IMG/VR virus record: IMGVR_UViG_2838247499_000001
Span: 1-64,000 of that record
Length of the DNA: 64,000 bases
Reading direction: 5' to 3' (one strand)
From: a virus
Lineage: Duplodnaviria; Caudoviricetes
In this document: one piece after another, positions 1 through 64,000 of the stretch
Numbering within the stretch: position 1 is the first letter of the stretch
Layout: every line of letters starts with the position of its first letter
Position numbers and translations under genes: made by a program
The notes under the pieces: generated by a model
What the model was told of the DNA's origin: nothing
What the model saw: the letters and a program-made list of their open reading frames with translations, nothing else
The model's database searches: none

Positions 1-360
1 ATGGACTGGATACCCTTCGATCAAGACCGCTACGCGCAGCAGCCCCTCCCCATCGCCCGGAGGCATGTGCTCGTGCAGCTGACGAAAGACGAGCAAGGCT
101 CACCACCTGCTGTCGTCGTGGGCTACATGCGATTCGCCGCCGGTGATCCGAACAGCCCCACCTTCACCACCCCAGGCGTCAGCCAGCGGAACCGGAAGGT
201 AGTCGCCTGGTGCGACTGCTTGCCCTCCCCGTTCAATGCACCGCTCTGGCGCTGGGGCAGCGAGAACCCCTGCGCGGCCGTGGCTAAGGAGATCGAGGCG
301 CTCAATGCCGAGCACCGAGCCTTCCTCGACTCCCTCAAACCGCCAGCATCTCCGGAGTGA
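1..360 (+). CDS. hypothetical protein (possibly 5'-truncated at window edge)
   Basis: 119-aa ORF with phage-like codon usage; converges on the 335..1501 gene. Confidence 0.6.
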   Translation: MDWIPFDQDRYAQQPLPIARRHVLVQLTKDEQGSPPAVVVGYMRFAAGDPNSPTFTTPGVSQRNRKVVAWCDCLPSPFNAPLWRWGSENPCAAVAKEIEALNAEHRAFLDSLKPPASPE

Positions 361-1501
361 CCGTCATCCGGCCCACCTCACCGAAGCTCGAGTGGTAGCT
401 GATGGCGCGCACCTGGCGCTCAGCGAACCACCCACCGCGCGCCGCATAGGCGTCCCGGGCAGCCAGCGTGGGGTGCTGCACGACAGTCATCCCCGAGTGC
501 TCCTTCTCCTCCACGTGGTGGCGATGGCCACAGTGCGCGTAGCGCTTCGTGGTCGAGCCCCATTCCCGGGCAAAGGCCGAGGCGAACAGCAGCGGCAGCT
601 GGTCGTTCTTCTTCAGGTGTCCGTGGTGCCAGGCCAGCATGGTCTGGCCGTGCTGCCAGACGTAATAGGGCAGCGGCGAGTCGATCACCATCACCCGCGG
701 CTCGTGCTCGTACAGCGCCTTGAACATCACCCGAAGCCAGATGGAGCTGCTGATGTCGTGGTTCCCCTCGGCCAACAGCACTACCACCAGCTCGTGGCGC
801 TTGAGCAGCATGTCGACGGCCCTGCGCAGGATCTTCACCGCCACAGCCACCACCTGGGAGAACCGCCCATCGGCGTCCAGGATGTGGCCGGAGGTCGGCG
901 TCACCGGGCTGATGCCGTCCTGGTGCAGGAAGTCGCCCAGCTGAGCCAGGATGCCAGTGCGCGCCTTCGGGCTGCCCTGGATCATCCGTTCGAAGCAGCC
1001 CATGAGCGTGGCCTCGGCCAGCTCCAGGTTCCAGTCGGCGCCCGTCTCCTCGGCCCAGCACATGGCCCCCACGTGGCTGTCGGTGAACGTGTAGACGTTG
1101 CACAGCGCGGCCGCGCAGTCGGTCGGCTTGCTCACCGGCGTCAGACGGGGCAGCTCCTGGGCCATCACCTCGAAGGCTTCCTTCACCGCGGCATCCCTGG
1201 CCGCCTGGTCGGCCGAGGTCTTCACCCACTGGCCCTTCAGCTCGCCGTCCTGGCCGTAGTAGGAGCTCACACCCTTGACGTTGAAGCCGGCCGGAGCCAG
1301 CTTCGTCATGTCGTGGGCAGGGGAGTGGCCCTGCTGGGCCGCCTTGAACCGCAGCGCGGCCATGGACTTGTCCAGCGTGCGCGGGTTCACCCCCAGCGCC
1401 TTGGCCGCCTTGCGGTGGCTGCCGTGCTTGGCCACGGCTTCCAGGATCTCCAGCTGGCGGACGGTTGCAAAGCTCGCCAACGTGGCGTCGATCTGGCTCA
1501 T
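335..1501 (-). CDS. N-terminal HTH plus calcineurin-like metallophosphoesterase
   Basis: LysR-like HTH (RQLEILEAVAKHGSHRKAAKALG); motifs DSH, GD, GNHD, HGH, GHRH. Confidence 0.8.
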   Translation of the reverse strand: MSQIDATLASFATVRQLEILEAVAKHGSHRKAAKALGVNPRTLDKSMAALRFKAAQQGHSPAHDMTKLAPAGFNVKGVSSYYGQDGELKGQWVKTSADQAARDAAVKEAFEVMAQELPRLTPVSKPTDCAAALCNVYTFTDSHVGAMCWAEETGADWNLELAEATLMGCFERMIQGSPKARTGILAQLGDFLHQDGISPVTPTSGHILDADGRFSQVVAVAVKILRRAVDMLLKRHELVVVLLAEGNHDISSSIWLRVMFKALYEHEPRVMVIDSPLPYYVWQHGQTMLAWHHGHLKKNDQLPLLFASAFAREWGSTTKRYAHCGHRHHVEEKEHSGMTVVQHPTLAARDAYAARGGWFAERQVRAISYHSSFGEVGRMTVTPEMLAV

Positions 1502-1791
1502 CGGGCTTTCCTTTTGTTCGAATTCGTACCGGCCGGAGCCAGGAACTGCACCTCGCGGACCATGCCGCGGGGAATCTGGTCACGAGGACCGATCTGCGCC
1601 GGCCCCCACGAGCCAGTCAAGATGACGCCCTCCGGGCCGTCGTAGATCAGGAAGCCGACCGTGGTGATCAGCACCGGCTGGTAGGTGGCCGGCGGGTCAG
1701 CCCGCTCCACCCAGGCCGTGCTGTCTTGGCTGCAGGCGTCCTCCCAGACGACCCTGGCCAGCCGGGGCTCACTTGCTTGCGCTTCCGACAT
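1498..1791 (-). CDS. hypothetical phage protein
   Basis: 97 aa; ATGA overlap with the downstream gene. Confidence 0.7.
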   Translation of the reverse strand: MSEAQASEPRLARVVWEDACSQDSTAWVERADPPATYQPVLITTVGFLIYDGPEGVILTGSWGPAQIGPRDQIPRGMVREVQFLAPAGTNSNKRKAR

Positions 1792-2263
1792 CGAGCACCT
1801 CCCTCACGTAGTCCTGCAGACCGATGACCTGGATCCTCAGTCCGTCAGCTGCTTCCGCCAGGTCGACAACAGTCGCTGCACATTGGCCGAATAGCTCCCA
1901 CCCTCGGGTGTCGACGGCGGCTTCATCAGCTGCGGGCTGGGCGGCGGAAGCTGCACCGGCTTCACGTTGGGGAGCTCGCTTCTTGGCGAGGTCAGTGCGC
2001 AGCCTCCCAAGCTCAGCACGAGCGCCAGCGTCATCGCGCTGCTTCTGATCCTTGAGCTGTTCATACCTCTCCTCACCTTGTTGGACCTTGGCCTGGAGCT
2101 GCTGCTCCTTGGCTCGGTTGCTTCGCTCGAGCTCGGCCTGCTTGGTCGTCCAGACAGACCGCTCGGCCTTCGTGCCGGCGCGGGAACCAGCCTCGTAGAG
2201 GCCGACCCCGATGGCGATCACCGCGGCCACCGACAGGAGCCAGGCGATCAGGCGCGGACTCAT
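1769..2263 (-). CDS. Rz: i-spanin (Rz-like)
   Basis: Starts MSPRLIAWLLSVAAVIAIGVGLY (TM) then coiled coil; ATGA overlap with endolysin stop. Confidence 0.85.
   Translation of the reverse strand: MSPRLIAWLLSVAAVIAIGVGLYEAGSRAGTKAERSVWTTKQAELERSNRAKEQQLQAKVQQGEERYEQLKDQKQRDDAGARAELGRLRTDLAKKRAPQREAGAASAAQPAADEAAVDTRGWELFGQCAATVVDLAEAADGLRIQVIGLQDYVREVLDVGSASK
1837..2064 (-). CDS. Rz1: o-spanin lipoprotein (Rz1-like), embedded in i-spanin in another frame
   Basis: Signal with lipobox LGGC, Pro-rich mature part; start uncertain (2076/2064/2034). Confidence 0.8.
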   Translation of the reverse strand: MNSSRIRSSAMTLALVLSLGGCALTSPRSELPNVKPVQLPPPSPQLMKPPSTPEGGSYSANVQRLLSTWRKQLTD

Positions 2264-2742
2264 TGCGCCCTCACACATCGGTCGTGCTCCGCTCGCCTTG
2301 CGTTCACCAGGCCCTGCACCACCCGGCCACGGACCCGATTCCAGCGCAGGATCTCCTCGCAGGCGCCGGCGTAGTCCTTCTGGTTCAGGCGCTTGACCAG
2401 CGTCGAGCCGCAGAAGGCCCCGGGGCCGATGTTGTAGGCGAAGGAGACGTACAGGTCGTATTCCTCCTGGCTCAGCGGGACCTTCACGCACTGCTTGAGG
2501 GCGCCTTCGAACTTGTTGACGTCCTGCAGTGCCCGGCCCAGCGCCTTGACAGGCGTGGTCCGGTCACCCAGCTTCACGCCTTCGGTGGTGCCGAAACCCA
2601 GGGTGGGCACATCCCCGGGAACGGGGATGACCGCCTGGTCGGTGTAGCCCTCCCGGGCCACGATGCCGACCAGGCCGGCTGCCGACAGAACCAGCGAGGC
2701 GATCCCGATGCGGATCTTCGTGCTGGTGTCACTCATCGGCAT
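2260..2742 (-). CDS. SAR endolysin, T4-lysozyme-like (GH24)
   Basis: N-terminal Gly/Ala-rich SAR helix, EG..D.PT.G.G.T catalytic region, FAYNIG, GLVNAR. Confidence 0.9.
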   Translation of the reverse strand: MPMSDTSTKIRIGIASLVLSAAGLVGIVAREGYTDQAVIPVPGDVPTLGFGTTEGVKLGDRTTPVKALGRALQDVNKFEGALKQCVKVPLSQEEYDLYVSFAYNIGPGAFCGSTLVKRLNQKDYAGACEEILRWNRVRGRVVQGLVNARRAEHDRCVRAQ

Positions 2743-2950
2743 CCGCCTTGCGCTGCTCGCGCGCCAGCTTCAGGTGCTGCCACTTGAAGTAGACGTTGAC
2801 CAGCAAGCCGACCACACCGATGAGCACGCCACCCAGGGCGGCGAACTCGTTGGCCGTCATGCCGAAGTAGAAGCCGGCGCCCGCTCCTCCGTATTGCGCC
2901 GTTACTGCAGTCCTCATCACCACCTCTGCGGATTGGTTGGAAATGTTCAT
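2729..2950 (-). CDS. holin / pinholin
   Basis: 73 aa, hydrophobic segments, charged C-tail, directly upstream of endolysin. Confidence 0.75.
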   Translation of the reverse strand: MNISNQSAEVVMRTAVTAQYGGAGAGFYFGMTANEFAALGGVLIGVVGLLVNVYFKWQHLKLAREQRKADADE

Positions 2951-2953
2951 GGC

Positions 2954-4744
2954 TCAGACTCCCGGCCGGGTGTAGGGACCCAGGTTGTTCGGAAGGAAGA
3001 TCCGCTTGCGGTTGGCGTCGTACATCATCCCGGCCGAGCGGGCGGTGCGCAGGCACTCGGCGTCAGCCAGACCCTGCAGCGCGTGGCCCAGCGGGAAGCC
3101 TTGGCCATCAACCCAGCCCGCGATGGACGTCGCTGCGCCGGCGTTGATGTCCTGCGACTGATCCAGCGCCACCGAGCTGTTGAAGAACTGCTTGCGGCCG
3201 TTGACGTAGACGTTCTTCTTCGACACCACGGCCGGGCCGGAGGTGGCCCGCTGGTTCCAGTCCCAGGCGTTCCGAGCTGCGGCGTTGACGCCGCTGTCGA
3301 AGATGTTGTTGTACTGGTAGATCCGCGGAGCGCCAGTGGTGTCCAGGCAGCCAGCCTGGGGGATGTTGGTCTGGGCCAGGCGTACGTAGTTGTTCAGCAC
3401 GAAGTACGTGCCGTTCTTGGTGCCGTCCGGATAGCACAGGATGCCGGAGCCTTCCGTGTCGCAGATCTCGTTGTAGGCGATGAAGTGCCCACCCGAGCCG
3501 TTGCCGGTGATGCCGCCGCTGGTCGTGTGGTAGATCTTGTTGCCGATCGCCCGGTTGGCGTCCTCGATGCAATCGAAGGAGCCACCACGCACACCGTCCG
3601 TGCCCATCCACGAGGTCGGCGGCGTCCCGCCTGCACCGGCCGCGCCCAGGCCCAGCTTGATGGCCGTGCCGCTGCGAGCCACGGGCGTCGAGTAGGTCCA
3701 GTTGGCGCCGTCCCAGAACAATGCCGTGACGTTGTTGCCCAGGATCTCCTTGAACGTGTTCCAGTTGACGCTGATGCCCATGCCGATAGCGTCGATGCCG
3801 TCCTGGGCCATGCCGATGCAGGTGTTGTCCAGGAAGAAAGCCCGACCCAGCCAGCGGCCAGCGATCGAGGCGTGACCGCCGTGGACCGCAGCGTTGTAGG
3901 CGTAGTTCGGATCCGTGTTAGGGGCACCCGGGCGGCGACCGAATTGGGGGTTCAACGAGACGTTGTCTTCGATGAGCAGCTCCGTACCCGCCCGCATCAC
4001 GTAGCCGCCAGAACCGCTGGGATCCACACGGAAGTTGTGGAAGAAGCCCTCCACCGTGTTGCGCCGCATGGTCGTGCGCTTGTGGCGCGAGTAGCTCGAG
4101 CCCATCAAGTCGTTCGGGATGTTGGCCAGGATGCCGTAGCGGCCCATGGCGTTGAGCGTCCCGAAGCCATCGCTGCCGTTGACCTGACAGTCCTCGATGG
4201 TGTTGCCGTTGCCGAAGACGTACAGCCCGATGTTCTCGTAGCTCAGCGTTTCCGGCTGGTTCGAGCCACCGGGGGCGTTGATGTTGCGTGCCGTGACGTA
4301 GTCGTAGTCCGGCGAGCGGATCTTGAAGCCAGTGACGCGGATGTCCTCACCCAGCCAGCGAATGGCGGCCACCTGGCGCTCAGCGGCCGTGCGGCCACCG
4401 CTCATGTTGATGTACGACTGCGCGCCATCCCCGCGGCCGTCGAACCAGATGCCACTGGCCTTCGAGGACAGTGCCCGGGTCTGGCCGAAACAGATGCCAC
4501 CCATGTTGGCGGCCCATTCACCCGAGGCGAACAGGCCGTTGGCTGCCAACGCGCTGGGCCACTCGCTGCGATCAGCCAGCGTGAAGATGCCAGAGCCACC
4601 ACAGAAAGCGACACGGTCACCAGCCTTGATCGTGCCGGCCTCGATCGCGTCGTAGGCCTGCTTGACGCTGAAGGCGTTCGTCGGCGACGAGCCGTTGCCA
4701 CCGGTGTAGCCGGTGGACTTGGGCTGGACATAGAAGTCAGTCAT
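2954..4744 (-). CDS. tail spike / putative depolymerase, parallel beta-helix
   Basis: 596 aa, G/N/I-rich repeats (NTIEDC, GNKIYHT, YNEICDT..SGI) in tail module. Confidence 0.65.
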   Translation of the reverse strand: MTDFYVQPKSTGYTGGNGSSPTNAFSVKQAYDAIEAGTIKAGDRVAFCGGSGIFTLADRSEWPSALAANGLFASGEWAANMGGICFGQTRALSSKASGIWFDGRGDGAQSYINMSGGRTAAERQVAAIRWLGEDIRVTGFKIRSPDYDYVTARNINAPGGSNQPETLSYENIGLYVFGNGNTIEDCQVNGSDGFGTLNAMGRYGILANIPNDLMGSSYSRHKRTTMRRNTVEGFFHNFRVDPSGSGGYVMRAGTELLIEDNVSLNPQFGRRPGAPNTDPNYAYNAAVHGGHASIAGRWLGRAFFLDNTCIGMAQDGIDAIGMGISVNWNTFKEILGNNVTALFWDGANWTYSTPVARSGTAIKLGLGAAGAGGTPPTSWMGTDGVRGGSFDCIEDANRAIGNKIYHTTSGGITGNGSGGHFIAYNEICDTEGSGILCYPDGTKNGTYFVLNNYVRLAQTNIPQAGCLDTTGAPRIYQYNNIFDSGVNAAARNAWDWNQRATSGPAVVSKKNVYVNGRKQFFNSSVALDQSQDINAGAATSIAGWVDGQGFPLGHALQGLADAECLRTARSAGMMYDANRKRIFLPNNLGPYTRPGV

Positions 4745-4756
4745 GTCCCCCCTCCC

Positions 4757-5068
4757 TTATTCGTTGAGGTAGACCTGGTAGGTCGTGGCAGCGCCGACGA
4801 CCTCCACGAACAGGCCGTCGATGGCACGTAGAGGCGTCTTGGGGCCGGTGAAGCCACCGACCGCGGGCGCCGCGGCGGACCACAGCAGCTGCCCGGTGTT
4901 GTCGAAGCCGTCGTAGACGTTGAGCGTGGCCGCGCCACCGTTGGCCGTGACCTTGAGCGTGTAGAAGTCGACCTTGCCGAACCAGGCACGGGCGCTACCC
5001 GTGAACTCCAGCGGCAGGGCGCCCTCGGAGGCGTTGACGCGAGCGTTGTCTGTGTTGAACGAGGACAT
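4757..5068 (-). CDS. small tail-associated beta-rich protein
   Basis: 103 aa; resembles the C-terminal domain of the upstream fibre gene. Confidence 0.65.
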   Translation of the reverse strand: MSSFNTDNARVNASEGALPLEFTGSARAWFGKVDFYTLKVTANGGAATLNVYDGFDNTGQLLWSAAAPAVGGFTGPKTPLRAIDGLFVEVVGAATTYQVYLNE

Positions 5069-5071
5069 CGC

Positions 5072-5992
5072 TCACTCCTGCCGCATCACGTTGACCGTTG
5101 CCGTACCAGCTGCAGCGATCTCCATGTAGATGCCGATGAGGGCCTGCACCGGCCGATCCAGCAGGTAGACGCCACCCACTGCCGGCGTGAGCTGCTCGGC
5201 CAGCTTGATGCCGTTGGCGCCAGTCGCAGAGTCCCAGAAGGTGATGCGGTTGACGGCCGACTGAGCCGACACCGTGAAGCCGCCGAACAGGCGCGGCTTG
5301 TTGCTGATGACCTTGCTGCCCTGGGTCGGGCCTTCCTGGTACATGCTGAGCGCGCTGCTCACCTCCAGGCGCCCGCTGGTCGGGTTGAAGGCCGCAGAGT
5401 CGTCCAGGCTGTCCGGGATGCGACGCAGCTTCCAGCCGTCCGACACCCACCGGTCATACGGGTAGGTGTTGCGCTGGTAGGTCGTGCTCAGGTTCGCCAG
5501 CATGGCGCCGGTCGGGGACATCAGCTGGGCAGCCGTCACCTGCGTGACGCCACCACCGGAGCCCAGGCCAGCAACCGTGGCGCTGAGCGAGTCCACCGAC
5601 GCCTGGCTGGCCTTGCCATCCACGGTCGTCGACAGAGCATCCAGCGCGCCCTGCGAGGCCTTGCCGGCCAGTGCAGCGGTCATCGTCGCCGAGAAGTTGG
5701 CGTCGTTGCCCAGCGCGGTGGCCAGCTCCTTGAGCGTGTCCAGCGAAGCGGGCGAGGCGTTGACCAGGTTGGCGACCGCCGCGCTCACCGCGGCGTTCAT
5801 CGCAGCCGTGGTGGCGTAGGAAGCCAGAGCGGAGGTGTCGGCCTTGTTCGCCACCGTGCCAGCGAGCGTGTCCAGGGCGGACTGGGCAGCCTTGTCCTGT
5901 ACTGCCGTGTCCAGCGCGCTGAAGTTGGCGTCGAGCTCGGCATTCGTGAGGGGAGCACCCTTGGTGCTCCGCGTTACGACGAGGGCAACCAT
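5072..5992 (-). CDS. tail fibre protein
   Basis: Typical LT.AELDANF N-terminus and LDTLKELATALGNDANF fibre motif. Confidence 0.8.
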   Translation of the reverse strand: MVALVVTRSTKGAPLTNAELDANFSALDTAVQDKAAQSALDTLAGTVANKADTSALASYATTAAMNAAVSAAVANLVNASPASLDTLKELATALGNDANFSATMTAALAGKASQGALDALSTTVDGKASQASVDSLSATVAGLGSGGGVTQVTAAQLMSPTGAMLANLSTTYQRNTYPYDRWVSDGWKLRRIPDSLDDSAAFNPTSGRLEVSSALSMYQEGPTQGSKVISNKPRLFGGFTVSAQSAVNRITFWDSATGANGIKLAEQLTPAVGGVYLLDRPVQALIGIYMEIAAAGTATVNVMRQE

Positions 5993-6002
5993 CTGTGCCC
6001 CC

Positions 6003-6455
6003 TTACGCCGCCGCGATCGTCACCACCCAGGTGACGCTCATGACGTCGGTGGCTTCCTTGGTCACCACACCGAACTTGGTCCGGCACAGCATGGCACCGC
6101 CCACCGCGGAGTTGAACAGGCCGGCCTCGGTCACCGGGCCGGTGGCCACGCCACCCGGGAAGGTGGCGCTGTAGGAGATCGAGCCACCGGTGAGCGTCGG
6201 AGGCGACGACAGGGCCGAGCGACCCACCTCGACACCGAGTGCCGTGTCGGCAGCCAGCGCGGCCGCCACACCCTGGCCCAGCGCCATGTGGCTGACCGGC
6301 AGGGTCGTGTTGTCCTTCAGGCGCGAAGCCATCAGGGCCAGGCCGGCATTGACGACCAGGTTCTTGACGGTGCGCGTTTCCTTCAGGCTGCCATCCGCAC
6401 GGCGCACCTCGATGCACAGCTCGCCGGACAGCTTGACGTTTTCGATCTGGTTCAT
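6003..6455 (-). CDS. tail-collar/fibre-associated protein
   Basis: NLVVNAG, TEAGLFN motifs seen in phage tail accessory proteins. Confidence 0.7.
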   Translation of the reverse strand: MNQIENVKLSGELCIEVRRADGSLKETRTVKNLVVNAGLALMASRLKDNTTLPVSHMALGQGVAAALAADTALGVEVGRSALSSPPTLTGGSISYSATFPGGVATGPVTEAGLFNSAVGGAMLCRTKFGVVTKEATDVMSVTWVVTIAAA

Positions 6456-6468
6456 GGGTTCTCCTCCC

Positions 6469-6873
6469 TCAGAAAGTGATTCGGGTGCCGACGTAGTCCT
6501 CGGCGAAGTAATCGGTGCCAGAGGCGGCGTAGTCCTGTCGGAAGATCTGGAACTGCTCGGACACCTTCACGGTGTCGACGCGGGTCTTGGCCAGCGACTT
6601 GGTTGCCACATCCGAGGCCACCGGCTGGTCGTCCAGCTGGCGCTGGAGCACGTACTGCAGGTCGTCCAGGGTGTTGGCCGTGTCGGCGAGCACCTTGGTG
6701 AAGCTCTTGACCGCCTTGTCCGTGACGAACTCGACCTCGTTGAGCTGCTTGCTGAACTCGATGGAAGCCAGGTCGGACAGCGACGCGCGCTCGTCGCTCA
6801 AGGTGAGCCAGCGCAGGAAGGACCCCAGCGTGATGGAGGCCCTCAGCCGCGTGAGAGTGACGGCCGCCTTCAT
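6469..6873 (-). CDS. putative tail protein
   Basis: 134 aa, C-terminal DYFAEDYVG, operon context. Confidence 0.6.
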   Translation of the reverse strand: MKAAVTLTRLRASITLGSFLRWLTLSDERASLSDLASIEFSKQLNEVEFVTDKAVKSFTKVLADTANTLDDLQYVLQRQLDDQPVASDVATKSLAKTRVDTVKVSEQFQIFRQDYAASGTDYFAEDYVGTRITF

Positions 6874-7199
6874 CAGAAGTCCTCGCGGACCTTGAACTTC
6901 AGGACGTCGTAGACCGTCTCGATGGCGCCGGGCTGGTAGGTCACCTCGACCTCGCCCTCGTAGTCGCCCGGCTCCACCAGCAGCGTGGTGGGCTTCCAGG
7001 TGAAGATCACCTGGCCGGTGGCCGCATCAGCGATGGCACCCAGCAGCGTGTCCAGGATCTCCGTCCCACCGGCAGCCCGGAAGTACATCCGCACCGTCGC
7101 ATCCGTCAGGTCGACGGGGACGTTGGTGAACTCGTCGGTCAGGGTGAGCTTGATTTGCGGGCGGGTATCGCCCCGCACCAGCTTGATTTTCGTGACCAT
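6873..7199 (-). CDS. BppU-N-like tail protein
   Basis: RGDT.P.I...DLT..TV...G.YEGEVEVT pattern. Confidence 0.7.
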   Translation of the reverse strand: MVTKIKLVRGDTRPQIKLTLTDEFTNVPVDLTDATVRMYFRAAGGTEILDTLLGAIADAATGQVIFTWKPTTLLVEPGDYEGEVEVTYQPGAIETVYDVLKFKVREDF

Positions 7200-7364
7200 A
7201 TCCAGGAACTCCGATCGGAAAACCAGGCTGCAGAGCAGCCAAACTGGTTTGATTCAACGGGTCGGACGTTCCTGTAGGTAATCAGCCATCCGTGCGAAGG
7301 ATTGTCGCACAGAAAGAAATTGGGGCCAGTATCAACCGGCCCCAAAGGTATTCCAGCCGGGTAT

Positions 7365-7625
7365 TCAGATACCCGTTACCTGGTCAGATCCCTCGAATAG
7401 TTCGAGGTTGGCCTGGCGAGCGCAATGGTTGGGCTGCCAGTAGTCGAGCAGCTTGCAGATCGGCTTGCACAGCCAGCACTGTCCTCGTGAGACAGCCCGG
7501 CCCATGCGCCCGGAGAGGGTCATCTCCGGATCCCCACCGGTCAGCGCGTTGAGCTGCCGGTCGAATGCCACCAGGTTGTTCACCACCCACTGCTTGGCCT
7601 TGCCCCAGTAATACCCCCAGGACAT
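7365..7625 (-). CDS. hypothetical protein
   Basis: MSWGYYW...DRQLNALTGGDPEMTLSGRMG...C..C...LD....NHC; real start inside the longer called ORF. Confidence 0.7.
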   Translation of the reverse strand: MSWGYYWGKAKQWVVNNLVAFDRQLNALTGGDPEMTLSGRMGRAVSRGQCWLCKPICKLLDYWQPNHCARQANLELFEGSDQVTGI

Positions 7626-7627
7626 TC

Positions 7628-8140
7628 TCACAGCCCCATGATGAAGGTTTTGTCGTTGGTGGCGATCCAATCCCGGTGAGCTTCCCAGCTGTCCTCCGAG
7701 ATCATTCCCGCCGCCAGGAGATTGGCGCGGTACAGCCGGCTCATCGAGATACCGTCTTGCATCACCATCGGAAACTCCGGGTGAGCGGCCAGCGCGCCGG
7801 CATTCCAGGCCGTGTTGGCTTCCTCCTCGGTGCAGCCGGGGTTGGCCTTGACGTAGTCGATCACGCCTTCCTTGGCCGCCCAGCGCTCGGCCTCGATCAT
7901 CTGCGTGATGGTCGACTTCGGGCCGTAGTCGGCCGTGACACCCGGGCCGGCGCCAGCTTCCAGCGCGGCGAGCTCGGCCTCCACGTTCTGCAGCGAGATC
8001 ACCGTGTCGTTGTTGACCGCGGCCAGGCGCTGCTGCACCGAGGACACGGCATCGGCCGCGCCCTTCAGAGAGGCCCGCTTCTGTCGCAGCTCGCTGCGGC
8101 GAGCCTCGTTGGCCAGGGCCGTTTGTACGTCGATGCTCAT
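7628..8140 (-). CDS. hypothetical protein (tail module)
   Basis: 170 aa, N-terminal coiled coil, purine-rich SD upstream. Confidence 0.7.
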   Translation of the reverse strand: MSIDVQTALANEARRSELRQKRASLKGAADAVSSVQQRLAAVNNDTVISLQNVEAELAALEAGAGPGVTADYGPKSTITQMIEAERWAAKEGVIDYVKANPGCTEEEANTAWNAGALAAHPEFPMVMQDGISMSRLYRANLLAAGMISEDSWEAHRDWIATNDKTFIMGL

Positions 8141-8161
8141 GATGTTCCTTCCCTCCCTGGA

Positions 8162-11044
8162 TCAGGGCATTTGCGATTTGAGGTTGTGGCACAGCAGGCC
8201 ACCACCGAAGTAGGTGCCGGCGCCCTTGACGATGAAGCTGACGACCTGGCCCTCACCCATCGCCAGCACGGACTCGACGATCGCCTCGTCCATGCCGATG
8301 ATGTGATCGCCGGGGCGCAGGTTCTGCACCTCGACCCAGCCCTTCTCGGCCACGGCGAAGCGGTGCTTCTCCGACCACTCGGTGGCCTGGCCATTGGCCA
8401 GCTTCACGCGGAAGCGCTGCTTCCACATGACGGTCAGCTGGTCCACCACGCCACCTTCGGCGATGGGCTCCAGCGTCTCGTCGTTCACCGCGGCCAGGCG
8501 TGCGCCGTTGTAGAGCGAGCCGGCCTCGACTTCCTTGCCGTTGAGCAGCCGCACCTTGACCCACGGGGCAGGGCAGAAGCCACCCATGGCGCCACCACCA
8601 GCCGAGCTCGAGCCAGCCACACCCGTGATCGTGGTCGAGCTCAGCAGACCACCGCGCACCGTGCTCGGTGCGAAGTCCTTGGTGGCTGACCAGCCGTAGG
8701 TGTTGCCCAGGCGGATGCGCAGGTAGCCGCTGTACTGGTTGTTGCTCTCGAGCTGCACACCCGGGCTGCCCGGCGTGGCACCGCCACCGGTCTGCTGGTA
8801 GCGCCAGCCCCAGTGCCAGCTGCCCCAGGCCTCGCCCGTGCCGCCGTTGTACGAGCGCGAGGGGCAGGCCACATAGCACTCGGTGAAAGGCGCAGTCGAC
8901 GATGCAGTCTGGAAGTACTGCACGTGGATCTGCGTCATCGCGTCCAGGTTGTCGCTGTACGTGTTGTAGCTCGTGGGCGTCAGCTTGAAGCGGTGATAGG
9001 TCTGCTGGAAGTTGCTCGACACCACCTGGCTTTCCCAGGTGTAGACGCTCAGGCAGTTGATGTTCGGCGTGCCACTGCGCGTCGACGCATCGTTGTTGCC
9101 GCGCCAGAGCACCGCACCACCGGCCAGGCTGCCGTCGATGCCGTTGACCAGGCGGAACCAGTAGTCCGTGAACAGCACCGAGCCAAGACGGAAGGATCCG
9201 GCCGCAACCTTGAGTGCCTCCTGGCCAGCCTGCGACGACAGCTTGGCGCCGGCGGTCGGATAGCCCGAGCCGTCCTCGGCGTAGTTGGAGGTGCGCAGGT
9301 TGTTGATGTAGAGCGAGTCGATCGCCGCGGCCTGCATGTAGACGCCGATGTTCGAGGCGCTGATGTTCAGCGTCTTGCCGTCCACCAACTCACGCACCCG
9401 ACCACCACCCCAGGCCCAGCGACCCACCGCCAGCTGGGCGTAGTTGCCCAGCACCAGGAGCTTGGCCTTCACCGCGTTCGCGGGAATGCTCGCCGTGCCC
9501 AGCGGGCCGATCTTGATCGTGTAGAAGGAGCCACCGACCGGAATGGTCTGGCCCGTGCGCCCGAAGTAATGGTATGTGCCCAGCGCTCCCCAGCCCGTCG
9601 AGCCTGAGGTGTTCGCCACGATCGTGTCGCCATTGGCGTCCAGGAACTGCACGCCCAGATAGAACTGGCTGGCCGTGGCACCGAAGGCATACAGCGCAGT
9701 GGAGATCTCATAGGACAGGTTCGGGCTGACCGGGAACGGCGCCGAGTAGATGTCCGCGGACAGGCCATCTTGCTTGTCCCAGGCGTTCTGCAGCCCATCG
9801 GAGCCAGGACTGAAGTTCGGGTAGTACACCGGCGATGCGCCGCTGTTGACCTGCAGCTGCCACTCGTCCTTGTTCTGCAGCATCGGGTCGCTGTTGACGT
9901 AGCCGCCCGCCACCGAGCCCTGCATGCTGCCCGTGTAGCCGGCTGCCCGCAGGTTGGCCAAGCCGCCACCGATCTTCGACCAGTCCAGGCCCAAGCCGGC
10001 GCCCAGGATCACGTTGCCCGATGCGTCCTTGATCGTCAGGCCCTTGGTGTCGATCTTGTCAGCGGTGAGCTGCGAGATCATGGCGTTGTTCATGTAGACC
10101 ACGCCGTCCTGCACGATGAAGGGCTTGACCTTGTCGGGACCGGTCTTGCCGATCCAGAAGCTGTCGACATCGAAGCCAGCAGCAACAGTGGTCCCATCGT
10201 TCCAGACCCCGAAGCCACCGGCCAGGCCGTTGGAGTTCAGCCGCACCGTGTAGAGCGTCTTGGCCACGCCCACATCGTCCACCGCGGCCTGGACATCCAA
10301 CTGCACCTGGGCGATGTCGTCATTCACCCTGGCTTCGAGCTGGGTCATGTCCGTCGCCAGGGCGCTGTCCGCCGACACCCGGGCCGTCTGCTCGTTCAGG
10401 ATCGCCGCGGCGTTGTTGCTGCCAGCCACCGCCACCAGGTTCACCTGGTCGACGAGAGCTCCATCGGCAGCCTGGCGCTGCGCCACCTCGTTGGCCACCA
10501 GCGTCTTGTAGGTGTCCAGGTCCCCCTGGGTCGCTTCGAGCAGCTCTTGTAGCGCCTGCAAGGCCGCAGCACGGGCTGCCGTCTCGTTGGAGAGATCCGC
10601 ACCCAGCGTCGTGATGCTGTCGATCTTCTCCTTCAGGGCCAGCGCCAGCGCGCTGTCGTCGATCTGCCCCGTCAGCTCCTCGATGATCTGAGAAACCAGC
10701 GGCTGGGCCATGGCTGAGGCCGGCCCGATCGGATCGCCAGCGAAGCCGGTGTTCTTGGACACCAGCTTGATCCAGTAGTAGTACAGCTGGCTCGTGTTGC
10801 GCTTGTCGAAGTAGTTGTCCCCGCCTGCGCGGGCAACCAGCAGCGCCTGGTTGAAGTCGGCATTGATGCCGCGGTAGATCTCGACGTAGGCCACCGCCTG
10901 GGGATTGATCCCGGGCATGGTCCAGCTCAGCTCGATGCCACCCCAAGCGGTGGTGGCAGTCAGCACTACGTTGTTGTCCGGATCTCCCGGCAGGGGACCG
11001 GCCCAACCGCCCGTCCCGCAGGTATCACCACTACAGGTCGTCAT
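8162..11044 (-). CDS. central tail fibre/tip protein (gpJ-like middle region) with C-terminal Hint domain
   Basis: Fn3-like N-terminus, coiled coil, KPFIVQDGVVYMNNAMI J-like motif; C-terminal C...HRF...L.PGD...HN Hint blocks. Confidence 0.8.
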   Translation of the reverse strand: MTTCSGDTCGTGGWAGPLPGDPDNNVVLTATTAWGGIELSWTMPGINPQAVAYVEIYRGINADFNQALLVARAGGDNYFDKRNTSQLYYYWIKLVSKNTGFAGDPIGPASAMAQPLVSQIIEELTGQIDDSALALALKEKIDSITTLGADLSNETAARAAALQALQELLEATQGDLDTYKTLVANEVAQRQAADGALVDQVNLVAVAGSNNAAAILNEQTARVSADSALATDMTQLEARVNDDIAQVQLDVQAAVDDVGVAKTLYTVRLNSNGLAGGFGVWNDGTTVAAGFDVDSFWIGKTGPDKVKPFIVQDGVVYMNNAMISQLTADKIDTKGLTIKDASGNVILGAGLGLDWSKIGGGLANLRAAGYTGSMQGSVAGGYVNSDPMLQNKDEWQLQVNSGASPVYYPNFSPGSDGLQNAWDKQDGLSADIYSAPFPVSPNLSYEISTALYAFGATASQFYLGVQFLDANGDTIVANTSGSTGWGALGTYHYFGRTGQTIPVGGSFYTIKIGPLGTASIPANAVKAKLLVLGNYAQLAVGRWAWGGGRVRELVDGKTLNISASNIGVYMQAAAIDSLYINNLRTSNYAEDGSGYPTAGAKLSSQAGQEALKVAAGSFRLGSVLFTDYWFRLVNGIDGSLAGGAVLWRGNNDASTRSGTPNINCLSVYTWESQVVSSNFQQTYHRFKLTPTSYNTYSDNLDAMTQIHVQYFQTASSTAPFTECYVACPSRSYNGGTGEAWGSWHWGWRYQQTGGGATPGSPGVQLESNNQYSGYLRIRLGNTYGWSATKDFAPSTVRGGLLSSTTITGVAGSSSAGGGAMGGFCPAPWVKVRLLNGKEVEAGSLYNGARLAAVNDETLEPIAEGGVVDQLTVMWKQRFRVKLANGQATEWSEKHRFAVAEKGWVEVQNLRPGDHIIGMDEAIVESVLAMGEGQVVSFIVKGAGTYFGGGLLCHNLKSQMP

Positions 11045-11073
11045 CCCATCCCCTTGAATCTTGAATTCTTCAG

Positions 11074-11094
11074 GAGGCTCCGCCTCTGTAATGG
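11074..11094 (+). promoter_or_regulatory. N4-type hairpin promoter candidate upstream of thyX
   Basis: GAGGC-TCC-GCCTC followed by TGTAATGG, same spacing as the early-region family. Confidence 0.55.
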
Positions 11095-11134
11095 ATTCTG
11101 AGTATCCCCAAACCCCTCACTGAGAAAGAAACCC

Positions 11135-11908
11135 TTGAAAGCACAGTATCTGAACCATTATCTCACCGACCAGGATGTGGCGAATTTCGCCCGTCAGTCG
11201 TTCGCCAAGCTGGCCGAGAATTTCACCCCGGAGCAGAACCACAACCTGATTCGATTCCTGGCCCGTGGCATGCAGTCCGGTGACTGGGAGAAACTCATCG
11301 ACGAGCTGCAGGAACAGGCTCAGGGTTTCAACCACAACCAGCAAGCGGCCGACGCCAGGCGGCAGTCCTTGAAAGACCTGGCGGTCTACCTGCGCAAGAT
11401 TCCCGAGCACTGGGTTCCCTTCGGTCACCCCCACATCAGCCTGCGTATGCAGGCGCCGATTCCCATCCGGGTGCAGTGCTTCAAGCACAAGATCGGTTTC
11501 GTGGAATCCGAGGAGAGCCGGCGCTACATCTCCAGCCGGCCAGAGGTGTTCATGCTCCCGTACTTCCGCGCCAAGGCGGCGAACGTGAAGCAGGGCAGCG
11601 GCGACATGCACCCGAACTCGGACTTCTGGCTCGACGAGTACGCCATGTCGACCCGCAAGGCGGTGCAGCTCTACGAGGACATGATCCTGGCCGGCGTCTG
11701 CCCCGAACAGGCGAGATTCGTCCTGCCCCAGGGCTGCGAGGTCAACTGGGTTTGGACTGGCTCGCTGTACGCCTACGCCAACGCCTACAACCAGCGCAGC
11801 GATTCCCATGCGCAACGTGAAATCCAAGACCTTTTCAAGCAGATCGACGAAATCATCGCGCCGCTGTACCCGGTTTCCTGGGCAGCCCTCACACGCGGGG
11901 AATACTGA
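11135..11908 (+). CDS. thyX: flavin-dependent thymidylate synthase
   Basis: HWVPF.H, phage-type KHK.G...EESRRY motif, EQARFVLP, HAQ.EI; TTG start. Confidence 0.9.
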   Translation: MKAQYLNHYLTDQDVANFARQSFAKLAENFTPEQNHNLIRFLARGMQSGDWEKLIDELQEQAQGFNHNQQAADARRQSLKDLAVYLRKIPEHWVPFGHPHISLRMQAPIPIRVQCFKHKIGFVESEESRRYISSRPEVFMLPYFRAKAANVKQGSGDMHPNSDFWLDEYAMSTRKAVQLYEDMILAGVCPEQARFVLPQGCEVNWVWTGSLYAYANAYNQRSDSHAQREIQDLFKQIDEIIAPLYPVSWAALTRGEY

Positions 11909-11960
11909 AATCCCAGTAGTACTGCAGTAGTACTACACTCTGTCCCCCATTTGATTCTCA

Positions 11961-11984
11961 GCAGCCCTCCGGGCTGCCTGATGA
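11961..11984 (+). promoter_or_regulatory. hairpin promoter candidate
   Basis: GCAGCCC-TCC-GGGCTGC with GA 13-14 nt after the loop. Confidence 0.5.
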
Positions 11985-11991
11985 ATCTGTC

Positions 11992-12033
11992 AGCTGACGC
12001 TCATTCCATCTCCTGGGAGCGTCGGCTTTTTTT
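11992..12033 (+). terminator. intrinsic terminator-like hairpin in nrdJ leader
   Basis: AGCTGACGCTC / GAGCGTCGGCT 11-bp stem, 14-nt loop, T-run. Confidence 0.65.
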
Positions 12034-12077
12034 GTCCCCAGGAGAGCTGAAACCCCCGAGACGAAACCAGCCCCCAA

Positions 12078-14009
12078 ATGCCCACTCCCCACCTCCCCAC
12101 TCCGCTGCAGGAGTATGTCCACAAAAGCCGCTACGCCCGTTGGCGTGACGCCGAACAGCGCCGGGAAACCTGGCCGGAGACGGTGCAGCGGTACGTGGAC
12201 TACTTCGGCAGCAAGTTTCCCCACTACCCCATCGGCGAGATCTACCAGGCCATCCTGAACCTGGAAGCCATGCCCAGCATGCGCGCGCTGATGACCGCCG
12301 GCCCGGCGCTCGAACGCGACCCGATGGCCGGCTTCAACTGCAGCTTCGTGGCCGTGGACGACGTCCGCGCCTTCGACGAGATCCTCTACATCCTGATGTG
12401 CGGCACCGGTGTCGGCTTCAGCGTGGAGCGCCAGTTCATCGCCAAGCTGCCCGTCGTGGGCGCCGGCGTGAAGCTGGGTGCCGACAACAAGGTCGTGGTC
12501 GACGTCGCCGAGCAGCTGACCCCCATCGACCACACGATCGTCGTGCGCGACTCCAAGGGCGGCTGGGCCAGTGCGCTCAAGGAGCTCCTGGCTCACCTGT
12601 ACGCCGGCCGGATTCCCAAGTGGGACACGAGCCGCATCCGCCCCGCGGGCGCGAAGCTGAAGGTCTTCGGTGGCCGGGCCTCCGGTCCTCAGCCCCTGAT
12701 CGACCTGTTCGTCTTCTGCGTCGAAACCTTCAAAGCAGCGGTGGGACGCCGCCTGACCTCGGTCGAGTGCCATGACCTGGTCTGCAAGATCGCTGACATC
12801 GTCGTCGTGGGCGGCGTGCGCCGCAGTGCGCTCATCTCCCTGAGCAACCTGTCGGACGACCGCATGCGCGTGGCCAAGTCCGGCCAGTGGTGGGCCACCG
12901 ATCCCCATCGCCAGCTGGCGAACAACTCGGCGGTCTACACCGAGCGCCCCCAGGCCGAGATCTTCATGAAGGAGTGGCTCGCCCTCATCGAGTCCAAGGC
13001 CGGCGAGCGTGGCATCTTCAACCGCAACGCGGCCATGAAGAAGGCACCGGCACGCCGTGACGCCAGCAAGATCGTGGGCACGAACCCGTGCGCCGAGATC
13101 AGCCTGCGCTCCATGGGCCTGTGCAACCTCACCGAGGTGGTGATCCGCGCCGGCGACAGCCTGGAGCAGCTCAAGGAGAAGGTCCGCATCGCGGTGATCA
13201 TGGGCACCTACCAGTCCATGCTCACCAACTTCCGCTACGTCCGTGAGGGCTGGAAGCGGAACCAGGAGGAAGAACGCCTCCTGGGCGTGTCGATGACCGG
13301 GATCATGGACCACTATGTCCTGAGCCATGTGACCCCCACGGCCGTGGCCTGGCTCGAAACGCTGCGCAAGCACGCTGTCGAGGTCAACGCCGAGTGGGCT
13401 GCCAAGCTGGGCATCAACCAGGCGGTGGCCGTCACCACGGTCAAGCCCTCGGGCACGGTGAGCCAGCTGGTCGACGCAGCCAGCGGCAAGCACGAGCGCT
13501 ACAGCGAGTTCTACATCCGCACCGTCCGCGGTGACAACAAGGACCCGCTGACCCAGCTGATGATCCAGCAGGGCTTCCCTCACGAGCCGGCCATCGGCAA
13601 GGAGGAGAGCACCACGGTCTTCAGCTTCCCGGTCAAGGCGCCGGAGCACGCCGTGTTCCGCAACGACCGCAAGGCCGTCGAGCAGCTCGAGCACTACCTC
13701 ATGTTCCAGCGCCACTGGAGCGAGCACAACGTGTCCAACACGATCTACGTGAAGGACCACGAGTGGCTGGAGGTCGGTGCCTGGGTCTACAAGCACTTCG
13801 ACGAGCTGGCCGGCGTGAGCTTCCTGCCTCACAGCGACCACTCCTACAAGCAAGCACCGTACACCGAGTGCTCGCGTGAGGAGTACGAGGCTCTGCTGGC
13901 TCGCATGCCCAGCTTCAACTGGGACGAGCTGGCGCTGTTCGAAGCGTCGGACGCCACGGTCAACACCAAGGAGCTGGCCTGCTCCGCTGGTGTCTGCGAA
14001 ATCCTCTGA
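12078..14009 (+). CDS. nrdJ: class II (B12-dependent) ribonucleotide reductase
   Basis: FNC, GTGVGFS, GGVRRSALI, TNPCAEI, TTVKPSGTVS, C-terminal CSAGVCEI; no beta-subunit gene adjacent. Confidence 0.92.
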   Translation: MPTPHLPTPLQEYVHKSRYARWRDAEQRRETWPETVQRYVDYFGSKFPHYPIGEIYQAILNLEAMPSMRALMTAGPALERDPMAGFNCSFVAVDDVRAFDEILYILMCGTGVGFSVERQFIAKLPVVGAGVKLGADNKVVVDVAEQLTPIDHTIVVRDSKGGWASALKELLAHLYAGRIPKWDTSRIRPAGAKLKVFGGRASGPQPLIDLFVFCVETFKAAVGRRLTSVECHDLVCKIADIVVVGGVRRSALISLSNLSDDRMRVAKSGQWWATDPHRQLANNSAVYTERPQAEIFMKEWLALIESKAGERGIFNRNAAMKKAPARRDASKIVGTNPCAEISLRSMGLCNLTEVVIRAGDSLEQLKEKVRIAVIMGTYQSMLTNFRYVREGWKRNQEEERLLGVSMTGIMDHYVLSHVTPTAVAWLETLRKHAVEVNAEWAAKLGINQAVAVTTVKPSGTVSQLVDAASGKHERYSEFYIRTVRGDNKDPLTQLMIQQGFPHEPAIGKEESTTVFSFPVKAPEHAVFRNDRKAVEQLEHYLMFQRHWSEHNVSNTIYVKDHEWLEVGAWVYKHFDELAGVSFLPHSDHSYKQAPYTECSREEYEALLARMPSFNWDELALFEASDATVNTKELACSAGVCEIL

Positions 14010-14128
14010 CCTGTCATCGGACAGAGGTGGAGAGGCCCCTCCGGGGGCTTCTCCGGCCAAACAAGCGCGCGGGATTCAGCCCTGACTCTCAAAAGAACAA
14101 ACGGCGGGGCATCAACACCACTCAGTAG

Positions 14129-14491
14129 ATGTTCATGAACCAGCAATGCAAGTCCATCGGCTGCAACACGCAGCTGCCCAAGGGAGGCCCCGACTTCTGC
14201 ATCACGTGCAGAGAAGGGTTCAGGCTCCCGAGGGACCCACAGAGCGAGGAGTCTGTGGATGCGATGGCAGAGAAGTACCCCGACCAGTTCCAACCCGTAG
14301 GAGAAGCCAAAGAGCTTGACGTCTTCGCGGTTCATCACATGTTCCGCATGAACGATCCCTCCGGGTGCCTTCACCACTGCAGCAGATTGCTGCTGATGTC
14401 CGGCGCTCAGCCGGACCCCGACGACATCGAGCAAGCCAGAGACGCACTCACGCGCTGGCTCGAGCTCAACGCCCCTTCAACCTATCTCTGA
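14129..14491 (+). CDS. hypothetical protein (N-terminal CxxC pairs; DUF3310-like C-half)
   Basis: LDVFAV...F...DPSGCLHH...DDIEQARDALTRW pattern. Confidence 0.6.
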   Translation: MFMNQQCKSIGCNTQLPKGGPDFCITCREGFRLPRDPQSEESVDAMAEKYPDQFQPVGEAKELDVFAVHHMFRMNDPSGCLHHCSRLLLMSGAQPDPDDIEQARDALTRWLELNAPSTYL

Positions 14492-14500
14492 GAGAGCCGC

Positions 14501-15520
14501 ATGGCAGCACAGTACGCCAATGTCTCCGAGGTCCCGCTGGCTTTGGCCGTGTTCCTGGCCAGCGACTACTACGACCACAACGACGACCCCTTCACGATCA
14601 GCGCCACCACGCTGCTCAAGCCGCTGCGCCAGGTCATCCTGCCCAGCCGCATCCCCGCAGGCGAAGGCCTGCCGGACCTGGCCAGCATGTTCAAGAACCG
14701 CATCGGCGCCGCGCTGCATGACGGCATCGAGCGCAGCTGGAAGGAGAACCACCAGGCCGCGATGAAGGCCCTGGGCTATCCCCAGCGCGTCATCGACCGC
14801 ATCCGGATCAATCCGAACAAGCACGACCTCGAGCTTGCTGCGGCACAGGGCCTGGACATCATTCCGGTGTACCTGGAGCAGCGACTCACGCGCAAGCTGG
14901 GCAAGTGGACGATCACCGGCAAGTTCGACTTCATCGGCGAGGGCAAGGTGCAGGACTTCAAGAGCACCAGCACCTTCACCTACAAGCACCAGGTCAACGC
15001 CGCGAAGTACACGCAGCAGGGCAGCGTCTACCGCTGGCTCGACCCCGAGATCATCACCTCGGACGAGATGGAGATCCACTACCTGTTCACCGACTGGAAG
15101 GCCAGCATGGTGCGCAGCGATCCCAACTACCCGCCCAAGGCGTTCCACCGCCAGGTATTCCCGCTGCTGGGCCTGGGTGAAACCGAGGCCTTCATCCGCC
15201 GCAAGATCGAAGCCATCGAGGCGTACTGGGACGCTCCCGAGGAGGAGATCCCGGCCTGCGACGACGAGGAGCTGTGGCGCAGCGACCCGGTGTTCAAGTA
15301 CTACAAGAACGCCGAGAACGCCAATCTCCCGGGCAAGCGCAGCACCAAGAACTTCGACACCCGCCAAGAGGCGGTGTTCTACATGAACAACGAAGGCAAG
15401 GGCCAGGGCGCCATCAAGGAAGTGCCTGGCTCCGTCATGGCCTGCAAGTACTGCCCCGCATTCCTGGCCTGCACCCAGAAGGACGCCCTGATCGCATCGG
15501 GCGACCTGTTGATGGGCTGA
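14501..15520 (+). CDS. PD-(D/E)XK exonuclease (N4 gp42-like)
   Basis: GKFD...QDFK, Q.SVY, C-terminal CKYC..C; precedes primase. Confidence 0.8.
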   Translation: MAAQYANVSEVPLALAVFLASDYYDHNDDPFTISATTLLKPLRQVILPSRIPAGEGLPDLASMFKNRIGAALHDGIERSWKENHQAAMKALGYPQRVIDRIRINPNKHDLELAAAQGLDIIPVYLEQRLTRKLGKWTITGKFDFIGEGKVQDFKSTSTFTYKHQVNAAKYTQQGSVYRWLDPEIITSDEMEIHYLFTDWKASMVRSDPNYPPKAFHRQVFPLLGLGETEAFIRRKIEAIEAYWDAPEEEIPACDDEELWRSDPVFKYYKNAENANLPGKRSTKNFDTRQEAVFYMNNEGKGQGAIKEVPGSVMACKYCPAFLACTQKDALIASGDLLMG

Positions 15521-15563
15521 AGCCAGATCACCTCCAACACCTCCCACCACTCCAAGGAGCTCC

Positions 15564-17702
15564 ATGAAATCCTTCGACGACATGGCGTATCACCCGACCT
15601 CGGAAAAGCTCGTGCAGATCCTGCTCGATCGCTCCCAGGCCGGTGAGCCGCTGTTCTTCCGCATCCTCATCGGCTACTACTTCAGCATGGCCGCGGCACA
15701 GATGCGCTGCACCATCGACTCGCCCCAGCATGGCGAGATCCCGGTCAACATGTACGCGCTCAACCTGGCGCCCTCGGGCTTCGGCAAGACGATGTCGTGC
15801 AACCTGCTGGAAAGCGAAGTGCTGGGCCAGTTCCGCACCCGCTTCCTGGAGGAGACGTTCGGCCTGCTGGCCGAGCAGAACCTGCCGAAGATCTCGCTCA
15901 AGCGAGCCAACCGCAAGGGCACGGATCCCGACGAGGAGCTCGTGCGCGTGCAGAAGGAGTTCGACTCCAGCGGCCCGATGCTGTTCAGCTTCGACTCCGG
16001 CACCAGCCCTGCTGTGAAGCAGATGCGCCACAAGCTGCTGATGGCCTGCGCCGGCTCCATGAACCTCATCATGGACGAGGTGGGTGCCAACCTGGCGGCC
16101 AACACCGAGGTGTTCGACACCTTCATCGAGCTGTACGACCGCGGCATCATCAAGTCCAAGCTGATCAAGGAGTCGGCCGACAACAAGCGCAGCGAGGAGA
16201 TCCTCGGCCAGACGCCCGCCAACCTACTGATGTTCGGCGTGCCGAACCGACTGCTGGACGGTGCCAAGACCGAGGAGCAGCTGATGCAGATGCTCGAGAT
16301 GGGCTACGCCCGTCGCTGCTTCTTCGGCTACGTGCGTGGCTCCACCAAGCCGCAGCTCACGGCCGAGCAGATGTTCCTGGCTCGAACCAACAAGGCCAAC
16401 GACCAGGTCATCGAGGAGCTGGCCGACCGGCTGGACAACCTCTCCGACCTGATCAACGCCAACAAGAAGCTCGTGCTCAGCAAGGAGAACTGCATTCTCC
16501 TGAACGAGTACCAGCTCGACTGCGAGGCGCGGGCATCCAAGATGCCTGAGCACCAGGAGGTGCAGAAGTCCGAGATGAGTAACCGCTTCTTCAAGGTGCT
16601 CAAGCTGGCCGGCGCCTACGCCTTCATCGACGATCTCCCCGAGATCACGCAGGACCACCTGTACGCTGCGATGAAGCTGGCCGAGGACAGCGGCAAGGCC
16701 TTCGAGATGCTGCTCAGCCGTGACAAGCCCTGGGTGAAGCTGGCCAAGTACATCGGCAGCGTCGGCCAGGACATCACGCAGGCGGACCTCGCCGAGGACC
16801 TGCCGTTCTACAAGGGCGGCACCAGCGCCAAGTCAGAGATGCTGACCCAGGCCACCGCGTGGGGCTACAAGAACAACATCATCATCAAGAAGTCGTTCTC
16901 TGACGGCATCGAGTTCCTCCGGGGCGAGACGCTGAAGGTGACCGACCTGGCGAAGATGGTGGTGAGCTACTCCACCGACATCGTCACCGACTACCAGAAC
17001 GAGCTCGCACCGTTCGACCAGCTGCACAAGCTGACGCAGGCGCAAGGCCTGCACTGGGTGGCTCACCACCTGACCGGTGGCTACCGCAACGAGGAGAACG
17101 CCATGCCTGGCTTCAACCTCGCGGTGCTGGACGTCGACGGCGGCGTCAACATGTCGACGGTCAAGCTGCTGCTCAAGGACCACAAGTTCTTGATCTACAC
17201 GACCAAGCGACACACCGATGACGAACACCGGTTCCGCATCATCCTGCCCATGAGCCATGAGCTCAAGCTGGATGCCAAGGACTACAAGGAGTTCATGACC
17301 AACATCGCCCAGTGGCTGCCGTTCCCGGTGGACACCGCGGCGATGCAGCGTGCGCGCAAGTGGCTGTCCCACGACGGCCACTACGAGTACAACGACGGCG
17401 TGCTGCTCGACGTTCTGCCCTTCATCCCGAAGACCAGCAAGAACGAGGAGCGTAAGCAGCTGCTGGACTCGCAGCAATCCATGGACAACCTGGAGCGCTG
17501 GGTCATCAACAACATCGGTGACGGCAACCGCAACAACATGCTGCTGCGCTACGCCATGATCCTGATGGACGCCGGCTTTGACTTCGAAGGCATCCGCGTG
17601 CGGGTGCTGGGCTTGAACGACAAGATCGTCGACAAGCTCGAGGAAGCCGAGGTCATGGGCACCATCATGGTGACCGTGGCCCGGCAGCTGGCCAAGCGCT
17701 GA
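15564..17702 (+). CDS. DNA primase / replication protein (N4 gp43-like)
   Basis: 712 aa, APSGFGKT Walker A, LDVD, GNRNN PriCT-like end; N4 synteny. Confidence 0.85.
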   Translation: MKSFDDMAYHPTSEKLVQILLDRSQAGEPLFFRILIGYYFSMAAAQMRCTIDSPQHGEIPVNMYALNLAPSGFGKTMSCNLLESEVLGQFRTRFLEETFGLLAEQNLPKISLKRANRKGTDPDEELVRVQKEFDSSGPMLFSFDSGTSPAVKQMRHKLLMACAGSMNLIMDEVGANLAANTEVFDTFIELYDRGIIKSKLIKESADNKRSEEILGQTPANLLMFGVPNRLLDGAKTEEQLMQMLEMGYARRCFFGYVRGSTKPQLTAEQMFLARTNKANDQVIEELADRLDNLSDLINANKKLVLSKENCILLNEYQLDCEARASKMPEHQEVQKSEMSNRFFKVLKLAGAYAFIDDLPEITQDHLYAAMKLAEDSGKAFEMLLSRDKPWVKLAKYIGSVGQDITQADLAEDLPFYKGGTSAKSEMLTQATAWGYKNNIIIKKSFSDGIEFLRGETLKVTDLAKMVVSYSTDIVTDYQNELAPFDQLHKLTQAQGLHWVAHHLTGGYRNEENAMPGFNLAVLDVDGGVNMSTVKLLLKDHKFLIYTTKRHTDDEHRFRIILPMSHELKLDAKDYKEFMTNIAQWLPFPVDTAAMQRARKWLSHDGHYEYNDGVLLDVLPFIPKTSKNEERKQLLDSQQSMDNLERWVINNIGDGNRNNMLLRYAMILMDAGFDFEGIRVRVLGLNDKIVDKLEEAEVMGTIMVTVARQLAKR

Positions 17703-17713
17703 AGGGGGACGAC

Positions 17714-18070
17714 ATGGGATTCAACACCACCATCGTCGTCTGCAACGACGCGCTCGGCTCCATCGAGCGGGACCCGCACTTCGGGCGCAGCCTGAGCATC
17801 GGCATCAGTGAGCTCTTTGGAGCTCGCCGCGAGGGCCGTACCACAGTGGACATCCCCTCGGGTGGCCACTGCAACGCAGCCATGGTCGTGGAGACGCATC
17901 ACGCGGACAACACGGCCCTGATCACCGTTGGCGGCAACCTGGGCATCAAGCACCTGGAAACCTACGGCTGGTCCCACCACGAGCCCGGCATGCAGGCCCG
18001 CCTCCTCGCGGAGTGGGCCGACCGGCTCGGCTTCAAGCTCGTGGCCAAGACCAAGAAGGACAAGCGATGA
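17714..18070 (+). CDS. hypothetical protein
   Basis: 118 aa, G-rich SD, ATGA overlap with next gene. Confidence 0.7.
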   Translation: MGFNTTIVVCNDALGSIERDPHFGRSLSIGISELFGARREGRTTVDIPSGGHCNAAMVVETHHADNTALITVGGNLGIKHLETYGWSHHEPGMQARLLAEWADRLGFKLVAKTKKDKR

Positions 18071-18282
18071 CCGACAGCGACATCATCGCCCGGCTGACCA
18101 GCCGCAAGTTCATCGTCGTCGTCCTGAGCATGGTGGTCAACGCCGTGCTCAGGGTCACCGACGTCATCGACAACGACGTCTACCGGCAGCTGTCGATCGC
18201 ACTGGTCGGCGGATACCTGATGGCCAACGTGGCCCAGAAGGTCGTCGCCAAGGACTCCACCTCGGGAGAGGCCAAGTCCTGA
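18067..18282 (+). CDS. small membrane protein
   Basis: MTDSDIIARLTSRKFIVVVL..., two hydrophobic segments. Confidence 0.65.
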   Translation: MTDSDIIARLTSRKFIVVVLSMVVNAVLRVTDVIDNDVYRQLSIALVGGYLMANVAQKVVAKDSTSGEAKS

Positions 18283-18303
18283 CCCGCCACAGCATCACCA
18301 ACC

Positions 18304-18328
18304 ACGGGGACCTTCGGGTCCCCGTTTT
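18304..18328 (+). terminator. intrinsic terminator
   Basis: ACGGGGACC-TTCG-GGTCCCCGT-TTT. Confidence 0.8.
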
Positions 18329-18341
18329 CATTCCACCTCCC

Positions 18342-18893
18342 ATGAATCACACCACCGAGAGCGACCCCAGCGGCCGCAATCCGCACGAGCCCGGCGCCAA
18401 GCTGGACAACGGCAAGACCTTGGCCTGGCTGTTCCATTCCGGCTTCGCTCGTGCCCTAGAGCACGTGGCCGAGATCACCACCGTGGGTGCACGCAAGTAC
18501 ACCCCTGGTGGCTGGGCCGAAGTGCCCAACGGCGTCGAACGCTACATGGAGGCCTTCGGGCGCCACCAGTTCGACCTGGCCAAGGGCATCGTCTTCGACG
18601 ACGGCCCCAACGGCACCGGCAAGCGCCACAAGGGCCAGATGATCTGGAACCTGCTGGCTTCGCTGGAGCTCGAGCTGCGCGCCGAGGAAGACGCCGCGAG
18701 GGCCAAGGAGATCCAGGCCACGCTCGCCGGCGCCATGCACATCCGCGGCCCGATCACCGACCAGCTGGCGCGTGATCCGTTGCCCGCCCGTGCCCGTGAC
18801 TGGCTCACGGCGCAGGCTACCCAAGAGGCCGGGATGCTCCCCAAGCACCAGGCCGTCGAGCGGCTGCTGTCCACGGTCGACACCGGCTCCTGA
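18342..18893 (+). CDS. DUF5664 / dATP-dGTP diphosphohydrolase-domain protein
   Basis: GAKLDNGK, GARKY...W, RY..A..RH, H....WN motifs; start at MNHTT. Confidence 0.75.
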   Translation: MNHTTESDPSGRNPHEPGAKLDNGKTLAWLFHSGFARALEHVAEITTVGARKYTPGGWAEVPNGVERYMEAFGRHQFDLAKGIVFDDGPNGTGKRHKGQMIWNLLASLELELRAEEDAARAKEIQATLAGAMHIRGPITDQLARDPLPARARDWLTAQATQEAGMLPKHQAVERLLSTVDTGS

Positions 18894-18909
18894 GCGAGCA
18901 GTAGAGCAG

Positions 18910-18932
18910 GCGGCCTCCGGCCGCTCTCACGA
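18910..18932 (+). promoter_or_regulatory. hairpin promoter candidate (CACGA class)
   Basis: GCGGCC-TCC-GGCCGC-TCT-CACGA. Confidence 0.6.
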
Positions 18933-18988
18933 ACAACCAAGGAAGCGCCCCTCGCGGGCGCTTTCCTCATTCCAAACCACAAGGAACC

Positions 18989-19717
18989 ATGACCCAACAA
19001 GTCAACGACAACCTCGTGCTGGTCGTCGGCAAGTCCGCGACTGGCAAGTCCGCCTCCCTGATGGGGCTGACCAATCCGGAGGGCGTGATGTACCTGAACT
19101 GCGAGGCCGGCAAGAAGCTGCCGTTCCGCAGCAAGTTCAAGCAGTACGTCATCACCGACCCGCTGCAGGTCAACGAGGCTATGCAAGTGGCCGAGACGAA
19201 GCCGGAGATCCACACGATCGTGACCGACACGCTCACGTACCTGATGGACATGTACGAGAGCCTGTACGTGCTCGGCGCCGCGGACGGTCAGAAGGCCTGG
19301 GGCGCATTCGCCCAGTACTTCAAGACCCTGATGCAGCAGGACGTCGCCCGTTCCACCAAAAACGTGGTGTTCCTGGCCCACACCGCCGACCAGCTCAACG
19401 CCGGCGAGATGGTGATGGAGACGAAGGTCCCCATCAAGGGCGCCACCAAGAACAACGGCGTCGAGAGCTACTTCAGCCAGGTCATCGCGGCCAAGAAGAA
19501 GACGCTCAAGGAGCTGGAGGCCTACAAGTCTCCGCTGCTGACGATCACGCCGGAAGAAGAAGCGCTGGGCTTCAAGCACGTGTTCCAGACGCGCATCACC
19601 AAGGAAACGGTGAACGAGCGCATCCGCAGCCCCCTGGGCATGTGGGACACGAAGGAGACGTTCATCGACAACAACCTGCAGCTGGTCTTCGACCGCCTGC
19701 GCGAGTACTACGCCTGA
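18989..19717 (+). CDS. AAA/Sak4-like ATPase (N4 gp44-like)
   Basis: GKSATGKS Walker A, YLNCE, FLAH; synteny before SSB. Confidence 0.85.
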   Translation: MTQQVNDNLVLVVGKSATGKSASLMGLTNPEGVMYLNCEAGKKLPFRSKFKQYVITDPLQVNEAMQVAETKPEIHTIVTDTLTYLMDMYESLYVLGAADGQKAWGAFAQYFKTLMQQDVARSTKNVVFLAHTADQLNAGEMVMETKVPIKGATKNNGVESYFSQVIAAKKKTLKELEAYKSPLLTITPEEEALGFKHVFQTRITKETVNERIRSPLGMWDTKETFIDNNLQLVFDRLREYYA

Positions 19718-19782
19718 CGAGCGCAGCACTCCCCCAAGCATTTCCCCCGTCACACCACACCTCAACTTCACAAGGAAACAAC

Positions 19783-20535
19783 ATGGGTATCCTCGGTTCC
19801 CTCAAGAGCGACGACAGCATTGCCAACGAACGCGACAGCGTCGGTGGCGGCGGCCCGCTCGACTCCAACGCCTACAAGTTCAACATCGCCCTGGCCTACG
19901 TGGTCAAGGCCGCCAGCGACGCGCTGGGCTTGTTCGTCTCCCTGAAGGGCGACGACGGCCGCGAGCTGCGCCAGACCTTCTGGATGACCTCCGGCAAGGA
20001 GAAGGGCTGCAAGAACTACTACGAGAAGGACGGCGAGAAGCACTACCTGCCGGGCTACCTGCTGGCCAACTCGCTGGCGCTGCTCACCGTGGGCAAGGAG
20101 ATCGGCGAGCTCGACACCGAGCAGAAGGTCGTCAACGTCTACAACAAGGAAGCCAAGGCCGAGACGCCGACCAAGGTCGACATGGTCATGGACCTGGTGG
20201 GCAAGGACATCGTCGCCGGCGTGATCAAGCAGATCGTCGACAAGACGAAGAAGAACGACGCCACCGGCCAGTACGAGCCCACGGGTGAAACCCGTGAGGA
20301 GAACGAGGTCGACAAGTTCTTCCGCGCCCGCGACAACATGACCACGGCCGAGATCCGTGCCCAGGCCGAGGCCGCCGCCTTCTACGACACCTGGGTCAAG
20401 AAGTGGGCCGGCAACGTGAAGAACCGCGCCAGCAAGGCCGGCAGCAACGGCACCGCCGGTGCGCCCCGTGCCGCCGCTGGTGCTCCGGCCGCGGCCCAGG
20501 GCACCAAGAAGCCGACCCAGTCGCTGTTCGCCTGA
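19783..20535 (+). CDS. single-stranded DNA-binding protein (N4 gp45-like)
   Basis: SD AAGGA, start MGILGS; ENEVDKFF; C-terminal SLFA as in N4 SSB. Confidence 0.85.
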   Translation: MGILGSLKSDDSIANERDSVGGGGPLDSNAYKFNIALAYVVKAASDALGLFVSLKGDDGRELRQTFWMTSGKEKGCKNYYEKDGEKHYLPGYLLANSLALLTVGKEIGELDTEQKVVNVYNKEAKAETPTKVDMVMDLVGKDIVAGVIKQIVDKTKKNDATGQYEPTGETREENEVDKFFRARDNMTTAEIRAQAEAAAFYDTWVKKWAGNVKNRASKAGSNGTAGAPRAAAGAPAAAQGTKKPTQSLFA

Positions 20536-20544
20536 TCACCAGGC

Positions 20545-21012
20545 ATGCAGCGCTACCTCGGCACCAAGGTCGTCGAGGGTCAGCCCATGACCCGCGGGGA
20601 ATACAACTCCCTGCGGGGCTGGACGAACCCGTCCGACGAGAACCCCAACGACGCCGGCTACCTGGTCGGCTATCTCGGTGGGGGCAAGCCCAACCATTCG
20701 GACTTCCCGTACTACATCAGCTGGTCCCCGGCTGAAGTCTTCGAGAAGGCCTACCGGCCGACCCAGGGCATGAGCTTCGGCCAGGCCCTCGACGCCCTGA
20801 AGACTGGGCACCGGGTCGCACGTGCAGGCTGGAACGGCAAGGGTATGTGGCTCGACATGCAGCTTCAGGACGGCCGCTCCTACCCGGCCGGCGAGCTGGG
20901 GCTTCTGCCCCACCTGGCCTGGATCGGCATGAAGACGGCTGACAACAAGTTCGTCCCCTGGCTCGCCAGCCAGACGGACGTTCTCTCCGAAGACTGGACC
21001 ATCCTCCCCTGA
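20545..21012 (+). CDS. DUF2829-domain protein
   Basis: SWSP..VFE.AY, FG.AL..LK.G.RVAR.GWNGKGM, PWLASQTD.L..DW. Confidence 0.85.
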   Translation: MQRYLGTKVVEGQPMTRGEYNSLRGWTNPSDENPNDAGYLVGYLGGGKPNHSDFPYYISWSPAEVFEKAYRPTQGMSFGQALDALKTGHRVARAGWNGKGMWLDMQLQDGRSYPAGELGLLPHLAWIGMKTADNKFVPWLASQTDVLSEDWTILP

Positions 21013-21016
21013 CTCC

Positions 21017-21397
21017 ATGACCACCAACACTCCCGATCCCATCGAGCAGCTGATCCAGGACAAGGGCGCCGATGTCGCACCGCGCATCACGCCGGCCGAC
21101 GTCGAGGCCAACATCGCCAGCGAGCACTACTTCACCGCTGGCGACGGTGTGGCGGGCGCCGACATGGCCGTGGGCCAGTCGACCAGCGTCTATCCGCAAG
21201 TGCTGGGCCTCCTGACGTTCTGCGTCCTCACCCTTCGAAACGGATTCACCGTGACGGGCGAGTCGGCCTGCGCCTCGCCGGAGAACTTCAACGCCGAGAT
21301 CGGCCAGAAGATCGCCCGGCAGAACGCGGTGGCCAAGATCTGGCCGCTCATGGGCTACGAGCTCCGCTCCCGCCTCTCCAACTACTCCAAGGCATGA
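21017..21397 (+). CDS. N4 gp49/Sf6 gp66 family protein
   Basis: APRIT, LTFCVL.LRNGFTVTGESAC.SPENF..EIG, IWPLMGY. Confidence 0.85.
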   Translation: MTTNTPDPIEQLIQDKGADVAPRITPADVEANIASEHYFTAGDGVAGADMAVGQSTSVYPQVLGLLTFCVLTLRNGFTVTGESACASPENFNAEIGQKIARQNAVAKIWPLMGYELRSRLSNYSKA

Positions 21398-21726
21398 CCC
21401 AAGACACCACTCCCGAGAACCAACAGGCCAAGCCCGACACCGTCCCGGTGGAGGACCTGGACTCGTTCGTCCGCCACCTGGCGGCCTGGCACTCCCGCAA
21501 GGTCGCCATGCTCAACCACATGCAGACGATCCCCGAAGGGTCGAAGATGCAGGTGGGCAAGGACGGCGCCGAGGTCGAGCTCACGGGCGACATGCTCGCC
21601 GGCTTCAAGGCTGGCATCGAGCTGGCGCTCATCGAGCTGGGCAGCCTGCCCTTCGTGGCCGAGATGGAAGCCGACGAGGCCTCCACCGAAGCCCCGGTGA
21701 GCAGCGATGCTCCCGCGGCAGCTTAA
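21394..21726 (+). CDS. hypothetical protein
   Basis: 110 aa, ATGA overlap, LPF motif near C-terminus. Confidence 0.7.
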   Translation: MTQDTTPENQQAKPDTVPVEDLDSFVRHLAAWHSRKVAMLNHMQTIPEGSKMQVGKDGAEVELTGDMLAGFKAGIELALIELGSLPFVAEMEADEASTEAPVSSDAPAAA

Positions 21727-22282
21727 GGTCGTCGGCTGCGACCCCAGCCTCCGTAACTGGGGGCTGGCCGCTGGCCTGTACGACCTGGCCACCCAGAGGC
21801 TCCAGATCCTCAAGCTGGGCAGCCTGCATCCTGTCCTCCCCACCGGGAAGCAGGTCAGGCAGAACAGCCTGGATCTGGAGTCGGCCAAGCAGCTGTGTGA
21901 GGGCACCCTCGCCACGGTGAAGGACGCCCACGTGGTGTTCGTGGAAGTCCCGGTCGGCAGCCAGTCTGCCCGTGCCATGGCTTCCTACGGCATCTGCGTG
22001 GGTGTCCTGGGCGCTCTGCGCGCCATGGGCACCCCGTTCATCGAGGTGACCCCCACCGAGGTGAAGCTGGCCGGCCACGGCAAGAAGGACGCCACCAAGG
22101 CCCAGATGATCTCCTGGGCCATGAAGGCGCACCCTGAAGCCAACTGGCCCACCTACGTCAAGCACGGTGTGACGGAGGTCAGCGAGGCCAAGGCTGAGCA
22201 CCAGGCCGACGCGGTGGCGGCGATCTACGCCGGCATCCGGACCAGCACGTTCCAACAGCTCCTGCCGCTCATGGCGGCCTGA
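21707..22282 (+). CDS. RuvC-like Holliday junction resolvase (N4 gp46-like)
   Basis: VVGCDPSLRNWG, FVEVP.GSQSA, ATK..MI, H.ADAVA. Confidence 0.85.
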   Translation: MLPRQLKVVGCDPSLRNWGLAAGLYDLATQRLQILKLGSLHPVLPTGKQVRQNSLDLESAKQLCEGTLATVKDAHVVFVEVPVGSQSARAMASYGICVGVLGALRAMGTPFIEVTPTEVKLAGHGKKDATKAQMISWAMKAHPEANWPTYVKHGVTEVSEAKAEHQADAVAAIYAGIRTSTFQQLLPLMAA

Positions 22283-22316
22283 GCACCCACAACAACCCCC
22301 AACCTACAAGGATCCC

Positions 22317-22751
22317 ATGCAGATCAACCTGAAGCAGCGCGAGATCGAAGCCGCCCTGCGCATGTACGTGTCCCACCAGGGCATCAACCTGAACGGCAAG
22401 GAGGTGGCGATCACCTTCACGGCCGGTCGCAAGGAAGGCGGCCTGACCGCCGACGTGTCCATCGAGGACATCACCATCCCCGGCTTCACGGACGCCGAGG
22501 TCGGCGAGCAGACCGGCACCGCCAACGTGGTGCAGCTGGCTGCCGCCACCATCGCGGCCGCTGCGTCGACGCCTGCGGTGAACGCCGAGAAGCCGGCCGT
22601 GCAGACGACCGCTCCCGAGGCCACCGAAGCCAAGGCTCCGGCCGCGGCCAAGGAAGACCCGCCGTTCGAGCCGGACGCCCCCAAGGCGGAAGGCGAGGGC
22701 GCGAAGGCCGAGGACAAGCCCAAGACCAAGGTCGCCAGCCTGTTCGGCTGA
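22317..22751 (+). CDS. hypothetical protein (N4 gp47-like)
   Basis: MQI.L.Q.EIE.A N-terminus, FTAGR...LTA, disordered tail ending SLFG. Confidence 0.7.
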   Translation: MQINLKQREIEAALRMYVSHQGINLNGKEVAITFTAGRKEGGLTADVSIEDITIPGFTDAEVGEQTGTANVVQLAAATIAAAASTPAVNAEKPAVQTTAPEATEAKAPAAAKEDPPFEPDAPKAEGEGAKAEDKPKTKVASLFG

Positions 22752-22765
22752 TCGAGTAGTCCGCA

Positions 22766-22948
22766 GTGAGCTGGCTCAAGACCTTCGGCTACATCGTGGC
22801 CGCCATCGTCGTCCTCGCGCTCCTGGTAGCTGGCTTGCTGGCTGCCGTGGTGGTGGCCGGGTTCATGGTGATCGTCACGGTCATCCTGGTCCTGGCCCAG
22901 GCACTGCGCGAGTACTTCGAGACGCGGCCGCGCAAGCGTCCAACCTGA
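22766..22948 (+). CDS. small membrane protein
   Basis: 60 aa, long hydrophobic stretch and basic C-terminus. Confidence 0.65.
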   Translation: MSWLKTFGYIVAAIVVLALLVAGLLAAVVVAGFMVIVTVILVLAQALREYFETRPRKRPT

Positions 22949-22960
22949 TCACCGCCTGAT

Positions 22961-22996
22961 CTGACACCCCGGAAAGACGGGGACCATCATTGAAGC
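22961..22996 (+). repeat. repeat copy 1: CTGACA-CCCCG-GAAAGA-CGGGG-ACCATC-ATTGAAGC
   Basis: Read directly; anti-repeat GGCTTCAATGATGGT at 23064-23078. Confidence 0.95.
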
Positions 22997-23311
22997 CTCT
23001 TGAGTCTCTGCTCAACATGCCTGCGGGGTCCACCGGTAACCGACCGTGGGCGCAAGCCCAGGGGGCTTCAATGATGGTGAAGGCGAAAGCCTGACGGAGT
23101 TCCAGCCCGAGCAGACCACTCGACCGAAGCGGCGAAAGCCTGGCAGGGCGGCTGGCACCATCAACGAATTGTTCGGAGCACCACCTCAGCGACGGAAGGC
23201 GTAGGCCCCGGAGCCAAGGAAAGATGCGAAGGCCCTGGTGCGGGGTCTAGCCTGAAGACGGACCAGCCATCGAACTGCTGTGGTAAGCAGGAGCACCGTC
23301 CTTGAAATCGC

Positions 23312-23347
23312 CTGACACCCGGGAAAGACCGGGACCATCATTGAAGC
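23312..23347 (+). repeat. repeat copy 2: CTGACA-CCCGG-GAAAGA-CCGGG-ACCATC-ATTGAAGC
   Basis: Compensatory stem change vs copy 1; anti-repeat GGTTTCAATGATGGT at 23413-23427. Confidence 0.95.
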
Positions 23348-23780
23348 CCTCGGCCTCCCCTGCCAGGGATGAAAGGGATCGGCAGAGCAGGTTCGAGTCC
23401 TGCACCTCCGAGGGTTTCAATGATGGTGCCGAGGCCGCAAGGCTACAGGCGCGCGTAAGGGTAGACGAGCGATGGGTGTCCAGCTGTAGCGGCTGGAACA
23501 GGATGGCCCATCCCAGGACGACAAGGGCGTCAACTGGAGTGATGCGTCTGCGACAAGGATGGCCTCCCGGTTCACGGCCTCCAAAGCAAACCCTCAAGGC
23601 ACTATCAACAGCGACCGGTCGCCCCACGGGACCACGCCACTGAGCTTTTCCGAACCCTGCCACTTCAGGGGGACGTCGCAAGAAGTGGTGAAAGACTGTG
23701 GCTGCTACTACGCACGGCAGAGGAACCAAAGCGTGACGTTCCGGAGAGACGGAAGTAGGCCTGGCTCTCGCCCGATGAGC

Positions 23781-23817
23781 CTGACACCCCGGAACAGACG
23801 GGGACCATCATTGAAGC
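23781..23817 (+). repeat. repeat copy 3: CTGACA-CCCCG-GAACAGA-CGGGG-ACCATC-ATTGAAGC
   Basis: One-base loop insertion; anti-repeat GGCTTCAATGATGGT at 23933-23947. Confidence 0.95.
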
Positions 23818-24047
23818 CACCTGCCCTTCCTGCGTAAGCGGAGAGACGCAGGCCCAGCCCCTGGTGCTCCGGTAAGGGTAAGGGGTACAGGCGGACACTG
23901 ATCAACCGCACTGCTCGGATCGGCCAGCAGGTGGCTTCAATGATGGTGCTGACTGCCCGCAGGACAATGCCTGTGTCAGCCCTGGTAACCACGTGCTCCC
24001 CGTGGGGGCGGGCATGGAGCCAGCACCATCTTCAACAACACACCACC

Positions 24048-24206
24048 ATGCCCTTCTTCCCCAAACCCCAACCAGTCGATCCCTTCGAACTGTTCATGGC
24101 CAAGCTCATTGGCGTGAAGTTCGAGCGTAGAGAAGCCAACACTGTCCTCGTTGGCTATCTCTACAAGGGCTGCATCTACGTCACCGAGCTCTACAGCGTC
24201 ACTTGA
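24048..24206 (+). CDS. small hypothetical protein (52 aa)
   Basis: MPFFPKPQPVDPFELFMAK...; A/C-rich leader like other genes here. Confidence 0.5.
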   Translation: MPFFPKPQPVDPFELFMAKLIGVKFERREANTVLVGYLYKGCIYVTELYSVT

Positions 24207-27200
24207 TGAGCGACATCGGCACCGACACCGTGGCCAGGCGATCCAGAGCGCCGGGGTACTGCAAGGCACCCCAGCTCCACGGGTTGTTGCCCAGGTGGTG
24301 CAGGAACGAACCATCCAGCACGTTGGGGCCGATGCTCATGTAGTGATCCAGGGCCATCAGGCCCAGCACTCGACCAGGGTTCTCACGCATCGTGCGAGTC
24401 AGAACTCGCTGGATGCGCAGGAAGTACTTGGTGAACATGAACAGACCCATGTTGTCCAGGTACTGCATGCCGCGGTGCATCGGGACGTCGTAGTTGATGA
24501 ACGTCTCGCTGGCGCGCTGCAGGGCCTGCTCCTTGGTCATCGGGTCCTTCTTGGTCACCAGGTGCTGGTACAGCGCATAGCGGGCCATGAAGTCCGACAG
24601 CCGGGTCATCCGGCTCATGGCCTGGTAGGTCTTGGTGTCGTGCGTCATGTAGACCTGCTTGGCCGCGGCCACCACGCCCGGGTTCAGGGCCTTGGTGAAG
24701 CGCTCGGTGCGACGAGCCCACTCGGTCTTGTACGAGTAGGGGTCGTTTTCCTGGGCGACGTCTTCCACGATCGTGGGCATCAGGCCGGCCTCCATCAGCT
24801 CCTTGACCGGGTTGCGCGCCAGCGCATCCTTCAGGCGGGCCACCTGGCGCTCGATGTCCGAACGGGTGCCATTGCCTGCCGGCAGGTAGCCAGTGTCCAG
24901 CATCTGCTGCAAACGCTGCAGCTCGTTGCTGTCGCGCTCGAAGGCCACGGCGCCGCGCATGGCCACCAGGTGATGACGCACGAAGTCGCGCAGAGGCACC
25001 CCGGACAGAGCCAGTTGGGTGAAGTTCGACAGCACGTTGTCGATCAGCACCACCCCCGACTTGACCACGATGATGTCCTTCGTCTCCTTGACGATCTCCT
25101 TCCAGGCCTCCTCACCGCGGGCCAGATACCAGCCCAGCTTCTTGGCGTAGTTGTCGGCCTCGCGGTCGTCCATGCCCTGGCTGCGCGCATACAGGTCGAA
25201 CCAGCCTCGAACGATGGCTTGCACGCCCTTGAGCGTGTCCTTGTCCTTGCGCAGGAACTCAGCAGCAGAAGCCGCCCGATAGCCGAACATGACGTCCAGC
25301 ATGTCGTTGTGGACGTACATGCCCTTGAAGCCCCAGACCCGGTTTACCTCCTGCTTGGTCTTCTCCGGCAGCAAGCGCCAGATCTCCTTGAGCTGGGGAT
25401 CCGTGCTGTCCACCCCGACCAGGAAGTAGCCCTTCTGGCGGTTGACGTCACGATCAGCGTCGAACTGCGCCTTCAATGCCTGCACGGCCTCGGAGTTCTG
25501 CGCCGGCGTGGTTTGCTTGTCGAACACCGAGCCGGCCAGGGTGCCGAGAACTGCATCGAAGTCGTTGTTGCGCTGCAGGATGTCGTCCTTGGTCTGCTCC
25601 TCCATCAGATGGCGCCAGTTCACCACCTTTCCGTGCTCGTTGTAGACGGGCGCCATGTGGTGGGTGCGATCGAGCTCGAGGTCCCGATGCGGGTCCAGGC
25701 GACGATCCAGCAGCGACAGCTTGCCGGCAGTCACCGCGGCCTGGCGCTGGGCATTGCGCCGGCCATCGTCGAACCCGGTGTGCAGGAAGCCGTTGTGCAG
25801 CTGCGAGCCCTTGGCCGCGGTGTCGGTCAGCGACATGATCCCGGAGTCCCAACGGGCACGGGCAGCACCGCGGCGCACGTAGATGCGCTGCTTCTGGCTC
25901 ACCGGGTCGTGCAGGTCGTCCTGCACCTTGGCTCCCTCGGAGAAACCCTGAGCCAGCAGATCCTTGCCCCGCTCCTCGCCGGCGACTTCGAAGGCGGTGT
26001 GCGGGTTGAAGATCTCGGGCGTGTAGCCGTGCTGCATCAGCACCGGGTTGCCCCCGAACAGGCGCTCCAGGGCGTCAGCCTCCAGCTTCTTCAGCGTGCG
26101 CAGCAGGAAGTCCACCCCGTTGCCGCCATCCTGGCGAGCCGTCTCGGCAGACAGCACCGCGGCCGCGCGGGTCTTGTCAGCCACATCGGTCGACTTCAGG
26201 GCGAACAGCGAAGCCAGCACCTTGATGCTGTCCTCGTGCTCCTCAGCCACTGCGCTGGCATGGGCCTCGTACCGGGTGTCGAGCATGCGCGCGATCACGT
26301 GGGCGTTGGGCATCAGGAAGCCCTTGACCTGGCCGGTGGCCTTGAAGTGCCCCAGGATGCGAGCCTGCTCGACGTACAGCCGGCGCAGCCGGGCTGGCAG
26401 TCGAGCCTCGAACTGGGCGATGGCCTGGTCGAGCGCCGGCTGGCTGGTCAGCAGCTGCTCCATCTCGTTGAAACCGAAGTGGTCCAGCAGGTTATGCAGG
26501 CCCGTCCGCATGAACACCCGCGTCACGCTGGCCTTGGCTTCCGAGCTCAGGTCCTTGCCCTCGTTGACGAACGACTCCAGGGCGAACTTGGCCGAGTTGC
26601 TGATCAGGCTCTTGCGCTGGGCTTCCCGGTGCTTGACCAGGCGCAGGGACTTCTCGGCCCACTCCTTCACGCCGGCGACTTCGCGCAGCAGCGACGACAG
26701 GATGCCGCCTCGCTCGTTCATCGTGCGATCGCGGAACTGCTGCAGCGCGTCATAGAACTGCTGCTGGCGGTGGCCGGCGACGGTGCGGACCACCGCGGCA
26801 CTGCCCTTGACGATGCCGCTCTTGCTCTTGCGGAAGAAGTCCGAGCCAGCGACCTGCTCGACCTTTTTCATGGTCGCCTCGCTCGCCTTGGTGACCGCGT
26901 TCTCCAGTGGCTCCAGGTAGTTCACCCGCGCCTTGCCGTCCTTGATGGCTTCGCGGTTCTTGGCTTCGATGTCCACCAGCTGGCCAACCAGGGTCTGCAG
27001 CTTCTCGTCCAGGTTCTGGCCGTCGTAGGTGTGCGTGGCCATCCGGGCGAAGAAAGCCAGGATGTTCTCGAACACGATCTGCACCTTGTCGGCGAAGGTC
27101 TTGCCCTCGCTGACCGTGCGCCGATCCTTGCTCGGCACCTGCAGCAGCTTGTTCACGCCCTGGTGAGCGAGCGCCAGCGCAGCGAACCGGGCGAGGTACT

Positions 27201-30200
27201 CGCTCTTGTCGCCGTTGTCGGCTTCCACCTTGAAGATGAAGTCGTAGTGCGCCGGCGAGGCGAAGTCCGAGGGCTTCAGCGTCTGCTGGGCCTCGGTGAA
27301 CAGGTCCGACAGCTCCTGGTAGGCCAGCTTGGTGTGGCCGGAGTTGTCCTTCAGCGCCGCTCGCACCGTGGCTTCCACCTGCTCGATGGCGAACGCTTCC
27401 TGGTCCGACACCGGCAGGTTGGCCAGGACCCGGCTGGCGAAGGGCGCCAGGCCGGTCTGCTGGGCCTTCAGCCAGGCTTCCCGGGGGGAAGTCGGGGCGT
27501 AGGGCTTCAGGGCCTCTGCGAACGCGCCAAACGGGCCGTGGAGCGCGTCGACGATGCCGGACAGGAGTTCGGACAGGTGCGCCTCGAATCGCGGCTCCAG
27601 GGGCCGATTCGCGTCGGCCAGGGCCTCATGGATCGCCTGGGTCGTGAACGCATCCACGGCAGCCATCGACCGGTTGATCGAGGCAGCCTCCGTCTGCTCC
27701 TGCGGATTCTGCAAGCCCTGGGTCTGAGCCACAGCCTGAACCAGGCCCGACACGTTGGCCACCAGGAGTGCGAGCCCCGTCTCCGCTTCGTGGAACAGCG
27801 GGTTGCCCACTGCCTTGCCCAGCAGGCCGGTCAGCGCCTTGATGAACTTCTGCAGCCCGTTGAGCAGGCGGTTGCCACCCGACTTCGACGGGGCATACAT
27901 GCTGGCCAGGATGTCACGCTGGAACGCTTCGTTGGTCATCCCCCAGGAGATGAACTCGTCCAGGTTCTCGGTGGCCGCGGCATAGCGGCCATCCTTGTCC
28001 ATCGCCTTGGCCTGCTCGCGCAAGGCCTCGAGCTCGTCGATGAGCTGCTTGGCAGCCGGGTCCGGCTGCTTGCTGGTGCGCTGCTCCCACAGGTAGCGAG
28101 CCAGGACACCGTGCAGCATCTCGTGCAGCACCGTCTCCGCGGTCAAGCCAGAGGCCTTGAAGGCCGGGCTCAGGAAGTTCACCTCGTGGCGACCCTGACC
28201 GGCCACGTACCAGCCACGCGACGGGGTCTGCGCCGGCGCGATCACCGCATCCACCGCGGTGTCAGGCTTGACCAGGCGGAACGCCAGGTCGTTGGGCAGG
28301 ACCCGGGCCACCAGGGCCAGTAGCTTCTGGTTGGCCGGCGACAGGCCGGCACCCTTCAGGTACGCCACCATCTCGGTGCCCGACTTGTCACCACCGTCCA
28401 GGAAGGCCACCAAGCCCGTGTCGCTGGCCACCGCCGACCGGCCCAGCTCACCGAACGGCGAGGTCTTCGGGGCAGGCACGGCAACAGGCGCAGCCTGGAT
28501 CGCCGGCGCCGGCTTGGCGAACACCGCCAGGTGCAGCAGCCCCAGGGCCTCCATGTGGGACGGGTCCATCATCTGCGGCACAGCGGCCAGCTTCTCGGCC
28601 GCGGCCTTGCGGTCAGCGTCGGTCACCTCGTAGCTGCCGCCGTCGAAGGCGTACTGGTCCACCACCGCCCACTGGCTCATGGCCTGCAGCTTGGTCGTGT
28701 CCGCCTGGCGGGCCAGGTCGAAGGCCTTGCCCATCGCGTCGGCCAGCACCTGCTCGGGAGACTGCTTCTTGGAAGCCAGCGCCTCGAACACCTGGCGCAA
28801 GTTGGCCACCGCGGCCGGGGTCAGCGTTCCGGCGTCCTGCATGGCGGCGATCCCGCTCACCACCCGAGCCAGCGCATCGTAGGCCGCGGTCATGGGCGAG
28901 TAGCCCAGCAGCGACTCCCAGGTGCTCTGGTTGAACGCCTGGGCGGTCTTGGCCAGCGTGCCGACTCCGTCACCCACGGCGTCGTGGATGTTCAGGATGT
29001 TGCGGCCCAGCTGGGTCAGGTGGGAGATCTTGCTGTCCAGCGAGTGCGTCGAGGCCGACACCGCCAGCACGCCGGGACCGGTCTGCTGCACGGCCTGGCC
29101 ACGGGCCGTCAGCTGCTTGGCGCCGTTGCCCAGGGGTTGGGCAAAGCCCACCGCCGTCTCGTAGGCAGGCGAGTCCACCGGGCCACGCTCGCGTCGAGCC
29201 AGCAGGATCCCGTGCGCCAGGTTGCCATCGTCCTGGCTCATGGCCGTGTGCATCACCGGCAGGATGCCGGCCAGCTTCTCTTTCAGCTGGGCTTCCTGCT
29301 CGGCCGACAGGTCGTGCAGCGGCACGCCGGCCTTGTTGCGCTCGATGCCCAGCTCGTCCATGAATTCACCGCGGGCCGCCTGGTACACCGCGTTGTAGAG
29401 CTCGTAGGCCAGGCTGGTCGTGGTCGTCAGCGCCTTGCGCTTCTCGATGAAGGGGGCAAACGCCTTCTCCACCACGCTCGCCGTGGCCTCACCCATCGTG
29501 TCACCGTAGGCCTTGCGCAGCGCCTTGAGCTGTCGATCCGACAGTACCCGGGCGTCCATGTACTTGGCGATCGGCTGGCCCACTTTCAGGGTCGGCGCAC
29601 CACCGTGCTGCAGCAGCGTGTTCAGGTTGGCGATGAAGTCGTCGACCCTCTCCTGGCTGGCTTGCTTGACCGAGAACTGCTCGAGCTGGGCGTAGACCCC
29701 CTCGATGAAGGTCTGGGCCATGCCGCGGCGGATGCTCTTGAAGCCAGAACCGAAGTTCAGCGGGTTCAGCGCACCCTTGACCAGGTCACGCCCGGCCTTC
29801 GTCACCACACCAGCGTCGTCGGCCACCCGGCCGGCCACGTTCCAGATCGCCGAGATCACGCCGGCAGGGACCTTGCCCTCGCCCAGCATGCCGCGCATAC
29901 GACGGTCGATGTCCTTGGCGGTGTGCTCGTAGATGTCCGCGTTGCCCGCGGTGCCACGCCAGATGTTGTACTGGCGGAACTCGCTGTCCTCGGTGAAGAA
30001 GCCGCCGCGCTCGAGCAGCGCCTGCAGGTCTTCCACCGTCTCGCCGGCGCCGTAGAGCACGTGGTTCAGCATCGTGCCGTTGGCTACGCCGTCCACCTCA
30101 CCCATCAGGTCGGTGGTGAATTCCTTGGCACCGGTGGCCAGCGCCTGCTGGTAGTGCGCCCAAGCGATCAGCGCCGCCAGGGTGTGCAGCTTCTCCTTGC

Positions 30201-33200
30201 CGGCCAGCACCGCATTGACGATCGCGCGCTGCTGCTTGGCGTCCAGCTCGGTGGCGCCGTACAGGGCTTGCTGCAGGGCCTGCACGCCGGCGACGAACAC
30301 CGGCTCCTGGAGCTGGGCTTCGACCGCGGCCACCGACTTCTGGCTGGCACCCTTCTCGGTCTTGATGCCCAGGCCCTCGGCCACGCGCAGCTTGAAACCA
30401 GTCAGCAAGGGACCGCCCTCGACCGGCACCGTGGTCTTCCAGTCCGGATGCACGGTCAGCCAGCGGTGGATCTTGCTGGTCTGCGGGTTCACGGCCGTCG
30501 TCTCGATGCCGACCCGCTGCTGCTTCCACATGTTGTACGTGAGGAAGAAGGGCTGCTCGACACCACCGTTCGGCACCAGGACCTCGCTCACGAAGTCCAT
30601 GAAGCTCTTGAACTCGCGGCGGTAGCCATCGTTCTTGGCTTCCTTGCCCTTGCGGTTCACGCCGTGCGTGTTCTCCGCGGTGACTTCCACCACACCGGCC
30701 ATCTCCAGGGCCATCTCCTCGGTGAGGGCGCTCAGCACCTTCATCGGGTCCTTGGCCACCACTCGACCGTTGTCGGTCTGGTTCTGCTTGATGACCTTGC
30801 GGATCAGGTCCGGCACACCCATGTCGGTGTCCGACTTCTGCTGCACCTGCTTGACGGGCTCGACGCTCGGCAGCTTGGCGGCCGACTCGATGCCGAACAG
30901 GCTGCCGATGATGTTCTGCGAACCCTTCAGGGTGTCGGCGATCTCCTTGGCCTGGCCGGTCAGCTGGCGCTGCCCGTCCCGGGCCAAGCGGAAGAAGTGG
31001 TGGGGCTGCTTGTTGGCCAGCGCCGGGGGGTTGTCCACACCCTCGTAGCGCAGGTCATGGATCAGCTGGGCGTCGATGTCCGTGCGGATCACGATGCCCT
31101 GGTCCTCCAGCAGCTTCAGCGCATGGGCACCCAGCGACACCCGCAGCTTGGCGATCATGTCCTGGGGAGCGTCCTTGCGCGCCTTCAGGCCCAGGGCGTC
31201 GAGCACCCGCGAGCCAAGGGAGTCCACCAGCATCGACTGGTAGCTGCCCACCTGGCCCAGCGTCTCACGCGCCAGCTGCGACACCACATCGTCTTCGCTG
31301 TGACCCAGGATGCTGTTGATGTCGGCATCCAGGTTCACATCCAGCCGGCCGGCCTGGTCACCGATCCAGGCGAACACCGCCGCGGTGATGCCGGTCTTGA
31401 CGTTCTCCTCGACGTCGCCGTCGACGATCAGGTAGCGGATCGGGTCCTCGAAGTTGAACGCCTCGTTGTGCGAGGGCTTCAGGTTCTTCTGGATCTCGCC
31501 GGCCCAGGCCTTGGCCTTGAGGGCGAACATGCGCAGCGCGCTCTGTTGCTCCTCGGTCAGGCCGTCCTTGTCCTTCAGGTACTCGCGCAGCTGGATGGCC
31601 TTGGCCGCCCACTTGCTCATGAAGTCCTTGACCGCCACCAGCGGACGGAGGGACCCGTCCTTGATGGATCCCTTCACCTGGGTGAAGAAGTCCCCGAACT
31701 TCTTGGTCCGGTGCGTCGCACCTTCGCCAGCGCTGTCGCGCGTGGCTCGGAGCTCACCCGACTCCACAGTCTGAGCTTGAGCTTCAGTCGACTGAGATTC
31801 AGCCTGCAGAGCACTCTGCTCAGAGTTCGTGACAGACTCCGCGAGATCAGCTTTGCTAACCTCGACTGGGGCTGCAGGCGCATCCTGCGCTGCAGAGAGG
31901 CTGGTATCCTTCGGATTAGACTGGTTTTGACCCTCAGCTCGACTGTCAACTGCAGTCGACTCAGGGGACTGAGACACAGTGTTCTCAGTCTCCACAGTAG
32001 AGCCGGAGGCTACTACAGCAGCCCCGGCCTCGGACTTCAGCCCAGCGGACTCCACCGCGTTCGAAGCTCCGGCAGCGGCAGGTCCAGCATCTTGGACTGC
32101 AGCACCGCCTGCTCCATCTTTTGCCGGCGCTCGTTGCGCTGCTTGACCTTGAGTGCCCGCTCCTGCAGCGGAACCTTGCGGTGCGTTCTGGACATTCGTC
32201 CCTCCAGTGGTGGTAGTGGTCTTCGGTTGAGAGAACTTCAGGTCGTAGCCAGCCTTGAGCTCGGCCAGCGCCTTGTTGATCGCCTCGGCTTCCCGGGGCA
32301 GCTGCGTCAGCCACTTGTCCGTGCTGATCGTCAGGCCGCCGTTCTGGGCCATCTGCTTGTCCGACAGGCGGGGGCCGTTGTTCACGACCCACTCGCCGGC
32401 CTTGGTGCGGACGATCTGGCCGCCCACATCCGCGTCTTCCGCGGCACGGGCCTTGGCCTGGTGGTCGGCGGCGAACTTGGCCAGCAGGGCGAGCACCCGG
32501 CCGGCTTCCTTCTGGTCTCCGGAAGCCAGGGCAGCAGCCACCCGCGTGCGGTACTGGTCGATGCCCTGGTAGCCCTTGCCGCCCACGTAGATCTCGGCCT
32601 CGACGCCACCCAGGGTCTTGGCGCGGTTCTCGGCCACCCGGGAATCGGCGAAGGCACGCAGGTAGTTGCGCTGCTCGTCCGTCAGGGCGTTGGTCGCGTT
32701 GTCGGCCAGGCTCAGGGCCTGCTGCGGATCCAGGCGGCCAGGGCTGGCCATGGACAGCGTGATGAGGGCATCGGCCGCATCCCGGGCTGCCTTGGTCGCC
32801 ACGGCATCGTCCGGCGTCACCGTCGCGGTGACCTTCTCGATGTGCGACTGCACCTCGGCGGCCGGGCTCGCCACGACGCCCAGCTGGTCATAGGCCGACT
32901 TCGCCTTGGCCAGCTTCTCGTCCATCCTGGCCACCCGGGCCTGCATCTCGGCCAGGACCTTGGCTTCGGGCTGGTTGTCCAGGCTCTCCTGCAGCCCTTG
33001 AATCAGGTCCAGCGTCGAGCTGTGCGCCGGCGTGCCCGGTTGCAGGATGGCCAGCTGTTGCTGGGCGCTCTGCAGCTGCTGCTTCTGGTCAGTCAGCACC
33101 TCGGGCGACACGGCATCCAGGACCTCCTGGGCCTTGTCGCGGCTGGCTTGCAGCTCGCTGACCACCTTCTGGGCCTTGGCCAGGTTGGCCTGCTTCTGCG

Positions 33201-34593
33201 CCGGCGTGGTGGTCTCCTGCTTGGCATGAGCCAGCAGTGCGATCACGGCGTCGTCCGGGGCATAGCCCTGCTTCTTCGGGTCGATCAGCGCGTCGACGTT
33301 GCCCGTCTGGGCAGCATCAGCCACCACCTTGGCCGCAGCTTGCTTCTCCTCCCGAACCTGGGCCTGCTCAGGCGTGGCGCCGGTGGCTTCAGCCACAAGG
33401 CGTCCGCCGCCAGACAGGCCAGCACCTGCAATGCCACCGATCGCCGCACCGGCGTAGATGTCCTTGGCCGAGGCCGGCTTGCCCGTGACCTCACCTTCCA
33501 TGTACGTCTGGAAGCCTTCGGTCGGCGCCTCGGTCAGCAGGCCTTCACCGGCTGCCTTGCCGGCGTTCTTGAGCGACTGCTTGAAGCCAGCAGTGACAGC
33601 GTCCTTGCCCTTGCCTGCGAAGGCGAGAGCGGCCGTGTCGCCTGCGTGCTCGGCGATGGCCAGGGACGCGGCTTGCAGCGCCATCTTCTGGCGCACATCC
33701 TCGGGTGGCAGCTCGCCGCCGTGCTGCGCCTGGTAGTTCTGGATGCCCTGGTTGTAGTTGTCCAGGGCATAGCCGACGTTCGAAGCACCCAGAGCCACCT
33801 TGCCCGCCTTGCCAGCCACACCACCCACCGCCAGCTGCGGCAGGTTCTGCACGACGTACTCGAGCGAAGCCTGCGGATTCCCCGCGGCGACAGCACCGGC
33901 GTTGTAGATCAGCTTGGCCAGGCCGGCCGTGACGTTGGCCACCCCACCTTCCTTGACCTGGCTCCATGCCGGGTCGAAGCCAGCGCCCAGCTCCTCGTTG
34001 AAGGCCGTCTGCTTGGACTGCAGCACCGTGTCCTTGTAATCGGTGGACTCGACGATGTTGCGGGCCGATTCCCGCTTGACGTTCATGTCCTTCCAGATCG
34101 ACAGCGGCGTCGGCGCGTTCGGGTTCTGATCGGTCATGGCCTGCGCACGGGCCTGCACCTGCGCGCGCATCTCCGGATCGGTGATACCGCCCGGGATGAC
34201 CACCGGAGGCGCAACCTTGCGGTTGATCTGTGCCATGTCGGCCGGCGACGCCTGGCCCTTGTGGAAGCGATCCAGTGCAGCCAGGTCCTGCTCGGTCAGG
34301 TTGGCCTGGTCGGCCGCGGCGATCGTGCCGGGAATCAGGCTGGCCAGCTGGCCGGCCAAAGTGCCCAGGCCCTGGTATGCGCTGGCGCCCAGGTTCACCG
34401 CCCGGCCGAGAATGTTGTCCTCGTTCAGGCCGAGTTTCCGGACCCAGGAATCCTGATCGTTCACCACCGGCGTTGCCGGGGTTTGCGGAGCCAGCTCGGC
34501 CTTTTTCTGTTCCGATGCCGCGGCGAGATTCAGCCGTTTCTGCTCAGCCTCCAGACGGGCATTGAGAAGGGCATCGAGATCGAATGGGGACAT
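24199..34593 (-). CDS. virion-encapsidated RNA polymerase (N4 gp50-like)
   Basis: ~3464 aa, no Cys noticed on reading, T7-family motifs DGVANG (A), R.3K.7FG (B), IHDA (C); start MSPFD. Confidence 0.96.
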   Translation of the reverse strand: MSPFDLDALLNARLEAEQKRLNLAAASEQKKAELAPQTPATPVVNDQDSWVRKLGLNEDNILGRAVNLGASAYQGLGTLAGQLASLIPGTIAAADQANLTEQDLAALDRFHKGQASPADMAQINRKVAPPVVIPGGITDPEMRAQVQARAQAMTDQNPNAPTPLSIWKDMNVKRESARNIVESTDYKDTVLQSKQTAFNEELGAGFDPAWSQVKEGGVANVTAGLAKLIYNAGAVAAGNPQASLEYVVQNLPQLAVGGVAGKAGKVALGASNVGYALDNYNQGIQNYQAQHGGELPPEDVRQKMALQAASLAIAEHAGDTAALAFAGKGKDAVTAGFKQSLKNAGKAAGEGLLTEAPTEGFQTYMEGEVTGKPASAKDIYAGAAIGGIAGAGLSGGGRLVAEATGATPEQAQVREEKQAAAKVVADAAQTGNVDALIDPKKQGYAPDDAVIALLAHAKQETTTPAQKQANLAKAQKVVSELQASRDKAQEVLDAVSPEVLTDQKQQLQSAQQQLAILQPGTPAHSSTLDLIQGLQESLDNQPEAKVLAEMQARVARMDEKLAKAKSAYDQLGVVASPAAEVQSHIEKVTATVTPDDAVATKAARDAADALITLSMASPGRLDPQQALSLADNATNALTDEQRNYLRAFADSRVAENRAKTLGGVEAEIYVGGKGYQGIDQYRTRVAAALASGDQKEAGRVLALLAKFAADHQAKARAAEDADVGGQIVRTKAGEWVVNNGPRLSDKQMAQNGGLTISTDKWLTQLPREAEAINKALAELKAGYDLKFSQPKTTTTTGGTNVQNAPQGSAAGAGTQGQAAQRAPAKDGAGGAAVQDAGPAAAGASNAVESAGLKSEAGAAVVASGSTVETENTVSQSPESTAVDSRAEGQNQSNPKDTSLSAAQDAPAAPVEVSKADLAESVTNSEQSALQAESQSTEAQAQTVESGELRATRDSAGEGATHRTKKFGDFFTQVKGSIKDGSLRPLVAVKDFMSKWAAKAIQLREYLKDKDGLTEEQQSALRMFALKAKAWAGEIQKNLKPSHNEAFNFEDPIRYLIVDGDVEENVKTGITAAVFAWIGDQAGRLDVNLDADINSILGHSEDDVVSQLARETLGQVGSYQSMLVDSLGSRVLDALGLKARKDAPQDMIAKLRVSLGAHALKLLEDQGIVIRTDIDAQLIHDLRYEGVDNPPALANKQPHHFFRLARDGQRQLTGQAKEIADTLKGSQNIIGSLFGIESAAKLPSVEPVKQVQQKSDTDMGVPDLIRKVIKQNQTDNGRVVAKDPMKVLSALTEEMALEMAGVVEVTAENTHGVNRKGKEAKNDGYRREFKSFMDFVSEVLVPNGGVEQPFFLTYNMWKQQRVGIETTAVNPQTSKIHRWLTVHPDWKTTVPVEGGPLLTGFKLRVAEGLGIKTEKGASQKSVAAVEAQLQEPVFVAGVQALQQALYGATELDAKQQRAIVNAVLAGKEKLHTLAALIAWAHYQQALATGAKEFTTDLMGEVDGVANGTMLNHVLYGAGETVEDLQALLERGGFFTEDSEFRQYNIWRGTAGNADIYEHTAKDIDRRMRGMLGEGKVPAGVISAIWNVAGRVADDAGVVTKAGRDLVKGALNPLNFGSGFKSIRRGMAQTFIEGVYAQLEQFSVKQASQERVDDFIANLNTLLQHGGAPTLKVGQPIAKYMDARVLSDRQLKALRKAYGDTMGEATASVVEKAFAPFIEKRKALTTTTSLAYELYNAVYQAARGEFMDELGIERNKAGVPLHDLSAEQEAQLKEKLAGILPVMHTAMSQDDGNLAHGILLARRERGPVDSPAYETAVGFAQPLGNGAKQLTARGQAVQQTGPGVLAVSASTHSLDSKISHLTQLGRNILNIHDAVGDGVGTLAKTAQAFNQSTWESLLGYSPMTAAYDALARVVSGIAAMQDAGTLTPAAVANLRQVFEALASKKQSPEQVLADAMGKAFDLARQADTTKLQAMSQWAVVDQYAFDGGSYEVTDADRKAAAEKLAAVPQMMDPSHMEALGLLHLAVFAKPAPAIQAAPVAVPAPKTSPFGELGRSAVASDTGLVAFLDGGDKSGTEMVAYLKGAGLSPANQKLLALVARVLPNDLAFRLVKPDTAVDAVIAPAQTPSRGWYVAGQGRHEVNFLSPAFKASGLTAETVLHEMLHGVLARYLWEQRTSKQPDPAAKQLIDELEALREQAKAMDKDGRYAAATENLDEFISWGMTNEAFQRDILASMYAPSKSGGNRLLNGLQKFIKALTGLLGKAVGNPLFHEAETGLALLVANVSGLVQAVAQTQGLQNPQEQTEAASINRSMAAVDAFTTQAIHEALADANRPLEPRFEAHLSELLSGIVDALHGPFGAFAEALKPYAPTSPREAWLKAQQTGLAPFASRVLANLPVSDQEAFAIEQVEATVRAALKDNSGHTKLAYQELSDLFTEAQQTLKPSDFASPAHYDFIFKVEADNGDKSEYLARFAALALAHQGVNKLLQVPSKDRRTVSEGKTFADKVQIVFENILAFFARMATHTYDGQNLDEKLQTLVGQLVDIEAKNREAIKDGKARVNYLEPLENAVTKASEATMKKVEQVAGSDFFRKSKSGIVKGSAAVVRTVAGHRQQQFYDALQQFRDRTMNERGGILSSLLREVAGVKEWAEKSLRLVKHREAQRKSLISNSAKFALESFVNEGKDLSSEAKASVTRVFMRTGLHNLLDHFGFNEMEQLLTSQPALDQAIAQFEARLPARLRRLYVEQARILGHFKATGQVKGFLMPNAHVIARMLDTRYEAHASAVAEEHEDSIKVLASLFALKSTDVADKTRAAAVLSAETARQDGGNGVDFLLRTLKKLEADALERLFGGNPVLMQHGYTPEIFNPHTAFEVAGEERGKDLLAQGFSEGAKVQDDLHDPVSQKQRIYVRRGAARARWDSGIMSLTDTAAKGSQLHNGFLHTGFDDGRRNAQRQAAVTAGKLSLLDRRLDPHRDLELDRTHHMAPVYNEHGKVVNWRHLMEEQTKDDILQRNNDFDAVLGTLAGSVFDKQTTPAQNSEAVQALKAQFDADRDVNRQKGYFLVGVDSTDPQLKEIWRLLPEKTKQEVNRVWGFKGMYVHNDMLDVMFGYRAASAAEFLRKDKDTLKGVQAIVRGWFDLYARSQGMDDREADNYAKKLGWYLARGEEAWKEIVKETKDIIVVKSGVVLIDNVLSNFTQLALSGVPLRDFVRHHLVAMRGAVAFERDSNELQRLQQMLDTGYLPAGNGTRSDIERQVARLKDALARNPVKELMEAGLMPTIVEDVAQENDPYSYKTEWARRTERFTKALNPGVVAAAKQVYMTHDTKTYQAMSRMTRLSDFMARYALYQHLVTKKDPMTKEQALQRASETFINYDVPMHRGMQYLDNMGLFMFTKYFLRIQRVLTRTMRENPGRVLGLMALDHYMSIGPNVLDGSFLHHLGNNPWSWGALQYPGALDRLATVSVPMSLIK
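32037..32195 (-). CDS. candidate overprinted 52-aa basic protein within vRNAP (+1 frame)
   Basis: GGAGG SD 5 nt before ATG; 45/52 codons end in G/C while vRNAP-frame codons here are atypically A/T-ending. Confidence 0.55.
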   Translation of the reverse strand: MSRTHRKVPLQERALKVKQRNERRQKMEQAVLQSKMLDLPLPELRTRWSPLG

Positions 34594-34654
34594 AGGTATT
34601 CCGGAGGGCTCGGGTAATTGGGGACAGAGTGTACCCAATACCCGCCCCGGAATA

Positions 34655-35410
34655 TCAGCGCCCGTACTCTTGCATTCTCCGGAAACTCTCCGGATTCACC
34701 GGTTTCGGGTCTGCCCACAAACCCCTCTTGGCGGCCCGCGCTTCATTTTCCGCAGCCACCAGGTCGGGGTTGTTCACATACCGGCGATACAGCCAGGCCA
34801 TGCCGTCCTTGATCATCGCCTTGTCGATGTTGGCGCCGGAGATCTCGATCTGGCACAGCGACCGGTCGTAGTTCTTGCCCGCCACGGCCGGCCGGGAGAT
34901 CTTCAGGGTGACCTCCTTGTTGAGCACCATCTCCTCCAGCCGGCGCTTGCTCTCCTCCCCGAACGGCTGGCCGGCCTTGCCCACCTTGGAGTGGGCCACT
35001 TCCGGCGCGTCGATCGAGTCGATGCGGCAGTTCACCGTGGAGCCGTCGCCCCGCTTGGCGCTCAGGCTGTCGCCGTCGCCCACGTAGGTGATGACGGCCT
35101 TCTCCCCACCGGCGCTGGAGGGCTTGCCCTGCACCGCGGTCACCGGCTGCTGCCACTGCACATCCTTCGGGATTGCCACAGGCTTGCTGGCTTCCGTGGT
35201 CGTGCCGCTGCCCACGTTCAGTGCCACGTGATCGGTCGCCGGCTTGGCCTGGGCAGAGCTCGGGCTCGAACCAGGAACAGCAGCAGGCTTGGGCGCCTCG
35301 AAGGCACCCAGCGACTTGGCTGGTTGCGGCGACTTGCCCAGCCCGTCCATCGGCAGTGACCCCGCCCCACCAGCTGCCGGAGCAGCTGGCGTGGACGTCG
35401 GGGAGGTCAC
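34655..35410 (-). CDS. staphylococcal nuclease (thermonuclease) domain, probably a frameshift extension of the upstream protein
   Basis: DGDS, RIDSIDAPE, GMAW, ARAAKRGLW; ~90-aa P/A/S linker; GTG start without SD. Confidence 0.85.
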   Translation of the reverse strand: MTSPTSTPAAPAAGGAGSLPMDGLGKSPQPAKSLGAFEAPKPAAVPGSSPSSAQAKPATDHVALNVGSGTTTEASKPVAIPKDVQWQQPVTAVQGKPSSAGGEKAVITYVGDGDSLSAKRGDGSTVNCRIDSIDAPEVAHSKVGKAGQPFGEESKRRLEEMVLNKEVTLKISRPAVAGKNYDRSLCQIEISGANIDKAMIKDGMAWLYRRYVNNPDLVAAENEARAAKRGLWADPKPVNPESFRRMQEYGR

Positions 35411-36585
35411 CGGGCTTTTTTTGCCGCGTTGTCGAAGATGGTCTGGGCGTCCTTCAGCGCGATGGCCTGGCGATCCCGCAGGTTCACCAGCTCGTCACGC
35501 AGGTTCTGCGTGCGTGCCCGGCGATCAGCGAAGTCGCTGCCTTCCACGATCTTCTTCATGTCGGCCTTCAGCAGCCCGACGATCGTGTCGTCCATCTTGT
35601 TGGAGCCAATCAGCTTGGCGACGTTGCCCACCAGGCCCGTACCCACGTTCGAGGCGTACTGCTGAACCAGGGCCTGAAGCCGTGCCTCGGGAATGTGGGC
35701 GAATCGCGGGTCAGAGGTCACCGCCTGGCCCACCAGCGCCATGTACTTCTCGCGGTTGTCCTTGTCCGGGATCTGATCCGAGATCGACTTGACGATCCGG
35801 TCGTAGGCCTCGGCGTTGCCCTTGTCCAGCGCAGCGATGCGCGCCGTCGTCTCACCCAGGCCCCGTTCCATGCGATCCAGGCTCTGCAGGAACACCTGCT
35901 TCTCGTTGGTGTTGGCGTTCTTCACGGATGCCTGGGCCTGCGTGGCCGAGGCGTTGGCCTGGATCCGAGTGGAGTCGGCGTTCTTGTCCGCGGTGGCACG
36001 AGCCAGCGGGATGTCCGCAGTCTGGGCCGTCGACAGGGCGATGTCGGCCGTGGCCTTGTCCGCGGCTCGCTTGTCGACGTAGGCCTTCTGCACCAGCTCA
36101 CCCACGCCAGGCATGCCCTTGGCGGCGAGCTCACGCAGCATCGCCTCGGCGCCGGCGACATCGCCATGGGCAGCCATGAGGCGGGCCTGTTCGAGCACCG
36201 GCCGGGCAGCGACTTCCGCCTGCTTGTCGGTGAATGCCTGGTTCTGCAGGACCTGCTGCTGCACCGCCGCGTTGCGGGCATCCTCGGCACCGATCAGTTC
36301 GGCCCGGCTCTTGGGGTCCAGGGCAGCGCGGATCTGCTCCAGCTGGCCGGACTGCTGCAGGGCCGCCAGCTGCTCGGGCGTCTTGGCGTTGGCCAGGGCC
36401 TCCTTGAAGGCCACCGTGTCGCTCAGGCGCTGGCGATCCAGGACACCCTGGTTCACATCGCGCTGGTCCGTGAGCACCTTGCCCACGCCATCGAAGGCGC
36501 CGGCGATCGAACCCTGGGCCGCCAGGAGCGCACGAGACGCTTCAGCGATCGAGGGGGCGTTGACGTTCTGCCAGGTGATCGGCAT
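35407..36585 (-). CDS. internal virion/ejection protein (N4 gp51-like)
   Basis: PITWQNVNAP N-terminus, Cys-free helical protein, position between gp52-like and vRNAP. Confidence 0.75.
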   Translation of the reverse strand: MPITWQNVNAPSIAEASRALLAAQGSIAGAFDGVGKVLTDQRDVNQGVLDRQRLSDTVAFKEALANAKTPEQLAALQQSGQLEQIRAALDPKSRAELIGAEDARNAAVQQQVLQNQAFTDKQAEVAARPVLEQARLMAAHGDVAGAEAMLRELAAKGMPGVGELVQKAYVDKRAADKATADIALSTAQTADIPLARATADKNADSTRIQANASATQAQASVKNANTNEKQVFLQSLDRMERGLGETTARIAALDKGNAEAYDRIVKSISDQIPDKDNREKYMALVGQAVTSDPRFAHIPEARLQALVQQYASNVGTGLVGNVAKLIGSNKMDDTIVGLLKADMKKIVEGSDFADRRARTQNLRDELVNLRDRQAIALKDAQTIFDNAAKKAR

Positions 36586-37106
36586 TACTTCACCCCGTAC
36601 TGGTTCATGTACTCACCCACCGACTGGTAGGCCCCGGGGTTCGATGCGACCCGGGCGCGCTGGCGATCCGACAGCTGCGAATTCACCATGTTCTTCTGCG
36701 CGCCGAAGTTCAGGTCGAACTGGCGCTTGCCTTCTGCCAGCTGCTGCTTGGCCAGGCCGTACTGCTGCATGCCGAAGTAGGCGCTGGCCAGGCCCGAAGC
36801 CAGACCCAGAGCCGTACCGCCCCAGCCAGGCGCTTCCTTGGTGCCGACCGCGCCCTTCATGAAGTCGCCGAAGCCAGACATCCAGTTGCCACCGCCCGCG
36901 GTGCCGGTGCCCGACGCCAACAGCGGCAGCGAGTCGCTGATCGAGTTCGCCCCGAAGGCGTTCGTGCCGTCGAGCTCGGCCTTGCTGAGCTGCGGCAGAA
37001 CGACCGGGTTGCTGTAAACCTCACCGAAATTCCCGGTGAAACCATTGCCGCCGCCCTGGGGCATATAGCCGAAGTTCGTCAGCGCAGTCAGGTAATCATT
37101 GCCCAT
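36585..37106 (-). CDS. internal virion/ejection protein (N4 gp52-like)
   Basis: Gly-rich with hydrophobic hairpin, ATG/TAA overlap, synteny. Confidence 0.75.
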   Translation of the reverse strand: MGNDYLTALTNFGYMPQGGGNGFTGNFGEVYSNPVVLPQLSKAELDGTNAFGANSISDSLPLLASGTGTAGGGNWMSGFGDFMKGAVGTKEAPGWGGTALGLASGLASAYFGMQQYGLAKQQLAEGKRQFDLNFGAQKNMVNSQLSDRQRARVASNPGAYQSVGEYMNQYGVK

Positions 37107-39390
37107 TTAGTTCCCCTCCTACGGAGTCATCCAAAGTTGGAAGTCTGAGAGCGGTATCCACGTAGGAGGAAATTGCGCTGTATCCAAGAGCGCCGATATT
37201 CCCGGCGTGGACCGTTCGATTATAGAAGTCATCGGGTTTCTCACCCCAAATCACCATCGGCTGGAGTAAATGGCTCCGGCCGTCAAGCAGATCCTTGGCG
37301 TCCTCGAGCAGCTTGGTCTGCTCCTTGACCCAGGCCTGCCAGTCATTGGCGTCCTGAACCAGGTCGCCCATCAGGTCCCGTGCATAGGAAGCGGCCGCGC
37401 TCACCAGCGTGCTGGCAGCCTTGAGCATCTGCTGCGCCTCGGGAACTGCGAAGTTGCCGGCATCGAAGCCCTTGGCTGCACCGTAGGCCGCCAGGATCAC
37501 GGCGATGATCAGCGCGACGTCGATGCCCACCAGCTTGACGAACAGCTTCACCGCCCAGCTGATGATGAAGTTCAGGACGATGCGCTTGACGATGATGATC
37601 ACCAGCTGCACCAGGGCGGCGTCCAAGGCCGCTACCGCGGCCAGGCCGGCGCCCAGGTCCTGGCCCAGCGTGTAGACCGTGATGGCCATGGCCACGATCT
37701 CAAGGAACGTGATGAACCAGTCCTGCTGATACCACTTCAGCTTGGTCACCACCGCGCTGTGGAACAGGAAGTGCAACGACCTGGCGTACAGCTGCTCTCG
37801 CTCGGCCATCGTGTAGTCGCCGGCGATCGAGCGGTCGATCGGGATCAGCAGCACCTGCTTGTCGTCTCCGTCGAGCAGGCTGGTGTAGTCTCCGTCGATG
37901 AAGTGCTGCATCCGCAGGTTGACGACCTGGATCTCCTCGTACAGGTTGGCGCTCACCTGGTGCCGGTACAGGTGCAGGTGTGTCTCCACCACACCGACGA
38001 GCACCTCGGCACTGTTCTCCGGGTTCACATCCCGGTAGGTGTACGTCGCCGGGTGTGTGCTGAGCTCCGCGGTGTGCGTGCCCACCGGGCCGATGGAGCC
38101 AGCCACCAGGCGCTTGTAGAGCCCGTCGTTGCTCAGCGCCATCTTGAACCTGGCGTCTTGGATCACGATCGCATTGGCGCTCGGAGGCGGGTAGAACAGC
38201 GCCGAGTCCAGCAGCGTCTTCTCCGGCGTCCACTGGATGGGCGTGCCGGCGCTGGCGTAGAGGTTGTCGAAGAACTGGAACAGGTAGCGGCACTCCAGCG
38301 GGTCGGTGCTCACCGCGGGCACAGCCAGCTGCAGCATGGCCGTCTTGACCTGGCCGATGTCCGGGTTCTCGTTGATGGCGTCAGCCACCGCATCGAAGTC
38401 CATGCCCAGGTAGCGACAGAACTTGACCGACTGCTTGTACCAGTCGCTCGTCGTGTCATCGAGCGGCGACTGGAAGCCGAAGCGCACGTAGCACATCGGG
38501 AAGAAGGCGCCAGCCTCGCTGTGGGCCGACTCGACGAGTGCATCCAGGGCAGGGTAGGTGCCCGAGCCCAGGCGATACGACCAGTAGGCCGGCACGCCAT
38601 CGCGCTGGTAGCGCGCGTGCAGGTAGTCGCCCTCGACCAGGCCGGCCATCGAGATGTCGAAGACCTCCTTCGGCGCCGGCACAGCCTCGGTGATGATCTG
38701 GCCGTCACCGGTGTACGTCGGCCCCACCGACTGGCCCCAGACGTAGCGGACCCGCACGTAGTCCGTCGACACGGAGGTGTCGGTCGCCGGCGCGGTGAAG
38801 GGTCGGTAGACCCCCACCGTCGCACCCAGCGGCCGATCCGGTGTGTAGCCGGCAGACGGAGGCAGGCCCCAGTGAGCCAGTGAACCTGGCGCGCGGGCAT
38901 TGAGGTTCGAGCCAGCGACCACGACGAACATGTCGTCCAGGTAGACCGGCTGGCCCTTCACCGCGGTGAGATTGCCCAGCTGGTTCGTGGCCGGGTTGTA
39001 GCCGTGCTCGGCGATCAGCTTCTCCCAGGCCATGTGCAGCTCGTTGGCCGGCCCCAGCTGGGCGTAGTCGATCGTGATCGTGCCGCCCAGCGTGGTGGTC
39101 AGGTGCACCTGGATCGCATCGCGGATGTCCTGCGTGTCCTTGAACTCGCCCGAGGGCAGGCCATAGGCGTAGCTGCGGCCAGCCCACTCGTACAGGCGCT
39201 CGGCCTTGACGCCGATGCTGCCGATGAGCTCCTCCATGATGAAGCCAGAGATGGTGTCATCCTGGCTCGGCTCGCCCAAGATCGCGTTGAACGTGCCAGT
39301 CTTGATGGCGTTCGGGAGCAGCTTGTCCTCGATCACCCGAGAGGCCGAGGTGCCCACCGTCGTCACGTACTTGCTGCTGAACAGACCCAT
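37096..39390 (-). CDS. structural protein (N4 gp53-like)
   Basis: MGLFSSK N-terminus, KWYQ followed by TM segments; synteny. Confidence 0.8.
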   Translation of the reverse strand: MGLFSSKYVTTVGTSASRVIEDKLLPNAIKTGTFNAILGEPSQDDTISGFIMEELIGSIGVKAERLYEWAGRSYAYGLPSGEFKDTQDIRDAIQVHLTTTLGGTITIDYAQLGPANELHMAWEKLIAEHGYNPATNQLGNLTAVKGQPVYLDDMFVVVAGSNLNARAPGSLAHWGLPPSAGYTPDRPLGATVGVYRPFTAPATDTSVSTDYVRVRYVWGQSVGPTYTGDGQIITEAVPAPKEVFDISMAGLVEGDYLHARYQRDGVPAYWSYRLGSGTYPALDALVESAHSEAGAFFPMCYVRFGFQSPLDDTTSDWYKQSVKFCRYLGMDFDAVADAINENPDIGQVKTAMLQLAVPAVSTDPLECRYLFQFFDNLYASAGTPIQWTPEKTLLDSALFYPPPSANAIVIQDARFKMALSNDGLYKRLVAGSIGPVGTHTAELSTHPATYTYRDVNPENSAEVLVGVVETHLHLYRHQVSANLYEEIQVVNLRMQHFIDGDYTSLLDGDDKQVLLIPIDRSIAGDYTMAEREQLYARSLHFLFHSAVVTKLKWYQQDWFITFLEIVAMAITVYTLGQDLGAGLAAVAALDAALVQLVIIIVKRIVLNFIISWAVKLFVKLVGIDVALIIAVILAAYGAAKGFDAGNFAVPEAQQMLKAASTLVSAAASYARDLMGDLVQDANDWQAWVKEQTKLLEDAKDLLDGRSHLLQPMVIWGEKPDDFYNRTVHAGNIGALGYSAISSYVDTALRLPTLDDSVGGELNGQ

Positions 39391-39403
39391 CCCTCACCCC
39401 CAG

Positions 39404-39429
39404 AAAAAAAAGGGGAGCCGAAGCTCCCC
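39404..39429 (-). terminator. intrinsic terminator
   Basis: GGGGAGC-TTCG-GCTCCCC-T8 on minus strand. Confidence 0.85.
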
Positions 39430-39448
39430 AACCCTCGCGTCAACTTGT

Positions 39449-40171
39449 TCAGGCGGCCCCGATGCCGTCGAGGAGCTTCTGCACCGCCTTGCCCACGTAC
39501 AGGTCGCTGAGCTTGTTGGTTCCGTCCGCCACCGTCGCTTCGTCGGTGGTGCGCCGCACGTTCCAGCTGTCGATCAGCAGCTTGCCGGCTTTCTGCTCGG
39601 CATCGCGCTTGAAGCCATCGGTCTGCGCCTGGTACAGCGTCTTCTGCTTGCCGATCACCGAGTTGTCGTCCACACCGATCGCCTGCGTCTGCGCCTTCTC
39701 GGTCAGGACCTTCTGAGCCAGCAGGTCGGACTCCTTCGTGGTCTTGTCCTTCGTCAGCATCAGGACGTCGTACTCGGCCTGCAGCTTGCACTTCTGCGCC
39801 ACCAGGACCTCGCCCTCGGTGATGGCATTCAGGCGTTGCTGCTCCATCAGCTCGGTCTGCTTCTGGATCTGCAGCACCTCGGCATTGGCCTTGGCCACCT
39901 GGGCCGTGGCCAGCAGCACCTGCTGCTCCAGGACCTGGGCTTCCAGGCCCACCTTCTGGCGTTCCAGCAGGAACTTCAGCGCCGTTTCCAGCGTGGCCTG
40001 CATGGAGCCCAGGTAGACCGTGGCGTACTCACTGCCCTTGATGCGGTTCTTGGAGAACTCGTCCTCGAGGTGCGCCTTGTTGGCCTTCATCAGGACATCG
40101 AAGGCCCCGTCGCCCGCCAGCGTGGCGGTGGTCAGGTCTGCGATGGTCGGGACGACGATCGGTTCGCTCAT
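39449..40171 (-). CDS. structural/tail protein (N4 gp54-like)
   Basis: G.FD.LM, RI.G.EYA.VY, SVIGKQ..LY..Q..GF.RDAE.K. Confidence 0.8.
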   Translation of the reverse strand: MSEPIVVPTIADLTTATLAGDGAFDVLMKANKAHLEDEFSKNRIKGSEYATVYLGSMQATLETALKFLLERQKVGLEAQVLEQQVLLATAQVAKANAEVLQIQKQTELMEQQRLNAITEGEVLVAQKCKLQAEYDVLMLTKDKTTKESDLLAQKVLTEKAQTQAIGVDDNSVIGKQKTLYQAQTDGFKRDAEQKAGKLLIDSWNVRRTTDEATVADGTNKLSDLYVGKAVQKLLDGIGAA

Positions 40172-40194
40172 GGTCTACCTGGCTCCGGTCGTGT

Positions 40195-40752
40195 TCAGCC
40201 GATGGCGTGCGTGGCTGCCTGGCGGGCGGCCAGCTCGGCCAGCTCCTCCTTGGTCAGCGGCGGCAGGATCTCGACGGCGAACTCCTTGATGAGCTTGCCC
40301 TTGCGGACCTTGTTGCCGCGGTCGTCCTTGGCCGTCACGAAGACCTGGCACTGGCGGTCCTGGATCTGCTGCAGGATCATCCGCGGCACGTGCCAGCCCT
40401 CGTCGGCGTTGAAGGGCACGTACTTCTTGATGGTGCCCACCGCCCGGTTGCCGGCCGTGAAGATCTCGCCCTGCCATTCCTTCTTGGCCGGGTTCATGCA
40501 GGTGATGCGCACGCGCACCAGCTCGTTGGCTTCACGAACCAGGCGGATGCGCTTGGCCCGCTCGGACTCAGCGGCGCCGGCGTCGACCACCGGAGGCTGC
40601 TCGGCCGTGGGATCGGGCGTGCCTTCGAGCTTGGCGCGGAGCTTCTCACGCAGCTTCTCGACGCCGATCGAAGGGTGGTACGAGACGCCCATCAGGTCGG
40701 CTCGGGCCTTCAGAGTGGCCAGCTCGTCTTGTTGCAGGTCGGTGTTGTCCAT
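40195..40752 (-). CDS. structural-cluster protein (N4 gp55-like)
   Basis: LVRVRITCMNP.KK...GEIFT.GN, LPPLT.EEL..LA. Confidence 0.85.
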   Translation of the reverse strand: MDNTDLQQDELATLKARADLMGVSYHPSIGVEKLREKLRAKLEGTPDPTAEQPPVVDAGAAESERAKRIRLVREANELVRVRITCMNPAKKEWQGEIFTAGNRAVGTIKKYVPFNADEGWHVPRMILQQIQDRQCQVFVTAKDDRGNKVRKGKLIKEFAVEILPPLTKEELAELAARQAATHAIG

Positions 40753-40851
40753 GGCGTAGGGGGGTGTCCTGTTCGTTGTCGGAGAAGGGGAGGGGCCGAA
40801 GCCCGCTCCCCGCGCCGAAAATCAGGGTCTGTCCCTGATTTCGGCTAGGCC

Positions 40852-42027
40852 TTACATCTTGGCGGCGGTCAGCACCAGCGCGATGCGCTCGGGGCGCAGG
40901 CACAGGAAGCCGTAGTACCACTTGATGGACATGAAGCCCGTCTCGCCATACGGATCGTTGCGATCCGCCGTCTCGTCGCCCGGCTTCTTGTGGGTGATCT
41001 TGAACTTCACCGTCTTGCCATCGGTCTGGAAGCCGATGGTGGTGAAGCTCTCGTCGCCCACGACCAGGATCGGGAAGACGTCGAACTTGCCGGCCGTGGC
41101 GTAGTAGTCCGGCGAGGCGGAAGCGTCGGCGCCGGCGCCGGCCCACTTCATCATCTCGGGGACCACGACGATGCGCAGCGCGTCGATCGCGCCTTGCTCA
41201 CCACGCACCGGCGTGCCACCCGCGGCGTACTTCTCGACGGGGATCCAGGCCGGCTGGTCGTGCAGGTCCTTCATCGCCTTGAAGGTCGGCAGGAGCTCGG
41301 AGCCGCAGTAGGCGATGCGGGCGCTGGGCACCGTGCGGGTGTCCACCAGGCGCGAGCCGGTGATCACCGTGGTCTGCTTCGGCGTGCGGTTGTTGTCGAG
41401 GTCGATCGACACGCGCATCAGGTCGCCGTAGTCCACGACGTCGTCGGCGCCCACGGTCACCTTGCTGACCGCGTTGCCCGCGTACTTGAGCACGCCGGCC
41501 GAGTTCAGCAGGTCGATCTGCAGGGCGTCTTCGGTGATCTCGTTGGCGCCGCGCAGCATCTCACGGGTCACGTGCATCTGCAGGTCGGCGTCCGAGTCGA
41601 AGTCCAGGCTCTCCTGGGTGTACTCGTCGAAGAAGCCGAACTTCTCCAGCGTGCCTTCGATCTCGACGCGCTTGAAGCCCACGCGGTTCACGCGGCCGCC
41701 GTTCTCGCTCAGCGCCGGCAGCTTGCCGGAGATGGTGCCGACGTCCTTGCTGGAGCCGTACAGGTTGCCGTTGGCGATGGTCGCACCGGCGGCGTCGATG
41801 CCCTGGTCGTTGACGTTGCGGTCGTCGAGCAGCGGCAGGTAGTGGTACTTCTTGATCTTCTTGCCCATGTTCTTGGGCATGGAGGTCGCGTCAGCCAGCT
41901 GGCTGAAGTACTGCTCCTTGACGATCTCGATGAGCGCCTTCTTCTCGTAGTAGAAGGTGTTCATCTGCGAGCCGACGCTCGACGGGGTGCCCCCTGCGGG
42001 GTCTTGGTAACGCTGCATACCGGACAT
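40852..42027 (-). CDS. major capsid protein (N4 gp56-like)
   Basis: MPK..GK.I...Y.PLLDDRNVNDQGIDA, ENGGRVNRVGF, DPYGETGF.SIKWYYG. Confidence 0.95.
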   Translation of the reverse strand: MSGMQRYQDPAGGTPSSVGSQMNTFYYEKKALIEIVKEQYFSQLADATSMPKNMGKKIKKYHYLPLLDDRNVNDQGIDAAGATIANGNLYGSSKDVGTISGKLPALSENGGRVNRVGFKRVEIEGTLEKFGFFDEYTQESLDFDSDADLQMHVTREMLRGANEITEDALQIDLLNSAGVLKYAGNAVSKVTVGADDVVDYGDLMRVSIDLDNNRTPKQTTVITGSRLVDTRTVPSARIAYCGSELLPTFKAMKDLHDQPAWIPVEKYAAGGTPVRGEQGAIDALRIVVVPEMMKWAGAGADASASPDYYATAGKFDVFPILVVGDESFTTIGFQTDGKTVKFKITHKKPGDETADRNDPYGETGFMSIKWYYGFLCLRPERIALVLTAAKM

Positions 42028-42056
42028 GGTGTTTCCTCCTCAGAGTTGGGATTGGG

Positions 42057-43307
42057 TTATCGGTACTTCGGGTCCGCCAACTTGGCGAACTCCTCGTCCG
42101 ACAGTGCGAGCGGATTGAAGTCCGCCTTCACAGAGCTCGGAGCGGCACCCCTGGCAGGGGCAGCAGCTCGCCTTTTGTCGTTCAGCTTGCCGTCATCGGC
42201 CGGCTTCGCTTTCGGGGCCACGACCACGGGCTTGTCGTCGGCGGGCTTCTTCTGGGCTGCAGCTGCAGGAGCCAGGTGGTTGAAACCGCCACGGGCCTGG
42301 ATCGCGTCGCCGACGCGCTTGTAGGCTTCGATGTCGGACACGCCATCCAAGCGGCCAAACATGCGTTCGCGCTCGATCTCCTTGCTGATCAGGTCGTACA
42401 CGCCACTGGCCACGTGGTCGTGCAGGACCTTCAACAGTTGGGGTTCGGCGGCGATCACCTGCTTGCTCTGACCGTCCCACTCCTTGCTGACGACCTGGAG
42501 GGTCCGGGCATACGCGGGAGAATCCTGGAGATCCTCCAACACAGTATCCAGAGCCAACTGTCGGTCGTCGACAGTGTGAATTTTCGGTTGATACTCGCCT
42601 GCTTTGTCGGCATCCAAATCCAGGGGATTGATGCCGGCGTCCTTCACGAGTTTGTTGATCGCCTGGGGATTCTTCTTCTCCAGGTCGATCAAGAAACTCA
42701 GTTTCCCTTCGTCCAGAAGCCCGTTGTTCTCCAACAGCTTCATGAGCTTGAGGTTCGGCTTGAGAGCCGCCATCTTCTTGTTGTAGTTGGCGCCCATCTG
42801 CATCAGCGCGATGGCGTCATCCACGCTGTCGACCTTCACTTCGCGGCCGTTGGCCTTGAAGGGGGCGAGCAGCTTCTTGTACTCGGCCTCGAAGTCGACC
42901 GTCTTGTCCTCGGTCGTCGGCTTCTCGGTCGGCTTCTCCTCCTGCTTGTCCTTTTTCTCGGCGCCGGCGTCCGTTTCAGGGGTCTGACCCTGTTTTTCGG
43001 CGGATTCAGCCGCGCCTTGCTCGCCTTCCTCCTTGGCCGCCTTGCCGGCGTCCGCGTCGGCGGCAGCTGCGGCGCTGGGATCGGTGTTCTCACCGCCCTC
43101 GCCCTCGTTTTCGCCCTCGCCGGCCTCGTTCTGGGCCGTGGCTGCAGCGCCAGCTGCCTTGGCCGCCTCGTCTTCGCCTTCCGGCTCACCTTCGGCCTGG
43201 CTGCCAGGGGTGCCGGACACCGGAGGAGCTGTGTTGAGCATCTCCTCGTCCGACATCGACAGGTAATCCGGCTCGTTGCCGGTGTCGGGGGTGTTCTGGT
43301 CAGCCAT
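42057..43307 (-). CDS. N4 gp57-like protein (scaffold / annotated tape measure)
   Basis: Acidic disordered N-terminus, PFKANGR, LMQMGANY.KKM; start MADQ. Confidence 0.85.
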   Translation of the reverse strand: MADQNTPDTGNEPDYLSMSDEEMLNTAPPVSGTPGSQAEGEPEGEDEAAKAAGAAATAQNEAGEGENEGEGGENTDPSAAAAADADAGKAAKEEGEQGAAESAEKQGQTPETDAGAEKKDKQEEKPTEKPTTEDKTVDFEAEYKKLLAPFKANGREVKVDSVDDAIALMQMGANYNKKMAALKPNLKLMKLLENNGLLDEGKLSFLIDLEKKNPQAINKLVKDAGINPLDLDADKAGEYQPKIHTVDDRQLALDTVLEDLQDSPAYARTLQVVSKEWDGQSKQVIAAEPQLLKVLHDHVASGVYDLISKEIERERMFGRLDGVSDIEAYKRVGDAIQARGGFNHLAPAAAAQKKPADDKPVVVAPKAKPADDGKLNDKRRAAAPARGAAPSSVKADFNPLALSDEEFAKLADPKYR

Positions 43308-43647
43308 TGCGCACCTCCTCCGCACGAATCTCCTCGAGCATCGCCTCGTCGCCCTCGATGGAGCGGGCGGCCATGCCAGCCAGCTGGCGCACAGTCACGA
43401 AGTACTGGCTCAGCGAGCCGATGGCGTCCATTTGCTGGACGATCGAGCGCTGGCTTTCCTCGGTTTGCATGTTCGGGTCCGCTTTCAGGTGGACCAGGCG
43501 CACTGCTTCGTCGCGGAAATACCCTTCCTCGATTACTCGGCGGAAATCTCGGTTGGATTGCAGACGTTCCAGCGCAGCTCCGAACTCCAGACGGGTCTTG
43601 GCCGCCTGGATGTTCTGTTCGATCGCTTGGATTTCTTGGCTACTCAT
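43300..43647 (-). CDS. N4 gp58-like protein
   Basis: L.RL..N.DF..VI.EGY...EA.RLV; synteny. Confidence 0.8.
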   Translation of the reverse strand: MSSQEIQAIEQNIQAAKTRLEFGAALERLQSNRDFRRVIEEGYFRDEAVRLVHLKADPNMQTEESQRSIVQQMDAIGSLSQYFVTVRQLAGMAARSIEGDEAMLEEIRAEEVRNG

Positions 43648-43726
43648 GTTTCAGGAGGGTGTATGTGTAGTTGATCGGGGGAATCGGGGAGTTACCTCCC
43701 CGATGGGCCGGGAATATACACGAAAT

Positions 43727-45904
43727 TCAGGCTGCAACTGCCGACTGAGTACCTTTCACATACTCCTTCAGCAAATCTCGCTGCTGAGTTTCACGGTCGA
43801 AGGCGTGATCCAGCGACTTCATACCGGCCTGATTCTGAGTTTGCCGGTCGATTTTCTGGAGCTCGCGCTCCTGATGCACGCCGGACTCCTGCTCGACAAA
43901 CTCCAGGTTCTTCAGGTCGGTATCGGCCTTGATATGGTCCTTCTTGACCACCTCGGTTTCGGACTTCGCACCGGCCAGGTTGGCTGCGGCATTGCGCTGG
44001 TTGCCCTGAGCACGCTCGTTGGCCACTTGGGCTTCGAGAAGCTCGATCTCCAGCAGGCGCTTGCGCTGTTCCAGCGGGTCCGGCTGGGGCTGGTACGCCT
44101 CGATGCGGTGCGCCAGGTCCGGCATCTTGCGCAGACGCGCGATGTCGGCCAGCAGCATGCGGCTCATGCCCGGGTCCATGTTGTTGCCCATGGTCTGGAG
44201 CATGAAAGCCAGCTCCTGAGCCTTGTTGTTGTCCTCCTCGGCCGTGCTGATGGTCAGCTCGAGGTCGAAGTTGCCCGCCAGGTCATCACGGCGCACCGTC
44301 ACGAACTGCTCGTTGGTGACCCGGATCACCTCCTCGTCGCTCAGGAACTCGGCGTTCATGGCCAGGAACTTGCGGCCGATGTTGATGACCCCGTTCTTCA
44401 GGCGCCGCAGGATGCCCAGCTCGCGCTTGGAAGCGGCGTCGAGCGCTCCGCGCACGCCGGCCGCCACATCGCCCAGGGCTGCACCGCTGATGCCCTGGCT
44501 GAAAGCCTTCACGCCGGTCATCGACTCGGCTTCCTGGCTCTGCTGTAGCAGCATGAACTGCGCGCTCTGCGGGATCTCGGGGAAGGTGTGCATGTGGATG
44601 CCCTGGCGGGGATCCACGTTCTGGTTGAACTCGTAGTCCAGGCCGCGCTCGTACTTGCGCCGGTTGGTCGCGTCGAGCATGTCCTTGCGCATGCCGGTCT
44701 GACCGTTGGCCGACTTGGCCAGGACGTCGACCATGCCGCGGGTGACCGCGCCGATGATCCGCTGGTTGTCCTCCAGGAGGTGCCCATCGGGCTCGCCGTG
44801 GTTGTTCTTGCGCACCGGCAGGTAGTGCTCGACCACGATCGGGATCTTCTTGTCCGGATACGGGTTCTCCTCCAGCCGGATCATGACGTCGTTGACCCAG
44901 GCGGCCACGAACGGCTTCACCTTGCCGGTGCCGTCGATGTCCCACAGGCCCCAGTACTCGTGGACGACGAACTTCTTGCGCGGCTCGTCGTTGAAGTTGA
45001 ACTGCGAGACGCCGGTCGAGGCCTGGTGGTCGGGCACCGACAGAGGGTTGGCCTGGGTGACGTTGATCTTGTCCAGGTTCTTGTAGCGCTTGTCCTTGCG
45101 CAGCGTGGCCAGGTTCGACTCGAACGTGCGAATGGCGAAGCCAGCACGCTCGAGATCACCCTCGGCGGTCGGGTCGATCACCACGTTGCGCGGATCGAGC
45201 ACCTCGACGGTCGGGTGGTTCTTCACCACCCGGGTCTTGGTGACCCACTTGGTGCCGATCTGCACCGGCCGCACAGGCACACCGTTCTCCTCGGTCAGCT
45301 CCAGCGCCTGCTTGAGCTCGTCGGGCACATCGGTGGCGTACTGGCTGGGCGACTCCTGGCGTAGCAGGGCCACCTGCTGCAGGAGCTCGGTCGCGGTGGG
45401 GTCGACACGGAACTCGAAGTCCCCGACCTCCTCCTGATACTCCTCCTCCTCGAAGCACCAGCCGGTCATCACGATCACGGTGCCGTCATCGACGGCTGCG
45501 CGCACGTACTCGTCGATGAACTTCTGCTTGCCCACCTTGGTGTTGAACTGATGGTTCAGCACCAGCTGGTTTTGTCGGGCGGCATCACGGTCTTCCCAGG
45601 TGACTGGTTTGACCTTGAAGATGTCGCTCGTGCTGAGAAACGGTTCGCTCAGCGCCGGGTATCGCCACTCGGCCTGCTTGCGAATCAGTTTCGGCTGAAT
45701 CTTCGAATTCCCCTGCGGGGTTTTCACTTCAGCCGTACCGGTACAGGTCAGGTTGTCGCGCCAGCGATTCAACTTCTGAACCTGTGCCTGGTGAATGGGA
45801 GTTGCCTCCTCGAGATCCTGTTTAAGATCGCGCACCGTGGGCGCATTCTTCCAGTCAGTCAACGGAGGGAGAGTTTCTCCCACCGTTTGAGTTTGTTCGT
45901 TCAT
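43727..45904 (-). CDS. portal protein (N4 gp59-like)
   Basis: LTDWKN.P, PKLIRKQAEWRY.ALSEPFL, LDAASKRE..ILRRL. Confidence 0.93.
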   Translation of the reverse strand: MNEQTQTVGETLPPLTDWKNAPTVRDLKQDLEEATPIHQAQVQKLNRWRDNLTCTGTAEVKTPQGNSKIQPKLIRKQAEWRYPALSEPFLSTSDIFKVKPVTWEDRDAARQNQLVLNHQFNTKVGKQKFIDEYVRAAVDDGTVIVMTGWCFEEEEYQEEVGDFEFRVDPTATELLQQVALLRQESPSQYATDVPDELKQALELTEENGVPVRPVQIGTKWVTKTRVVKNHPTVEVLDPRNVVIDPTAEGDLERAGFAIRTFESNLATLRKDKRYKNLDKINVTQANPLSVPDHQASTGVSQFNFNDEPRKKFVVHEYWGLWDIDGTGKVKPFVAAWVNDVMIRLEENPYPDKKIPIVVEHYLPVRKNNHGEPDGHLLEDNQRIIGAVTRGMVDVLAKSANGQTGMRKDMLDATNRRKYERGLDYEFNQNVDPRQGIHMHTFPEIPQSAQFMLLQQSQEAESMTGVKAFSQGISGAALGDVAAGVRGALDAASKRELGILRRLKNGVINIGRKFLAMNAEFLSDEEVIRVTNEQFVTVRRDDLAGNFDLELTISTAEEDNNKAQELAFMLQTMGNNMDPGMSRMLLADIARLRKMPDLAHRIEAYQPQPDPLEQRKRLLEIELLEAQVANERAQGNQRNAAANLAGAKSETEVVKKDHIKADTDLKNLEFVEQESGVHQERELQKIDRQTQNQAGMKSLDHAFDRETQQRDLLKEYVKGTQSAVAA

Positions 45905-45956
45905 AGGCTGCCCTCGCTCCGCGTCGTTGCAGTCAAACCATCACCACTAGAAAGGA

Positions 45957-46379
45957 ATGAGTATGCAAATCAAACCCCTCCATACTGGCTTCATTATGCC
46001 AACAAAGGGTACTGCCCAGTCCGGCGCCATCGACCTGTATATGCCGGAGGACGGTATTGCCTCCCGGGTATCTCAGCTTTTCGGCCTGGGTTTCGCTGCG
46101 GCGGTGCCCCCGGGCCACGTGGCTTTGCTGGTGCCACGGTCGAGCACCGGCGCCAAGCACGGCCTGGAGCTGAACAACACCTGCGGCGTGATCGACGAGG
46201 ACTACCGCGGTGAGTGGAAGGCCGCTCTGCGCACCAAGTCCGGGCTGCCGTTCCGCTGGAAGGCCGGTGAGCGTGTCATCCAGGCGCTGATCGTCCCCGT
46301 GACCAGCGTGCAGCTGGAGCAAGTCGACGAGCTGCCGGCCAGCGACCGCCAGGGTGGCTTCGGCTCCACCGGCAAGTAG
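45957..46379 (+). CDS. dut: trimeric dUTPase
   Basis: A.DL, PRSS, N..GVID.DYRGE, Q, R.GGFGSTG motifs. Confidence 0.93.
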   Translation: MSMQIKPLHTGFIMPTKGTAQSGAIDLYMPEDGIASRVSQLFGLGFAAAVPPGHVALLVPRSSTGAKHGLELNNTCGVIDEDYRGEWKAALRTKSGLPFRWKAGERVIQALIVPVTSVQLEQVDELPASDRQGGFGSTGK

Positions 46380-46401
46380 GCGCGACTCCCGTCCGCCCAT
46401 G

Positions 46402-46428
46402 AAAAAAGCCCCCAGCGATGGGGGCTTT
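46402..46428. terminator. bidirectional intrinsic terminator
   Basis: A6-GCCCCCA-GCGA-TGGGGGC-TTT between convergent genes. Confidence 0.8.
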
Positions 46429-46448
46429 GTTGTTTCTGCAGGCCTTGT

Positions 46449-46712
46449 TCAGGTAGCCGGTCGGGTCAGCGCGATTCGAAGCCAGAACACCAGCAGGGCC
46501 ACGGCTCCTGTGAAGGCCAGCGCTGCCAGGGACGCTCCCAGGTTGGCGCCCAGCAAGGCGTTGGATGTCGGGATCAGGGCCAGGCCCGTGACCACCGCGG
46601 CCCACACGGCGGCCGCCTTCATGGCCTGGCGACCAGTCTTGTGGCGCCGGCGCTGGATCAGCTCCACCACCACCCACAGAACCACGAACAACGCGACGAG
46701 ATCGACACCCAT
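46449..46712 (-). CDS. small membrane protein
   Basis: SD GGAG, MGVDLVALFVV..., three hydrophobic segments. Confidence 0.65.
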   Translation of the reverse strand: MGVDLVALFVVLWVVVELIQRRRHKTGRQAMKAAAVWAAVVTGLALIPTSNALLGANLGASLAALAFTGAVALLVFWLRIALTRPAT

Positions 46713-46746
46713 GATTGCTCCCTTGTGATGAGGGTGCCGATTGTGC

Positions 46747-47493
46747 CTACACCCAGCCGTTGCGCTCCAGCCGCGTGTTGTCGGCCACACGATCCACCCG
46801 CAGATTGGTGCCCTCGAGCTCCTTGCAGGCGGCCTCGTAGCGCGCCGACCACGACATGCCCACCTGGCCCTCGTTGCTCGGTCCCACCGTGCCGATCGGG
46901 TTGTGGACCCGGGCGGCGACGTAGTAGAGCAGGGGCTCCAGGTGGCTGTCCGGCAGGTCGATCGTGCTGTCCTCGATGTCGAAGTCCTCGACGTCGATCT
47001 TCGGGTGGTTGTCCCGGAAGACCAGCACCAGCTTCTCCGTCTTCAGCCAGTCAGGGATGTCGCTGCCCTGAGCCACCAGCTCGTCGGGCAGGCGCAGGAA
47101 GTTCAGCCGAGGCGTGAAGGCCGACCACTGGTTGCCCTCCTGGTTCAGCGGCAGGTCGCGGCCGGAGTCCAGGATGATCCGTTCTAGCTTCAGCATGGTG
47201 TCGCGGAAGGGCTCGGCCGTGTCGTCCAGGTACTTCACCGGCATGCGCGCGTAGCGGTTCGTCAGCGCGTAGTCCGCGGTCAGCTTGTACTCGGCCTGGC
47301 CGGGCTGCAGGGTCAGCGTCACGCGGCCCTCGCGCAGCGGGAATCGCTTGTGCAACGCCGTCAGCCCGAGCTGGATGTGCGACAGCAGCATCGGGTACTT
47401 GCTCTCGGGAATGTCCCCGTCGTCGGCCGTGGCCAGGCTGAGCTGGCTCAGCTCGCCGAAACGCAGCGCGTCGAATACCTCATTGATTTTCAT
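46747..47493 (-). CDS. head-tail adaptor (N4 gp67-like)
   Basis: L..GELSQL, GLT.LHKRF.L.E, L..YVA.R; follows terminase. Confidence 0.85.
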   Translation of the reverse strand: MKINEVFDALRFGELSQLSLATADDGDIPESKYPMLLSHIQLGLTALHKRFPLREGRVTLTLQPGQAEYKLTADYALTNRYARMPVKYLDDTAEPFRDTMLKLERIILDSGRDLPLNQEGNQWSAFTPRLNFLRLPDELVAQGSDIPDWLKTEKLVLVFRDNHPKIDVEDFDIEDSTIDLPDSHLEPLLYYVAARVHNPIGTVGPSNEGQVGMSWSARYEAACKELEGTNLRVDRVADNTRLERNGWV

Positions 47494-47502
47494 GAATCCT
47501 CC

Positions 47503-49158
47503 TCAGACGATGTAGGACGCCATCCGGTCGACGGTGTCCTCGTGAACATCCAGATCCCACATGCCATCCCCTCCACTGGACGGCGACATGGGCGCTTCCT
47601 CGCTGGGTTTCCAAGGCCGCAGCGAAGCCAGCATGGAAATGGTGTCGGCGAAGTCGTCGTGTTTGCTCCGGAAACCCGAGGCAGATACCAGACTCAACTC
47701 GTTGACGGCCTCCACGATTGTAGGTTCGGCCTTCTTCTCCACCGGGAAGAAAACCTTGCGCATCTTGAACCAGGGCACCACCAGGTTGAAGCGCTGGAGT
47801 TTGTTGGTATTGGGCCGCAAACCCAGCTCGGAACTACCTTCTTCCTGGGCCAGGGGGAAATAGATGTTGCGCTCCAACATCTTCTCCTGGATCCAGCTGA
47901 TGAATCCCTTCTGCTGACCGCTGATCTCGATGCCTACAGCCTGCGGCTTGTAGAGCTGAGCCAGCCTGAACAGGTCGTCGACGTTCTTGTTCATCAGCTG
48001 GCGCTTGCAGATCCCATCGACCCACAGCCAGTCACCCACGTTGTTGTAGGCCCAGACGCTGATCACGCTGAAGTCCGACTTCTGCTTCTCAGAGGTGGCG
48101 AAGTCCGTGGTGATGTAGAAGTTGAAGCGGCTCTTGTTGCGCAGGACCGCGTCGATCTTGTACCAGCCGATGTCACCGTCCAGGATCAGGCGGTCTTCCT
48201 CGGACATGATGCGCAGCATCAGCTCCTGGTTGAACGTCTCGACCTTGCCCAGCTTCACCGCGTTGTCGTACTGCTCCTTGACGTACTCGTAGGTGAAGCG
48301 ATCCGGCCAGCTGCCGCGGAACTCCTCCTTCGTGCAGGGGAACTGCTCGCACACCGGGAACACGTTGACCCCCCAGGCGCCGGACTCCACCGCCTTGTAG
48401 AGCGGGTCCTTCGCATTGAAGGGGGTGCCGGACCAGATGATCAGGTTCTTGCGCGGGTGCAGCGCGTAGTTCACGGCCTTGTAGACCGTGTCCTCCACCG
48501 CGGCGATCACCGTTGTCGACCGGGCATCCTCGTCGGAGATCAGGTCGTCGAGCACCGCCAGCTGCGGCCGCTTGCCCATCTCCTTGGCGCCCCGCACGCC
48601 GGTCTTGGCGCCGTAGCCCTTGACGATGAACGTCTTGCCATCAGCGTTCTTGAACTCCCAGCGGATGTCGGTGAAGTGGATCTCGGGGACGTATTCCTTC
48701 AGGAAGTCGCTGTTCTCCCAGCGGAACTCCAGGTTCTTGCGCATGTTCTTGACGCCGTTCTCGATGGAGTCCGAGACGTAGAGCGCCAGGTCCACCGGCC
48801 CGAAGCCAGGGAGCTCACCGTAGGTGGCGATGTAGAGGAACAGGTACTCGCCCATCACCGTGGTCTTGGCGATGCCGCGGTGACAGAGGTTGATGACCCG
48901 CCGACCACCGTGGGTGATCGTGTCGAGCATCTTGTAGTGGACGACGGGGGTCTTGTTCTCCTCGCCCTGCGCCCCGTTGACCAGCTTGATGAAGGTGACG
49001 AACTCGAGCGCGAACTCGCTCGGCACGTAGCTCGGGTCGTCGGCGTAGTTGGTGTTGTTGAGGTAGTCCTCGACCTTCCACGGCGCCAGGGCCGCGGCCA
49101 CAGCGTCACCGCCATGGGCCACGACCGAAGCGGCATGGGCAATGGATGGGTGACTCAC
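47503..49158 (-). CDS. terminase large subunit (N4 gp68-like)
   Basis: HRGIAKTT, GAKTGVRG, LDDL, GTPFN, TTDFATS, HDDF.DTISML; GTG start uncertain. Confidence 0.95.
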   Translation of the reverse strand: MSHPSIAHAASVVAHGGDAVAAALAPWKVEDYLNNTNYADDPSYVPSEFALEFVTFIKLVNGAQGEENKTPVVHYKMLDTITHGGRRVINLCHRGIAKTTVMGEYLFLYIATYGELPGFGPVDLALYVSDSIENGVKNMRKNLEFRWENSDFLKEYVPEIHFTDIRWEFKNADGKTFIVKGYGAKTGVRGAKEMGKRPQLAVLDDLISDEDARSTTVIAAVEDTVYKAVNYALHPRKNLIIWSGTPFNAKDPLYKAVESGAWGVNVFPVCEQFPCTKEEFRGSWPDRFTYEYVKEQYDNAVKLGKVETFNQELMLRIMSEEDRLILDGDIGWYKIDAVLRNKSRFNFYITTDFATSEKQKSDFSVISVWAYNNVGDWLWVDGICKRQLMNKNVDDLFRLAQLYKPQAVGIEISGQQKGFISWIQEKMLERNIYFPLAQEEGSSELGLRPNTNKLQRFNLVVPWFKMRKVFFPVEKKAEPTIVEAVNELSLVSASGFRSKHDDFADTISMLASLRPWKPSEEAPMSPSSGGDGMWDLDVHEDTVDRMASYIV

Positions 49159-49265
49159 TTGCGCCACCCCCGGCTCGTCAGCTTCCAGAACACCCAGGCC
49201 CCGAAAGCCAGGGCACCAGCGACAGCGCCCCCCATGACCAGCAGTGCAATGGTCACCGGGCTCAT
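49155..49265 (-). CDS. 36-aa membrane peptide
   Basis: MSPVTIALLVMGGAVAGALAFGAWVFWKLTSRGWRK; start/stop overlaps on both sides. Confidence 0.55.
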   Translation of the reverse strand: MSPVTIALLVMGGAVAGALAFGAWVFWKLTSRGWRK

Positions 49266-49510
49266 GCCGATCCGCCCTCGGCGCGGGGGCCGCCCCCCGG
49301 GGTGTCATCGTCATCGCTGTAGCGGACCAGCTGCACACGCCGCAGCGTGGTCACGAAGTCCCAGACGAAGACCGCGGCCGCAGCATAGGGGGCCGCCGGG
49401 GGGTAGGTGAGCCAGGTCACGAAGTACGTGATGACGGCCGGCCAGATGGCGTTGTAGGCCAGGAAGCCAGCCAGCTGCAGGACGTTGACCAGCATGTACG
49501 CCGGCTTCAC
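49262..49510 (-). CDS. small membrane protein
   Basis: 82 aa hydrophobic; overlapping start/stop codons. Confidence 0.6.
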   Translation of the reverse strand: MKPAYMLVNVLQLAGFLAYNAIWPAVITYFVTWLTYPPAAPYAAAAVFVWDFVTTLRRVQLVRYSDDDDTPGGGPRAEGGSA

Positions 49511-49734
49511 TTGAGCACCTCGAAGTCGACCACCTGGCCATGCTTGGACACCAGGGCCACGACGGTGAAGTCGTCGCCCGGCGTCGGGTCGCTGACGAAC
49601 AGGGTCTGACCCTCATTTCGGCGAAGGGAAAGCTGCTCGGCCTCCGCGGCCTGCATGCGACGGATCTCGTCGTCGAGCGTCTCGACGGGGCGGCGGGAAA
49701 GGGCGGCCTTGTGGGCGGGGGTGTGGAACATCAC
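49507..49734 (-). CDS. hypothetical protein
   Basis: 75 aa; coupled to neighbours. Confidence 0.6.
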   Translation of the reverse strand: MMFHTPAHKAALSRRPVETLDDEIRRMQAAEAEQLSLRRNEGQTLFVSDPTPGDDFTVVALVSKHGQVVDFEVLK

Positions 49735-50513
49735 GGAATCTCCTTGGCTTGAACGTCGACCACCTCGGCGGCCATCACGCGGCTGTGCGCCGCTTCCTTC
49801 GCAGTGATCTGCCCGGCCTCCATGGCCAGGCGCTGTTGCCGAGCCAGCTCAAGAGTGGCGGCCCGCAGGGCACCGATCGAGCTGTCCTCCTTCATGCCGA
49901 TGTCGAGCTCGACCTTCTTCACCTCCGGCTGCTTCAGCTGGGTGAGCAGGGAGCTCGCGGCCTCGCAGCGGACCTTCTCGCTCTTGGCGTTCATCATCAG
50001 GTCCGCCTGCACGTTGAGCGCGCGCTGGTACAGGTCCTGGTTCAGCACGTAGCTGGGGATCAGGGTCTGCTCGAAGATCAGGTTGACCAGCTTGGACTTG
50101 TTGAACGCGGTGACGTAGGAGGCAATGTCCTTGCTGGACACGCCGGCCGAGACGAAGCGCTGGTACTTGTCCGGGAACGTCTTGGTGTAGGCCTCGATGT
50201 TGGTGCAGCCCATGAGCTTGAAGCTCACGTAGCGCACAGCGTTGAGGTACTCGGAGATCTTCCACCGGCCATCGGTCATGACCTTGGTGTAGCTGAGCAG
50301 GTTGTCCCGGTACGCCTCGTACTGGTCGGGGTCCGACAGGGTGGCATTGATCTGGTCGATCAGCTCCTGGTTGATGGACTTCTTCACCTTGTCGGGCAGT
50401 GCCTGGCGGAACTGCTCCAGCGTCAATGCCGGAACTACTCCACCGATAAGCGCAGGACCCACATTTGTCACAGCTTGACTGTGCTCAGCCGGTACATCAG
50501 CAGTACTGGACAT
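49731..50513 (-). CDS. terminase small subunit (N4 gp69-like)
   Basis: Y.NAV.YVS.KLMG..N..AY...FP..Y, SEKVR..AA.SLL..LK.PE; last late gene. Confidence 0.85.
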   Translation of the reverse strand: MSSTADVPAEHSQAVTNVGPALIGGVVPALTLEQFRQALPDKVKKSINQELIDQINATLSDPDQYEAYRDNLLSYTKVMTDGRWKISEYLNAVRYVSFKLMGCTNIEAYTKTFPDKYQRFVSAGVSSKDIASYVTAFNKSKLVNLIFEQTLIPSYVLNQDLYQRALNVQADLMMNAKSEKVRCEAASSLLTQLKQPEVKKVELDIGMKEDSSIGALRAATLELARQQRLAMEAGQITAKEAAHSRVMAAEVVDVQAKEIP

Positions 50514-50794
50514 TCATCCTCCCGAGTAATGGTCTAGTTCAGGTTGGGTTATAGGGGACATATAGTACCTGAAACCCGGGACCAGCCATTTTCTGGAAAG
50601 GGGAGGGCGAATATGTAACCGCGGGGTTGGGGGAATTTTCATAGCGGGGTACGAGTGCAGGACTCCCACCACGTTCCGCAAACTCCAAATCACCCCCCCC
50701 CCCACTCCTCGCGTAGGGACTCCAAAGGCCTCCGGCCTTGACGCGGGTGGCGTAGCTATCCACCTGTTCATCAACCTACGTAGGAGATTCCACC
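50514..50794. other. probable genome end / terminal-repeat junction between late and early regions
   Basis: Divergent non-coding gap between gp69-like and first early gene; C11 tract at 50693-50703; matches N4 layout. Confidence 0.6.
50725..50746 (+). promoter_or_regulatory. vRNAP hairpin promoter candidate
   Basis: AAGGCC-TCC-GGCCTT-G-N4-GG. Confidence 0.7.
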
Positions 50795-51049
50795 ATGTTC
50801 AAGATGCTCGCCCAACTGTGGGCTGCCCTGTCTGTGTTCTTCACCGCTCTGGAAAAGGGAGGCAACGCCGTCAATCACCTGGCTGACTGGGCCGAGGAGA
50901 GTGCTGCCAAGTTCGCTGATGAAGCTCGCCTGGATCGCCAGCGCAACCTCATCAAGATGCAGCGCAAGCACGCAGAAGAACTGGCCAAGCTCAATGCAGC
51001 TCATCCCGAGCAGGCATCGGCCACCGCATCCACCACCACTGTGCAGTAA
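50795..51049 (+). CDS. first early protein (gp1 position)
   Basis: SD AGGAG, 84 aa, followed by terminator. Confidence 0.75.
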   Translation: MFKMLAQLWAALSVFFTALEKGGNAVNHLADWAEESAAKFADEARLDRQRNLIKMQRKHAEELAKLNAAHPEQASATASTTTVQ

Positions 51050-51056
51050 CAGCATC

Positions 51057-51075
51057 GCCTCCTTCGGGAGGCTTT
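51057..51075 (+). terminator. intrinsic terminator
   Basis: GCCTCC-TTCG-GGAGGC-TTT. Confidence 0.75.
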
Positions 51076-51284
51076 GCCTTTCTACACAACTACACACTAC
51101 ACATGAAGACAGATATTCAGCAAGAGGAGAGTCCAGCCCACCTGGGCATATAGTCCTCTGCATACTGTTGATCATCTGCAGGGTTATGGAGATAGGGGAC
51201 AGCGACCTGTGGTTGCTGGGTAATCCCTTCCACCTCTATACCCTGACCACCCTCACCCTCATTCCGATACCCAGCCTATATCTC

Positions 51285-51306
51285 TGGCCTTCCGGCCAAG
51301 CGATGG
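51285..51306 (+). promoter_or_regulatory. vRNAP hairpin promoter candidate
   Basis: TGGCC-TTCC-GGCCA-A-GCGATGG. Confidence 0.7.
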
Positions 51307-51351
51307 CCTCGACACATGTCGAGTACTTCTCACCCATCTGGAGGACTTCTC

Positions 51352-51456
51352 ATGGACTACTACGAACTCGCTGACATGGCAGACCTGGAGCGCCAGTGGC
51401 ACCTCGATTACCTGCTGTCGCTGGAGTCCGATCTCCTGGCCTGGCTGGAGAGCTGA
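51352..51456 (+). CDS. 34-aa acidic early peptide
   Basis: SD GGAGG; MDYYELADMADLERQWHLDYLLSLESDLLAWLES. Confidence 0.6.
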   Translation: MDYYELADMADLERQWHLDYLLSLESDLLAWLES

Positions 51457-51457
51457 C

Positions 51458-51562
51458 ATGCACCGCACTCTCCTGCGCATCCTTCGCATGATCAGCCGTC
51501 ACCCGGACCTCATGCGTCCCATCCTGCGTGCCCATCCCAACCTGCTCAACCACGGAGCCTGA
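51458..51562 (+). CDS. 34-aa basic early peptide
   Basis: SD GGAG; MHRTLLRILRMISRHPDLMRPILRAHPNLLNHGA; tightly packed. Confidence 0.55.
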   Translation: MHRTLLRILRMISRHPDLMRPILRAHPNLLNHGA

Positions 51563-51564
51563 CC

Positions 51565-51774
51565 ATGTCCCGTCTCAAGCGACGCATCCAACAGGCTCGC
51601 CGGCGCGGCTGCTACGTGATTCAGTGGCCAGGTCACCTCTCGTTCGACGTCTACGTCGAAGGGGAATGGTGCCCACGGAACCTGGTCGCCACCAAGCGCC
51701 AAGCTGTGGCCCTGGCCTACCGCATCAGCGTGGCCAAGCGGCAGAAGCTGGTCATCACCGCACACCCTGCCTGA
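51565..51774 (+). CDS. early hypothetical protein
   Basis: 69 aa, SD GGAG. Confidence 0.65.
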   Translation: MSRLKRRIQQARRRGCYVIQWPGHLSFDVYVEGEWCPRNLVATKRQAVALAYRISVAKRQKLVITAHPA

Positions 51775-51860
51775 CCATGCTGCGCCTCATCGCCTTCGCC
51801 ATCGTGTGCCTGGTCATGCGCCTGGCCACGCTCTAGGCCCTTCCTCGCTCCACCACGCAC

Positions 51861-51887
51861 AGCCACCTTCGGGTGGCTTTGCTTTTT
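51861..51887 (+). terminator. intrinsic terminator
   Basis: AGCCACC-TTCG-GGTGGCT followed by T-rich run. Confidence 0.8.
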
Positions 51888-51900
51888 GTGCATCTCCCAT

Positions 51901-51923
51901 CTGGCCTACCGGCCAGGCAGTGG
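51901..51923 (+). promoter_or_regulatory. vRNAP hairpin promoter candidate
   Basis: CTGGCC-TACC-GGCCAG-GCAGTGG. Confidence 0.75.
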
Positions 51924-51954
51924 ACCTCACCAACCACTCACAGGAGATCACACC

Positions 51955-52329
51955 ATGTCCCGTCACGACCGTTCCGAGTTCTCTGCCAACCTCGCCATGG
52001 CCGCTGCCACCGACCATCAAGCCAGCCACACCAGCCGTGCCCTGCATCGTCAGCACTGCCCTGCGCCGGCCTCCAAGCTCTACGACCAGGCCGAAGCCAA
52101 CGTGGCCATGCCCTGCCGCATCGCCGACTTCATCACCACGATCTACGTGCTGGGCTGCCTGGCCATGATCCTGGGCTACGGCTCGCTGGCCATCTCCTAC
52201 CTGGAGGAAGGCCACGGCCTGCACCCCTACATCGCCGGCGCTGTCATGTGCTTCATGGCCGTCGCTGCGACCAAGTTCCGTCTGATCCACCGCTGCGTCG
52301 TCAGCCTCATCAACCTGATCCGGAGCTGA
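51955..52329 (+). CDS. early membrane protein
   Basis: SD AGGAG, start MSRHD, two TM segments. Confidence 0.7.
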   Translation: MSRHDRSEFSANLAMAAATDHQASHTSRALHRQHCPAPASKLYDQAEANVAMPCRIADFITTIYVLGCLAMILGYGSLAISYLEEGHGLHPYIAGAVMCFMAVAATKFRLIHRCVVSLINLIRS

Positions 52330-52826
52330 AAGCAGCCTGAACAAACCATTCACTCTCTTTGAATCATTGCCCTGGCCCTTATACGGCTAGGGCATGAATT
52401 TCCACAACTTGCAGTCGGATTTGCACCTTTTCAGGCGCTGTTTTTACGTCCAGAGCACGGCTTCTTTGCCGAACCCCGATTGCACAAATGCAGAGGAACC
52501 CAAAACCGAGGACAAGACGCTGCCCACTCGTCAATCGGCTGGACACCATACGTGGCCGCTGCTTGCAGTGGCAAACCACACATTTAGTGGCATGTCCCCA
52601 ACGCGACATGTACCCATCCTGACATGTGGGACATCCCACATTCCACTTTGTAGGATTTACTCATTCAATCCGGCTGAATGGGAACCTGCCAAATCGCTGC
52701 CATCGCAGTAAAGTCCGGCTCCCATTCGAGGGTTCACCCTAACTCTCGAACGGGCAAAACAAACAAACCCCGGTTGGGGTGTGTCGGCTATGCGGTAAGT
52801 CTTGCCGGTCCTGAAGACCGAATACC

Positions 52827-52848
52827 TGGCCTGCCGGCCATGTGAAGG
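52827..52848 (+). promoter_or_regulatory. vRNAP hairpin promoter candidate
   Basis: TGGCC-TGCC-GGCCA-T-GTGAAGG. Confidence 0.7.
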
Positions 52849-52897
52849 CATAGGCAAGTCCGCCTGCCGAACTCACCTCAACTCTCGAAAGCACACC

Positions 52898-53176
52898 ATG
52901 GCATCTCTCATCTCCAACGCTCCCTCCAACAACGGCTCGAACAACGAAGCCCGCTGGAAGTCCGACGCCTTCCTGAACCTGTACCTGCCCAGCTCGGACG
53001 GCAAGGGCCGCAAGAAGCTCGGCGCCATCGGCCTGAAGGCTGGCAAGGCGGCCGAGAAGAAGCTCATCGAATGGCTGAAGGCCGACCCGACCCGCGTGCA
53101 GGCCATCCTCGGCAAGCTGCAGCTGGAGTTCCAGGTGGCCCAGGGCGACGACGCTCCCGGCTTCGCGCTCGACTGA
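52898..53176 (+). CDS. drc: Drc-like ssDNA-binding RNAP II cofactor
   Basis: AFLNLYLPSSDGK...LGAIGL resembles LUZ7 Drc as recalled; early position; no N4 gp2-like gene seen. Confidence 0.7.
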   Translation: MASLISNAPSNNGSNNEARWKSDAFLNLYLPSSDGKGRKKLGAIGLKAGKAAEKKLIEWLKADPTRVQAILGKLQLEFQVAQGDDAPGFALD

Positions 53177-53188
53177 TCCAGCGCACCT

Positions 53189-53228
53189 CCACCACTGCCC
53201 ATCTTCGGATGCGGCGGTGGTGTGTTTT
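53189..53228 (+). terminator. intrinsic terminator
   Basis: Long stem with TTCG loop then TGTGTTTT. Confidence 0.6.
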
Positions 53229-53281
53229 CCCCTGCTGATCCATGGCCCGCCAGTCGTCAAGACCGCGGGCCTTGTTCCTCA

Positions 53282-53303
53282 TGGCCTGCCGGCCGAGTGC
53301 TGG
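53282..53303 (+). promoter_or_regulatory. vRNAP hairpin promoter candidate
   Basis: TGGCC-TGCC-GGCCG-A-GTGCTGG. Confidence 0.65.
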
Positions 53304-53341
53304 CAGTCATGTCGACAAGCCAAGCACTCAAGGAATCTCTC

Positions 53342-53905
53342 ATGTTCACCAACGACAACGGAGCCCGCATCGCCATCATCGGCACCGCTGGCCGTGACCG
53401 CACCAAGCCCATGACCCCTGCGCTGTGGGGTTGGATGGTGGCCGATGCCTTGGCCCGCATCCCCAAGGGCGCCCATGTGGTGTCCGGTGGCGCTGCCTGG
53501 GCTGATCACCTGGCCGTCCACCTGTTCCTCACCGGTGTGGCCCACGAGATCACGCTGTACCTGCCGGCGCCCATCAGCAGCACCCACAACTACTTCATGG
53601 GGCCGCCCAAGAGCGCTGGCACTGCCGCCACGTTCTATCACCACCGTTTCAGCGAGACGTTGCAGCTGGACACCATCGGCGAGATCCGCACCGCGGCGAG
53701 CTGCGATGGCTGTCATGGCGAGGCCGAGCCAGTTGCTGAGGGCTACGAGGCCATGTTCGCCCGCAACCGCAAGGTGGCCAAGGCCGAGCAGATGCTGGCC
53801 TACACCTTCGGTCAGGGTGATGCGCCCGATGACGGTGGCACCAAGCACACCTGGGAGCTGTGCCGCGGCGTGAAGCATCACGTGTCGCTGCCGTTGATGC
53901 CCTGA
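53342..53905 (+). CDS. SLOG-superfamily (YspA/DprA-like) protein
   Basis: IAIIG..GR, VSGGA..AD, F.RN..VA, GGT..T motifs. Confidence 0.7.
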   Translation: MFTNDNGARIAIIGTAGRDRTKPMTPALWGWMVADALARIPKGAHVVSGGAAWADHLAVHLFLTGVAHEITLYLPAPISSTHNYFMGPPKSAGTAATFYHHRFSETLQLDTIGEIRTAASCDGCHGEAEPVAEGYEAMFARNRKVAKAEQMLAYTFGQGDAPDDGGTKHTWELCRGVKHHVSLPLMP

Positions 53906-53922
53906 TCCGATCACGCAGGGGG

Positions 53923-53945
53923 ATGGCCTACCGGCCATGGCATGG
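53923..53945 (+). promoter_or_regulatory. vRNAP hairpin promoter candidate
   Basis: ATGGCC-TACC-GGCCAT-GGCATGG. Confidence 0.75.
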
Positions 53946-53983
53946 GCGCCTTGCCCGTGCCCTTCCTTTTCCCGGAGGACCCC

Positions 53984-54328
53984 ATGCAAACCCCTCTCGA
54001 CCTCACCATCTTCAACGCCTTCGTGCAGCGCCTGGCCGCACACGACTGGCACTACGACTACAGCGACGACGGCAACGTCTGGCGCAGGGGCAAAGCCAAC
54101 CAGGCCCAGCTCGTCGAGGTGGCCAACAGCCACCCGCTGCTCAAGCAGGCCTTCGACGCGCACCAGAACGCGGCCTTCCACAACCTGTACCGAGCCAAGC
54201 TGGACAGCGTCATCGCCACCCTGCGTGCGCAGCTGCAGCCCGAGCCGCTGACCGTCGACCACCTGCCCAACACCACTGGCGATTCGCTTGAAGGCGCCAT
54301 GACCTGGGCGGCCGCTCAAGCGGCCTGA
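53984..54328 (+). CDS. early hypothetical protein
   Basis: SD GGAGG; L..HDW.Y.YSDD..VW..G motif. Confidence 0.75.
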   Translation: MQTPLDLTIFNAFVQRLAAHDWHYDYSDDGNVWRRGKANQAQLVEVANSHPLLKQAFDAHQNAAFHNLYRAKLDSVIATLRAQLQPEPLTVDHLPNTTGDSLEGAMTWAAAQAA

Positions 54329-54356
54329 TCCACCCACTTCAACCACAGGAGCTCTC

Positions 54357-54551
54357 ATGTCCCTGAAGCGCATCGCCATCAAGTCGAACTTCGACCTGGA
54401 GATGTTCACCGAGGCCTTCCTCAACGTGCCTGCCATGCCGGAGGAGCAAGCCAAGCAGGTGTGCGAAGCACTCAACCAGGTCTACCCGCAAGGGCCGAAC
54501 TACTACGCGCCGGTGGACCCCGACTACCAGCTCTACAAGTTCGAGCCCTGA
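54357..54551 (+). CDS. early hypothetical protein
   Basis: SD AGGAG, 64 aa. Confidence 0.7.
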   Translation: MSLKRIAIKSNFDLEMFTEAFLNVPAMPEEQAKQVCEALNQVYPQGPNYYAPVDPDYQLYKFEP

Positions 54552-54552
54552 C

Positions 54553-54732
54553 ATGCCCCTCAACAAGAACGACCTCACCACCATGGCCAGCCTCCTCGAC
54601 GAAGCTGCAGCCATCCTGCAGCAGCTTCCCGAGGACCTGGCCGAGCGGCTGCAAGTCCGGCACTTCTTGCCTGACGAGCTGATTGGCAGCGCGCTGATGC
54701 TGCGCGACCAGGCCAACGAACAAGCCACCTAA
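54553..54732 (+). CDS. early hypothetical protein (59 aa)
   Basis: MPLNKNDLTTMASLLDEAAAIL...; fills gap with good codon usage. Confidence 0.6.
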   Translation: MPLNKNDLTTMASLLDEAAAILQQLPEDLAERLQVRHFLPDELIGSALMLRDQANEQAT

Positions 54733-54760
54733 CCCATCCATCAACCACGGAGAACCATCC

Positions 54761-55696
54761 ATGACAGACGACAACGAACCCCACGTTGAAACCATGCGCG
54801 AGATCGTTCTCCAGGAGATGAACGAGGAGCGCTTCAACCGCAAGCACATCGACGCCAAGATCCGCAAGGCCATCGAGTCCGACCCGGGCATGGTGGCCAA
54901 GGTGGAGCAGGGCGCAGACCTGGTCCACGCCTACCTCAACGGCGAGTACTACGCCTCCAAGATGAAGCGCCTGGCCCAGCTCAAGGCCATGGACATCCCG
55001 GCCCTCGTGATGGACATGTTCGTGGGCATCGCCTACTGCCTGCGCCCGGAGCTGTTCACCTCGGTGACGGCTCAGCTGGCCGCTCGCCTGAAGTTCTCGG
55101 ACAAGACCGAGGCCATCACCACGGTGGCCGAGCTCATGGCCGTGCTGTGCCAGACCGATGCGTTCGACATCACGAAGGAAAGCCGGGAGGCTTCCCTGAT
55201 GGTGGTGTCCCGTGTCCCGCTGTCCGACCTCCTGGTCGACTTCATCGAGAACAGCCAGTACCTGCCTCCGATGGTGTGCGAGCCGCTGGAGCTGACTCAC
55301 AACTTCAGCTCCGGCTACCTCACGCACAACGACAGCCTGATCCTCGGCAGTGGCAACCACCACGACGGCGATCTGTGTCTGGACACGCTGAACCTGCAGA
55401 ACAAGGTGGCCCTCAGCCTGGACCTGGAGTTCCTCTGCCAGGTCGAGGAGGAGCCCACCTTCGAGCTCGACTCGCAGGACAAGCGCGACAACTGGGAGCG
55501 CTTCAAGAAGCAGAGCTACCAGTTCTACAGCCTCATGCAGCAGCAGGGCAACCGCTTCCACCTGACCCACAAGGTCGACAAGCGCGGCCGCTCCTACGCC
55601 TGCGGGTATCACATCAACACCCAGGGCGCTGCGTTCAAGAAGGCCATGATCGAGTTCGCTGACAAGGAGCTCGTCGAAGGAGTGCCGGCGTGCTGA
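54761..55696 (+). CDS. RNA polymerase II subunit 1 (N4 gp15-like)
   Basis: LPPMV..P, SGYL, DKRGR.Y..GYH...QG..F.KA. Confidence 0.92.
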   Translation: MTDDNEPHVETMREIVLQEMNEERFNRKHIDAKIRKAIESDPGMVAKVEQGADLVHAYLNGEYYASKMKRLAQLKAMDIPALVMDMFVGIAYCLRPELFTSVTAQLAARLKFSDKTEAITTVAELMAVLCQTDAFDITKESREASLMVVSRVPLSDLLVDFIENSQYLPPMVCEPLELTHNFSSGYLTHNDSLILGSGNHHDGDLCLDTLNLQNKVALSLDLEFLCQVEEEPTFELDSQDKRDNWERFKKQSYQFYSLMQQQGNRFHLTHKVDKRGRSYACGYHINTQGAAFKKAMIEFADKELVEGVPAC

Positions 55697-55905
55697 TGTG
55701 GGTGCCAGGTGAGACGGTGATCCTGGAGGGCGATCGCATCAACCGCGATGTCCCTCTGGGCACCTACTCGCGCACCACCCATGGGCGCTGGTGCGTGCGC
55801 AAAGTCCTCACGGGCGGCTGGCATGTCTGGGAGCAGTTGCCTGTCGGCGCTGATCTCCCCAAAGAACTCAAGACCCTCGCCCTCTTGCAGGGCATCACCT
55901 TGTAG
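55690..55905 (+). CDS. small protein, RNAP-interval family copy 1
   Basis: Ends LPKELKTLALLQGITL. Confidence 0.7.
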   Translation: MLMWVPGETVILEGDRINRDVPLGTYSRTTHGRWCVRKVLTGGWHVWEQLPVGADLPKELKTLALLQGITL

Positions 55906-55914
55906 GAGATCCAC

Positions 55915-56175
55915 ATGACTACCTGGCGATCCACCCTGCTGTCCTGGCGGCCCGGCCAGCCAGTGATCGAGGAAGTGGGCCTCGACCACACCTTCGATCC
56001 CCGGATCGGCGACCACATGCGCGGGACCATGGGTGACTGGCACGTTTACCGGCGCTTCGCTCCCGACAAGAAGAAGCCGTTCACCACCATCGAGGCATGG
56101 GTCCGCGTGCCCTTCGTCGAGCAGCTGTCCGACCAACTCAAGACCATCGCCCTGATCCAGGGCATCAACCTCTAG
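55915..56175 (+). CDS. small protein, RNAP-interval family copy 2
   Basis: SD AGGAG; ends LSDQLKTIALIQGINL. Confidence 0.75.
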   Translation: MTTWRSTLLSWRPGQPVIEEVGLDHTFDPRIGDHMRGTMGDWHVYRRFAPDKKKPFTTIEAWVRVPFVEQLSDQLKTIALIQGINL

Positions 56176-56185
56176 GAGATCCACC

Positions 56186-56416
56186 ATGTCCAGTCTGCTG
56201 ACCTGGCACCGCGACCACGGCATGAAGGAAGTGCCCCAGTCGATGGCCAGCATCCTGCCCAGGGGCACCTACGTCCGCTTCGGCGACTCAACCTCGTCCC
56301 CCTGGAAGCTGCGCACCAAGCGTCGCACCGCCGGCCACAAGTGGACCCACATCCCCAAGAAGAACCTGCCCAAGCAGGTCCATGTGGATGCCCTGCTGTT
56401 GGAAATCCGGGTGTGA
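56186..56416 (+). CDS. small protein, RNAP-interval family copy 3
   Basis: SD AGGAG; ends LPKQVHVDALLLEIRV. Confidence 0.7.
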   Translation: MSSLLTWHRDHGMKEVPQSMASILPRGTYVRFGDSTSSPWKLRTKRRTAGHKWTHIPKKNLPKQVHVDALLLEIRV

Positions 56417-56661
56417 CCTACGCCACCATCTTCTACGCCGGCCTTCCGTATGAGTCCTACCCGGATGAAGACACGCTGAACGCCGTTCGGTTGGCCTGTG
56501 ACCAGGAGCTCTACAACGGCGCCTTCATCTACTACCACCATGGCAAGTCCAGGTGGGAACCACGCCGCTGGTATCGCATGGACCTGACCCCGGTGCTCGA
56601 CACCGAGGCCCAAAGCGACGTTCCACCCGAACTCAAGGCCTACGTGCTGCTGCTCAGTTGA
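56413..56661 (+). CDS. small protein, RNAP-interval family copy 4
   Basis: GTGA overlap; ends VPPELKAYVLLLS. Confidence 0.65.
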   Translation: MTYATIFYAGLPYESYPDEDTLNAVRLACDQELYNGAFIYYHHGKSRWEPRRWYRMDLTPVLDTEAQSDVPPELKAYVLLLS

Positions 56662-56702
56662 ACTGAGCGGTGGCCCACATCCATTCAATCCAAGGAGATC
56701 AC

Positions 56703-57953
56703 ATGTTCAAGACCTACACCGGTTGGCAGTGGCTGCTCATCGACGCGGCCAACAACTTTGGCCACGACAAGATGCTCTTTGAGGAGCGCATCGACTGGGC
56801 CACCAACAACCTCACCCAGCTGGAGGCCATCGCCGACCAGGCTGAAACCCAGCCGCTGTACCGCAAGGCGGTGCTGGCCATCCGCAAGGCCATGCGTCAC
56901 GAGCCCACCGGCCACATGGTGGGCGTGGATGCGACCTGCTCGGGCATCCAGATCATGTCGGTGCTCACCGGCTGCATCGCCGGCGCGGAGTCCACTGGCC
57001 TGGTCAACCCCAACGAGCGGGCCGACGCCTACTCCAAGACCACCCGCGTGATGAACGAGCTGCTGGCCACCCAGGGCCTGTCCGTCGACGTTCCCCGCGG
57101 GGATGCCAAGACGGCCCTCATGACGAGCTTCTACGGCTCCAAGCGCCAGCCGAAGGACATCTTCGGCGAGGACACGCCCGAGCTGGAGGCCTTCTACCAG
57201 GCCGCCATGGTCGTGGCACCGGGCGCCTGGACGCTGCTGCAGGACCTGCTGGCCAGCTGGCAGCCCTTCGCCCTGCAGCACGCCTGGAAGCTGCCTGATG
57301 GCTACGACGCCCGCGTCCGGGTCATGAAGAAGCGCGAGGTTCGCATCGAGGTCGACGAGCTCGATCACGCCAGCTTCACCTACGAGTTCTACGAGAACGA
57401 AGGTGAGCGCAAGGGCCTGGCCAACGCCGCCAACGTCACGCACAGCATGGACGCCTACGTCCTGCGCGAGATGCACCGGCGCTGTAACTACGACCGGGAG
57501 GTCGTCAACCGCGCCAGCGTGCTGATCGACACCGAGCTGGCCGTGCGCTCCATGGGCGTGACCCGCGACGAGCGGATCCCCGATGGCAAGGCCGGCTACT
57601 ACGTGCAGCAGTACCTGCGCAGCACGCACGCCAGCGCCGTGATCCTGCCTCACCTGAACGCCGACAACGTGCAGGTGCTGAGCCAGGACCACCTGGAGGC
57701 ACTGCAGCACATGTGCAACGGCATGCTCCAGTACCGCCCGTTCCCGCTGGTGACGGTTCACGATGAGTTCAAGGCTCACGCGAACAACATCAACTGGGTG
57801 CGCTGGCAGTACCGCGAGATCCTCGCCGAGATCGCTGACTCCAACGTCCTGGAAGACCTGCTGGGTCAGATCCATGGCTGCCCGATCAGCATCAACAAGC
57901 TGTCGTTCAACCTGGCTGACCTCATCCGCCAATCCAACTACGCACTCTGCTAG
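56703..57953 (+). CDS. RNA polymerase II subunit 2 (N4 gp16-like)
   Basis: DATCSGIQ (A), RGDAKTALMTSFYG (B), ANVTHS.DA, VHDEF (C). Confidence 0.95.
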   Translation: MFKTYTGWQWLLIDAANNFGHDKMLFEERIDWATNNLTQLEAIADQAETQPLYRKAVLAIRKAMRHEPTGHMVGVDATCSGIQIMSVLTGCIAGAESTGLVNPNERADAYSKTTRVMNELLATQGLSVDVPRGDAKTALMTSFYGSKRQPKDIFGEDTPELEAFYQAAMVVAPGAWTLLQDLLASWQPFALQHAWKLPDGYDARVRVMKKREVRIEVDELDHASFTYEFYENEGERKGLANAANVTHSMDAYVLREMHRRCNYDREVVNRASVLIDTELAVRSMGVTRDERIPDGKAGYYVQQYLRSTHASAVILPHLNADNVQVLSQDHLEALQHMCNGMLQYRPFPLVTVHDEFKAHANNINWVRWQYREILAEIADSNVLEDLLGQIHGCPISINKLSFNLADLIRQSNYALC

Positions 57954-57961
57954 GAGAACCA

Positions 57962-58087
57962 GTGAACCCGATCGACTACCTCAAGAGCCTGATCGCAGGC
58001 CAACAAGGCAGCAGCACTCCAGTGCAGCTGTCCGAGCTGCAGCTGCTGCTGAGGCTCATGGAAGCACAGCAGAACAGCCGACAGTAG
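57962..58087 (+). CDS. 41-aa hypothetical protein
   Basis: SD AGGAG then GTG. Confidence 0.45.
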   Translation: MNPIDYLKSLIAGQQGSSTPVQLSELQLLLRLMEAQQNSRQ

Positions 58088-58095
58088 AACCACAC

Positions 58096-58118
58096 GCGCC
58101 CTCCGGGCGCCCCCACGA
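58096..58118 (+). promoter_or_regulatory. hairpin promoter candidate (CACGA class)
   Basis: GCGCCC-TCC-GGGCGC-CCC-CACGA. Confidence 0.65.
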
Positions 58119-58126
58119 GTGGGGAG

Positions 58127-58169
58127 AGCCGACAGATCCATCCAACAGGGTGGGCCTGTCGGCTTTTTT
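58127..58169 (+). terminator. intrinsic terminator
   Basis: AGCCGACAG...CTGTCGGCT followed by T-run. Confidence 0.7.
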
Positions 58170-58207
58170 CATTCGGCCCCACCAACCCACACCCCTCGAA
58201 CCAGACC

Positions 58208-58597
58208 ATGCTGACCACCATCGTCAAGAACCTCACCGCCCTGCAGAAGGACCAGATCGTCCAGATCTACCGCAGCAAGCAGAAGACCATCAAGGACATC
58301 GCCAAGGACTTCGACACCAGCCCCCGCACCATCGGCCGCGTGCTCGAAGAACGTGGCCTGGCCACCCCGGTGCCGCGCCTGAAGGGCGAGGCCTACCGCG
58401 TGATGAAGGTGCTCGAAGGCGCCGGCATCGGCGTCGACGACCTCATCAAGATCATCGCCCAGTGCAAGCCCGGCGAGGCCCCGATGCCCATCAGCGGCCA
58501 CTTCTCCCGGGACCTGGCCGAGCTGTACCGCCGTCACCCGGTCATCAAGCCCCACCCGAGCCAGCCCTTCCTGCGCAACCCGGCACTCGCAGCCTGA
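58208..58597 (+). CDS. HTH DNA-binding protein
   Basis: TIKDIAKDFDTSPRTIGRVL helix-turn-helix. Confidence 0.75.
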   Translation: MLTTIVKNLTALQKDQIVQIYRSKQKTIKDIAKDFDTSPRTIGRVLEERGLATPVPRLKGEAYRVMKVLEGAGIGVDDLIKIIAQCKPGEAPMPISGHFSRDLAELYRRHPVIKPHPSQPFLRNPALAA

Positions 58598-58603
58598 ACC
58601 AGC

Positions 58604-58789
58604 ATGCACCAACCCCTCCCGCCGATGCCCATGGCGCTGTTCCCCACCATGGGCAGCTTGCAGGAGGTGCTGGATCTCGCCGAGTCGCGCCTGCCCCTCA
58701 CCTCCAAGAACGACGTCACCACCCTGCTGATGACGTACCACAACACCCTGCTCAGCGAGCTGGCGAAGCACCAGTGCATGTCGGCCTGA
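58604..58789 (+). CDS. hypothetical protein
   Basis: 61 aa, LLMTYHNTLL. Confidence 0.7.
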   Translation: MHQPLPPMPMALFPTMGSLQEVLDLAESRLPLTSKNDVTTLLMTYHNTLLSELAKHQCMSA

Positions 58790-58830
58790 GCTGAACCAAG
58801 ACAGACAACCTCTCCGAGGACACAACCACC

Positions 58831-59847
58831 ATGCAAGTGAAGATCAGCCAGGCGGTCAAGATGATCACCGCCATCATCAAGGCCAAGCTCGTGGCCATGC
58901 TCAAGAGCTCACCCGGCCTGGGCAAGAGCAGCGTCGTCCGCCAGATCGCCGCCATGTACGGCCTGAAGGTCATCGACCTGCGTCTCTCGCAGTGCGATCC
59001 GACCGACCTGCTGGGCTTCCCGACCATCAACAAGGACGGCCGCGCCGGCTACGCCCCCATGGACACGTTCCCCATCGAGGGCGACGAGATCCCCAAGGGC
59101 TACAACGGCTGGCTGCTGTTCCTGGACGAGTTCAATTCGGCCAGTCCGGCAGTCCAGGCCGCGGCCTACAAGGTCGTGCTCGACCGCATGGTGGGCATCC
59201 ACAACCTGCACCCCAACCTGGCCATCGTGTGCGCCGGCAACCTGGAGAGCGACGGCGCCATCGTCAACCCGATGTCCACCGCGCTGCAGTCGCGCATCGT
59301 CCACCTCGAGCTCGTGCTCGACAACGAGGAGTGGCTGGCCTGGGCCGCATCGGAGAAGCTGGATCACCGCATCCTCGACTTCATCCGCTTCAAGCCGGGC
59401 GACCTCTACAACTTCACGCCGGACCACACGGACGTCACCTACGCCTGCCCGCGCACCTGGGAGTTCGCCAACCGCATCGTCGGCGTGTCCGACATCACCG
59501 ACCACGACACGCTGCCCATGCTGGCCGGTGCCCTGGGTGAAGGCGTGGCCCGCGAGTTCATCACGTTCTGCAAGATCTACGAGCACGTGCCCAAGCCCGC
59601 GCAGATCATGGCCAACCCGGAAGGTGTGCCGGTGCCGGCCGAACCCAGCTACCTGTACGCGCTGACGGGCACCCTGAGCCACAACGCCAACGAGTCGAAC
59701 TTCGGCCAGCTGATGAAGTTCATCAAGCGCATGCCGGCCGAGTTCCAGGTGGTCACCCTGAAGGACACCGTCCGCCGCAACAAGACGATGCTCCAGCACT
59801 CGTCGATGCGTGAGTGGGTAGCCACCTCCGCGGTCGAGCTGTTCTAA
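58831..59847 (+). CDS. MoxR-like AAA+ ATPase (N4 gp24-like)
   Basis: SSPGLGKS, DLRL, LFLDE, AGN, AL.SR, PRTW. Confidence 0.9.
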   Translation: MQVKISQAVKMITAIIKAKLVAMLKSSPGLGKSSVVRQIAAMYGLKVIDLRLSQCDPTDLLGFPTINKDGRAGYAPMDTFPIEGDEIPKGYNGWLLFLDEFNSASPAVQAAAYKVVLDRMVGIHNLHPNLAIVCAGNLESDGAIVNPMSTALQSRIVHLELVLDNEEWLAWAASEKLDHRILDFIRFKPGDLYNFTPDHTDVTYACPRTWEFANRIVGVSDITDHDTLPMLAGALGEGVAREFITFCKIYEHVPKPAQIMANPEGVPVPAEPSYLYALTGTLSHNANESNFGQLMKFIKRMPAEFQVVTLKDTVRRNKTMLQHSSMREWVATSAVELF

Positions 59848-59960
59848 GCCCCCACCGCTACCACCACCGTTCCCTCCATCACCCAAGCACCACCCCGGAG
59901 GTTCCCTTGATCCAGATCCATGGGACCTCCCGGTCCCGCTTCACCATCCCCCTGCCCACC

Positions 59961-60128
59961 ATGAAATTCCTCCGCAAACCCACCGCCGAAGACCTGGCCG
60001 CCAAGCAGCTGGCCGAGCACAAGCGTCGCCTGCTGGAAGCCAAGGCCAACGCCACCTGGGCCTCCAAGATGGTCGAGTACCACGAGGAGTGCATCGCCGA
60101 GCTGGAACAGTCGGCCAGCAAGGCCTGA
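59961..60128 (+). CDS. hypothetical protein (55 aa)
   Basis: MKFLRKPTAEDLAAKQLAEHKRRLL... Confidence 0.65.
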   Translation: MKFLRKPTAEDLAAKQLAEHKRRLLEAKANATWASKMVEYHEECIAELEQSASKA

Positions 60129-60129
60129 C

Positions 60130-60600
60130 ATGGGTGACCGCACCTACGTCAACCTGTACGTGCCACGGGAGCTTGGGCCTCAAGCCAGGGACCTGCTCGA
60201 CGGCTTCAGCGAAGACGACGAGCGGGATACCAACCTGTGGTGGTTCAGCTTCGAGGAAGTCAACTACGGCGAGCTCGACAGAGGCGATCAGCAAGCCCTC
60301 ATCGACGCCGGCATCGCCTACGACATGGGGTGGGAAGCCGGCAGTGAGTACGGTGCAGGCACCAAGTCCGTTCGCTTCACCCCCGATGGCGAGCTCGAGG
60401 TCAAGGAGGTCTACGACGAGAACCTCGGCGTGTACCTGGATGACCTGCTCAAGGTCATCGACGACCACGAGCAGCTCAAGGCCGTGATCCTCAAGCACAA
60501 GGAACGCACCGTGCCCCGAGATTGGGAGAACCAAGTCGAGTACGGGAAGCTGTACCTGGCTCGCCAGCTCATCGCACCGAAAGGAGCAACCACACCATGA
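60130..60600 (+). CDS. hypothetical protein
   Basis: 156 aa acidic, MGDRT...FEEVNYG. Confidence 0.75.
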   Translation: MGDRTYVNLYVPRELGPQARDLLDGFSEDDERDTNLWWFSFEEVNYGELDRGDQQALIDAGIAYDMGWEAGSEYGAGTKSVRFTPDGELEVKEVYDENLGVYLDDLLKVIDDHEQLKAVILKHKERTVPRDWENQVEYGKLYLARQLIAPKGATTP

Positions 60601-60950
60601 CCGTCAAGACCACAGGCCTGCAGTACAAGGCCTTCATCAAGTCCCAGGACCCCGCGTTCTGGCCCGAAGGTGCCTGGATGGACGACGCCGAGGTCGTCGT
60701 CGATGGCCGGCCCTGGAACGGCGATGTCGACGAAGACCAGATCAGCGACACCGCCGAGGTGAGAGTCACCGGTGGCGTCGTCTTCCTGTCGGAGGACGCC
60801 GATGACGGCCCCTCCGTGGAGGCCCACCTCAAGCGCTGGCTCAAGGCCCAGACCACCATGGTCGTGATGGTCGAGATCGACAAGGTCCACAAGCAGGCGC
60901 TGTGCGAGTGCCTGGCCAAGATGCCCTTCAAGGCCAAGGTGCTCACATGA
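60597..60950 (+). CDS. hypothetical protein
   Basis: SD AGGAG, ATGA overlap. Confidence 0.7.
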   Translation: MTVKTTGLQYKAFIKSQDPAFWPEGAWMDDAEVVVDGRPWNGDVDEDQISDTAEVRVTGGVVFLSEDADDGPSVEAHLKRWLKAQTTMVVMVEIDKVHKQALCECLAKMPFKAKVLT

Positions 60951-61141
60951 GCAACACCCGCTCCATCCCCCGCCTGCTGACCGCGGCCGCGACCGCACTG
61001 GCTGCCCTGGCCACGCCGGCCGTCGCCGAAGTCCCCCGGGCTGCGCCGCGCAAGCTGCCTGCCCTGGTCACCGCCAACCCCTGGTTCGGCAAGGGCGGGA
61101 AGAAGCGCGCGCAGTGGAAGTCCGAGGTGGGCCGGCGCTGA
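60947..61141 (+). CDS. hypothetical protein with signal-like N-terminus
   Basis: ATGA overlap; ends RAQWKSEVGRR. Confidence 0.6.
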   Translation: MSNTRSIPRLLTAAATALAALATPAVAEVPRAAPRKLPALVTANPWFGKGGKKRAQWKSEVGRR

Positions 61142-61158
61142 GCAGTAGCTGAGCTCAG

Positions 61159-61181
61159 GCGCAGTCCCTGCGCGCCCACGA
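61159..61181 (+). promoter_or_regulatory. hairpin promoter candidate (CACGA class)
   Basis: GCGCAG-TCC-CTGCGC-GCC-CACGA. Confidence 0.6.
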
Positions 61182-61527
61182 CTCCCGAGAGTCCAGACCA
61201 CAGATCGACCATGGAGAACCCCATGAACAGCATATAGCTGCGGCCCGCTCAGGGCCAACGCAACCCGACCAGCAAACCCTCGCGCACCTGTCGCATATGA
61301 GGGTCGAACCAGGCGCCGCACTGAGCTCTTAGAGCACCAACCACCGCGCCGTTGACCTCGCACCTGGCTGCCCACATCGCAGCAGTCCAGGAGCCGTCCG
61401 GGCGCCATCTGAGACACGAGCAGTCGCTGCAGCACTGCCTTGATCTTGATGCCGACCCGGACGTAAAGCTCCCCCCACTGAACCAGCTGCATACAACGAT
61501 CACACAGAGGCCATGGGCCTCTTTTTT
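61180..61527 (+). ncRNA. putative ~350-nt structured RNA or leader
   Basis: Between hairpin promoter and terminator AGAGGCC...GGCCTCT-T5 (61506-61527); many stems; no good CDS. Confidence 0.4.
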
Positions 61528-61547
61528 CATTGCGGAGAAGGAATCCC

Positions 61548-62723
61548 ATGACCAGCACCACGGCCATCAACAAGGCCACCAACGCAGCTGCCAGCACGCA
61601 GCGCGCACGGGCCTACCAGCCCACTCCCGAGGAGTCCAAGGCGCTGTCGAAGGCCAAGATCCAGCTGATGCGCAAGCCCGACAGCGTGTTCTTCACCACG
61701 CTGTGCTTCAGCCTGCGCCACGTCTTCGACCCGACAGTCCCCACGGCCTGCACCAACGGCCGGCAGATCCGCATCAGCCCCCGCTACTTCATGGGGCTGA
61801 GCCTGGAGCTGCAGATCAGCCTGCTGATCCACGAGACGATGCACTGCGCCTACATGCACATGGGGCGCCTGGCCGGCCGGGACCCGCTTCGCTGGAACTA
61901 CGCCACGGACTACGTCATCAACCTGCAGCTGCACGAGCGCGGCTTCCACATCGGCCCCGGCTGGCTGCTCGACACGAAGTACGCCGGCATGAGCGCCGAC
62001 GAGGTCTACAAGCTCCTGGAGGACGAAGACCTCGAGATGCTGGGCAACCCCATCGGGGGCGACCTCGAGGAGCCCACCGAGGACCCGGACCTGGAGAAGG
62101 ACATCACCGACATCGTGGTGCGTGCGCGCATCCAGTCCAAGATGTCCAACGACAAGCCGGGCACCATCCCCGGCGACATCGAGCTCCTGCTCGACAAGAT
62201 CCTCAACCCCAAGCTGCCCTGGCAGCGCATCCTGCAGAAGTACCTGCAGAAATTCAACAAGTCGGACTACTCGTTCCGCCGCCCCAACCGCAGGTTTTTC
62301 CCGAAACACCACCTGCCGAGTTTGTGGGGTGAATCTCTCATCGACCTGGCCGTTGCCGTGGATATTTCCGGATCAGTTTCGGACGAAGAATTCAACCGCT
62401 TCGTTTCCGAGATTGCCGGGATTCTCCGCATGATGATGCCGGAGAAAATCACGCTGATTCAGTTCGACACCAATCTCAAATCGGTGGACGTCGTCAAGAA
62501 CGTATTGGAACTGGTCAACGTGCCATTTACCGGCCGCGGCGGCACCAAGATTCAGCCGGTGATGGAGTGGTGCGAGAAGAATAACCCGCAGTGCCTGATG
62601 GTATTCACCGATGGGGAATTCCGATTCCCACTCAATACCCTGCGCACGGATACCGTCTGGCTCATCCACAACAACCCCGGCTGGAAAGCCCCCTGGGGCA
62701 AGACCATCCACTACCAGGTCTAA
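61548..62723 (+). CDS. metallopeptidase-like + vWA domain protein (N4 gp25-like)
   Basis: PTACTNG, HETMH, N.A.D..IN, MIDAS DISGS, GRGGT, FTDG. Confidence 0.9.
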   Translation: MTSTTAINKATNAAASTQRARAYQPTPEESKALSKAKIQLMRKPDSVFFTTLCFSLRHVFDPTVPTACTNGRQIRISPRYFMGLSLELQISLLIHETMHCAYMHMGRLAGRDPLRWNYATDYVINLQLHERGFHIGPGWLLDTKYAGMSADEVYKLLEDEDLEMLGNPIGGDLEEPTEDPDLEKDITDIVVRARIQSKMSNDKPGTIPGDIELLLDKILNPKLPWQRILQKYLQKFNKSDYSFRRPNRRFFPKHHLPSLWGESLIDLAVAVDISGSVSDEEFNRFVSEIAGILRMMMPEKITLIQFDTNLKSVDVVKNVLELVNVPFTGRGGTKIQPVMEWCEKNNPQCLMVFTDGEFRFPLNTLRTDTVWLIHNNPGWKAPWGKTIHYQV

Positions 62724-62742
62724 ACCTGCGCCGAGATACTCC

Positions 62743-63093
62743 ATGAATTACCAGGACGCCAAGAAACTCGTGAAGGCCCACAAGGCCCGGGAGAATTACA
62801 TGCTGATCCAGCTGGAGAGTATGACCAGCTGCGAGAAGCTGGTTCTCCCCTATAAGGCGGGCCTGGCGTTCATCGAGGCTTTAGGCCAGGTGGAGCAATG
62901 GTCCCACAACTATGGCACCGACCATAGGCTGGAGGGTATCTCGCCGAATTTCGCCAAGTTCTCGGTAATGCCCGCCGAGGAGTATGACCGCCTGCGAATG
63001 GCGATTCTCCTAGGAGTTACTCCCCAAGAACTCAAGGATGCCGAGACAGCCGGCAGAACCGACCAACTCGGAAACCAAATCAATACCCCATGA
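62743..63093 (+). CDS. hypothetical protein
   Basis: MNYQDAKK..., 116 aa, ATGA overlap with helicase. Confidence 0.7.
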   Translation: MNYQDAKKLVKAHKARENYMLIQLESMTSCEKLVLPYKAGLAFIEALGQVEQWSHNYGTDHRLEGISPNFAKFSVMPAEEYDRLRMAILLGVTPQELKDAETAGRTDQLGNQINTP

Positions 63094-64000
63094 CCGCCGT
63101 CGCAGAACTCACTCTGACCCAGGACCAGCAATCCGCCCTGGACGCCTTCTTCAAGTTTCTCAGCGACCCGCTGGAAACTGTGTTCGTGCTGTCCGGATAT
63201 TCCGGCTGCGGCAAGAGCACCCTCGTCCACAATCTCCTGGATCGGCTGCCCGATTACCAGAAGACCCTGCAGCTCATCAGCCCCGATTTCCCCGTGTGGG
63301 ATATGGCGCTGACGGCCACCACCAACAAGGCCGCGGAGAATCTCGCGCTGATCACCGGCCACGAAGTGAAAACCATTCACTCGTACCTGGGCCTGCGCGT
63401 GAGCACCAATTTCAAGACGGGCGAAACCGAGCTGGCCACCTCGCGCAGTACCGTCAAGAAATCCCGCGTCATTCTGTTCATCGACGAGGCGAGCTATATC
63501 GACTCGGCCCTCCTGAAACTCATTTTCGAGTGGACGGAAAACTGCAAGATCGTTTTCATCGGCGACCCTGCGCAACTCACGCCGGTGAAGGCCACGGGTA
63601 CTCCGGTATTCGATGCGGGATTCAATGGCGCCGCCCTGAAACAGGTGGTCCGCCAGGCCGCGGGAAACCCCATCGTGGATCTCTCCACGAAATTCCGCAA
63701 TACCGTCGAGACGGGTGAGTTCTTCAGTTTCAAACCCGATGGCAACGCGGTGGTGTATCTCGATCGAGATGCATTCAACGCCGCGGTGCTGAAGGAATTC
63801 ACTCGCCCGGACTGGCGTTACCGAGATTCCAAGATTCTCGGGTGGACCAACAAGCTCGTGATCGCCTACAACGCCTTCGTGCGTGAGCACGCCAAGGGCG
63901 ATCCGCAGCTGCAGGCCGGCGACTACGCCATCGTCAACAGCTTCTGCCAGGTCGGCAAGCAGACCCTCAAGACGGACCAGCTGGTGCAGATCTCCAGCAT
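63090..64000 (+). CDS. Dda/RecD-like SF1 DNA helicase (N4 gp37-like), truncated by window end
   Basis: Translated by hand: LTQDQ, GYSGCGKS, TATTNKAA, TIHS.LGL, IDEAS, GDPAQL.PV, VVRQ. Confidence 0.9.
   Translation, partial: MTAVAELTLTQDQQSALDAFFKFLSDPLETVFVLSGYSGCGKSTLVHNLLDRLPDYQKTLQLISPDFPVWDMALTATTNKAAENLALITGHEVKTIHSYLGLRVSTNFKTGETELATSRSTVKKSRVILFIDEASYIDSALLKLIFEWTENCKIVFIGDPAQLTPVKATGTPVFDAGFNGAALKQVVRQAAGNPIVDLSTKFRNTVETGEFFSFKPDGNAVVYLDRDAFNAAVLKEFTRPDWRYRDSKILGWTNKLVIAYNAFVREHAKGDPQLQAGDYAIVNSFCQVGKQTLKTDQLVQISS

Follow-up and report, generated by a model that had tools for sequence, protein, structure and literature searches.

A gene for a small protein appears to lie wholly inside the giant virion RNA polymerase (vRNAP) gene of an N4-like, integrase-carrying phage with a 74-kb dsDNA genome of 65% GC, where annotation has missed it. 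The candidate is a 52-codon open reading frame (ORF) in the +1 frame relative to vRNAP, found in the 64,000-nt stretch of DNA that was analysed (the window), and we put the probability that it is a real overprinted microprotein gene at about four in five. Because many distant relatives keep both its start signal and its frame, a genuine small protein is very probable. As comparison of vRNAPs that are 25-50% identical shows, the putative gene keeps its ATG, a GGAG-like Shine-Dalgarno (SD) sequence 6-8 nt upstream, its four first residues and a length of about 50-60 codons; the same comparison shows its predicted last five residues to be kept in a subset of relatives. A preliminary description of the window had proposed that a small basic protein gene with its own SD-ATG is overprinted at this place, and both its recurrence in relatives and the substitution patterns argue for that core claim. 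The features concerned are the following:

24199..34638, minus strand: ORF of the giant vRNAP, 3,479 codons
31669..32226, minus strand: vRNAP linker (codons 805-990) joining the N-terminal and polymerase domains, placed by alignment anchors and GC3 profile
32037..32195, minus strand: overprinted ORF, 52 sense codons plus TGA, ATG start, +1 frame relative to vRNAP
32201..32205, minus strand: Shine-Dalgarno-like GGAGG, 5 nt before the ATG
32200-32196, minus strand: spacer GACGA between GGAGG and ATG
32195-32193, minus strand: ATG, start codon of the small ORF
32175..32195, minus strand: N-terminal motif Met-Ser-Arg-Thr followed by His/Tyr/Asn, Arg/His and Lys/Asn, conserved in the family
32040..32054, minus strand: C-terminal Trp-Ser-Pro-Leu-Gly just before the stop, a copy of the [WY][KS]x[LQMVA][GE]-stop motif
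32039-32037, minus strand: TGA, stop codon of the small ORF

The vRNAP is a hallmark gene of the Schitoviridae and has been structurally dissected. The enclosing gene is an N4-type vRNAP, given its giant ORF, its lengthwise homology to annotated vRNAPs (33-36% identity by tblastn) and the N4-like gene set around it, which includes N4 gp49-family, SU10-type portal and RNA_pol genes. Its likely start is the ATG at 34593, corresponding to the 3,464-aa form on record. PF21867 gives a weak match in the window vRNAP (E 8.5e-4, under the cut-off), and both PF21624 and PF21867 are on record for its relatives. The small ORF fills the first third of the linker, which is hypervariable and of low complexity. 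In position the linker matches the ~100-residue linker of N4 gp50, described in the consulted parts of two reports as linker 1, residues about 907/919-1007, flexible and unresolved (PMC13492108, PMC13434306). The start of the small ORF lies at offset 2443 of the vRNAP ORF and therefore in the +1 frame. The GGAGG, the 5-nt spacer, the ATG at 32195 and the 52-aa ORF are all present as the preliminary description had them, and the translation is the peptide that it gave. In the vRNAP frame, the GGAGG is read as a rare GGA glycine codon followed by a G.

The most informative evidence comes from relatives. Members of the family were defined as +1 ORFs starting with M[SA][RK][ST], 3-12 codons past a conserved left anchor, and a same-site +1 ATG ORF of 48-62 codons with an MSRT-type start was found in 24/57 distant vRNAP relatives from IMG/VR (25-50% identity), which answers the earlier suggestion that an equivalent SD-ATG ORF be sought in related vRNAP linkers. 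Across 72 distinct loci, a +1 ATG ORF of at least 40 aa starts within a 20-codon interval at the site in 29, compared with 3.9 expected, and none of 200,000 simulations reached 29, although such counts and P-values overstate independence because the loci are related. The site is without a +1 ORF in 30 of the 72 loci, and in another 13 the +1 ORF is unrecognised by the family profile. When 32,233 six-frame segments were searched with a family HMM, 35 matched at E<0.01, all of them in the +1 frame and at this site, among them two loci on which the HMM had not been trained (L079 and L085). In the vRNAP tree the carriers are spread over several deep clades, and a further copy resides in a prophage of the Xenophilus sp. 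Marseille-Q4582 genome (L101).

Both ends of the ORF also stand out. An SD-like core occurs at -16..-4 in 21/24 members, whereas 8.4% of 13-nt segments hold one, and GGA is used at 18 of the 21 Gly codons of the SD site against 2.4 expected. The ATG is present in 23/23 distinct stretches; this figure and part of the N-terminal conservation are built in, because members were picked by M[SA][RK][ST], whereas that motif has no bearing on the SD or on length, nor on the switches of codon family and the excess at position 3 described below. All 24 members are 48-62 aa long (sd 3.7), whereas shuffling the downstream linker codons raises the sd to 37.6 and leaves 2.5 members expected within that range, a range that, like the C-terminal motif, was defined after inspection of the data. 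The C-terminal motif, thus post hoc, is carried by 9/32 peptides versus 12 of the 32,233 background segments.

The distribution of the ORF is patchy. An equivalent is absent from N4 and seven other cultured phages (8/8 examined), and the N4 linker holds just a 32-codon +1 ORF late in its length. As many lineages are without it, the N4-type life cycle does not generally depend on the small gene. A blastn search of 50,697 phage records found no close relatives of the window, the best protein relatives being 41% identical in the ORF region, and none of 15 pattern matches from a single-protein scan of IMG/VR was confirmed. Integrase-like matches at E<=0.001 occur in 5/9 near-complete ORF-bearing records versus 2/16 others, and those above the Pfam cut-off in 2/9 versus 2/16, a difference too weak and too confounded with clade to be used. 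Reads from two sequencing runs, one probably the source of the window and the other a soil metagenome with half of the sampled words, showed 18 variant places in vRNAP; that none of them falls in the ORF carries no information. No run recorded as RNA was found to contain the stretch, and RNA reads would not tell the two frames apart.

The substitution patterns indicate which of the two frames is being maintained. Ser2 is kept in 22/23 through both of its codon families (TCC/TCA/TCT and AGC), and Arg3 in 21/23, likewise through both (AGA/AGG and CGA/CGG/CGC), while the vRNAP residue overlapping Arg3 varies (Q10, K6, S3, P2, T2). Over the first 24 nt, conservation by vRNAP codon position is highest at the third (0.84) and lowest at the first (0.68), a control motif giving the opposite pattern (0.62 at the third, 0.80 at the first). 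Over the ORF, changes in moderately diverged pairs peak at its position 3, the counts at positions 1/2/3 being 9/16/24 for L015-L017, 6/17/21 for L010-L011, 17/11/23 for L018-L024 and 14/12/21 for L003-L030, and 156/159/235 over the 13 pairs less than 40% diverged; in the flanks of the ORF, moderately diverged pairs show the usual vRNAP position-3 excess. Of 276 pairs, 196 keep the +1 translation better than the vRNAP translation, 57 show the reverse and 23 are ties, in an alignment built in the +1 frame and hence favouring it; the separately aligned pairs, such as L015-L017, point the same way. Mean identity of the family is 28% in the +1 frame versus 23% in the vRNAP frame, so that conservation beyond the termini is weak. 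In one pair (L003 and L029), identity is 90-100% from -60 to +150 around the ATG, compared with 40-83% further upstream (mostly 57-73%) and 10-47% just past the stop, and L029 and L035 diverge abruptly at the ORF stop. The synonymous-constraint analysis proposed at the outset, carried out here by position counts, thus comes out in favour of the small gene, with the third vRNAP position the most conserved and changes concentrated at ORF position 3. As judged from these alignments, the comparison shows purifying selection on the +1 frame, rather than on the vRNAP frame, over the ORF stretch.

It might be argued that selection acts on some other feature in the same bases, either a vRNAP motif (G-x-x-N-V-x-N-V-S-Q) or a DNA or RNA signal, and that the ORF is a by-product. 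Such a motif is indeed recognisable in the vRNAP frame (G in 20/23, V in 21/23, N/D in 21/23), and in the clade with MRRTPHVQ-type starts conservation of the vRNAP frame (EEDTARP) roughly equals that of the +1 frame. However, a protein motif would not be expected to concentrate conservation at vRNAP third positions and leave it lowest at first positions, nor to tolerate five different amino acids over Arg3. Moreover, the Val codon at the site is always GTC, and the Asn/Asp/His codon at the start site is always T-ending even where that choice is rare, such a codon making up 8% of the Asn codons of this gene. A short motif would not hold ORF length constant either, or make conservation stop at the end of the ORF. 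With regard to a nucleic acid signal, RNAalifold, applied to 17 members, detected no conserved pairs around the start, and a scan of 31800-32800 found nothing resembling a promoter or terminator. We consider this explanation improbable, though it fares slightly better than the two that follow.

Chance has to be weighed with more care, as the single sequence gives it considerable room: the +1 frame would be open through linker composition, with nothing translated or selected. On this reading, the linker has few +1 stops because it is poor in hydrophobic residues and hence in T-centred codons, and +1 ATGs are common because G-starting codons abound after AAT/GAT. The vRNAP gene as a whole contains 52 +1-frame ORFs, of which 7 have at least 52 aa (3 of 31 when ATG starts alone are counted). 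When the codon order of the linker was shuffled, a +1 ATG ORF of at least 52 aa arose in 67% of 5000 trials, and it arose in 56% when synonymous codons were permuted inside the linker and in 16% when they were redrawn from gene-wide usage. The arrangement GGAG-N5..9-ATG occurs 58 times in the window, and a 2,028-codon antisense ORF is also present, an illustration of how readily long ORFs arise at 65% GC. Considered alone, in this sequence, the ORF is within chance expectation. A second +1 ORF in the linker (69 codons, ATG at 31883, within 31674..31949) is treated as a chance ORF because relatives show no counterpart and the family HMM does not detect it, and its existence is a further point for chance.

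Codon usage in the window is likewise ambiguous. The preliminary description had stressed that 45/52 codons of the ORF end in G or C, a count that we reproduce (GC3 of 0.87 in its own frame), and that vRNAP switches its codon usage over the ORF, which is also the case (GC1/2/3 of 0.85/0.68/0.42, against a GC3 of 0.89 elsewhere in the gene). Scored against the codon usage of the phage itself, just 37/3426 segments of 52 codons favour the +1 frame over the vRNAP frame; 36 of these form one block at codons 797-832, codon 795 adjoins it, and all overlap the ORF. This signal is partly confounded because low GC3 is general in the linker, which lies below the rest of the gene in 71/72 related loci, ORF-less loci included. 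ORF length and GC3, the grounds on which the gene was originally proposed, are therefore real but largely explained by linker composition; such single-genome arguments are weak in high-GC phages, where a cheap comparative test settles the matter. Composition fails to explain the fixed start site, the MSRT start, the SD-like core in 21/24, the small spread of lengths relative to shuffled linkers, the codon-family switches and the position-3 excess of the ORF, and chance is strongly disfavoured by these comparative data, to the point of being very unlikely.

A programmed +1 frameshift, by which vRNAP ribosomes would make a truncated N-terminal domain with a basic tail of ~52 residues, is just as improbable: the ORF sits exactly at the domain boundary, rare vRNAP-frame codons there could slow ribosomes, and a truncated product is conceivable, the N4 N-terminal domain inserting in membranes according to the part of the report consulted (PMC13434306), yet frameshifting has no need of an invariant ATG and a well-spaced SD-like core, and the +1 stops found one codon before the ATG in L006, L007 and L021, and 14 codons before it in the window, leave almost no room for a shift site.

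An overprinted gene thus remains the preferred reading, and its product can be outlined from the predicted peptides. The window peptide is basic (pI 11.6, net charge +8), and the family has a strongly basic N-terminus and no cysteine in 24 members; the product is probably basic, proline-rich and disordered. For the window peptide AF2 predicts a helix at residues 10-37 (mean pLDDT 76), so that the basic helical protein envisaged earlier is borne out for this copy as a prediction but is not a family trait, since 12/24 members have at least 3 prolines in that stretch. No family was matched by the window peptide in Pfam-A or PHROGs v4, and searches with the 24 members gave best single-member matches of E 0.03 (Pfam) and 0.13 (PHROGs). 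An ESM Atlas look-alike search yielded no lead, and tblastn of the window, L029 and L015 peptides against phage records returned chance-level matches or none. Gene callers almost never predict the small ORF: predicted proteins matched it 5 times among 1.84 billion representatives, and once among 5.8 billion proteins searched by word index.

In the mechanism that we propose, overprinting would have created a small gene wholly inside vRNAP, in the +1 frame and at the start of the disordered linker, which could tolerate it because the linker's own sequence is nearly free to vary. Ribosomes would initiate independently at the internal SD-AUG of the vRNAP mRNA, a late mRNA in N4, and would make a microprotein that is basic, free of cysteine, largely disordered and rich in Pro/Arg/Lys/Leu/Gln. 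It is a guess, with the odds somewhat against it, that this protein may bind nucleic acid or vRNAP by means of its basic N-terminal half and conserved termini, much as other nested phage genes encode partners of the protein whose gene encloses them. The preliminary description had suggested an inhibitor or packaging chaperone as a possible role. A bolder version, which we regard as unlikely, makes the microprotein a dedicated vRNAP partner translated from the same late message, which would bind vRNAP or its co-delivered DNA. Such a partner would keep vRNAP silent or unfolded for packaging, or sway post-injection events in integrase-carrying N4-like phages, and the first ~55 codons of the linker would evolve as the passenger of the hidden gene, not vice versa.

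If real, the gene would rank among the better-supported fully nested out-of-frame genes in large dsDNA phages, would be a case of overprinting that exploits a disordered linker, and would bring an extra player into packaging, ejection and early transcription, processes already studied in depth, within a branch of the Schitoviridae that is large, partly temperate and for the most part uncultured. The parts of the vRNAP literature searched hold no mention of a gene inside vRNAP, and those consulted for N4 gp50 mention no nested gene in its linker (PMC13492108, PMC13434306). The N4 gp50 linker is equivalent in position, between the N-terminal and polymerase domains, but lacks an equivalent ORF.

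Among known systems, the closest in layout is Rz1 in Rz of phage lambda, an embedded o-spanin gene in the +1 frame. As in Rz1/Rz, the window has a same-strand, out-of-frame nested gene candidate of ~50-60 codons with its own start signal and a predicted proline-rich product, in a tailed dsDNA phage. Rz1, however, is a secreted lipoprotein with a signal peptide and a lipobox cysteine, encoded in a lysis gene, whereas this family has no cysteine in its 24 members and a charged, basic N-terminus, and is set in a virion RNA polymerase gene. An embedded o-spanin was rejected on these grounds, and the predicted product is not a spanin; the lysozyme and holin genes of the window lie at 2260-2950, away from vRNAP. 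With arginine-rich-motif peptides, such as the N-terminus of lambda N, the window peptide shares a short, very basic N-terminal segment predicted to be helical in this copy. This is a resemblance only, as the family differs in having no Pfam or PHROG match and, in half of its members, at least 3 prolines in the helical stretch. Overprinted genes are also well known from phiX174 (E in D, B in A, and K) and from the nested T7 ORFs 4.1/4.2 and 19.2/19.3. Like them, the present candidate would be a new frame in an older gene, with a short, compositionally odd and probably disordered product, and the older frame appears less constrained over the overlap. Unlike them, it lies in an enclosing gene of 10.4 kb in a 74-kb phage, where coding space is not short, and the overlap is restricted to a disordered linker.

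The virus record (74,119 bp, classed as a provirus) is covered for the most part by the window, whose G+C content is about 65%. Its gene set is N4-like and includes, in the window, an N4 gp49-family protein, an SU10-type portal and adaptor, a T7-type RNA_pol fragment, a lysozyme, a holin, Thy1, RNR and a dUTPase. A tyrosine-integrase match lies outside the window, at 73332-73847 of the full record, and in the probable source run the phage's 75,149-bp contig is sequenced to the same depth as the other contigs (358 versus 373-392). Lysogenic N4-like viruses are already on record (PMC10654107). The ORF of the virion RNA polymerase (vRNAP) shares 33-36% identity with annotated Pseudomonas-phage virion RNA polymerases; its match to PF21867 is weak (E 8.5e-4, below the cut-off), and PF21624/PF21867 are on record for its relatives. 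Directly upstream lies a gene for a staphylococcal-nuclease-domain protein (34655-35410, minus strand, E 1e-20), and elsewhere in the window (20545-21012, plus strand) a protein with a Tad2-like (Thoeris anti-defence 2) domain is encoded (E 3e-24). The disordered linker of the vRNAP is the positional equivalent of the flexible linker connecting the N-terminal domain of N4 gp50 with its polymerase domain (PMC13492108 and PMC13434306).

Features of the vRNAP gene and the small ORF nested in it (positions in the window)
24199..34638, minus strand: vRNAP ORF, 3,479 codons
31669-32226, minus strand: vRNAP linker, codons 805-990, low-complexity, between two conserved blocks
32205-32201, minus strand: SD-like GGAGG, followed by a 5-nt spacer and the ATG
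ATG at 32195, TGA at 32039-32037, minus strand: small ORF, 52 sense codons, +1 frame

The preliminary description had drawn attention to a GGAGG placed 5 nt before an ATG at 32195 that opens a 52-codon ORF in the +1 frame, with G or C at the third position of 45 of its 52 codons, and all of this is borne out. The small ORF spans vRNAP codons 814-867, the first third of the linker. Nevertheless, one sequence is insufficient to show that it is a real gene. The vRNAP gene holds 52 ORFs in the +1 frame, seven of which reach 52 aa or more, and a +1 ATG ORF of such length arose in 67% of trials when the linker codons were shuffled, in 56% when its synonymous codons were permuted and in 16% when these were redrawn from gene-wide usage. 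This high rate of chance ORFs is due to the composition of the linker, in which +1 stops are few because hydrophobic residues are lacking and, as a second part of the cause, codons starting with G are abundant. A second +1 ORF in the later part of the linker (31674-31949, minus strand; 69 codons from the ATG at 31883, 91 from a TTG) has no counterpart among the relatives and probably arose by chance. Antisense to the vRNAP gene runs an ORF of 2,028 codons (28531-34617, plus strand), a familiar artefact where third-position G+C is high, which cautions against arguing from ORF length in this genome.

The switch in codon usage reported for the vRNAP frame over the small ORF is likewise real: third-position G+C (GC3) is 0.42 there versus 0.89 in the remaining gene, and 0.87 in the small-ORF frame. 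Using the phage codon table, the +1 frame outscores frame 0 in just 37 of 3,426 vRNAP windows, all but one of which form a single block (codons 797-832, with 795 adjoining) that overlaps the small ORF. As evidence for a gene, this signal is suggestive only, since GC3 is lower in the linker than in the remaining gene in 71 of 72 related loci, whether the small ORF is present or absent, with an average drop of 0.13 even in loci without it. Overall linker G+C stayed near the gene mean in the few loci worked by hand. Low third-position G+C is a general property of the disordered linker.

Relatives of this locus are distant. Neither blastn nor a single-protein scan returned a close one, and the best of 29 protein matches reaches 41% identity in the linker region. 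Profile-based scans yielded 71 IMG/VR loci, 28 metagenome loci and one bacterial-genome locus, in each of which the linker was placed by two small HMMs of the flanking blocks; both anchors were found in 57 IMG/VR relatives and later in 72 distinct loci, the window included. An equivalent ORF, which the preliminary description had proposed looking for, begins with M-[SA]-[RK]-[ST] in the +1 frame of 24 of the 57 relatives, which are related by descent and among which these members were selected through that N-terminal motif. The 24 ORFs start 3-12 codons past the left anchor and are 48-62 codons long, a range set after seeing the data. In a motif-free position test, a +1 ATG ORF of 40 aa or more began within a 20-codon span at this site in 29 of the 72 loci, where the density of such ORFs across these genes predicts 3.9; none of 200,000 simulations reached 29. 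An HMM of the family alignment, searched over the 32,233 six-frame segments from all loci, gave 35 matches at E<0.01, every one in the +1 frame at the small-ORF site; those outside the training set were mostly duplicates of trained sequences, L085 and L079 being new. A C-terminal W-K-P-L/Q-G is common to L079, L081, L032 and the window, and the C-terminal pattern [WY][KS]x[LQMVA][GE], also chosen after seeing the data, occurs in 9 of 32 known peptides versus 12 of 32,233 background segments. Same-site +1 ORFs with divergent N-termini occur in L039 and L076, two loci close to the window, where they begin M-x-x-KPLKPSKQKRKD, and in L034, L066, L067 and L083, which with L070 belong to another clade, with ORFs beginning M-R-R-T/S-P-H-V; both kinds may be diverged homologues or independent overprints.

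The pattern of substitution identifies the frame being maintained. Among 23 distinct sequences, Ser2 is retained in 22 through TCC, TCA, TCT or AGC and Arg3 in 21 through AGA, CGA, AGG, CGG or CGC, while the vRNAP residue over Arg3 is Q, K, S, P or T. The vRNAP Val codon is always GTC, and the vRNAP codon supplying the AT of the ATG is AAT, GAT or CAT, its first base free and its third fixed. Over the first 24 nt, vRNAP position 3 is the most conserved (0.84) and position 1 the least (0.68); in the conserved R-P-L motif serving as control, position 3 is the least conserved (0.62). Changes fall mostly on ORF position 3: at positions 1/2/3 they number 9/16/24, 6/17/21, 17/11/23 and 14/12/21 in moderately diverged pairs and 156/159/235 over 13 pairs below 40% divergence; the flanks and the remaining linker display the ordinary excess at vRNAP position 3. 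In an alignment made in the +1 frame, 196 of 276 pairs show higher conservation of the +1 translation than of the vRNAP translation, 57 show lower and 23 are tied; a separately aligned pair comparison agrees.

The start signal and the extent of the ORF are conserved as well. An SD-like core lies at -16 to -4 in 21 of the 24 members versus 8.4% of windows, and in 18 of these 21 it is built by the rare Gly codon GGA (2.4 expected). The standard deviation of ORF length is 3.7 versus 37.6 with the downstream linker shuffled. Around the ATG, between -60 and +150, L003 and L029 share 90-100% identity, as against 40-83% (mostly 57-73%) further upstream and 10-47% just past the stop, and L029 and L035 are near-identical up to the stop and unrelated past it. 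In the vRNAP tree, L029 and L035 are separated from L003 and L030, yet their small ORF differs from that of L003 at 8 of 162 nt versus about 42% in the flanks, a pattern that resembles a mosaic exchange whose breakpoints lie at the small-ORF edges. Neither conserved RNA structure around the start nor a promoter-like site around the ORF was found, so no alternative reading arises from these. Entry into the +1 frame by frameshifting is unlikely, because a stop closes that frame one codon ahead of the ATG in L006, L007 and L021.

A quick maximum-likelihood tree built from the flanking vRNAP blocks spreads the carriers (29 of 72 rows) over several deep clades, and its well-supported branches require four or more gains or losses. 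The small ORF is absent from N4 and from Pectobacterium CB1, Acinetobacter Presley, Klebsiella P184, Vibrio VBP32 and JA-1, Pseudoalteromonas pYD6-A and Escherichia EK8; these last seven have no HMM match at E<=10, no same-site ORF and no nested CDS annotated in the vRNAP. No MSRT-type ORF was found in Litunavirus-type loci, four of which (L043, L047, L050, L056) show a +1 ATG ORF of 38-39 codons at the site that is unrelated. Among the carriers is a prophage of Xenophilus sp. Marseille-Q4582, located in a 914-kb contig; its vRNAP lies at 78.8-85.7 kb, a portal 60% identical at 95.6 kb and integrase matches nearby, at 75.1 and 118 kb. In the near-complete records of 25 loci, integrase-like matches at E<=0.001 occur in 5 of 9 carriers versus 2 of 16 non-carriers, and above the Pfam cut-off in 2 of 9 versus 2 of 16. 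This weak indication that the small ORF travels with the temperate branch is confounded by clade.

A basic helical product had been proposed, of which the basic character holds for the family and the helix, as a prediction, only for the window's copy. The 24 peptides have a pI of 8.1-12.0, a net charge of +3 to +10 in the N-terminal half and a neutral or acidic C-terminal half, no cysteine, and a composition led by L (13%), R (13%), P (10%), K (10%) and Q (9%). Given the family alignment, AlphaFold2 predicts a single helix at residues 10-37 of the window's copy (mean pLDDT 76; helix core 94). Since prolines are common in this stretch (none in just 4 of 24 members, at least three in 12), the family looks largely disordered, with conserved ends. 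The peptides match no Pfam or PHROG family, and an Atlas search gave no lead; a word-indexed search of 5.8 billion proteins returned one match, identical to the L026 peptide, and a full HMMER pass over 1.84 billion representatives five, of 51-56 aa, all starting MSRT.

At the level of sequence, these comparisons demonstrate conservation of the internal SD-ATG and of its frame, and selection on that frame. We consider it likely, with a probability of roughly 0.8, that the small ORF is a real, unannotated overprinted gene. Its translation would begin by independent initiation at the internal SD-ATG on the vRNAP message, and the putative basic, disordered microprotein might, as a guess, bind nucleic acid or the vRNAP via its termini. 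The literature reached by full-text search, to the extent of its searchable text, does not mention any gene lying within a vRNAP gene, and the "overlapping genes" matches seen there in two N4-like phage papers are citations of the host nfrA/nfrB paper. The arrangement is already known in kind, and the small ORF constitutes a new example of it.

Follow-up and report, generated by a model that had tools for sequence, protein, structure and literature searches.

The 64,000-nucleotide stretch of viral DNA analysed here (the window) carries on its minus strand the ejection operon of an N4-like (Schitoviridae-type) phage, which consists of three genes encoding a gp52-like pore, a gp51/gp72-like tunnel and the virion RNA polymerase (vRNAP). 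A frame encoding a staphylococcal-type nuclease (SNase) lies between the tunnel and vRNAP genes, and the features of the region are, in the direction of the operon:

36585..37106, minus strand: ejection protein of 173 aa, a gp52/gp73-like outer-membrane pore, encoded by the operon's first gene (PDB 8vxq_A, phrog_2646)
35407..36585, minus strand: ORF1, 0-frame, gp51/gp72-like periplasmic-tunnel ejection protein, 392 aa, C-terminus ...NAAKKAR*
35416..35422, minus strand: A_AAA_AAA, slippery heptamer read in frame with ORF1 as GCA AAA AAA, an A7 run
34655..35416, minus strand: -1 part of the proposed fusion, with S-P-V, a Pro/Ala/Ser-rich linker, a conserved pre-domain (IPKDVQW...) and SNase; stop at 34657-34655
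35412..35415, minus strand: spacer GCCC from heptamer to hairpin, 4 nt long if the stem is counted from a G-U pair, 5 nt if counted from the first G-C pair
35355..35411, minus strand: putative bipartite stimulatory hairpin, 23 bp, 4 G-U pairs, UCCG loop
34655..35410, minus strand: ORF2, 251 aa, in the -1 frame relative to ORF1
35407..35409, minus strand: 0-frame stop TGA, two codons past the heptamer, within the 5' arm of the hairpin
34709..35026, minus strand: SNase (staphylococcal/thermonuclease) domain (Pfam PF00565, PDB 1syb_A)
24199..34638, minus strand: vRNAP gene, directly downstream of the SNase frame

The 173-aa product matches PDB 8vxq_A ('N4 gp52-like protein') with an E-value of 1.5e-21 and phrog_2646 with an E-value of 7e-28, and its stop codon overlaps the start of ORF1 in the sequence TAATG at 36585. 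ORF1 matches DEV gp72 (PDB 8vxq_R) over aa 2-199 (E 1.9e-5) and has the N-terminal ITWxNVxAPS motif in common with N4 gp51, to which the match spans 41 aa only (E 5e-4). It sits between the gp52-like gene and the vRNAP gene on one strand, an order that is identical in N4 and related loci. Judged by similarity and gene order, ORF1 is a homologue of DEV gp72 and N4 gp51, that is, a Schitoviridae-type periplasmic-tunnel ejection protein, and 851 relatives were found at E<=1e-3. Pfam domains were found neither in N4 gp51 nor in 12 long members of the family. Lys/Arg-rich C-termini are typical across the whole gp51-like family, so that the two Lys residues encoded by the heptamer, as opposed to their codons, are partly a protein constraint. 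Downstream, the vRNAP gene probably starts at the ATG at 34593.

The nuclease assignment of ORF2 rests on a Pfam PF00565 match at aa 129-234 (E 1e-20, 74.6 bits against a curated cut-off of 21) and on an alignment to PDB 1syb_A (E 8e-8) in which the DGD, R-x4-D-x-PE and Y-x-R motifs are in register; these motifs are also invariant in alignments of 6-7 sequences. We take the aligned motif residues to be the Ca2+ ligands and the catalytic Arg/Glu/Arg of SNase, and the nuclease encoded here is probably Ca2+-dependent. Since PF00565 begins only at aa 129, the domain is preceded by a linker and pre-domain of ~90-125 aa, in line with the ~90-aa linker described in an earlier, sequence-only reading of this DNA. 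Between the split relatives L005 and L006, the SNase frame has a dN/dS of 0.107 at a dS of 0.318, and it stays open for ~250 codons in every lineage in which it is split from the tunnel gene. By these measures, the split SNase frame appears functional and is under purifying selection.

The 3' end of ORF1 reads GCA AAA AAA GCC CGG TGA, and its stop codon overlaps the Val codon GTG of the -1 frame (35408-35410) as GTGA. From the slip site, the -1 frame is open for 254 codons to its stop, and upstream of the GTG the frame of ORF2 is open for 29 codons. A -1 slip on the heptamer would thus yield a product of 390+2+251 = 643 aa, and a single extra A in the run would turn the two frames into one continuous ORF. 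The sequence-only reading had proposed this fusion together with the end of ORF1, the A7 run and the -1 SNase frame, and on these points its coordinates and frames agree with ours. The predicted tryptic junction peptide of the -1 product is SPVTSPTSTPAAPAAGGAGSLPMDGLGK, with a K before it.

The heptamer stands out from its genome. In-frame A_AAA_AAA occurs once in the window, and the preference for AAG as the Lys codon, which the same reading had pointed out, is pronounced: 53 ORFs contain 57 AAA and 904 AAG codons (AAA 5.9% of 961). Other rare codons are present at the site as well, with GCA in the heptamer making up 6.8% of Ala codons and TCA in the 3' arm of the hairpin 1.8% of Ser codons. 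A/T runs of at least 7 number just 3 in the 64 kb, and both of the others, like every run of 6, serve as the U-tract of a terminator on the sense strand, located in an intergenic gap. As far as contigs show, the A7 run itself is real, although a minor A8 subpopulation may exist. The concern that reads might show an eighth A was addressed at the contig level: Logan's independent assembly of run X1, at a depth of 358, has the identical sequence, and a 151-nt contig from X2, which belongs to another study, aligns across the site without gaps and with 2 mismatches, at a depth of ~2.

The downstream hairpin consists of an 8-bp lower stem starting from GGUGACC, a 6-nt internal loop on the 5' side and an upper stem of 5+10 bp. 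Its 57-nt core (35355-35411) folds at -38.0 kcal/mol, the second most stable among 21,315 folds of 57 nt, with one minus-strand segment and no plus-strand segment being as stable; in its 86-nt context the z-score is -4.35 and 0 of 200 shuffles are as stable. The hairpin with G-U pairs valid on the coding strand that had been noted earlier is borne out: it has four G-U pairs, and the antisense fold is weaker by 6.7 kcal/mol. Its proposed position 3 nt past the heptamer has to be revised to 4 nt if the G-U pair closes the stem, or to 5 nt if only Watson-Crick pairs are counted; a value of 3 is obtained by adding a possible C-G pair.

Seven contigs, representing five sequence-distinct lineages (the window, L005, L006, L003, L042, L049 and L050), have the split arrangement. 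All seven require a -1 shift, and in each an X_XXY_YYZ heptamer stands in frame with exactly two codons between it and a TGA. Three kinds of heptamer occur, A_AAA_AAA, A_AAA_AAG (L049/L050) and C_CCA_AAG (L042), the last of which has no homopolymer, which argues against both sequencing error and transcriptional slippage at that site. The A-runs at the junction are A7 in the window, L005 and L006, A10 in L003 and A6G in L049/L050, and, among loci with fused genes, A11 in L001 and A9 in L046. In four of the five split lineages, a bipartite hairpin lies 3-6 nt past the heptamer, at the short end of the 5-9 nt that are optimal for spacers in -1 programmed ribosomal frameshifting (PRF). Its architecture is repeated in L005, L006, L042 and L049 with stem sequences that differ between lineages, and the sense fold is more stable than the antisense fold in 5/5 loci, four of which have 2-4 G-U pairs. 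Context z-scores are -4.13 for L005 and -3.38 for L006; for the core hairpin they are -4.04 in L006 and -4.18 in L042 (0/300 shuffles each) and -2.16 in L049, where the hairpin is only moderately unusual (z about -2.2) and its centroid form is not the minimum-free-energy fold. L003, with its A10 run, showed no significant downstream structure (z +0.64 and -1.44). When the five hairpins were aligned by MAFFT, the 3' arms came out misaligned and the consensus from RNAalifold was poor; since MAFFT, which uses sequence only, left the stems out of register, covariation is argued from the separate folds.

Fused homologues exist as well. In L001, a single ORF of 654 aa contains both modules, with an N-terminus 33% identical to ORF1 over 160 aa and a C-terminus that matches ORF2 from the linker to the end (46%, E 1e-64); L045, L046/L047 and L048 are fused as well. 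The -1 product of the window, GKKSPVTSPTSTPAAPAAGGAGSLPMDGLGKSPQPAKSLGAFEAP, aligns to the uninterrupted linker of L046, LKKKSPVSDAAPAV...SSLPMDGLGNSPTPTKSLGAFEAP, and the match runs from the shift site (KKSPV) on, taking in the S and P encoded upstream of the GTG. Where split forms have GTG, fused forms have a conserved Val codon, GTA. Split or fused, the compared loci are all genuine ejection operons in which a gp52-like ORF precedes and vRNAP follows, and vRNAP-homologous ORFs were found 3' of SNase in 8 related loci. Among the family representatives listed, SNase is present in 6 of 149 (local phmmer), and gp51-like relatives in L045 and L046 bear Glucosaminidase or SLT domains.

The comparison drew on L042-L052 of 29 viral loci, with L053-L070 (<=34%) left out, and the weak matches L008 and L009 also lie outside it. 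L007, in which the SNase part is fused, has a further frame break upstream and a contig coverage of 1.86, and is kept out of the split and fused counts; L051 and L052 were set aside because their SNase domains belong to other long proteins, in which they lie close to the N-terminus. A scan of genome_contigs returned 29 distant cellular SNase loci at <=39% identity, and the one inspected (L013) has SNase and no gp51-like ORF. In INPHARED, blastn found only 10 Pseudomonas N4-like records, all matching over ~170 nt of the gp52-like gene, and tblastn gave no match for ORF1 and only 5 unrelated phage SNases for ORF2. Single queries of viral_contigs with ORF1 and P0003 retrieved no relatives, and a word-indexed protein search with ORF1 retrieved only ORF1 itself. 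The DNA pattern CAAAAAAAGCSMRGTGACC has 3 matches in viral_contigs, all of them chance occurrences in unrelated sequence.

On the basis of these data, we consider it likely that the locus is a canonical -1 PRF cassette in a new gene context, which would add SNase to the tunnel protein. It has an in-frame heptamer, a long coding -1 frame and a stable downstream structure, and the conservation that the sequence-only reading had named as a check is present, the site recurring in five lineages and the hairpin, with stems that differ when folded separately, in four. The frameshift proposed in that reading is supported as the best fit to the comparative data, namely the fused homologues, the 7/7 heptamers and the hairpins in 4/5 lineages.

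One alternative is that of two genes, with SNase translated separately from the overlapping GTG by termination-reinitiation coupling, in which case the heptamer and hairpin would limit reinitiation, affect mRNA stability or have no purpose. As the GTG overlaps the TGA in all seven split contigs, a free SNase could arise in this way; the operon uses another stop/start overlap in the TAATG ahead of ORF1, and the 392-aa protein is called as a separate product by gene callers. However, none of the split loci has a Shine-Dalgarno sequence at a usable distance, as had been noted for the window, and the GTG lies in the base of a hairpin of -28 to -38 kcal/mol. Its position corresponds to the conserved Val of the fused forms, so that a start function is not required to account for it, and the homology to the fused L046 reaches upstream of it. 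A free SNase would, moreover, begin with a ~90-aa linker of no obvious use, and three kinds of heptamer at one register, as well as the rare codons, would be left unexplained. We therefore regard separate translation as unlikely. Slippage of RNA polymerase, by which one A would be added and some mRNAs would encode the fusion in frame, appears quite improbable. A homopolymer is present at the junction in most loci, and L003 and L001 have no significant hairpin, as expected for long runs that act on RNA polymerase. Efficient slippage by bacterial RNA polymerase usually needs ~9 or more A/T, a length reached in L003 (A10), L001 (A11) and L046 (A9) but not by the A7 of the window, and C_CCA_AAG in L042 has no homopolymer at all. 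Such a mechanism would make the conserved hairpin at PRF spacing superfluous and would not require the X_XXY_YYZ to be always in the 0-frame register.

The split could also be an artefact or the result of decay, with a true A8 undercalled, or with SNase the dying remnant of a recent 1-nt deletion. Indel errors and mutations do arise most often in homopolymers, and one added A gives the single ORF back, but the same split, always -1, is seen in seven contigs from different data sets, at one site without a homopolymer, and the A7 is reproduced in the Logan and X2 contigs. With ~250 open codons per lineage, a dN/dS of 0.107 and intact catalytic motifs, this explanation is largely refuted and we consider it very improbable. 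We assign the same very low standing to an intrinsic terminator acting in antisense, formed by the hairpin and the plus-strand T7, or to another RNA or DNA element apart from decoding. It would be in keeping with the other A/T runs of at least 6 in the window, which are all U-tracts of hairpin terminators, and the T7 does follow the hairpin on the plus strand. Those terminators, however, are sense-oriented and intergenic, whereas this one would be antisense and 11 kb into a minus-strand gene block; the site was not flagged by a terminator scan, 4-5 nt separate the stem from the T7, the sense-strand fold is the more stable in all five loci and L042 has no T-run.

Returning to the ribosomal frameshift, its course can be outlined as follows. 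Most ribosomes would read GCA AAA AAA GCC CGG TGA through to the stop and release the 392-aa tunnel protein, while some would pause at the stable hairpin 4-5 nt past the heptamer. In the latter, both Lys-tRNAs would move back one base on A_AAA_AAA, and reading would go on as AGC CCG GUG ACC... through a flexible ~90-aa linker into the C-terminal SNase, producing a 643-aa tunnel-nuclease isoform. Because the whole tunnel protein is common to both forms, the long isoform should co-assemble, joining the intracapsid ring and being ejected along with it, and a sub-stoichiometric dose of nuclease would then be brought to the envelope or into the cytoplasm of the cell as infection starts. The analysis establishes the anatomy, statistical rarity and conservation of the site, the fused homologues and the selection on the SNase frame, whereas the slip itself, its efficiency, and the packaging, ejection and target of the nuclease are inferences.

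The relatives would fall into two arrangements, one with the short form in frame and the long form made by the slip (the window, L005/6, L003, L042, L049/50) and one, proposed for L046 (A9) and L001 (A11), with the long form in frame and the short form made by the slip. We tentatively suggest, while allowing that it may well prove wrong, that Schitovirus ejectosomes have a nuclease dose set by recoding, that lineages switch between short-in-frame and long-in-frame versions, and that the enzyme is delivered at entry and cuts nucleic acid. In that case, selection would act on the ratio of plain to nuclease-bearing tunnel subunits. A tethered Ca2+-dependent SNase at the envelope or cytoplasmic face might cut host or competing nucleic acid, for example by way of superinfection exclusion, by shutting off the host early or by clearing a nucleic-acid defence signal, and would found a new functional class among the proteins that phages inject. 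Apart from this suggestion, a conserved frameshift that puts a nuclease on some of the tunnel subunits would bring an injected enzyme into the N4-type infection programme, would give phage virion genes one more recoding site beyond the few known, and would be a clear case of recoding that determines stoichiometry within a symmetric ring (a 12-mer in the capsid and a 9-10-mer once ejected).

Structural maps of the N4-like ejection proteins date only from 2024-2026, and the passages searched present these proteins as pore, tunnel and giant RNA polymerase and mention neither enzymatic cargo nor recoding (PMC11445570, PMC13434306). The closest counterparts of ORF1, DEV gp72 (521 aa) and N4 gp51 (644 aa), are encoded, like ORF1, between the gene for the gp52/gp73-like pore and that for vRNAP; they are single ORFs without SNase, with weak similarity to ORF1 past ~200 aa, and the main text of the same papers mentions neither a nuclease nor a frameshift (PMC11445570, PMC13434306). 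The earlier remark that a nuclease was not known from N4-like phages thus holds for the literature searched, although metagenomic N4-like contigs do carry gp51-like/SNase fusions. Gene callers break these genes in two, which hides the fusion from protein databases. Within the literature searched, a tunnel protein with a nuclease attached by frameshifting appears to be a new arrangement for N4-like phages.

The individual elements have precedents. In E. coli dnaX (tau/gamma), a -1 frameshift on A_AAA_AAG with a stem-loop ~5-6 nt downstream, aided by an upstream Shine-Dalgarno-like element, leads to the short form and keeps two isoforms in a fixed ratio. The class of heptamer (identical in L049/L050), the downstream stem-loop, the two predicted isoforms and the nearby stop are similar here, whereas the slip would lead to the long form with an enzyme domain added; no conserved upstream Shine-Dalgarno sequence was seen in the split loci, a GGAGG being nearby in L003 only. 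The fused L046 and L001 would resemble dnaX more closely, because a slip there would give the truncated form. In the lambda G/GT tail assembly chaperone and T7 gene 10A/10B, a -1 slip near the end of the gene yields a minor long isoform. These systems have in common with the present one a virion-module gene, an X_XXY_YYZ near its end and, as predicted here, a long isoform that joins an assembly, the differences here being an ejection protein, a catalytic nuclease extension and a strong, conserved hairpin. Staphylococcal nuclease, to which the domain match and the aligned metal-binding and catalytic motifs connect ORF2, is a secreted stand-alone enzyme, whereas here the domain would be a C-terminal module of a virion protein, behind an IPKDVxW pre-domain and a long linker. 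T7 gp16, an ejection protein with a lytic transglycosylase domain, offers the parallel of an ejected internal virion protein that bears an enzyme domain; in the locus described here, the cargo would be a nuclease, attached by recoding and not constitutively.

The minus strand of the window encodes an N4-like ejection operon, whose members are, in order of transcription:

36585-37106, minus strand: gp52-like gene, 173 aa, matching the "N4 gp52-like protein" of PDB 8vxq (E 1.5e-21)
35407-36585, minus strand: ORF1, 392 aa, matching over aa 2-199 the periplasmic-tunnel ejection protein DEV gp72 (8vxq_R, E 1.9e-5)
34655-35410, minus strand: ORF2, 251 aa, whose residues 129-234 match the Pfam SNase domain (E 1e-20)
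following ORF2, minus strand: virion RNA polymerase (vRNAP), 3,479 aa

ORF1 and N4 gp51 have an N-terminal ITWxNVxAPS motif in common, and the gene order in phage N4 is gp52, gp51, gp50 (vRNAP), with the SNase absent. The SNase motifs DGD, R..D.PE and Y.R, which we take to be metal-binding and catalytic, align with staphylococcal nuclease and are invariant among the relatives. The roles assigned to the neighboring products, in the available portions of the ejectosome papers, are tunnel for gp51/gp72 and outer-membrane pore for gp52/gp73 (PMC11445570, PMC13434306).

ORF2 lies in the -1 frame relative to ORF1, its GTG overlaps the ORF1 stop, and the frame is open for 29 codons upstream. A -1 slip on the A_AAA_AAA at the end of ORF1 is predicted to yield a 643-aa product (...AAKK-SPV-TSPTSTP...); the ORF1 end, heptamer, SNase frame and fusion length proposed in the sequence-only reading are all borne out. 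In this genome of 64% G+C, the heptamer consists of rare codons, with AAA accounting for 57 of 961 Lys codons (5.9%), in agreement with the AAG preference noted earlier, and GCA for 6.8% of Ala codons; A/T runs of at least 7 occur only three times in the whole 64 kb. A C11 homopolymer at 50693-50703 lies within an apparently intergenic low-complexity stretch.

DNA of related ejection operons was obtained by scans with SNase-module alignments, and the flanking genes of the related loci proved to be a gp52-like ORF on the upstream side and vRNAP on the downstream side, L005 being too short to include and the L048 contig ending short of vRNAP. The two frames are split in seven contigs, comprising five sequence-distinct lineages.

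0-frame ends of the split forms
Window: GCA AAA AAA GCC CGG TGA
L005: GCA AAA AAA GCC AAG TGA
L006: TCA AAA AAA GCG AAG TGA
L003: GAA AAA AAA AAG AAG TGA
L049 and L050: CCA AAA AAG CAG AAG TGA
L042: TTC CCA AAG GTG AGG TGA

A -1 shift is required in 7/7 contigs, and the heptamer, whose conservation in relatives had been put forward as a check, is found in the same register in every one, as a 0-frame X_XXY_YYZ with exactly two codons between it and the TGA. Three kinds of heptamer are represented; since that of L042 (C_CCA_AAG) contains no homopolymer, this locus is not explained by a homopolymer miscall or by RNA-polymerase stuttering.

The long hairpin of the sequence-only reading is present and exceptionally stable, although it starts 4–5 nt after the heptamer and not 3 nt. 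Its core (35355-35411) has 23 bp, a UCCG loop and an energy of -38.0 kcal/mol; its stability is matched by only one of 21,315 equal-length windows on the minus strand and by no plus-strand window. The sole 57-nt window that surpasses it is minus-strand 58613-58669 (-38.6 kcal/mol). With flanks, z is -4.35 (0/200 shuffles fold as well), and the four G-U pairs favor the coding strand, the opposite strand being 6.7 kcal/mol weaker. Conservation of the hairpin holds for the window, L005 (z -4.13 with flanks), L006 (z -3.38 with flanks; core z -4.04, 0/300 shuffles and 0/674 locus windows as stable), L042 (core z -4.18, 0/300 shuffles, 1/1,095 locus windows) and, moderately, L049 (z about -2.2, for a centroid fold from which the minimum-energy fold differs), but not for L003, whose A10 run is followed by no significant structure in two folding tests (z +0.64 and -1.44). 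The common architecture consists of a lower stem from (G)GUGAC, a 6–10-nt internal loop only on the 5' side, a 6–15-bp upper stem and a 4–8-nt loop. Sequence-based alignment left the hairpin arms out of register, and pairing was compared from separate folds. The upper stems show no sequence relationship (window GCCAGCUGC/GCAGCUGGU versus L005 AGCACCUAC/GUAGGUGUU), positions 6–9 of the L049 lower stem are altered on both sides, and both differences between L005 and L006 within the hairpin preserve pairing via G-U. As judged from these folds, what the loci share downstream of the heptamer is the shape of the structure and not its sequence.

A profile of ORF1 and the N-terminus of the related locus L001 matched 851 proteins at E<=1e-3. 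Most gp51-like relatives have 370–550 aa and Lys/Arg-rich tails, and a C-terminal SNase occurs in 6 of the 149 listed non-self representatives. Many of the listed proteins P0003-P0151 end in KKK, KKR or KRK; one of them, P0003 (448 aa), closely resembles the N-terminus of L001, has the C-terminal end PEKKKKK and, unlike L001, no SNase; a further split at a poly-A tract is probable here. In other relatives, the tunnel and SNase parts form a single open frame:

L001: single 654-aa ORF
L045, 605-3043: 812 aa, adding a Glucosaminidase domain (PF01832, E 4e-19)
L046, 83-3061: 992 aa, adding an SLT domain (PF01464, E 2e-11)
L047, on a different contig from L046: 992 aa, also with an SLT domain
L048: 817 aa

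The peptidoglycan hydrolase domains of L045 and L046 sit between the tunnel part and the SNase; N4 ejection proteins appear to be without such activity, according to the available text of the N4 paper (PMC13434306). From the shift site on, the window's -1 product can be aligned to the linker of L046 (LKKKSPVSDAAPAV...SSLPMDGLGNSPTPTKSLGAFEAP), and the alignment takes in the Ser-Pro encoded before the GTG. At the same linker position, L001 has an A11 run (3006-3016) and L046 an A9 run with A_AAA_AAG (TTA AAA AAA AAG, around 2240-2251); in both, the two other frames stop within 5–7 codons, and a short form could therefore arise by slipping. These runs may represent the reverse arrangement, in which slippage yields the short isoform, or they may be hypermutable tracts; long A-runs in fused relatives hint that both isoforms are wanted. 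Another gp51-like/SNase fusion, L007 (ERZ1034361 contig, coverage 1.86), has a separate frame break near the contig 5' end, probably a low-coverage error.

The simplest account of all these observations would be canonical -1 programmed ribosomal frameshifting. Sequencing error or decay would also separate the frames, but this is contradicted by the same split in seven contigs, by selection and by reproduction of the A7. Between L005 and L006, both split, dS is 0.318 and dN 0.034 over 250 codons (dN/dS 0.107); on this codon evidence, selection acts on the SNase frame where it is split from ORF1. An independent Logan re-assembly of sequencing run X1 (depth 358), which may be the source sample of the window, is identical over the stretch, and a 151-nt contig from X2, a soil metagenome of a different study (depth ~2), covers 35299-35449 gap-free, differing at two positions. 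The A8 error considered earlier thus finds no place in either contig; the comparison, at the level of contigs and not of a read pile-up, sets the majority sequence only, and a minority A8 population is possible. The window's own record, G000, is classed as "provirus". In the 5.6-Mb assembly of X1, the 75,149-b phage contig has a depth of 358 versus 363 and 378 for two other contigs; these depths are about equal. A lytic-type N4-like phage present in the assembly of an isolate at about one copy for each chromosome suggests a carrier state or pseudolysogeny.

Alternatively, the SNase may be initiated independently at the overlapping GTG, which could coexist with frameshifting. Against this, there is no usable SD, as the sequence-only reading had noted, the GTG sits in the hairpin base and, in the fused forms, is matched by a conserved Val codon, and independent initiation would not account for the heptamers. 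Transcriptional slippage could plausibly operate at the A9–A11 loci; it is less plausible at A7, and at L042 it is impossible. Read on the other strand, the hairpin and T-run could be an antisense terminator, a reading contradicted by the terminator scan, which did not flag it, by the greater stability of the sense-strand fold and by the other A/T runs of at least 6, which are sense-strand terminators in intergenic gaps. Each of the latter (12027-12033, 39404-39411, 46402-46407, 58164-58169 and 61522-61527) is a U-tract beside a short GC hairpin, oriented with the local genes, and together they look like a clean intrinsic terminator set marking transcription units.

Under -1 frameshifting, ribosomes that do not shift would stop two codons past the heptamer and release the tunnel protein, and those that shift would add the linker and SNase. 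Since the tunnel protein is present in full in the fusion, the latter could join the ring that surrounds the portal and then be ejected, with frameshifting keeping the bulky SNase cargo sub-stoichiometric. SNase enzymes require Ca2+, which points to the periplasm or envelope as the place where the predicted nuclease would act.

In the full-text open literature, with subscription journals outside, we found no report, in the portions of papers available, of a frameshift in Schitoviridae/N4-like ejection genes; in those portions, frameshift mentions in the Schitoviridae papers checked are host mutations, and "ribosomal frameshift" in an N4-like phage paper occurs in the reference list only. Nor did that literature yield a paper joining N4-like phages with staphylococcal nuclease, Schitoviridae with thermonuclease, or a phage ejection protein with programmed ribosomal frameshifting, and "nuclease" and "frameshift" are absent from the available main text of the DEV and N4 ejectosome papers (PMC11445570, PMC13434306). 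On strong computational evidence, and as yet unproven experimentally, the arrangement appears to be a genuine and conserved recoding cassette; cassettes of this kind are known, but its location is new and its cargo unreported.
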